Shown here: piece by piece, positions 1-14,427 of the stretch | Position numbering within the stretch: the first letter of the stretch is position 1 | Layout of the letters: every line of letters begins with the position of its first letter | NCBI GenBank assembly: GCA_964462415.1 | Contig: CAYWWP010000016.1 | Span: forward strand, 1 to 14,427 | Reading direction: 5' to 3' | DNA length: 14,427 nucleotides | Origin: an uncultured Candidatus Saccharibacteria bacterium | Lineage (GTDB): Bacteria; Patescibacteriota; Minisyncoccia; Phycocordibacterales; Phycocordibacteraceae | Made by a program: the position numbers and the translations under genes | Notes under the pieces: model-generated | Seen by the model: the letters and a program-made list of their open reading frames with translations, nothing else | What the model was told of the DNA's origin: nothing | The model's database searches: none

Positions 1-73
1 GTGCTCTCGGTAGGAATCGAACCTACATTACCAGCTCCGCAAGCTAGCGTCCTATCCATTGAACGACGAGAGC
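1..73 (-). tRNA. tRNA-Arg (anticodon GCG); 3' end touches the window edge
   Basis: The reverse complement folds as a cloverleaf. Acceptor is GCTCTCG/CGAGAGC and the D stem is GTTC/GGAC. The anticodon stem is CTAGC/GCTGG with loop TTGCGGA. The T arm is GTAGG-TTCGATT-CCTAC and the discriminator is A. The variable loop is 4 nt. Confidence 0.85.
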
Positions 74-234
74 CGAGTGAGGTGAAAAGCATGCGTGCGT
101 AGCACATATACTTTTCAACCGAGCGAGGCTCACGTACCCCTTTGCGAGCGCATGCGAGCAAATGGGGTACAAGAGCCATACGAACCGTTGGCTCGCTTTC
201 CGACTCTATCCTTAAAACGCCGTATTCGCAACCT

Positions 235-708
235 TTAGAGCTTGAATAGGCGCACCATAAAGTCCATGAGGGACTGCTCGTGACGCCCTTCCTCGATGTG
301 GGCCGCGAAGAAGGTATAGATATCAAGTGGGTCTGGGCCCTGAATAGGAATCAAGAGGTGGGGCGCCAGCAATCGCCGTGTCTTTATTGAAAGGGAAGGA
401 GGCATAGAAGGATCGGCGTACTCAAGTACCGAGAAGTGCAGCATATCCTCGTATGGGTGCAGTGCCTGATCTACCACGAGACCTTCGTCAGTAATCATGA
501 AATGGTGCGTACGGGGTGCACGTGCCGCAGTAAGAGCAAGTGCGCCTGCAGCAGCCACAATCAAGAGTGCGAGAATAAAATTTCCGAATATAACACTGGC
601 AATACTACCTGCAATCGCCACCACGCCAAGCGCCCAGTACCAGTCGGCACTCTTCTCTTCAAACGCATATTCCTGTGCATCCCACTCGAAGAACACGGTA
701 CTCGCCAT
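235..708 (-). CDS. Hypothetical membrane protein (two adjacent hydrophobic helices, then a soluble C-terminal domain)
   Basis: This is part of ORF 235..804. I prefer the internal ATG at 708 (MASTVFFEW...). An extended -10 (TGCTATCAT, 717-725 on the minus strand) lies 8 nt upstream of it. The longer N-terminus would also run through the tRNA-derived repeat at 781-793. WYWALGVVAIAGSIASVIFGNFILALLIVAAAGALAL is clearly transmembrane. I recognise no family. Confidence 0.6.
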   Translation of the reverse strand: MASTVFFEWDAQEYAFEEKSADWYWALGVVAIAGSIASVIFGNFILALLIVAAAGALALTAARAPRTHHFMITDEGLVVDQALHPYEDMLHFSVLEYADPSMPPSLSIKTRRLLAPHLLIPIQGPDPLDIYTFFAAHIEEGRHEQSLMDFMVRLFKL

Positions 709-716
709 ATGTGTTG

Positions 717-725
717 ATGATAGCA
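717..725 (-). promoter_or_regulatory. Extended -10 element (TGcTATCAT) for the 235..708 gene, probably a leaderless transcript
   Basis: The minus strand reads TGCTATCAT, followed by 8 nt and then ATG (708-706). No Shine-Dalgarno sequence lies between them. Confidence 0.35.
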
Positions 726-780
726 CTACGCTGTGGGGTGAGAGTGCGTAATGCACGAGGTGAGTGATTGAGAAGAAGTC

Positions 781-966
781 GGAGGTGGATTCGGTCGCGG
801 TCACTAATTCACTTCGTTCATAAGTGCCGCCGACCCCGGCTCCCGCTCCGCGGTCCGCCGTTCGAATCCCACATGCTCGGCTCCCAGCCGAGCGCTCCTC
901 CGCAAAATTAAAAGAGCTGGCGTGTTGCCAGCTCTTTTAATTTTGCGGAGGAGGTGGGATTCGAAC
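781..966. repeat. tRNA-Ser 3'-end mirror module: direct copy, GC-rich core, inverted copy and a 27-bp perfect palindrome reaching into the tRNA
   Basis: Positions 895-921 pair perfectly with 927-953 (27 bp, 5-nt loop), and 946-953 is the tRNA 3' end. Positions 860-872 are the exact reverse complement of 954-966 (tRNA T loop and T stem). These two pairings are separated by a 22-nt insert (873-894) that is itself a hairpin (875-882/886-893). Positions 781-793 are a third, direct-orientation copy; its reverse complement CGAATCCACCTCC matches the tRNA's CGAATCCCACCTCC with one C missing. The core 826-860 is about 89% GC by my count. Confidence 0.7.
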
Positions 967-1030
967 CCACGAGGCCTTGCGACCTGGCGGTTTTCAAGAC
1001 CGCTCGTTTCGACCACTCACGCACTCCTCC
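946..1030 (-). tRNA. tRNA-Ser (anticodon TGA), class II with long variable arm; no encoded CCA
   Basis: The reverse complement is GGAGGAG-TG-CGT-GAGTGGTCGAA-ACG-A-GCGGT-CTTGAAA-ACCGC-CAGGTCGCAAGGCCTC-GTGGG-TTCGAAT-CCCAC-CTCCTCC-G. All stems pair, and the length is 85 nt. Confidence 0.9.
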
Positions 1031-1083
1031 GTAACACAGGGGAGACTATAGCACGTCTTTCGCTTGGCGTGTAGGATGCGGAT

Positions 1084-1503
1084 ATGCGCTACCTCGGTAT
1101 TGATTACGGCACCAAAAAAGTGGGCCTAGCAGTTTCTGATGAGGCTGGCACCATGGGGTTTCCACACGGGGTGTTTCCTACCACGCCGCGTCTTATAGAT
1201 GATGTATTGGCACTGATTGCTCAAAAAGACGTGGGAGCGGTCGTTATTGGGGAATCACTTGATTTCAAGGGAAAGGAAAATCCTGTAGCTTACGAGGCTC
1301 GCGCATTTGGGACGCAACTTGAGCGGAGGATTGGTATTCCGGTCATGTATCAACCCGAGGTGTTGACCACCCAAGAAGCACGCAGGAACTTTGAAGGGGT
1401 GCGTGAGCCAGGAAGTGGAAACGTGGCCGTGGATGCACAAGCAGCAGCTCTTATACTTACCAGTTATTTAGACACACACGCACATGAGCGAAGAACGGAT
1501 TAG
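1084..1503 (+). CDS. ruvX: YqgF/RuvX-family putative pre-16S rRNA nuclease (Holliday junction resolvase-like)
   Basis: The N-terminus MRYLGIDYGTKKVGLAVSD is the RNase H-fold YqgF signature. Size is 139 aa. A -10-like TAGGAT (1072-1077) lies 6 nt before the ATG. Confidence 0.85.
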   Translation: MRYLGIDYGTKKVGLAVSDEAGTMGFPHGVFPTTPRLIDDVLALIAQKDVGAVVIGESLDFKGKENPVAYEARAFGTQLERRIGIPVMYQPEVLTTQEARRNFEGVREPGSGNVAVDAQAAALILTSYLDTHAHERRTD

Positions 1504-1825
1504 TATTGATGATTTTGCAAAGATAGAAGTGAAGGTAGGTACGGTGCTTGCTGCAGAGCGCGTCCCAGAGACAGACAAGCTTATTAAGTTCTCTATAGAC
1601 TTTGGAGAGGAGACAGGTCCGCGTCAGATTCTGTCAGGTATTCAAGCATATGTTCCAGAGCCCGAGGCACTGCTTGGACGACAGCTATCATTCGTGACAA
1701 ATCTTGCGCCACGCACCATCAAGGGACTTGAATCAAACGGCATGCTCTTTGCAGTGGGAGAAGGAGACTCGTTTGCATTTGTGGTGCCTGATAGACCAGT
1801 TCCGCCAGGCACGAGCGCGCACTAG
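1484..1825 (+). CDS. Stand-alone tRNA-binding domain protein (CsaA/Trbp111/MetRS C-terminal-domain-like OB fold)
   Basis: DFAKIEVKVGTVLAAERVPETDKLIKFSIDFGEE..RQILSGI...LLGRQLSFVTNLAPRTIKGLESNGMLFA matches the tRNA_bind OB-fold pattern. It overlaps ruvX by 20 nt. Confidence 0.8.
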   Translation: MSEERISIDDFAKIEVKVGTVLAAERVPETDKLIKFSIDFGEETGPRQILSGIQAYVPEPEALLGRQLSFVTNLAPRTIKGLESNGMLFAVGEGDSFAFVVPDRPVPPGTSAH

Positions 1826-1876
1826 TTTTACACGATATACCGCACACGTGAGACATGCGCGCGGTATACTGCGCGT

Positions 1877-2977
1877 ATGTCTGATGGTCTTCTCGCGCGT
1901 ATCGCACGCATAGAATTTGCACCACCGCGCTACCTCTCCATGCCAGCTGCGGGTGTAGATATTTCTGCAAGCGGTATTAAGATGGCGGTTTTAGGAGAAC
2001 GCCTCGGAGGACTAGAGTTGGTACGCTATGGAGAAGAACCACTGCCGTCTGGAGCAGTGTCCGGCGGAGAAATTATTGATCCTGCAGTGGTGGTGTCTGC
2101 GCTCAAATCGCTTGCCAAAAAACATCACGTTAAGTTTGTAAATATTGCACTCTCTGAATCACGTAGCTACCTCTTTGATGCGGTTCTTGAGAATGCCAAG
2201 CCAGAAAGCACAACAAAAGTATTGCGTACACTCACCGAGCCGCACCTTGAAGAGTACGTGCCACTACCTCCTGCTGATGTGGCGTTTGATGTCGCTCCTA
2301 TAGGACATACGGCGCAGGGTGTGCGCGTAATTGGGGTTGGGTACGCACGGCGCATTATTGAAGAATCTCTCGCAACAGTAGACGCATCAGGTCTTATTAC
2401 ACGTGCGATAGAGGGGGAAACGTTTTCTATGGCACGAGCACTCACCACCCGTAAAAACAGTGAGACGGTGCTGATCATCGATCTGGGCAAAACAACCACT
2501 AAACTTATGGTGGTTACGGGGCAGATACCGCGCTTCGCGACAACGCTCGACATTGGTGGTCAGGCACTTACCGATGCAGTGATGAAGCATTTTGGTGTTA
2601 CTGAGGAAGAAGCAAAGCATGTAAAAGCAGAGCGCGGACTAACTGGAGGAGCGGCAGGTGATGAGTATGTGGCGACTATGCTGCTCACTGTTTCTGCGGT
2701 TCGTGAGGAAATTATGCGGCGTCTTGAATATTGGCAGAGTCGAGCGGTAGAGGGTTCAGGTAATGAGCCGGTTACCCGAGTTATTTTGGCTGGAGGAAAT
2801 GCGACCGTACGAGGATTGCCAGAGTATCTTGAAACGGCACTCAAGCTCCCGGTCTCTTTAGGTGATGTGTTCACAAACCTTGCCTCTCGCGACCGCTGGT
2901 TGCCACCACTTGAATACACCGAATCCCTTGCGTACGGCACGGCAATTGGGCTCGCGCTACGCGATCACGACTACTAG
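1877..2977 (+). CDS. pilM: Type IV pilus assembly protein PilM (actin-like ATPase fold)
   Basis: The product is 366 aa with actin-like phosphate motifs (GVDISASGIKMAVL; VLIIDLGKTTTKLMVV; DIGGQALTDAV). It is followed directly by a PilN-like gene whose product starts MNLLP. Confidence 0.85.
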   Translation: MSDGLLARIARIEFAPPRYLSMPAAGVDISASGIKMAVLGERLGGLELVRYGEEPLPSGAVSGGEIIDPAVVVSALKSLAKKHHVKFVNIALSESRSYLFDAVLENAKPESTTKVLRTLTEPHLEEYVPLPPADVAFDVAPIGHTAQGVRVIGVGYARRIIEESLATVDASGLITRAIEGETFSMARALTTRKNSETVLIIDLGKTTTKLMVVTGQIPRFATTLDIGGQALTDAVMKHFGVTEEEAKHVKAERGLTGGAAGDEYVATMLLTVSAVREEIMRRLEYWQSRAVEGSGNEPVTRVILAGGNATVRGLPEYLETALKLPVSLGDVFTNLASRDRWLPPLEYTESLAYGTAIGLALRDHDY

Positions 2978-2978
2978 T

Positions 2979-3524
2979 ATGAATCTACTTCCAGACGCTA
3001 GAAAGAAAGTGCTCATGCATCTATATGCGTTACGACTTGGTGTCGTTGCTGCGTGGCTTCTTACAGGCGTGCTTATAGTCACCGTAGTACTCATGATTCC
3101 TGCGTACTTATATTTCCATCAAGCGGTACAAACGCGCGCAGCAGAACTTGCGGGCCTTGGTGAAGAGTTGGCCGGCTCAGAGGAGCAGCAAGTAAGTACT
3201 CGTGTAAAAACGCTTAATGACAATGCTGCGTACTTAACACAGGCAGCTTCACGTGTAAGCGCAAGTGGTGCAATTCGGGTAATTGCGAGCACGCCTCGCA
3301 ATAATATTCGCATTACCGGTATGTCCTTTTCAGCGGGTGCTGCAGGGAAGCCGTCAACCATGAATCTTAGTGGTGTTGCGACAACACGAGAAGCGCTCAG
3401 AACCTATGTCGCATCACTCAAGGCACTGCCATACATTACTACCGTCGATCTTCCCATAAGTGCATACGCAAAGGAAACAAACATTGAGTTCTCTGTTGCA
3501 CTCACGGGCACATTCACACCATGA
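2979..3524 (+). CDS. pilN: PilN-like pilus assembly protein (bitopic)
   Basis: I use the internal ATG at 2979, 1 nt after the pilM stop. The N-terminal MNLLPDARKK matches the conserved PilN INLLP motif. A single TM helix and a coiled-coil-like region follow. The upstream part of ORF 2862..3524 overlaps pilM and was discarded. Confidence 0.7.
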   Translation: MNLLPDARKKVLMHLYALRLGVVAAWLLTGVLIVTVVLMIPAYLYFHQAVQTRAAELAGLGEELAGSEEQQVSTRVKTLNDNAAYLTQAASRVSASGAIRVIASTPRNNIRITGMSFSAGAAGKPSTMNLSGVATTREALRTYVASLKALPYITTVDLPISAYAKETNIEFSVALTGTFTP

Positions 3525-4069
3525 CACGACCTTCGTACGTACAGCTTGCAATAGCACTAGTAATTGTTGCCGTGGCAGTGGGGTTGCTTACGGGAGGTGT
3601 TATTCTCACTAACCAAGAACGGGCGCACGCAGAGAGTCTCATCAGCGATATCGCCGCCAAGCGGCTCGAAGCAATGCGTGTGGCAGCCGCAAAGGAGGCG
3701 TTGCCAGCGCTTGCAGCAGATGAGGCAGCAATTACTCAATTCTTCGTCAAAGCAGACGACATCGTGCCGTTTCTAGAGAAATTGCAGACAATCGGCACCG
3801 TCCATGGTGCCAATGTAGAAGTGCTTTCCGTGGGTGCCGAGTCCGGTAAGGGCAATCATCGTATTTCAATCTCTCTTAAGATAACCGGGTCATTTGATGC
3901 GGTCATGCGCACACTCGGAACTATCGAGTATAGTCCGTTTGATATCGCGCTCACCAATGTGACCCTCGACTCAGAGAAGAACGCACTTAAAAATGGAGGA
4001 ACCGCCTGGACCGCAGCAGCAGTGTTTACTGTGGGAACACAACCTGGAGATTCCGCAGGTAAGAAATAG
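3521..4069 (+). CDS. PilO-like pilus assembly protein (N-terminal TM, helical segment, C-terminal alpha/beta domain)
   Basis: An ATGA overlap links it to pilN. Its topology, size (182 aa) and position after PilM/PilN fit PilO. The call rests on context rather than a recognised motif. Confidence 0.5.
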   Translation: MTRPSYVQLAIALVIVAVAVGLLTGGVILTNQERAHAESLISDIAAKRLEAMRVAAAKEALPALAADEAAITQFFVKADDIVPFLEKLQTIGTVHGANVEVLSVGAESGKGNHRISISLKITGSFDAVMRTLGTIEYSPFDIALTNVTLDSEKNALKNGGTAWTAAAVFTVGTQPGDSAGKK

Positions 4070-4074
4070 TCACC

Positions 4075-4377
4075 ATGAAAGGCATTTCATCACTCAAGCA
4101 CATACAGTTTGCACTTCCAGGAAATTCACACGTACACCCGGTGAGAGACTGGTTCCTGCTCCTTGGGTTTACGGCAGTGTTGCTTGGGGTCGCGGTTGGC
4201 TTTAGTGGTTGGAATTACGTGAGGGCATTGCGTGCTTCTGAACAGAATACTCCTGTCGGCGCTAAGCCTGTGTTCGACACTACAGCTGTAGAGGCGGTGC
4301 GAGCTGCATTCGATGCGCGCACGCAAGAGGCAGCACGGTATAGCTCCGAATATCGTTTCGTTGACCCAAGTCGCTAG
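4075..4377 (+). CDS. Small bitopic membrane protein, last gene of the pilMNO cluster
   Basis: This is a 100-aa ORF starting 6 nt after the pilO-like stop. It has one TM helix (WFLLLGFTAVLLGVAVGFSGW). I recognise no family. Confidence 0.45.
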   Translation: MKGISSLKHIQFALPGNSHVHPVRDWFLLLGFTAVLLGVAVGFSGWNYVRALRASEQNTPVGAKPVFDTTAVEAVRAAFDARTQEAARYSSEYRFVDPSR

Positions 4378-4395
4378 GGCGGCTACTGTACTAGA

Positions 4396-4467
4396 GCCCC
4401 CATAGCTCAATGGATAGAGCAGGAGACTTCTAAGCTCTTGATGTAGGTTCGATTCCTGCTGGGGGCA
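4396..4467 (+). tRNA. tRNA-Arg (anticodon TCT); no encoded CCA
   Basis: GCCCCCA-TA-GCTC-AATGGATA-GAGC-A-GGAGA-CTTCTAA-GCTCT-TGAT-GTAGG-TTCGATT-CCTGC-TGGGGGC-A. The 31-39 pair is an A/G mismatch and everything else pairs. The 3' end (GGCACA) forms a 6-bp hairpin with 4475-4480. Confidence 0.85.
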
Positions 4468-4470
4468 CAC

Positions 4471-5757
4471 TTATTGTGCCTTACACGCTGTGCGCACATC
4501 CTCAGGGAGCCCATCACATAGTTGTACTCGCTCGTGTGTATCTTTTTTGTAGAGGAATCCAGCGTAATAGAAAAGTTCTGTATAGCACGCACCACCAACA
4601 CCTCGGGTGGTGGCGTACACGCACACGTCGAGTGATTTTTGAATAAGCTTTTTGTCAGTCTCAATCATGCGAGAGGCCATGTGTGCGAAACAGGAACCCT
4701 GTAGTGGACCATCAAACCTAAGACACATCGCGGTAACCTTTTCCTGATTGAAATCAACTGATGCCATCAGCGAGTAGATCATCTTATTGAAGCAAGCGGC
4801 CTGCTCTTTGGGGTCAGTGCTGTATGCGCAGTACGCAAGCATCCCTTCTGGTGAGGCGATGGTTTTCGGATCTACGAGCCATGCTTCACGGAAACATCCG
4901 TTACGTGCCTCGCCACTGAACTGATTGCAGAAGTCTTTGTAGGAGGGAATCCATACGGTGCGCCAACACCGTGCTTTCTTGACGAGGTCTTGCTCGGGCT
5001 CACAAACAGCGAGTCCTTCCTTGTGAGGAATAAGCGGATATACCAACGTGAAATCATCTACCGAGAGTGGTTGGAATACTTGCATAAACACTCCTTCAGT
5101 ACAGGTTTGCAGGAAATTGCGACCATCTGTCTTCACTGCTGCACGTTCGCAAATACGATAGGCTTCCTGTGGATTTGCGCCCGCTACATACAGGGCTGCG
5201 TGACCTATCTCGTGATAGCAGCTTGATTGCTGTTGGTTTGTCGGATTCCAACCAGGACGCTGTTCACACACACTCGAAAGATCGGGAAGTATGTCGTCTA
5301 TCTGCGCATGATTGAGAGACTCGCTACTAAAGTGCGCTTGAAGTGCGCCGTGCAGACATCCGTTAGAGCATATGCCAATCGGACATTCTTTGATAATGTC
5401 GCGCCACTTACTGGGGTCCTTTGCGTACTCGTATTCACTTATGCCATGTCCAGCGATGTGACAAAATTCGTAACTTGGCTCCTCTTGCTGAATAAGACGA
5501 ATGACCTGAAACGCGTCTATGAGTGACACCCCATCACTCATAATTTTGGGAACCTCTCGGTCATAGCAGCGAAGGGCGCCGCCCTCAACGCGCGCACACT
5601 TCTTGATAATCCTCTGAGCGTACTCCTCTAGTGAAGGATGTGTTCGCGCTGTGAGTAGATAGCCAGCTGCAACCACTACCAAGCAAAAGATCAAGACAAG
5701 CCCGAGTCGCACTGAGCGTGCACGAAACACGCGGGAAAGTTTCTCAGGGAAACGCAT
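4471..5757 (-). CDS. Exported or membrane-anchored Cys-rich repeat protein, function unknown
   Basis: The ORF encodes 428 aa with an N-terminal anchor (LGLVLIFCLVVVAAGYLL). It has 22 Cys after the anchor, and the C-terminal half shows a 34-35-residue Cys periodicity. It is the only minus-strand gene here and sits between tRNA-Arg and tRNA-Leu. A -10-like CATACT (5766-5771, minus strand) lies 8 nt before the ATG. Confidence 0.75.
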   Translation of the reverse strand: MRFPEKLSRVFRARSVRLGLVLIFCLVVVAAGYLLTARTHPSLEEYAQRIIKKCARVEGGALRCYDREVPKIMSDGVSLIDAFQVIRLIQQEEPSYEFCHIAGHGISEYEYAKDPSKWRDIIKECPIGICSNGCLHGALQAHFSSESLNHAQIDDILPDLSSVCEQRPGWNPTNQQQSSCYHEIGHAALYVAGANPQEAYRICERAAVKTDGRNFLQTCTEGVFMQVFQPLSVDDFTLVYPLIPHKEGLAVCEPEQDLVKKARCWRTVWIPSYKDFCNQFSGEARNGCFREAWLVDPKTIASPEGMLAYCAYSTDPKEQAACFNKMIYSLMASVDFNQEKVTAMCLRFDGPLQGSCFAHMASRMIETDKKLIQKSLDVCVYATTRGVGGACYTELFYYAGFLYKKDTHERVQLCDGLPEDVRTACKAQ

Positions 5758-5844
5758 ACATAGAAAGTATGCCGTGAGACAGGGGACAGACCAAGTCTCT
5801 GTGCGAGAGCAGGTAAGACCGGTATACTGCTCTTGCCTCAGGAA

Positions 5845-5926
5845 GCCGTGGTGGCGGAATTGGTATACGCGTACGCCTCAGAAGCGTATGCCGCAAGGAT
5901 TGAGGGTTCAAATCCCTCCCACGGCA
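5845..5926 (+). tRNA. tRNA-Leu (anticodon CAG), class II; no encoded CCA
   Basis: GCCGTGG-TG-GCG-GAATTGGTATA-CGC-G-TACGC-CTCAGAA-GCGTA-TGCCGCAAGGATT-GAGGG-TTCAAAT-CCCTC-CCACGGC-A. Confidence 0.9.
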
Positions 5927-5938
5927 CACTGTATAAAC

Positions 5939-5978
5939 AGAGAACTCCCAGGCTTTCTGCCTGGGAGTTCTCTTATTT
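5939..5978. terminator. Bidirectional intrinsic terminator shared by the convergent tRNA-Leu(CAG) and tRNA-Val genes
   Basis: A perfect 15-bp stem AGAGAACTCCCAGGC / GCCTGGGAGTTCTCT has a 5-nt loop. It is followed by TATTT on the plus strand and GTTTAT on the minus strand. Confidence 0.75.
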
Positions 5979-5980
5979 AG

Positions 5981-6053
5981 TGCGCGATGAGGGACTCGAA
6001 CCCCCGACCATCCCGGTGTAAACGGGGTGCTCTACCAACTGAGCTAATCGCGC
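5981..6053 (-). tRNA. tRNA-Val (anticodon TAC); no encoded CCA
   Basis: The reverse complement is GCGCGAT-TA-GCTC-AGTTGGTA-GAGC-A-CCCCG-TTTACAC-CGGGA-TGGTC-GGGGG-TTCGAGT-CCCTC-ATCGCGC-A. Confidence 0.9.
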
Positions 6054-6074
6054 ATAGAGTCACAATACCGCGAG

Positions 6075-6111
6075 TTTCAAATTTTGAAAAGTAACCCCGG
6101 AACCCTATGCT
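6075..6111. promoter_or_regulatory. Palindrome TTTCAAA-T-TTTGAAA supplying back-to-back -35-like elements for tRNA-Val (minus) and acyP-uppS (plus)
   Basis: The plus strand reads TTGAAA (6084-6089), 16 nt, then TATGCT (6106-6111). The minus strand reads TTTTCA, 17 nt, then TATTGT, ending 8 nt before the tRNA-Val 5' end. These are sequence matches only. Confidence 0.3.
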
Positions 6112-6128
6112 TAGTTCACGGTTTATAT

Positions 6129-6410
6129 ATGCACGAGCGACTAGAGGCAACAGTTTCCGGGCGGGTTCAAATGGTAATGTATCGCGATTTTGCTATGCGC
6201 AAGGCGCGTGGACTTAAGCTTGTTGGGGAAGTGCAGAATCTATCAGATGGCACGGTGCGAGTAATTGCAGAGGGTCCGCGCGCACAGCTTGAGGCCTATG
6301 TAGCAAAACTCTGGAAGGGCTCAGTACTTGCGCGTGTAACGCATGTAGAAGTGGACTTCGTGCCAGCTAGCGGAGGATATACGAAATTCGACATAAACTA
6401 TGGAAACTAA
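6129..6410 (+). CDS. acyP: Acylphosphatase
   Basis: VSGRVQMVMYRDFAMRKARGLKLVGEVQNLSDGTVRVIAEGP fits the acylphosphatase pattern (V.G.VQGV.FR ... G.V.N..DG.V). I prefer the ATG at 6129 to the TTG at 6084. Product is 93 aa. Confidence 0.8.
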   Translation: MHERLEATVSGRVQMVMYRDFAMRKARGLKLVGEVQNLSDGTVRVIAEGPRAQLEAYVAKLWKGSVLARVTHVEVDFVPASGGYTKFDINYGN

Positions 6411-7080
6411 TCCATCCGCTATCGGGATTATTCTCGATGGCAACCGTCGCTGGGCTCGTGCACGCGGGCTACCAACTCTTGAAGGTCATCGTGCTGGTTT
6501 TGAGAAGACAAAGGATCTTGTTCGATGGGCTCGTGCACGCTCAATAGGTACGGTATACATATACGCCTTTTCAACAGAGAACTGGAACCGTTCTCCAGAG
6601 GAGGTTGGGTACTTGATGCGGCTTTTTGCAGAAGCATTCTCAACAGAACTTATAGATGATATTGCTGAGCACAACGGGCGCATCGTGTTTTTGGGAGACA
6701 GAACCCGGATTCCGGATGAATTACGAGCACTCATGCAGCGTGCTGAAGATCGCACGAAAGGCGGAACACAAGGTACGCTTGCGGTGTGTCTATCCTATGG
6801 GGGACGAAGTGAGATAGTTGCGGCAGCTGAGTCCTTGCGGGGAGGTGCAGAGCTGGTTACCGAAGCGCTGTTTGCAAACATGCTTTGGAGTGCCGGACTT
6901 CCTGATCCAGACCTCATCATTCGCACGGGGGGAGATATGCGTCTCTCAAACTTCCTCTTATGGCAGGCTGCATATGCGGAACTCTTTTTTATTCCTGAGA
7001 CGTGGCCAGATTTCTCCGAGGCACTACTCGATCAGGTGCTAGAGGAATACCGAGCGCGTGAGCGCCGGCGAGGGAAGTAG
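6400..7080 (+). CDS. uppS: Undecaprenyl-diphosphate synthase (cis-isoprenyl transferase)
   Basis: IGIILDGNRRWARARGL, YAFSTENWNRSPEEV and IRTGGDMRLSNFLLWQAAYAELFF are hallmark UppS motifs. It overlaps acyP by 11 nt. Confidence 0.9.
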   Translation: METNPSAIGIILDGNRRWARARGLPTLEGHRAGFEKTKDLVRWARARSIGTVYIYAFSTENWNRSPEEVGYLMRLFAEAFSTELIDDIAEHNGRIVFLGDRTRIPDELRALMQRAEDRTKGGTQGTLAVCLSYGGRSEIVAAAESLRGGAELVTEALFANMLWSAGLPDPDLIIRTGGDMRLSNFLLWQAAYAELFFIPETWPDFSEALLDQVLEEYRARERRRGK

Positions 7081-7092
7081 GTGTGCTAGGGT

Positions 7093-7836
7093 GTGGGCAT
7101 GGAACTCACCATTCTCTACGAAGATGACCAGATGGTCGCGGTGGCAAAACCCGCGGGGATTATGACGCATCCGGATGGGCACACTCTCGAGGAGACGGTG
7201 TCGGATTGGTTTGCCGCTCGATACCCCGCTTCAGCTGCGGTGGGGGAGACGCAGCGCCTGGTAAATGGAACGGAAATAGCGCGTCCGGGCGTGATGCATC
7301 GCTTGGATAAAGATACCTCTGGTGTATTGGTGCTCGCGAAGACACAGGATATGCATGCATTTTTGAAGCACGCATTTAAAGAACGCACCGCCCACAAGAC
7401 ATACCTCGCACTCGTCTACGGTGTTCCTAAAGAGCGCAGAGGGACCATAGAGTTTGCTATTGGTCGCTCACGAAAGGATTTTCGCCTGCGTTCAGCACAG
7501 CCACGCGCCAAGGGCACCATGCGTGAAGCGGTGACGAAATATGAGGTAATGAGCGATATCGGAACCCATGCGCTCTTGCGGGTGCGTCCGGAAACCGGTC
7601 GCACCCATCAGATTCGCGTGCATTTAAAGGCAATCCACCACCCTATTGTGTGTGACCCGCTCTATGCCCCGGGGCGCCCGTGTGACCTCGGGACGAGCCG
7701 CTTGGCGCTCCACGCACTCTCGCTTGATCTGCCGCTGCCAGACGGTAGTCGACGCCTCATTACCGCCCCAGCCCCAGATGACTTGATCTCGGCGCTCAAG
7801 CATTTCCCCGAATATGAGGCAGCCATTGCCTCATAA
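7093..7836 (+). CDS. RluA-family 23S rRNA/tRNA pseudouridine synthase (no N-terminal S4 domain)
   Basis: The catalytic motif [15 protein letters not shown] is present, together with [10 protein letters not shown]. The start is GTG at 7093 or ATG at 7099. Confidence 0.85.
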
Positions 7837-7864
7837 GAAACCGCATGGTACAGTGCTGACCACT

Positions 7865-8374
7865 ATGCAGAACGTTATTACTCCGGTCGCAACCAACGAG
7901 CGTGTCCAGCTCGGTATTCGCACGGGCGACACCGTACGCGTCCACCAGAAGGTGGTAGAAAAGGGCAAGACTCGTATTCAGATTTTCGAAGGTCTCGTTA
8001 TCGCGGTTAAGCATGGCACTGAGCCAGGCGCTACCTTTACCGTACGCGCTACCATGTCAGGTATCGGCGTAGAGAAGATTTTCCCACTCTACAGTCCAGT
8101 AATCGAGAAGATTGAGATCACTCGTCGCTCTAAGGTTCGCCGCGCGAAGCTTTACTTCATCCGTGAGAAGGTTGCTCGTGAGGTACGTCGCCAGCTCCGC
8201 AACATGCGTATGGTTAAGGTATCAACCGATGACTTCAAGGAGGAAGAGGCTCCGGTAATTGAGGAGGCTGTAGCAGAAGAGGCACCTGTCGTTGAGGCAG
8301 AAGCAGTAGAGACTGCAGCAGCTGAGACCGCCGAGGTAGCAGCAGAAGAGAAGAAGGACGAGGCAGCAGCCTAA
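7865..8374 (+). CDS. rplS: 50S ribosomal protein L19 with a ~50-aa Glu/Ala-rich C-terminal extension
   Basis: [30 protein letters not shown]...TFTVR...[18 protein letters not shown] is the L19 core. I prefer the ATG at 7865 (MQNVI). An extended -10 TGGTACAGT (7846-7854) lies upstream. Confidence 0.9.
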
Positions 8375-8399
8375 GTACTCGCTCTCAAAAGTTGTAAAA

Positions 8400-8437
8400 A
8401 ATGAATTGGCCCGCTATAGTAAGCGGGTCAACTCATT
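8400..8437 (+). terminator. Imperfect long hairpin after rplS (probable terminator)
   Basis: AATGAATTGGCCCGCT-ATAGTA-AGCGGGTCAACTCATT forms about 16 bp with one mismatch and one G-U pair. The T tract is weak (TTGTT). Confidence 0.45.
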
Positions 8438-8455
8438 GTTAGGGGTTGGTCACCT

Positions 8456-8537
8456 GCCCAGTTGGTGAAATTGGTATACACGCTACCTTGAGGTGGTAGT
8501 CCTTTCGGGGGTGGAGGTTCGAGTCCTCTCCTGGGCA
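8456..8537 (+). tRNA. tRNA-Leu (anticodon GAG), class II; no encoded CCA
   Basis: GCCCAGT-TG-GTG-AAATTGGTATA-CAC-G-CTACC-TTGAGGT-GGTAG-TCCTTTCGGGGGT-GGAGG-TTCGAGT-CCTCT-CCTGGGC-A. There is one T/C mismatch at the 7-66 pair. Confidence 0.85.
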
Positions 8538-8540
8538 CAC

Positions 8541-8584
8541 GAGAAAATAACACTGGCTGCAGTTGTGGCCAGTGTTATTTTCTT
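8541..8584 (+). terminator. 17-bp hairpin with T tract directly after tRNA-Leu(GAG)
   Basis: GAGAAAATAACACTGGC (8541-8557) pairs with GCCAGTGTTATTTTCTT (8568-8584). The loop is 10 nt. Confidence 0.6.
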
Positions 8585-8702
8585 GCCCAGGAGAGGACTC
8601 GAAAGTGAGCGCGGGTACCAGCGCAGCAGCGCTGGTCGCGCGAGGCGGCTCGCGACATATTCGAGTGACGACGAGAATATGTTGTGAGAGAGTCCTCTCC
8701 TC
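8585..8702 (+). other. Candidate structured RNA or tRNA-derived repeat module (inverted plus direct copies of the tRNA-Leu 3' end around a GC-rich multi-hairpin core)
   Basis: Positions 8585-8603 are the perfect reverse complement of the tRNA 3' end at 8518-8536. Positions 8690-8701 are a direct copy of 8521-8532 and form a 12-bp closing stem with 8589-8600. Inside lie hairpins at 8609-8641, 8641-8652 and 8657-8680. The stretch 8609-8656 is about 79% GC by my count. All ORFs here are implausible because they overlap the tRNA and the hairpins. Confidence 0.5.
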
Positions 8703-8756
8703 AATTCTTCCCATCATTTTCCCGAAGCCAGAAGTCGTGGTATAACCCATCTACAT

Positions 8757-8833
8757 GGCGGCCTTAGCTCAGTTGGTAGAGCATCGGTTTGTGGTACCGA
8801 CGGTCATGGGTTCGAGCCCCATAGGTCGCCCCA
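8757..8833 (+). tRNA. tRNA-His (anticodon GTG) with encoded G-1 and encoded CCA
   Basis: G(-1)-GCGGCCT-TA-GCTC-AGTTGGTA-GAGC-A-TCGGT-TTGTGGT-ACCGA-CGGTC-ATGGG-TTCGAGC-CCCAT-AGGTCGC-C-CCA. G-1 opposite C73 is the His identity feature. An extended -10 TGGTATAAC lies at 8738-8746. Confidence 0.9.
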
Positions 8834-8844
8834 AGTAATGAACT

Positions 8845-9255
8845 ATGAAGACCTTTTTTCAAGAGTTTAAGAAGTTCGCGCTCCGTGGCAATGCGGTAGA
8901 TCTAGCAGTGGGTGTGGTCATCGGAGCTGCATTTAATGCCGTAACGAACTCACTCGTAAATAACGTGCTTACACCACCGCTTTCGTTGCTGACGAAGGGT
9001 ATTAACTTTAGTGATCTTGCAGTAGGCATTCCAAACACTGATGCCGCAATTCAATACGGTTTGTTCATTCAGGCACTCATAAGCTTCATCATTACTGCGT
9101 TCGCGCTCTTCTTGCTCGTCCAAGGTATGAACAAGCTGGCTGCTGCAGCTAAGAAGGATCAGGAAGATGGCGTCATGCCACTTCCCGAGAAAACTCCAGA
9201 ACTTAAGGTGCTCGAGGAGATTCGCGACACGCTCGCAGGACGACAACCTGAATAA
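8845..9255 (+). CDS. mscL: Large-conductance mechanosensitive channel
   Basis: FKKFALRGNAVDLAVGVVIGAAFNAVTNSLVNNVLTPPL is the canonical MscL N-terminus and TM1. Product is 136 aa. Confidence 0.9.
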   Translation: MKTFFQEFKKFALRGNAVDLAVGVVIGAAFNAVTNSLVNNVLTPPLSLLTKGINFSDLAVGIPNTDAAIQYGLFIQALISFIITAFALFLLVQGMNKLAAAAKKDQEDGVMPLPEKTPELKVLEEIRDTLAGRQPE

Positions 9256-9259
9256 CCCG

Positions 9260-9284
9260 AAGCGCCCCGAGAGGGGCGTTTTGC
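9260..9284 (+). terminator. Intrinsic terminator after mscL
   Basis: AAGCGCCCC-GAGA-GGGGCGTTT is followed by TTG. The stem is GC-rich with a GNRA-type loop. Confidence 0.7.
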
Positions 9285-9298
9285 TATACTGCCGGCAT

Positions 9299-9979
9299 AT
9301 GAAGCAGCTACTCGCACTTGTCGTATTACTCGTAGTTCTTGGTGTTGCAGGATTTGCCTATCGCAACGCTCTTGAGCACCCATCTGCACCCGTCCCTCCT
9401 CAAGGTGGAACTGCAACTGCGTGTACGGCAGACGCGAAGCTCTGCCCGGATGGTTCCTCAGTAGGCCGCACCGGGCCTGAGTGTGCGTTTGCAGCTTGTG
9501 CTCTACCCAATGCTGAAGATGCCTCAATTGGGATTGGCTTTGTCATTCCTACAGGCTATGTCGCTAACGGAGAGGCGATTGGTGCAGACGAGACCCTTCG
9601 CGCGGTATTCGATAAGCCAGCAGCGGGATCGGTTCCGCACACCATAGTGATTCGTCGCTACTCTATTCCGGAAGGGAAGACAGGTGCGGATGTTGTGTTG
9701 ACTAATACTATGTTCGAGCCTTCAGGTAACACCCCTAAGTCACTCAAGGAATTTAAGCCCGTGGTTATAAATGGCAAAACGTACCAGACCGTGGTGCTCG
9801 AGCGCTTCGAGGGTGTGGTGCACAGTGCGTACTATCTTGTGCGTGAAAAGGATGTGCTGAAGTTTGAGATCTTGGAGAAAGACGTGAAGAACTGGACCGA
9901 TGCGAAGCTAAAGGTAGAAGACTTACCGGAGCACAAAGCACTACAGGCACTGCTCACCAGTCTCCAGTCTGCTAGCTAG
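9299..9979 (+). CDS. Membrane-anchored or secreted hypothetical protein with an N-proximal four-Cys module
   Basis: I use the internal ATG at 9299 (MKQLLALVVLLVVLGVAGFAY), because the upstream part of ORF 9167..9979 overlaps mscL and its terminator. The Cys module is C-x6-C-x12-C-x4-C (CTADAKLCPDGSSVGRTGPECAFAAC). A -10-like TATACT (9285-9290) lies 8 nt before the ATG. Confidence 0.65.
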   Translation: MKQLLALVVLLVVLGVAGFAYRNALEHPSAPVPPQGGTATACTADAKLCPDGSSVGRTGPECAFAACALPNAEDASIGIGFVIPTGYVANGEAIGADETLRAVFDKPAAGSVPHTIVIRRYSIPEGKTGADVVLTNTMFEPSGNTPKSLKEFKPVVINGKTYQTVVLERFEGVVHSAYYLVREKDVLKFEILEKDVKNWTDAKLKVEDLPEHKALQALLTSLQSAS

Positions 9980-10587
9980 CGTGCTTCGTGGGTGCGTAGC
10001 GCGGCTAGTGCACGCATAGCAAGGTGATCAAAGAGCGCAAGCGCGATTTCCTGGTCATGTGCGTACGTTTCTGTAATCTTTGTGCGCTGCGTGGTGACAT
10101 GTAGCTCAAATGCTTCGGCGGTCGTGTCATACCGTTCATTCACAATGCGCGTTAATTTCGGCATGATCTTATCGAGTGTCTTGATGTATCGAGCCTCGCG
10201 GTCTTCGAGCGACTCGTAAGCACGAATGGTGCGCGCAACCCAGGGAAGGTGCGTGAGTTCAGCCTCAATACGTAGGAGTGCTGCGTGCTCTCGCTCTTCT
10301 TTTAGGCGCAGAATATCTTCGGGTATACCTCCAAACGTGTTGGTGTCACCCGCATACGCTTCCACGAGGTCATGGATGAGTGCGTACTGTGCGACAGTCC
10401 CCACATTCAGGGTAGGGTCTAGTTCTGCTGCCACCGCACAGGCAATCAGTCCAAGCATTACGGTGTGGTCTGTATCTGATTCGGGGGTAGTTCCGTCTTC
10501 AAGAAACGTGACGCGGTCTACTTGTGCAAAACGGCTCGTGAGTCGGGCGAGCGAGATTACTGCGTCAGCGATGGGGTCCATACGCAC
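9976..10587 (-). CDS. HD-domain phosphohydrolase (YfbR-like 5'-nucleotidase family)
   Basis: The H...HD...D pattern is present (ESDTDHTVMLGLIA; ALIHDLVEAYAGD). The GTG start is preceded by AGGAG (10594-10598, minus strand) at 6-nt spacing. This is one of the few clear SD sites in the window. Confidence 0.8.
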   Translation of the reverse strand: MRMDPIADAVISLARLTSRFAQVDRVTFLEDGTTPESDTDHTVMLGLIACAVAAELDPTLNVGTVAQYALIHDLVEAYAGDTNTFGGIPEDILRLKEEREHAALLRIEAELTHLPWVARTIRAYESLEDREARYIKTLDKIMPKLTRIVNERYDTTAEAFELHVTTQRTKITETYAHDQEIALALFDHLAMRALAALRTHEAR

Positions 10588-10629
10588 ATGGTACTCCTAA
10601 TTTGAAACATGCATACCTGTCTATTTAGT

Positions 10630-10644
10630 TGCGAATCATTCGCA
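10630..10644. promoter_or_regulatory. Perfect 7-1-7 inverted repeat TGCGAAT-C-ATTCGCA, candidate Fur-family operator
   Basis: It lies in the 94-nt divergent region between the HD gene and the fur-family gene. The 7-1-7 layout and the central AATnATT core match Fur/Zur/PerR-type boxes. A degenerate second copy, cacGAATCATTactt, lies at 10691-10705. Confidence 0.5.
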
Positions 10645-10681
10645 TATACTCCAAACTATCCGAGTAGAGTAGAATACAGCT

Positions 10682-11086
10682 ATGACTGGGCACGAATCAT
10701 TACTTAAAAGTGTGGGATTGCGCGCAACGAAGCAGCGTATTGCTGTACTTACCGTGCTTGAGCGACAGAAAGGACCGGTGTCAGTAGAGGAGCTTACACG
10801 AGCAAGTAAACTTGCGTTCGATTTGGCCACCGCATACAGGACCCTGGATTCATTTGTTGCTGCTGGTATCGCACGCAAAATGGAGCTCGCGCAGGGTCGT
10901 GCACTCTATGAACGAGCAGGGGAACACCATCATCATGCTGTGTGTGTTGAGTGTGGCGCAATAGCGGATATTCAGGCTTGTTTGCCGCCAGGTATCGACA
11001 AGGAAGTACGTAAGGCGACTGGCTTCGCGTCCATTGCTTCACACACACTCGAGTTTTTTGGAACATGTGCGAAATGCGCGCGCTAA
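10682..11086 (+). CDS. Fur-family metalloregulator (Fur/Zur/PerR type)
   Basis: There is a winged-helix N-terminus (LRATKQRIAVLTVLERQKGPVSVEEL). It also has the HHHHAVCVECG motif and a C-terminal CAKC, giving a Cys4 structural site. Product is 134 aa. A -10-like TAGAAT (10670-10675) lies 6 nt before the ATG. Confidence 0.85.
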   Translation: MTGHESLLKSVGLRATKQRIAVLTVLERQKGPVSVEELTRASKLAFDLATAYRTLDSFVAAGIARKMELAQGRALYERAGEHHHHAVCVECGAIADIQACLPPGIDKEVRKATGFASIASHTLEFFGTCAKCAR

Positions 11087-11091
11087 ATACT

Positions 11092-12213
11092 ATGCGATTG
11101 CTATACGGAGCACTCATTGCCTGCCTCTTGGTAATTCCGCCTCTGGCGCACGCACAGATTCCGCCGCAAGACACAGAGACCATTGAACGCGCGGTAGTCA
11201 CGAGCGTTGATAAGGAAACCATAACCGCGACGCCAGGAACGGGGGTGCGTGCACAGCAGCAGGTACTTACGGTAGAGGTACTTACTGGGGGAGAGAAAGG
11301 GAAGGTCGTTACCTTCACTAATGACTTTACGCAGTTGCGTGCCGGCGAGCAGTTTTACCTGCGCCACCTCGTGCGTCACTCAGAAGGACAGGAATATTAC
11401 ACTGTTGCTGATCCGTACCGACTGCCGATGCTCGGGGTGCTGGCGACGCTCTTTGTACTGCTTACGGTCGCGATAGGAGGCAAACAGGGTGTTCGGGGTC
11501 TGGCGTCGTTGGTGGGCAGCATGGTGCTTATTGCATACGTGCTTTTGCCTGGGGTGGTAGCCGGCTATTCGCCCATACTGGTTTCAGTGGGGGTTGCCTC
11601 TCTCATCGTAGTGGTGGGCTCCTATATCACCCATGGGATAAACCGCACCACATCTACTGCAGTACTTGGCATGATTGCAACGGTGTTGATTACGGGACTC
11701 GGTGCAGGGCTTGCCGTGTCATTTGGACATTTCTCTGGCTACACCTCAGAGGATGTGACCTACGTGCATTACAAGTTCAACGGCGCCATAGACCTGGTTG
11801 GTCTCTTAATGGGCGGTATTCTCATTGGTCTTTTGGGAGTCCTCTACGACAGCGCCATAGGGCAGGCGGTTGCTGTGGAGGAGCTGATGCGCGCAGGCAG
11901 ACATCTCACAAAGACTGAGGTATTTTTGCGTGCCATGCGGCTTGGACGCGAACATATTGGCGCGCTCGTTAATACGCTCGCTATTGCATATGTGGGTGCC
12001 ACGCTTCCGTTACTTCTGCTGTTAAGTACTTCAGACAATCCGCTTCTGTATATCATCAATAGTGAAGGGCTAGCTTCAGAGTTGGTACGCATCTTTGTGG
12101 GTAGTATTGGGCTACTGCTTGCCGTTCCTGTCACTACCGTTATTGCGGTGCTCGTGCTCGGTACCTATGGCGTACCTGTAAGAAAATCTTCACACGCCCG
12201 TCATACCCATTGA
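11092..12213 (+). CDS. YibE/F-family integral membrane protein with an N-terminal signal peptide and extracytoplasmic domain
   Basis: I prefer the ATG at 11092 (MRLLYGALIACLLVIPPLAHA), 6 nt after the fur stop. Multiple TM segments and the stretch DLVGLLMGGILIGLLGVLYDSAIGQAVAVEEL...GREHIGALVNTLAIAYVGATLPLLLL resemble YibE/F proteins as I remember them. Confidence 0.75.
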   Translation: MRLLYGALIACLLVIPPLAHAQIPPQDTETIERAVVTSVDKETITATPGTGVRAQQQVLTVEVLTGGEKGKVVTFTNDFTQLRAGEQFYLRHLVRHSEGQEYYTVADPYRLPMLGVLATLFVLLTVAIGGKQGVRGLASLVGSMVLIAYVLLPGVVAGYSPILVSVGVASLIVVVGSYITHGINRTTSTAVLGMIATVLITGLGAGLAVSFGHFSGYTSEDVTYVHYKFNGAIDLVGLLMGGILIGLLGVLYDSAIGQAVAVEELMRAGRHLTKTEVFLRAMRLGREHIGALVNTLAIAYVGATLPLLLLLSTSDNPLLYIINSEGLASELVRIFVGSIGLLLAVPVTTVIAVLVLGTYGVPVRKSSHARHTH

Positions 12214-12227
12214 GTGAGTGATATGCT

Positions 12228-12256
12228 TACGGTGTACCACTACACCGTAGATTTTT
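12228..12256 (+). terminator. Intrinsic terminator after the YibE/F gene
   Basis: TACGGTGTA-CCAC-TACACCGTA forms a perfect 9-bp stem, followed by GATTTTT. Confidence 0.7.
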
Positions 12257-12276
12257 AGTAATTAACGTGTCTCACA

Positions 12277-13071
12277 ATGAATGAATTAATGGCAGACAAG
12301 ACGTTCCGCATTGCCGCTGTATCAGTTCTGGCGCTTTTGACGCTGTTTCTTGCAGTAAAGACGTGGAATGGCGCGTTTGGAAAGAGTCAGTTTGAGCCAA
12401 CCAACATGATTACCGTGGAGGGAACTGGCGAAGTGTCTGTGGTTCCTGACGTCGCACAGATCACGTTCACGGTGACTGAGTCAGCTACAACCGTAAAGGC
12501 AGCTCAGGATGCTGCAACCAAGAAGACCAATGACGCCATTGCTGCTGTCGAGAAGCTTGGTGTTGAAAAGAAGGACGTAAAGACGGAGAACTATTCGGTG
12601 TCTCCTAAGTACGAGTACCCATCTCCATGTCCTGCGGGAGCCATGTGTGCAGCTATGGTGTCAGGCACACCAAAGATTGTCGGATACGACGTAGCACAGA
12701 CGGTAACGGTTAAGGTGCGCAATACTGATAAGGCAGGTGATGTACTCACCGCACTTGGTGGCCTTAACGTGCAGAATATCCAGGGTCCTAACTTCATGGT
12801 GGACGACGAGGATGCTGCTCTTGCAGAGGCTCGTGGCAAGGCTATCGAAGAAGCACGTGCTAAGGCAAAGGTGCTCGCAAAGCAGCTTGGCGTGTCACTT
12901 GGAAAGGTTATGAGCTACAACGAAGGCACGAGCTATCCGCAGCCTATGATGTACACCGCGACCATGAAGGCCGCAGGGGTCATGGAGTCTCGCGATGCCG
13001 TAACTCCGAACCTCCCAACTGGCGAGCATAAGTCGTCAGTGACGGTTTCGGTCACCTACGAGATTCACTAG
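12277..13071 (+). CDS. SIMPL/DUF541-family protein (BP26/OMP28-like), membrane-anchored
   Basis: ITVEGTGEVSVVPDVAQITFTV...AAQDAATKKTNDAIAAVEKLGVEKKDVKTENYSVSP...GYDVAQTVTVKVRN and the C-terminal EARAKAKVLAKQLGVSLGKV fit the SIMPL pattern. An alternative ATG lies at 12289. Confidence 0.8.
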   Translation: MNELMADKTFRIAAVSVLALLTLFLAVKTWNGAFGKSQFEPTNMITVEGTGEVSVVPDVAQITFTVTESATTVKAAQDAATKKTNDAIAAVEKLGVEKKDVKTENYSVSPKYEYPSPCPAGAMCAAMVSGTPKIVGYDVAQTVTVKVRNTDKAGDVLTALGGLNVQNIQGPNFMVDDEDAALAEARGKAIEEARAKAKVLAKQLGVSLGKVMSYNEGTSYPQPMMYTATMKAAGVMESRDAVTPNLPTGEHKSSVTVSVTYEIH

Positions 13072-13092
13072 TCTCTAGTTCATAGGTGCGGT

Positions 13093-13126
13093 CAGAAAAA
13101 ACGCCCCAAACAGGGGCGTTTTTCTG
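13093..13126. terminator. Strong intrinsic terminator after the SIMPL gene (A tract, stem, T tract; bidirectional type)
   Basis: CAGAAAAAACGCCCC-AAACA-GGGGCGTTTTTCTG. Confidence 0.8.
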
Positions 13127-13129
13127 TAA

Positions 13130-13157
13130 TTGACTGTTTCTGTATCTGCGGTATCAT
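13130..13157 (+). promoter_or_regulatory. Sigma-70-like promoter for secE-nusG
   Basis: It reads TTGACT (13130-13135), a 16-nt spacer, then TATCAT (13152-13157). Confidence 0.45.
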
Positions 13158-13171
13158 TACGGTTACATAAG

Positions 13172-13193
13172 AGCCCGCAGGGCTTTTTTATTT
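13172..13193 (+). terminator. Short terminator-like hairpin plus T tract inside the putative secE leader (possible attenuator, or a second tandem terminator)
   Basis: AGCCC-GCA-GGGCT is followed by TTTTTATTT. It starts about 10 nt after the predicted transcription start and ends 23 nt before the secE ATG. Confidence 0.45.
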
Positions 13194-13215
13194 AGAGGGT
13201 AATTACGACGAGCAT

Positions 13216-13404
13216 ATGCGTGCATTCATCAGCTATCTCAAGAATGTGCAGGGCGAACTTAAGCATGTGGTGTGGCCAAACCGTAACCAGGCTATCGTGC
13301 ACACGCTCCTCATCATTGTGATCTCGGCGTTTGTAGCGCTGTATGTTTCTGGTCTCGACTACATCTTCACGGGTGTGGTGAACCGTCTCGTCACGGGTTA
13401 TTAG
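13216..13404 (+). CDS. secE: Preprotein translocase subunit SecE
   Basis: The product is 62 aa. It has the motif ELKHVVWPNRNQ followed by one TM helix, and it sits immediately upstream of nusG. Confidence 0.85.
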   Translation: MRAFISYLKNVQGELKHVVWPNRNQAIVHTLLIIVISAFVALYVSGLDYIFTGVVNRLVTGY

Positions 13405-13426
13405 TCGTTCTAACTACATACACGTT

Positions 13427-13996
13427 ATGGAAATGAAGACCGCTCCGCAGTTTTCGGAGGACGCCGTTAACCCAGAGCCACGCTGGTACACCATCCATAC
13501 CTATGCGGGCTACGAGAACGCTGTAGAGCGTAACCTAAAGCAGCGCATTGAGTCGCTCGGCATGGAGCACAAGATCTTCGATGTGGTCGTGCCTACTGAA
13601 AAGAAGATTCGTGTGAAGGGTGGCAAGCGCATCGTAGAAGAGGAGAAAATCTACCCGGGCTACATTCTCGTGCGCATGATTGTAGATGAGGATTCGTGGT
13701 TTGTGGTGCGCAACACGCCGCGCGTTACTGGCTTTGTGGGTGCAGGCAACACGCCAGTGCCTATGGAGGAGAGCGAGGTAGCAACGCTCATGAAGCGTAT
13801 GGACCAGGAGGCTCCTAAGCATCGTATCGACCTCATGAAGGATGATCCGGTCGTTATTGGCGACGGTCCATTTAAGGACCTTGAGGGCAAGGTGGGTGAA
13901 ATTGACGAGGAGCGCGGCAAGGTAAAAGTCCTTGTGGCTATGTTCGGTCGCGAGACTCCTGTCGAGCTTGATTTCCTCCAGGTTCGCAAGCTCTAA
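13427..13996 (+). CDS. nusG: Transcription termination/antitermination factor NusG
   Basis: The NGN domain is present (RWYTIHTYAGYENAVERNLKQRI...PGYILVRM...VRNTPRVTGFVG). A KOW domain follows (VVIGDGPFKDLEGKVGEIDEERGKVKV). The secE-nusG-rplK order is conserved. Confidence 0.9.
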   Translation: MEMKTAPQFSEDAVNPEPRWYTIHTYAGYENAVERNLKQRIESLGMEHKIFDVVVPTEKKIRVKGGKRIVEEEKIYPGYILVRMIVDEDSWFVVRNTPRVTGFVGAGNTPVPMEESEVATLMKRMDQEAPKHRIDLMKDDPVVIGDGPFKDLEGKVGEIDEERGKVKVLVAMFGRETPVELDFLQVRKL

Positions 13997-13998
13997 AA

Positions 13999-14027
13999 TT
14001 GACCCCTGGCATAAATTAGGATACAGT
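13999..14027 (+). promoter_or_regulatory. Candidate internal promoter for rplK
   Basis: It reads TTGACC (13999-14004), a 17-nt spacer, then TACAGT (14022-14027), which ends 10 nt before the rplK ATG. Confidence 0.35.
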
Positions 14028-14037
14028 CCACACACAT

Positions 14038-14427
14038 ATGGCAAAGGCAGTAAAGAAGATTAAGCTCCAGATCCCAGGCGGTAAGGCAACGCCGGCTCCT
14101 CCTATTGGTACCGTACTTGGTCCAGCAGGTGTAAACATTGCTGATTTCGTTAACAAGTTCAACGAGCAGACCAAGGACAAGCCAGGAGTAATTATCCCGG
14201 TTGAGATGACGGTGTACGACGATCGTACCTTCACCTTCATCCTCAAGGTGTCACCTATGTCACGCCTCATCCTCAAGGCGCTTGGCGTAGAGAAGGGTTC
14301 AGGAAAGACTCCATTCTCAAAGGTGGGCAGCCTCTCAAAGGCTCAGGTTCGTGAAATCGCTGAGACCAAGATGCCAGACCTCAACGCTGCTTCACTTGAA
14401 GCTGCAGACCGCATGGTAGAGGGTACG
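14038..14427 (+). CDS. rplK: 50S ribosomal protein L11 (5' part; runs off the window end)
   Basis: This ORF is not in the supplied track because it has no stop in the window. My translation from the ATG at 14038 is [73 protein letters not shown]..., a canonical L11 N-terminal domain. Confidence 0.9.

Follow-up and report, generated by a model that had tools for sequence, protein, structure and literature searches.

What kind of sequence lies directly behind the tRNA-Ser(TGA) gene of this contig, where the end of the tRNA is met again, once as an inverted and once as a direct copy? In the 14,427-nt stretch of DNA analysed here (the window), a sequence-only reading had described at this locus a palindrome reaching into the tRNA, a split inverted copy, a very GC-rich core, an AT-richer hairpin and a distal direct copy, and each of these elements was found at the coordinates given for it (Table 1). 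We found that the Ser segment belongs to a multi-copy family of non-coding elements of 110-170 nt present in Paceibacteria and other Patescibacteria. Read in the sense of the host gene, the layout of the family is the gene end (X), a hairpin, an inverted copy of the final 5-21 nt of the gene (X', often split by a further hairpin, P2), a core and a direct copy of the gene end (again X). The Ser copy has this layout, lying on the strand of its host behind the gene end and a hairpin, with X' complementary to that end and X repeated in degenerate form.

Table 1. Features of the Ser and Leu copies and of the protein gene beside the Ser copy (positions in the window).
Feature	Position	Strand	Evidence or detail
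tRNA-Ser(TGA), host gene	945/946-1030	(-)	ARAGORN; Rfam tRNA 56.5 bits
Terminator-like hairpin directly 3' of tRNA-Ser	904..944	(-)	arms 927-944 and 904-921, loop 922-926
X'a, inverted copy of acceptor 3' strand, discriminator and one extra base (GCGGAGGAG)	895..903	(-)	
P2, conserved 22-nt hairpin splitting X'	873..894	(-)	8-bp stem, loop GGG, apex GGCUGGGAGCC
X'b, exact 13-nt inverted copy of T-stem 3' strand and T loop (GTGGGATTCGAAC)	860..872	(-)	versus 954-966
Type A structured-RNA core, Ser	788..860	(-)	covariance model R1, 33 bits, E 3.1e-5
X (DR), direct copy of tRNA end, beginning in the T loop (CGAATCC-ACCTCC)	781..793	(-)	
157-aa membrane protein gene, true extent	235..708	(-)	homologue lengths, alignment
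tRNA-Leu(GAG), host gene of the window's second copy	8456..8538	(+)	ARAGORN, Rfam
Leu copy, hairpin and X'	8543..8603	(+)	arms 8543-8557 and 8568-8582
Leu copy, core and X	8604..8701	(+)	R1 61.8 bits, E 8e-11

At the Ser locus the mirrored segment X comprises the final 22 nt of the tRNA, from the T loop to the 3' end (945-966). The hairpin behind the gene has an A-tract/T-tract lower stem and was missed by a simple terminator scan (consensus scans being uninformative); X'a carries it on into the tRNA as a perfect inverted repeat of 27 nt (895-921/927-953, loop of 5 nt), in which the outermost 9 nt (945-953) consist of the acceptor 3' strand together with the discriminator and an extra base. 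Further from the tRNA, the segment 826-860 is 88.6% GC, the core is made up of P3, which is short (837-860), a junction of GG, and P4 (793-835), whose inner stem is AT-rich, and the hairpin CACTT-CGTTCAT-AAGTG occupies 810-826. The direct copy reads CGAATCCACCTCC, its counterpart in the tRNA (945-958) being CGAATCCCACCTCC; it has a 1-nt deletion and lacks the final 5 nt (TCCGC), and it is able to pair with X'. The Ser copy is partly decayed, with P3 truncated, the direct copy shortened and the palindrome still perfect.

The sequence-only reading had also proposed that the Ser segment and the segment behind tRNA-Leu(GAG) are two instances of one module, and this is borne out by the covariance model R1, which was built only from copies in other genomes and the Leu copy and which matches the Ser and Leu cores and nothing else in the window (next best score 9.4 bits, filters off). 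In the Leu copy X' is an unbroken 20 nt (8584-8603), the type A core (8604-8694) has the P3 loop CAGCAG and the P4 apex GAGUGACGACGA, and the direct copy extends over 12 nt (8690-8701 versus 8521-8532 in the tRNA). Six tRNAs of the window have sequence downstream of them, and copies of the tRNA end follow just two of these, Ser(TGA) and Leu(GAG). On the same contig the R1 search placed a third copy, behind tRNA-Lys. The convergent tRNA-Leu(CAG) and tRNA-Val of the window have one hairpin in common.

These resemblances to the tRNA end are seldom reached by chance. When the 164 nt downstream of tRNA-Ser were shuffled, an exact inverted copy of at least 13 nt of the last 30 nt of the tRNA appeared in 4 of 20,000 shuffles; at the Leu locus, of 20,000 shuffles none gave the 20-nt inverted copy and 6 gave the 12-nt direct copy. 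Taken alone the Ser direct copy is weak (its longest exact run of 8 nt was matched in 3% of shuffles), and it is meaningful only because of its fixed place immediately after the core. The read-through transcripts are much more stably folded than their shuffles, at z values of -10.3 (Ser) and -11.9 (Leu), and the stem formed by X, the hairpin and X' is the dominant feature of the fold.

The pairing of the core was compared across copies. Hairpins P3 and P4 of the type A core belong to a three-way junction, and tandem G.A motifs and a conserved G.U are further marks of this core. Among the 14 seed cores, pairing was seen in 92% of the cells, versus 68% after shuffling and 27-44% when the partners are slid, and compensatory changes were found at 23 of the 29 pairs. 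For 126 distinct metagenomic cores the corresponding values are 94.4% versus 71%, with compensatory changes at 26 of 29 pairs, and covariation is also seen in the type B core. Covariation of this strength shows that the core is a conserved structure, read from the tRNA-sense strand, and it agrees with the earlier description of the segment as a non-coding RNA or repeat module. The pairs G.U and U.G outnumber A.C and C.A about ten to one in the metagenomic cores (240 versus 23), and one G.U is found in 113 of 125 core sequences. RNA is favoured over single-stranded DNA because of this G.U excess; G.T pairs can form in single-stranded DNA as well, and a core acting as single-stranded DNA is therefore possible.

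In searches of Rfam 15, tRNA alone passed the gathering score in the window, and at E <= 10 the window copy and the best copies of types A' and B gave just hairpin-type chance matches, the families covered including group II intron, hammerhead, HDV-like, twister, pistol, hatchet, tmRNA and Y RNA. Hammerhead, HDV-like and k-turn junction readings of the core were rejected by eye, as the conserved nucleotides are unsuitable. The element family is apparently undescribed: full-text literature searches gave no description of it, and the TIGR-Tas paper (PMC12045711) concerns a different thing.

The non-coding nature of the segment bears on two neighbouring open reading frames. The earlier suggestion that ORF 235..804 begins at 708 holds, since a coding reading of 709-804 is ruled out by homologue lengths and alignment. 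Nearly all of the 120 homologues listed of 326 (E <= 0.001) have 157 aa, and these 120 align solely downstream of the 708 start; M1 is invariant in an alignment of 26 sequences, the N-terminal 32 residues of 235..804 are without conservation, and the few N-terminal extensions among homologues are read-through of the tRNA gene. ORF 804..1016, also taken for spurious from the start, overlies the tRNA gene and the module, and by its position we judge it the same.

More than 250 copies were found in total, with up to 4 in 13 kb and at least 3 in 20 kb on the contig of the window. They sit on the strand of the host, directly 3' of the gene, the hosts being tRNAs of every type, tmRNA-like ends and rpsI. 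A same-strand tRNA lies within about 250 nt upstream of 79 of the 125 pattern matches, and an opposite-strand tRNA lies upstream of 2 of the 125; the tRNA hosts cover about 33 anticodons. Further pattern matches follow tmRNA-like ends or rpsI, and there X' and X copy those ends instead. X' and X follow local tRNA variants and always match the local host gene. Across host genes, GCC-CUGC-GGC and CAACUGCUUG are kept as apex motifs of the hairpins. The length of the flank-matching X' and X differs by host, from 3 to 21 nt and more with just 3-5 nt in the A' form, and across copies the repeat length ranges from 3 to more than 60 nt. The direct copy is frequently short or lost: it has at least 12 matches in 15 of 78 copies, a level that X' attains in 41 of the 78. 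The closing helix P1 that it would form with X' may therefore be dispensable. Because X is repeated, the boundaries of the element are ambiguous.

Comparison with relatives points to gain or loss of the module. At the orthologous tRNA-Ser the mirrored segments, and with them the module, are present in about 9 of 70 related species. In one close relative with 75% protein identity (L219) the Ser, Leu(GAG) and Lys sites are empty, and its similarity to the window at the hairpin is limited to the A-rich arms. The closest relative (L218, 87% identity) and L007 carry the 52-nt X'a-P2-X'b segment as in the window, followed by a core of type B, and their identity with the window returns at GAYCGAA; in close relatives one X'-P2-X' frame is filled by different types of core. 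P2, which the sequence-only reading had regarded as a 22-nt insert whose presence or absence could mark an indel, is instead a conserved hairpin (loop CUGGGAG): it is present in the same two nearest relatives, and the CUGGGAG motif is found again in copies behind tRNA-Arg. Elsewhere there are tandem copies (L211, L150, L152), nested copies (L154) and near-identical cores at two sites (L146). A set of A' copies at tRNA-Arg(GCG) is conserved at one locus in several species, with compensatory changes (L053, L057, L058, L062, L068, L050); host function fits this as well as a selfish element does. Among the species representatives no filled/empty pair was close enough for comparison. A 197-nt duplicated unit at L107 flanks an ordinary gene and is uninformative on boundaries. 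Phage origin was also considered and rejected, as the 13 core-pattern matches in viral contigs were all chance, with neither a model match nor a tRNA nearby.

The neighbourhood of the copies was surveyed by clustering 933 ORFs within 2.5 kb of 120 copies. No neighbour family recurred in more than 8 loci, and no mobility gene adjoining the copies was seen in this range; the recurrent neighbours are housekeeping genes (MiaA-like, RbfA, LepA, S9, S20) together with scattered GIY-YIG, LAGLIDADG and UPF0102 genes. A serine-recombinase element was observed at the neighbouring tRNA-Arg(GCG). Larger autonomous versions were not seen either, as none of 80 loci has a direct repeat of the tRNA end more than 300 nt downstream. 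A consensus scan, which is uninformative, gave no sigma-70-like promoter in or beside the module.

Taking these analyses together, we hold it an even call that the Ser module is a non-autonomous, cassette-like RNA element of this Patescibacteria family that is expressed by read-through. The element, which apparently has neither a promoter nor a gene of its own, would be transcribed by read-through from a host gene that is strongly expressed. Within this RNA, X' could pair with the 3' end of the tRNA, giving one long hairpin in which the T arm and acceptor stem are unfolded, or alternatively with the downstream X, giving the closing helix P1 that would frame the core. Spread as a non-autonomous cassette might proceed by recombination or template switching at short gene-end homologies, which at tRNA genes include the palindromic T-loop TTCGAA, and templated repair inside the hairpin may hold the X/X' palindrome perfect. 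Both function and the mechanism of spreading are what we infer from this arrangement, and it is the distribution of copies that suggests mobility; neither an intermediate nor an enzyme nor a target-site duplication of fixed length came to light for the elements. Point mutation of a guide cannot make X' and X match unrelated hosts like rpsI.

An unlikely explanation is that the module is a host-serving cis element on highly expressed genes and is not mobile. It is possible that the X-hairpin-X' duplex captures read-through as long dsRNA, as an RNase III substrate or fail-safe insulator; in a second variant the core would be a small RNA released via the tRNA promoter and processing enzymes, with X'/X mimicking the acceptor/T-stem helix. 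The hosts are indeed all highly expressed (tRNAs, tmRNA-like genes, rpsI), no promoter of the module's own was seen, and the long duplex is the lowest-energy fold of the read-through RNA. X:X' complementarity is better kept than X':X, P1 and the tRNA minihelix have the same 3' strand, and the tRNA-Arg(GCG) copies are conserved between species with compensatory changes. Plant tRNA-snoRNA and herpesvirus tRNA-miRNA genes are dicistronic in a comparable way, a promoterless small structured RNA following immediately downstream on the same strand and being expressed via the tRNA transcript; these dicistronic genes are eukaryotic or viral, however, have no copies of the tRNA end and are not multi-copy cassettes. 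The plant tRNA-snoRNA precedent is cited in PMC12045711 (refs 66, 67). What speaks against a service to the host is that the module is patchily distributed and missing from corresponding sites of close relatives, that one frame holds two unrelated-looking cores, and that tandem, nested and decayed copies occur, that of the window included. Moreover, mimicry of a tRNA helix is impossible for the rpsI copies, and X'/X have just 3-5 nt in the A' form.

We consider it quite unlikely that the elements are target-matched mobile RNA cassettes, in which X' and X serve as guides reading both strands of the gene end beside the hairpin. The core would then be a ribozyme or the partner of a trans-acting enzyme, steering its own copying and insertion behind gene ends, and the guide sequences would be rewritten from every new target. 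The IS110 bridge RNA and the tigRNA of TIGR systems, which occur in Patescibacteria (PMC12045711), resemble the elements in that one RNA matches the top and bottom target strands. Their guides of 4-9 nt, however, lie in loops of a defined scaffold beside a recombinase or Tas gene and address adjacent target halves, whereas X' and X cover the same segment and pair as a closing helix; no DEDD recombinase or Nop-domain Tas gene adjoins the module.

Other mobile elements invite comparison. Class C group II introns are likewise structured mobile RNAs that insert sense-wise behind intrinsic-terminator hairpins, which is where the elements are found. Group II introns have at least 600 nt, domains I-VI and usually a reverse transcriptase, whereas the core of the elements has about 90 nt and two hairpins, without a six-domain ribozyme or domain V, and no Rfam intron model matches it. 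The primer-binding sites of retroviruses and LTR elements and the tRNA-linked integration of Neurospora retroplasmids share with the elements a stretch of 18-21 nt complementary to the tRNA 3' end into the T loop and a junction exactly at that end; here the complementarity is 22 nt (split) at Ser and 20 nt at Leu, and a reverse transcriptase was not found nearby. The complement of the elements, by contrast, lies in cis by its own tRNA gene and also at a protein gene, without an LTR, and the same layout at rpsI argues against a tRNA-primer role. Unlike those of MITEs, the inverted ends X'/X are host-derived and site-specific, with no target-site duplication of fixed length.

It is improbable that the elements are remnants of a hairpin-guided single-stranded DNA transposon (an IS200/IS605 derivative or REP/REPIN-like), mobilised by a Y1 HUH transposase from another locus of the genome. 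The stems would be single-stranded DNA hairpins bound by the enzyme, and the guide X' would pair with the cleavage or target site X at the foot of the hairpin, much as the short guide beside the IS200/IS605 hairpin pairs with its flanking target. REP, BIME and REPIN sequences with their RAYT enzymes, and IS200/IS605-derived sequences, are likewise small, non-coding, multi-copy and strand-specific extragenic hairpins behind genes. The constancy of the two apex motifs across host genes fits an enzyme-bound hairpin, and X flanks the element on the left and recurs at its right end, as if one guide set both cleavage sites. In the elements, however, the flank-matching segments vary by host, at 3 to 21 nt and more versus a fixed 4-5 nt in known guides, and the body is built like an RNA, with a three-way junction and tandem G.A motifs typical of RNA and with G.U/G.T ten times commoner than A.C, one such pair being almost invariant. 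Neither the 2.5-kb surroundings of 120 copies nor the 20-kb contig showed a Y1 HUH transposase or RAYT gene.

That the module is the scar of an integrase-driven element, with the direct copy as the displaced tRNA end (attR) and the rest as remains of a deleted island, we regard as very improbable. As in att repeats, a copy of the tRNA 3' end (T loop and stem to discriminator or CCA) downstream of the intact tRNA bounds an insert; CCA and a terminator resembling the one at empty sites come after the direct copy at several loci (L009 versus L076; L036), and a serine-recombinase element sits at the neighbouring tRNA-Arg(GCG). The bounded segment has merely about 150 nt, however, without an ORF, and holds a conserved, covarying RNA that recurs behind more than 30 different host genes, rpsI among them; att-site logic has no place for an inverted copy, a search of 80 loci gave no direct repeat at a distance, and no integrase or recombinase was found within the bounded segment or recurrently near 120 copies. 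Scarcely credible is a merely overlong terminator palindrome, produced by templated palindrome extension and without further meaning: native tRNA terminators of relatives often enter the tRNA end by 3-5 nt with nothing behind (L013, L077, L018), and the convergent tRNA-Leu(CAG) and tRNA-Val share their hairpin, but P2, the conserved core, the direct copy and the covariance-model matches would be left unexplained, and the idea is contradicted by the covariation of the core and by its place in the family.

The genomes of Patescibacteria are tiny and contain very little DNA that is non-coding; nonetheless they keep many copies of a structured RNA of 110-170 nt behind their tRNA genes. If the elements are mobile, as the cassette-like reading that we favour has it, they settle behind gene ends while carrying an inverted and a direct copy of the end of each new host, and we know of no described transposon, intron or integrative element that carries both copies of a host gene end. 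If they serve the host, a major bacterial radiation would handle its tRNA transcripts at a level unknown so far, and if X' and X act as guides, the elements would be a protein-poor, programmable insertion system native to Patescibacteria. Either way, the secondary structure obtained from this large family is well supported, has conserved G.A and G.U features and can be tested directly. In practice, recognising the module allows gene starts to be corrected and spurious ORFs beside tRNA genes to be removed in such genomes.

We found that the segment behind tRNA-Ser(TGA) belongs to a large structured-RNA family tied to gene 3' ends in Patescibacteria. In each copy a hairpin is followed by an inverted copy of the host gene end (X', in places split into X'a and X'b by a second hairpin, P2), a core and a direct copy (X). 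The mirrored elements that the sequence-only reading had described at tRNA-Ser are all present, with the inverted copy far above shuffle expectation: its length was reached by chance in 4 of 20,000 shuffles, and that of the 20-nt inverted copy at tRNA-Leu(GAG) in none of 20,000. By itself the Ser direct copy is weak, with 3% of shuffles matching it. Six tRNAs of the window could be tested, and such copies lie behind Ser(TGA) and Leu(GAG) only. The proposal of an RNA or repeat module is borne out by R1, our covariance model of the type A core, which, run on the window alone with filters off, matched the Leu core (E 8e-11) and the Ser core (E 3e-5) and gave no other match above 9.4 bits. With its short P3 (a core hairpin), truncated direct copy and perfect palindrome, the Ser copy is a partly decayed family member.

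Parts of the Ser module and of the type A core
Feature	Position	Strand	Description
tRNA-Ser(TGA)	945/946-1030	minus	
A-tract/GC-stem/T-tract hairpin	904-944	minus, tRNA sense	behind tRNA-Ser(TGA)
GCGGAGGAG	895-903	minus, tRNA sense	complement of last 9 nt of tRNA-Ser
Perfect 27-nt inverted repeat	895-921 / 927-953		formed by GCGGAGGAG and the 904-944 hairpin
8-bp hairpin	873-894	minus, tRNA sense	
GTGGGATTCGAAC	860-872	minus, tRNA sense	exact complement of T loop and T-stem 3' strand
88.6% G+C stretch	826-860	minus, tRNA sense	
AT-richer hairpin	810-826	minus, tRNA sense	
CGAATCCACCTCC	781-793	minus, tRNA sense	tRNA-Ser end copied directly, one base missing
P3, type A core			internal loop GGA/GA; apical loop such as CAGCAG
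GG junction, type A core			between P3 and P4
P4, type A core			GGUCGCG...CGUGACC; A/U-rich inner stem; apex GA-GY-GACG-RC-GA

The reading frames overlapping the module had been interpreted as a gene with a shorter start at 708 (ORF 235..804) and a spurious frame (ORF 804..1016), and both interpretations were supported. Among the 120 matches listed of 326 (E <= 0.001), homologues of ORF 235..804 are nearly all 157 aa long and align only from the ATG at 708 onward; where a homologue is longer, as in a few cases, the extension comes from reading through the tRNA gene upstream (...GSNPTSSA...). The first methionine is invariant in a 26-sequence alignment, and gene callers chose the same ATG on four public contigs with identical DNA. 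ORF 804..1016 is probably spurious because it overlies the tRNA gene and the module.

The type A core was found by aligning module interiors, and a hand-written seed structure was applied to 14 cores. In these, 92% of cells paired, versus 68% in column shuffles and 27–44% with slid partners, and 23 of 29 pairs showed compensatory changes. R1 recovered non-seed copies, including the window's Ser core and a copy behind tRNA-Lys(TTT). The latter is a third copy on the window's contig (L001 1832-1920, minus strand; tRNA at 2025-2098; 18.8 bits), with an A'-like core and a 5' part hidden by a run of N. Across 126 distinct cores, 94.4% of cells pair versus 71% in shuffles, with compensatory changes at 26 of 29 pairs; this alignment was fitted to R1 and is biased toward the model, and the unfitted 14-core result agrees. 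Within this set G.U plus U.G pairs number 240 versus 23 A.C plus C.A (113 of 125 sequences share one G.U, and G-C alternates with G.U at another position), so the structure is read from the host gene strand and would act most simply as RNA. Other copies carry at the same position a type B core, which also covaries (7 sequences, with compensatory changes at 20 of 33 pairs), or the minimal form A', whose X' of 5 nt and X of 3–4 nt are still specific to the host tRNA.

A 22-base core pattern found at least 120 loci in a metagenome collection, and the first 100 of them yielded 132 cores with R1, up to four in 13 kb; matches on viral contigs were all due to chance. Among the pattern matches listed, 79 of 125 have a tRNA on the same strand no more than about 250 nt upstream, and in only 2 of 125 is the upstream tRNA on the opposite strand; the hosts cover roughly 33 anticodons and 18 amino acids. 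Several of the remaining listed matches follow tmRNA-like 3' ends, and five lie behind rpsI, whose product Pfam confirmed as ribosomal protein S9. At rpsI the last codons and the stop codon reappear in complement after the hairpin and as a direct copy after the core; the copies are therefore not tRNA mimicry as such, and follow from the position of the element behind a host gene end of any kind.

The window's genome falls in Paceibacteria (Patescibacteria/CPR), with homologues annotated as Candidatus Paceibacterota, Parcubacteria or Kaiserbacteria. The order tRNA-Ser(TGA), 157-aa gene, tRNA-Arg(GCG), tRNA-Arg(CCG) is kept in 80 species representatives, most with 25–70 nt between tRNA-Ser and the 157-aa gene. 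Mirrored segments do occur at orthologous tRNA-Ser loci: in about 9 of 70 the spacer is longer and contains, at +48 to +68, an inverted copy of that genome's own tRNA end, often with a direct copy at +150 to +185. Many of these genomes show the same architecture behind tRNA-Arg(GCG) and tRNA-Arg(CCG). The copies always match the local tRNA, for example in T-stem variants (CCCAC, CTCAC or CTCGC) and in acceptor variants (CTCCTCC or CCCCTCC).

Other structures were observed around these loci. The tRNA-Arg pair, 20–60 nt apart in most relatives, is separated by ~3.5 kb (L001 5404-8964, left of window position 1, and window 1-73) encoding a 519-aa large serine recombinase, an HTH protein, a 101-aa ORF and a pilin-like N_methyl protein. 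At its 3' end the recombinase gene runs into the 3' end of tRNA-Arg; a comparable junction is found in L050, and the insert resembles an integrated element. Between the 157-aa gene and tRNA-Arg(GCG), the spacer (74-234, minus strand) is strongly structured (z -4.7) and contains a hairpin with a 5' arm similar to the 5' end of tRNA-Arg; GCTCTCGTA...TACGAGAGC hairpins lie upstream of tRNA-Arg genes in relatives (L218, L053, L073), and the spacer structure may correspond, on the 5' side, to the 3' modules. A motif, AGTAT(C/A)GG...GACCCGAGTAC(C/T)TAG, recurs just behind tRNA-Ser (L028, L032, L033, L079) or behind the module (L107 3290-3330, 4130-4170) and is a different element.

Comparison of close relatives points to gain, loss and exchange. 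In L219 (157-aa protein 75% identical), at each of the Ser, Leu(GAG) and Lys loci, the tRNA and a hairpin lead into the shared flank with no module between. In the closest relative, L218 (87% identical), and in L007, the 52-nt X'a-P2-X'b matches that of the window at almost every base; a type B core follows where the window has type A, and identity returns at GAYCGAA...CCTCC. The core was therefore swapped between two TCGAA motifs that derive from the T loop. Units are repeated in tandem in L211 (179 nt), L150 and L152, and in L154 A and B copies are nested or adjacent. On one contig of L146 two sites hold near-identical cores, the identity taking in the tRNA-Gln-derived inner helix and leaving out P2. 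Two loci are dense mosaics: L154 1-500, where a type A copy, a type B copy and an incomplete third one line up behind a single tRNA-Leu, and L211 960-1380 (minus strand), where two identical 179-nt units follow one another downstream of a tRNA-Asp-like gene whose T loop is unusual (GTCAGCA). We found no protein family recurring near copies and no larger versions bounded by distant repeats.

We found no sigma-70-like promoter in or adjoining the module, which makes tRNA read-through the simplest source of a transcript. Folded alone, the module forms P1 (the X':X closing helix), P2 and the core; with the tRNA, the lowest-energy fold is a single long X-hairpin-X' stem with T arm and acceptor stem unfolded, and these predicted folds would give X' two mutually exclusive partners. 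Among 78 tRNA-linked copies, X' has at least 12 matches to the tRNA in 41 and X in only 15. What persists is the pairing with the host gene end, which is either selected or continually repaired from the other palindrome arm. Native terminators without a module often extend 3–5 nt into the tRNA end in these genomes, which fits a general growth tendency of such palindromes. At window 5845-6053, convergent tRNA-Leu(CAG) (plus) and tRNA-Val(TAC) (minus) share one hairpin lengthened by their GCAC ends, showing that inverted copies of tRNA ends can arise without the module.

No Rfam 15 family matched the element, and full-text literature searches yielded no description of it; the family appears undescribed. 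Partial likenesses exist to att scars of integrative elements (tRNA end repeated directly), REP/IS200-type hairpin elements (small, extragenic, strand-specific), class C group II introns (position behind terminators), dicistronic tRNA-ncRNA genes (carried on the tRNA transcript), primer-binding sites (complementary to the tRNA 3' end) and dual-strand guide RNAs. Of the features that define these systems, an integrase or recombinase gene inside the bounded segment (att scars), a six-domain ribozyme with domain V (group II introns) and an adjacent DEDD recombinase or Nop-domain Tas gene (guide RNAs) were looked for and not found.

The repetition of X leaves two ways to delimit the element, either as hairpin-X'-core-X at a gene end or as X-hairpin-X'-core in front of X. 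An element-borne hairpin is favored by apex motifs (GCC-CUGC-GGC, CAACUGCUUG) conserved across different host genes, and by direct copies often followed by CCA and a terminator like those of empty sites (L009 versus L076; L036). Insertion behind a native hairpin is favored by L007 (filled) and L008 (empty), which have the same hairpin. In L009, L057 (tRNA-Arg CCG), L036 and L107, CCA follows the far-end direct copy and not the functional tRNA gene copy, so the far copy may be the original gene end or derive from mature tRNA. The match of X' and X to unrelated host genes could conceivably result from copying of the target at insertion, by fold-back synthesis at the hairpin and template switching, or from guide-directed targeting. 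We favor, at about even odds, a non-autonomous, cassette-like RNA element, which would be expressed by read-through and would spread by recombination or template switching at gene-end homologies; its main rival is a host-serving cis-RNA.

Follow-up and report, generated by a model that had tools for sequence, protein, structure and literature searches.

Mirrored tRNA 3′ ends in a Saccharibacteria contig point to a probable family of small structured elements behind tRNA and tmRNA genes

The window analysed here is the whole 14,427-nt stretch of forward-strand DNA from an uncultured Candidatus Saccharibacteria bacterium (contig CAYWWP010000016.1, positions 1 to 14,427). On its forward strand, a tRNA-Leu(GAG) gene without an encoded CCA occupies 8456-8537 (ARAGORN; Rfam RF00005, 44.8 bits), with T54 at 8518, C56 at 8520 and the discriminator A73 at 8537. 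The live T-loop-to-3′-end part of this gene, C56 to A73 (8520-8537, hereafter tail1), is the template of two sequences that follow on the same strand: the antitail (8584-8603), a perfect reverse complement of tRNA-Leu positions 54-73, and tail3 (8690-8701), a direct 12-nt copy of positions 57-68. The initial annotation had described the mirrored end as 19 nt long; the inverted repeat holds at 20 of 20 positions (8518-8537 versus 8584-8603), with 0 expected from 200 shuffles. GAGTCCTCTCCT is found three times, at 8521-8532 (+), 8589-8600 (-) and 8690-8701 (+), again with 0 expected by chance. As first described, the copy at 8690-8701 equals 8521-8532 and pairs over 12 bp with 8589-8600; in RNAfold this helix, P1, with the antitail as its 5′ strand and tail3 as its 3′ strand, closes a three-way junction.

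Enclosed by P1 is a module, M (8604-8689, forward strand), which was delimited with RNAfold, a covariance model and covariation, and which we call type B in this copy. It consists of an A-rich junction strand, the arm P2 (8610-8642, loop AGCA), a linker GAGGCGG and the arm P3 (8649-8688), whose tip is a tandem G·A plus a 2-bp mini-hairpin, GAGUGACGACGAG. A four-way junction with three local hairpins had been proposed for this region; the fold instead has the two arms P2 and P3 on a three-way junction. The high GC content reported for 8609-8656 (about 79% against a background of about 50%) was reproduced, at 0.792 versus 0.521 for the window as a whole. Downstream of tail3, CATCATTTT (8712-8720, forward strand) is the leftover 3′ arm of the native tRNA-Leu terminator, as judged by comparison with empty sites in which the terminator is intact (L032, L037 and L007) and with a filled site (L010); it is followed by the tRNA-His promoter region at about 8738-8746. 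Tail3 itself is what is left of the original tRNA 3′ end after truncation.

Between the tRNA and the antitail lies P0 (8542-8583, forward strand), an A/T-flanked, GC-cored hairpin with a 10-nt loop and a U-rich 3′ arm, UUAUUUUCUU. The hairpin had been put at 17 bp; it is present, with 16 perfect base pairs (8542-8557/8568-8583), the seventeenth being an optional G·U between 8541 and 8584. P0 looks like the tRNA's own terminator-like hairpin and appears bidirectional. A simple consensus terminator scanner does not list it, because its loop of 10 nt exceeds 8 nt and its T-run lies inside the stem. Equivalent hairpins stand behind tRNAs at empty and filled sites alike.

The antitail ends in ...GGACTYGAA, which is invariant in the family described below. 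It carries G and A where tRNA-Leu 5′ strands have T7 and G49, and hence was templated as a complement rather than copied from a 5′ strand. Its outer 8 nt are perfect despite having no partner in tail3, which fits either youth of the copy or pairing with the live tRNA tail. The locus has an identical sequence in five independent assemblies made from different samples, so that an assembly artefact was rejected. An exact-protein look-up was successful with MscL and returned no match with L19.

A second copy lies on the reverse strand of the window, behind a tRNA-Ser(TGA) gene (946-1030). Its P0 (904-944) lies at the centre of a perfect palindrome of 27 bp (895-921/927-953), which reaches into the acceptor 3′ strand of the tRNA. 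The antitail (861-903) is split at the boundary between acceptor and T-stem, as it is in many relatives: an anti-acceptor part (895-903) is followed by an inserted hairpin of 21 nt (874-894) and then by an anti-T-stem/T-loop part (861-872). The rest of the copy (781-860) is made up of a type-A-like module, with a P2a of GGC/GCC, and a degenerate tail3 at 781-793. The plan is thus that of the Leu locus, namely palindrome, anti-T-arm, module and direct copy, in sequence that matches its own tRNA, as had been noted from the start. The covariance model matches 787-869 with 60 bits (E = 1.5e-11), and at the Leu locus 8595-8695 with 35 bits (E = 1.6e-5).

This covariance model (R1) was built from relatives. 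In 798 kb of Patescibacteria rplS loci it gave 26 matches, all of them 33-105 nt behind a same-strand tRNA, and in 0.6 Mb of metagenome loci it gave 131 copies; across both sets, almost all copies sit 30-105 nt behind a same-strand tRNA or tmRNA gene. The recurrent, tRNA-templated architecture that had been suspected is borne out by these relatives. Other tRNA genes were also scanned for inverted copies of their own tails, as the initial annotation had suggested: copies of at least 10 nt occur downstream of 22 of 301 tRNAs, and upstream of 1 of 301. A metagenome pattern scan gave at least 122 matches in at least 120 loci. Among the matches listed, 97 lie no more than 150 nt downstream of the end of a same-strand tRNA, the hosts cover at least 38 anticodons, five of the remaining matches lie behind tmRNA genes and one behind an intron-containing tRNA. 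More than 150 copies were retrieved in total, many of them from Hainich aquifer samples, and discrete size classes of 65-90 nt occur. The family plan runs ...GGAYTYGAA, junction A, P2a with tandem G·A, P2b, GG, P3 and tail copy, with a P3 consensus of GGUCGCG/CGUGACC that includes a G·U; both window copies match this plan and its site behind a same-strand tDNA. The mirrored tRNA end can thus be put down neither to chance nor to a scar peculiar to this locus. We consider it probable that the segments 8584-8701, next to tRNA-Leu, and 781-903, next to tRNA-Ser, both belong to one large family of non-coding elements, 90-190 nt long and placed directly 3′ of tRNA or tmRNA genes on the same strand. 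The family apparently is undescribed and consists of small structured non-coding elements of Patescibacteria (CPR bacteria), to which it seems restricted among the loci sampled.

Searches of known families are in line with this. Rfam 15 at the gathering threshold recovers only the tRNAs in the window; permissive searches returned only generic hairpin matches at E ≤ 10 on 8530-8720 and no family recurring on the elements at E ≤ 1 on 12 further loci. The Rfam comparison, which had been recommended, thus identifies the element with no family at either stringency. No prior description was found in open-access full text, nor by searching a candidate paper (PMC9897764) for terms. The absence of a credible ORF, integrase or transposase, asserted for the Leu module, extends to the family: ORFs overlapping the element have no Pfam match, and when 1,752 ORFs from 120 loci were clustered all against all, no protein cluster was present in more than 8 of the 120 loci and none was that of a recombinase or reverse transcriptase. 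The top clusters are housekeeping proteins (L19, ClpB, RbfA, ParB and MiaA). A pattern scan of viral contigs produced only chance-level matches, with no tRNA nearby and R1 scores of at most 21 bits, and blastn against phage and plasmid collections produced no match. A group I or II intron or a known self-cleaving ribozyme was rejected, since there is no Rfam match and the downstream copy lacks T54-T55; with these missing and the acceptor part decaying, splicing would not restore the tRNA.

The pairing that is conserved across the family is that of the antitail with the downstream direct copy (P1), which closes the three-way junction of P2 and P3. In a 131-sequence alignment, 92.8% of cells pair, versus 33-43% in slid controls, and 21 of 22 pairs show double changes, so that the covariation sought in the module is present. 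One G·U pair is conserved in 115 of 129 sequences, P2a alternates between GCC/GGC, GAC/GUC, AAC/GUU and GGC/GCC, and, among 52 different T-stem sequences, the inner positions of P1 are paired 72-100% of the time. In 17 of 17 copies the sense strand gives a more stable fold than the antisense strand. Tandem G·A motifs lie on the tRNA-sense strand; one subfamily has a designed tandem G·A facing G57-A58. These comparisons indicate that the module fold is under selection, with strong compensatory covariation, and that the fold of the tRNA-sense strand is probably under purifying selection, so that the transcript would matter. That the element acts as RNA rather than as folded single-stranded DNA is suggested by the conserved G·U, the GNRA-type loops, the tandem G·A and the strand bias. 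An RNA from the opposite strand, with a scaffold and a 3′ guide of the same sequence as the tRNA tail in the style of the TnpB omega-RNA, was rejected, given the better fold of the sense strand (17 of 17 copies) and the position of the conserved wobble G·U on the sense side.

The initial annotation placed its emphasis on a different pairing, that of the mirror with the live tRNA tail. Acting as a cis antisense lock, the antitail would invade the T arm and acceptor stem of a read-through transcript and form, with the terminator stem, about 36 bp of double-stranded RNA; as a substrate of RNase III or as a misfolding trap, this would destroy or regulate the 3′-extended pre-tRNA. The long helix with a 4-nt bulge, given as 19 + 17 bp, is indeed predicted, as 20 + 16-17 stacked base pairs. 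It is the global minimum of the Leu read-through transcript (-145.1 kcal/mol, z = -11, versus -129.7 for the alternative fold, about 15 kcal/mol apart) and likewise of the Ser transcript (-151.2 versus -126.8 kcal/mol). The Leu antitail matches at 20 of 20 positions, including the 8 nt unpartnered in tail3, and a perfect palindrome runs without interruption through tail, hairpin and anti-acceptor at several loci. However, most antitails of the family are only 10-12 nt long or are split by an inserted hairpin, the outer part is frequently degenerate (TTGTAGC in six tRNA-Leu copies, for example), tRNA and antitail are in many copies not separated by any hairpin, and the antitail co-varies with tail3. 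The lock also leaves the conservation of P2 and P3, and the tmRNA hosts, unexplained. For read-through transcripts we retain it, given the 15 kcal/mol by which the long hairpin is the more stable conformer, but as an account of the elements, both the lock and the fate it implies for the pre-tRNA are quite improbable. Of the readings first offered, an element that copies the tRNA end and a structured small RNA come close to the comparative data, while the antisense lock has no comparative support.

How the elements came to lie behind tRNA genes can be read from their borders. The direct repeat starts at C56 and ends at C74 or A76 (19-21 nt), and its flanks are unrelated in about 34 of 42 perfect cases. 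In relatives, tail3 extends to the full tRNA 3′ end and is followed by the native terminator or its remnant, and an encoded CCA is kept in tail3 where tail1 has CAA. Where the two tails have diverged, it is tail1 that fits the host tRNA, pairing 7/7 with its 5′ acceptor strand. Orthologous sites are found both empty and filled. At acceptor positions that are not Watson-Crick pairs in the tRNA, the element carries the complement of the 3′ strand in 9 cases versus 1; G3·U70 of tRNA-Ala becomes A-U in 3 of 3 cases. Several origins were rejected on such features: a degenerate tandem or convergent tRNA duplicate, given that the 5′ strand complements the 3′ strand at these positions and that the T-loop copy is inverted (ACTYGAA); a T-loop intron, given that the downstream copy begins at C56, the acceptor part decays and tail1 fits the tRNA; and a retroviral-type primer-binding site, as no TGG, which would pair with CCA, is present in the antitail of genes that do not encode CCA.

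tRNA and tmRNA genes are classic landing sites of integrase-borne islands, and the elements may be compared with these directly. They share with tDNA islands the tRNA and tmRNA targets, the T-loop-to-3′-end identity block, the restored gene, the displaced 3′ fragment and tandem arrays; the signature of such an insertion was found in the C56-to-3′-end direct repeat, the native terminator and CCA after the downstream copy, and the tmRNA hosts. Unlike tDNA islands, the element is 90-190 nt long, has no integrase or ORF, and has an inverted target copy and a covarying RNA-like fold; moreover, a single family of modules is found with at least 38 tRNA species, and in each the repeat has been templated anew. 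Neither integrase nor cargo was seen in the element, as judged from the Pfam search of overlapping ORFs and the absence of a recombinase cluster in 120 loci. One could still suppose a neutral scar, in which an integrase-mediated island or prophage in the T-loop has lost its interior and left attL, debris of attP arms and attR. The regenerated gene with its displaced 3′ fragment, present as a T-loop-to-3′-end direct repeat, is the classical 'tDNA' signature, on which Islander relies, and tRNA and tmRNA genes are the target class of tyrosine-integrase islands (PMC4383910). Against this, more than 150 copies have a conserved secondary structure with compensatory changes and a conserved G·U, the size classes are discrete, no full-length relative with cargo or integrase appears in 120 + 80 loci, viral, phage and plasmid collections hold no match, and an inverted copy adjusted to each host is not expected of scars. 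The significant covariation also argues against neutrality, so that a neutral scar, which had been named as the fallback explanation, is very unlikely.

The reading that we favour, and hold to be somewhat better than an even bet, is that of a tDNA-specific, copy-templated, RNA-structured element. Its antitail would be the Watson-Crick complement of the host's T-loop, T-stem 3′ strand and acceptor 3′ strand; next would come the module with its arms P2 and P3, and then a direct tail copy that starts at C56 and pairs with the antitail to form P1 and close the three-way junction. The hairpin between tRNA and antitail would belong to the tRNA as its terminator-like hairpin, and not to a regulatory lock. 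The insert proper would consist of module and replacement tail, often with a hairpin of its own, placed between T55 and C56 of the original gene. On this account the upstream tail copy would now be the live tRNA end, and the downstream copy with the native terminator the displaced original end, which at the Leu locus would have decayed to the 12 nt still needed for P1. This origin, an insertion with displacement of the original end, seems to follow in part from the site comparisons and in part from reasoning beyond them.

Movement between genes is suggested by young pairs. The modules behind two tRNA-Ser genes on one contig are 100% identical, with identity stopping in the T-loop, and at the second site the antitail is unadapted to its host. 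Modules behind Arg-CCG and Ala-GGC are 94% identical, and those behind tmRNA, Arg-TCT and Ser-GCT about 91% identical. The youngest copy found, L168 behind tRNA-Ser-CGA, carries the antitail of its donor, mismatched to the new host, so that the antitail was not needed as a guide for this insertion. Modules may thus be copied between different tDNAs with junctions in T-loop-derived sequence. Because no linked enzyme gene was found in 120 loci and the junctions lie in such sequence, we infer a spread by ectopic recombination or template switching, with the universally conserved T-loop and the 3′ end or hairpin of the tRNA as anchors. Such copying would duplicate the recipient's own segment from C56 to the 3′ end, after which fold-back copying of the tail (palindrome extension) would supply the antitail. 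This mechanism of transfer is suggested by the junction positions in a handful of young pairs, and a trans-acting recombinase may be encoded elsewhere in these genomes.

A more active role for the stem has to be weighed here. In a guided mobile element, P1 in a single-stranded form (RNA or ssDNA) would be a replica of the duplex target beside the scaffold M, a trans-encoded recombinase or nuclease would recognise M, and the antitail and tail strands would choose the cognate tDNA; the ssDNA could be taken up or made at replication forks. Such a device would be akin to the folded CTX phage attP(+), to the integron attC or to an RNA-guided recombinase. P1 is invariably a replica of the host tail, the scaffold structure is conserved while P1 is free to vary, modules do move between tDNAs, and inverted and direct target copies stand about 65-90 nt apart, as they do in CTX attP(+). 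CPR bacteria also have other unusual RNA-guided systems (bioRxiv 10.64898/2026.09.09.750476). Yet 120 loci contain no linked recombinase, the donor's antitail in L168 mismatches its tRNA-Ser-CGA host, and guide and target copy are self-complementary, which would block the guide. We therefore regard a guided element, with its recombinase and its single-stranded intermediate, as unlikely.

Returning to the copy-templated element, it would most likely serve as a 3′ appendage that is transcribed together with the tRNA operon and closed by a stem resembling a tRNA minihelix, if the sequence comparisons are a reliable guide. A related proposal makes it a trans-acting tRNA-like small RNA, a decoy or mimic, in which RNase P and RNase Z release a minihelix-closed RNA that displays the host acceptor stem, discriminator and CCA and titrates or recruits a factor reading tRNA 3′ ends. 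Complete copies (L225, L220, L118, L176 and L188) do have a discriminator and CCA followed by a terminator, along with a 7-10-bp acceptor-like stem, an extra hairpin with a CUGC loop and a T-stem-like helix. Copies sit behind the last tRNA of multi-tRNA operons, and many would be co-transcribed with the tRNA, as they have no terminator upstream. Set against this are the loss of identity elements, the decay of the acceptor part in many copies (the Leu tail3 ends after 12 nt) and the replacement of the T-loop by the module, through which elbow recognition is lost. Such a decoy, including the titration or recruitment of a factor, is also unlikely, and an aminoacylatable tRNA mimic was rejected on the change of G3·U70 to A-U in tRNA-Ala (3 of 3) and on the missing acceptor part of the Leu tail3.

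Other known systems resemble the element in part. In CTX-φ attP(+) and integron attC, two inverted target-like copies about 90 nt apart fold as a hairpin to mimic a duplex target; attP(+) has two dif-like sites at a spacing of about 65-90 nt, like that of the element's target copies, and the recombinases, XerCD and IntI, act on fixed cores, dif and GTTRRRY. Common to both is a conserved structure with free sequence and strand-specific folding, whereas the element takes its stem from the host tRNA tail and has no known recombinase. An integron attC was rejected, as the helix ends across the family are ...YTCGAA / CGARTCC and not RYYYAAC / GTTRRRY, and there is no intI-like ORF. Like MITEs, REP/BIME, Correia and RPE sequences, the element is short, non-coding, multi-copy and intergenic, with hairpin potential and presence/absence polymorphism; unlike MITEs, its terminal inverted repeat is copied from each site, no parent IS is known and target choice is strict. 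A MITE was accordingly rejected both by its terminal inverted repeats, as P1 varies by locus and equals the local tRNA tail (52 T-stem versions), and by its target-site duplication, which is 19-21 nt from C56 to C74/A76 and not of short fixed length.

The distal 178-bp repeats of E. coli tyrT each begin with the last 19 nt of tRNA-Tyr. There too a tRNA 3′ end is directly duplicated downstream, with tandem units arising from recombination, but these repeats, which are confined to a single locus, are not known to include an inverted copy or a conserved structured module. Plant mitochondrial t-elements, mascRNA and viral tRNA-like structures (TLS) likewise have a helix mimicking acceptor and T-stem adjoining another RNA; in the element, by contrast, the mimic strand is the literal complement of the neighbouring tRNA 3′ strand, a three-way junction replaces the T-loop, and identity pairs are lost. 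With the TIGR tigRNA of CPR bacteria and the IS110 bridge RNA, the element shares a structured RNA, the addressing of both target strands and a tandem G·A (K-turn-like). However, tigRNAs have a conserved, palindromic repeat stem, box C/D, two variable non-self-complementary spacers and an adjacent tas gene, the opposite of what is seen here, and the bridge RNA lies inside an IS that encodes its recombinase, which the element does not. Both were rejected: the tigRNA as the element's stem varies, its interior is conserved, its target strands are complementary and no Nop-domain ORF cluster was found, and the bridge RNA on its opposite architectural logic and the absence of an adjacent effector gene.

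The window and its relatives thus show the landing signature of tDNA elements with no integrase, in an element of about 100 nt whose terminal helix is rewritten for each target. If confirmed, this would be a new kind of mobile or duplicative element, an abundant structured RNA family in a major bacterial radiation and a natural example of target-templated helix formation. It would also explain why assemblies break repeatedly, and why odd 'partial tRNA' calls turn up, at the tRNA loci of Patescibacteria and, through the covariance model, the defined junctions and the availability of young and old copies, give a handle on the 3′-end biology of CPR tRNA operons. A bolder version, which is tentative and in our view rather doubtful, sees a new selfish or domesticated class specific to tRNA and tmRNA genes: a conserved scaffold, of RNA or of folded single strand, would be moved between targets by base-pairing or microhomology with the universal T-loop and 3′ end, the closing helix re-templated for each host, and the transcript would be a previously unknown RNA linked to tRNA operons with a cellular role. 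If true, it would amount to programmable, enzyme-light tDNA targeting in the reduced genomes of CPR bacteria.

Finally, at one gene (L168, 3338-3498) the module is fused into the T-arm and the T-loop cannot be restored; it is the only such case found. Many copies have a perfect full-length tail3 even where the modules at the same tRNA have diverged, which needs recent insertion or turnover, homogenisation, or a function of tail3.

The window is a segment of a Patescibacteria (CPR) chromosome carrying pilM, uppS, a pseudouridine synthase gene, rplS, mscL and seven tRNA genes. Its nearest L19 proteins come from Paceibacterota- or Parcubacteria-type MAGs (82-90% identity); the L19 of the window (7814-8374) bears an Ala/Glu/Lys-rich C-terminal extension of about 60 aa past the end of the Pfam domain near residue 125, and the length of this tail differs among relatives. 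The tRNA-Leu(GAG) gene lies at 8456-8537 on the plus strand, and its CCA is not gene-encoded. A perfect reverse complement of its 3′ 20 nt (8518-8537), the antitail, lies at 8584-8603, beyond a 16-bp hairpin (8542-8557/8568-8583), and GAGTCCTCTCCT is found directly at 8521-8532, inverted at 8589-8600 and directly again at 8690-8701. The chance expectation for the inverted copy, the hairpin and the three copies of GAGTCCTCTCCT is none, and the Leu locus is identical in sequence in five independent assemblies from different samples. GC content reaches 0.79 over 8609-8656. Thus, the mirrored tRNA-Leu end, hairpin and third copy reported in the initial annotation are all present and non-random, and the same plan does recur downstream of tRNA-Ser(TGA), on the minus strand. 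The four-way junction proposed there is, however, a three-way junction, since the enclosed module carries two arms besides the closing helix.

The tRNAs of rplS loci were scanned for an inverted copy of their own 3′ end (at least 10 nt of the last 25 nt, within 200 nt). Across 80 loci around rplS homologues, containing 316 tRNAs, such a copy lies downstream in 22/301 tRNAs and upstream in 1/301. These cases share one architecture: the tRNA is followed by, in most of them, an A/T-flanked GC hairpin, then an inverted tail invariably ending in ...GGAYTYGAA, a module with the recurring motifs AGCCGGAG, CGAGGCGGGGTCGCG and CGTGACC, and a direct tail copy. A covariance model, R1, seeded with nine copies, matches 26 copies in the 80 loci plus the window (35 bits for the Leu copy and 60 bits for the Ser copy of the window), every one of them 33-105 nt 3′ of a same-strand tRNA. 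All 26 are in MAG loci labelled as Patescibacteria group (Saccharibacteria-, Paceibacterota- or Parcubacteria-type), and R1 has zero matches on the Actinomycetota and other non-CPR loci of the set.

A metagenome scan with a single 23-base gapped pattern gave at least 122 matches in at least 120 loci. For 97 of the 122 matches listed, a tRNA ends on the same strand no more than 150 nt upstream, and these tRNAs cover at least 38 anticodons; five of the others stand behind tmRNA genes, one behind a tRNA containing a group I intron, and the remainder mostly fall at the end of a contig or form the second unit of a tandem array, with seven fitting none of these. In the listed loci R1 finds at least 131 copies in 100 loci, up to five per 12 kb, and in multi-tRNA operons the copy sits behind the last gene. 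Hence, in the loci sampled, there is a family of elements specific to tRNA and tmRNA genes. Searches of Rfam 15, permissive thresholds included, and of viral, phage and plasmid collections returned nothing comparable. It should also be noted that the window genes for tRNA-Leu(CAG) (plus strand) and tRNA-Val(TAC) (minus strand), convergent within 5845-6053 on a common bidirectional terminator hairpin (5939-5973), lack an element, which their counterparts in relatives carry (L003, L035, L041).

On the tRNA-sense strand the antitail pairs with the downstream tail copy as helix P1, which encloses, in order, a junction strand rich in A; P2, in which a tandem G.A internal loop separates a 3-bp base (P2a) from a variable hairpin (P2b); the linker GG; and P3 (GGUCGCG.../...CGUGACC), tipped by a tandem G.A and a 2-bp mini-hairpin. 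The tail copy begins at C56 or adjacent to it. Two hairpins are optional: one with a CUGC loop, which divides the antitail exactly at the boundary of anti-acceptor and anti-T-stem (874-894 in the window), and a small one within the T-loop portion of the tail copy. In an alignment of 131 sequences, 92.8% of cells are paired, versus 33-43% in slid controls, and double changes are seen at 21 of 22 pairs; the nine-sequence seed alignment agrees with this picture. A single G.U pair is retained in 115/129 sequences, in 17/17 copies stability is higher for the sense than for the antisense strand, and the inner eight positions of P1 are paired in 72-100% of 102 elements with 52 distinct T-stem sequences. 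Furthermore, one subfamily has GAGAA instead of TCGAA in the antitail, so that a tandem G.A faces G57-A58, a designed deviation from plain copying. Collectively, these observations point to a fold of a single strand, most plausibly RNA, that is under selection.

The family is wider than R1 covers. Module types that differ in sequence but keep the outer order of antitail (...GAA), two hairpins and tail occur at L051 3624-3721 and 6966-7049, L189 ~380-500 and L134 1756-1862 (minus strand); type C, for instance, comprises GAAG, a long hairpin, GGGUACUG and a 5-bp stem with a GUAA loop. At L056 6480-6737 the tRNA-Leu(GAG) T-loop reads TGCAAGT and so has a very uncommon G55; the antitail mirrors it exactly (ACTTGCA), and a small palindrome breaks the tail copy.

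At empty orthologous sites the tRNA is followed by a terminator, about 10 nt and the tRNA-His promoter, while filled sites have extra DNA. C56 and either C74 or A76 bound the direct repeat, and the flanks outside it are unrelated in ~34 of 42 perfect cases. The native terminator lies 3′ of the downstream copy and is common to L010 and L011 at tRNA-Arg; a remnant of it, CATCATTTT, is retained in the window and L010. In six cases CCA is encoded in the downstream copy and CAA stands in its place in the upstream one, and where the copies differ it is the upstream one that fits the tRNA 5′ strand. Taken together, these features identify the downstream copy as the original tRNA end, now displaced, and the upstream copy, hairpin, antitail and module as the insert.

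As for the antitail, it could in principle mimic the tRNA's own 5′ strands. This is ruled out by the non-Watson-Crick positions, where it is the complement of the 3′ strand (9 to 1 in the acceptor stem): at the positions of T7 and G49 of the tRNA, the window antitail carries G and A, and G3.U70 of tRNA-Ala becomes A-U in the element in 3/3 cases. The antitail is thus complement-templated. At L040 3405-3445 (minus strand), a tRNA-Val and its terminator are followed by a solo 9-nt anti-acceptor (TGGGCGCTA) without module, possibly a footprint of element loss or the first step of palindrome extension.

Modules also appear to have moved between genes. One contig (L168) has 100% identical modules at tRNA-Ser(UGA) and tRNA-Ser(CGA); identity stops directly past the T-loop CGAATC, each host's own tail then follows, and the antitail at the CGA gene is still of UGA type. 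Over the stretch extending from the CUGC hairpin as far as the inner tail copy, the modules at tRNA-Arg(CCG) and tRNA-Ala(GGC) share 94% identity, with a locus-specific anti-acceptor, and those at a tmRNA gene, tRNA-Arg(TCT) and tRNA-Ser(GCT) are ~91% identical between the limits TCGAA and CGA. At tRNA-His, L010 and L029 share a near-identical module, which flanks the common terminator on one side in L010 and on the other in L029. Tandem arrays occur in L110, L108, L152 (12035-12310), L200 (55-305), L189 (150-600) and L191; the first four include perfect duplications of the unit (tail, spacer, antitail, module), and some arrays interleave types A, C and D behind one gene.

Since no protein family is linked to the element among the ORFs of the listed metagenome loci, we infer that the element spreads through ectopic recombination or template switching, although a trans-acting enzyme encoded elsewhere in the genome could also drive the transfer. 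In recombination or template switching, the universal T-loop would serve as right anchor and the tRNA end or hairpin as left anchor, so that the recipient's own segment from C56 to the 3′ end would be duplicated automatically; fold-back copying (palindrome extension) would then make or correct the antitail. On the minus strand of L168 (3338-3498), the 5′ part of tRNA-Ser(UGA) (acceptor, D arm, anticodon arm) is joined directly to spacer, antitail, module and matching tail plus CCA, and an intact tail upstream is missing. This locus, which ARAGORN leaves uncalled, is either a deletion-made pseudogene or a tRNA with a ~100-nt T-arm insert.

The initial annotation had envisaged an antisense lock of the antitail on the live tRNA tail. 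For window read-through RNA this is thermodynamically possible, as the long hairpin is favoured by 15 kcal/mol, but the comparative data lend it no support: the conserved pairing is that of the antitail with the downstream copy rather than with the live tail. The antitail of most copies measures 10-12 nt or is split, and its outer part is frequently decayed. Where, as in many copies, no hairpin separates the tRNA from the antitail, the element is therefore probably a plain co-transcribed 3′ appendage of the tRNA operon. Complete copies resemble a stripped tRNA, in that an acceptor-like stem of 7-10 bp, one hairpin and a T-like stem are present, the module stands in place of the T-loop, and discriminator, CCA and terminator follow; hence, tRNA-processing enzymes could define the element ends. 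Identity pairs are not kept, and the acceptor part is decayed in older copies such as the window Leu copy.

In its target, identity block and gene restoration the element bears the same formal signature as a tDNA-integrating island, but it is ~150 nt long and gene-free, lacking the island's defining integrase and cargo. It is like MITEs in size and copy number, yet has neither conserved terminal repeats nor a short target-site duplication. CTX attP(+) and attC are folded single-strand attachment sites; the element shares with them inverted target-like sites around a ~90-nt spacer, but has neither a fixed core nor a known recombinase. The element does not belong to the TIGR tigRNAs, the bridge RNAs, the introns or any Rfam family. 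No prior description was found in the searchable open-access literature; the finding is real and far from ordinary, and the family merits experimental follow-up.

At L153 986-1221 (minus strand), a tRNA gene hosting an element contains a group I intron (Rfam RF00028, 79.6 bits). In L127, L150 and L130, elements stand behind an RNA-like 3′ end (...GTTCTGAAAGCC...CTGTAGGGTCACA) with which their tail copy agrees; ARAGORN and Rfam give no call, and it may belong to an unannotated tRNA-like gene. ORFs of ~190-260 aa, in two clusters, abut a same-strand tRNA gene at its 5′ end, stopping there or overlapping by a few nt (L112 844-1512, L142 3947-4630, L163 409-1074, L167 3895-4557, L188 2795-3460, L200 372-932, L152 3051-3812). 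The representative of one cluster has a sub-threshold Pfam HTH match and the other cluster appears LAGLIDADG-like as judged by eye; these may be free-standing homing-endonuclease-like genes in Patescibacteria. Finally, independent short-read assemblies of this strain (L081-L085) start at window positions 8471-8523, within tRNA-Leu or its tail, likely because the tail sequence is triplicated, and such elements may fragment CPR assemblies systematically at tRNA loci.
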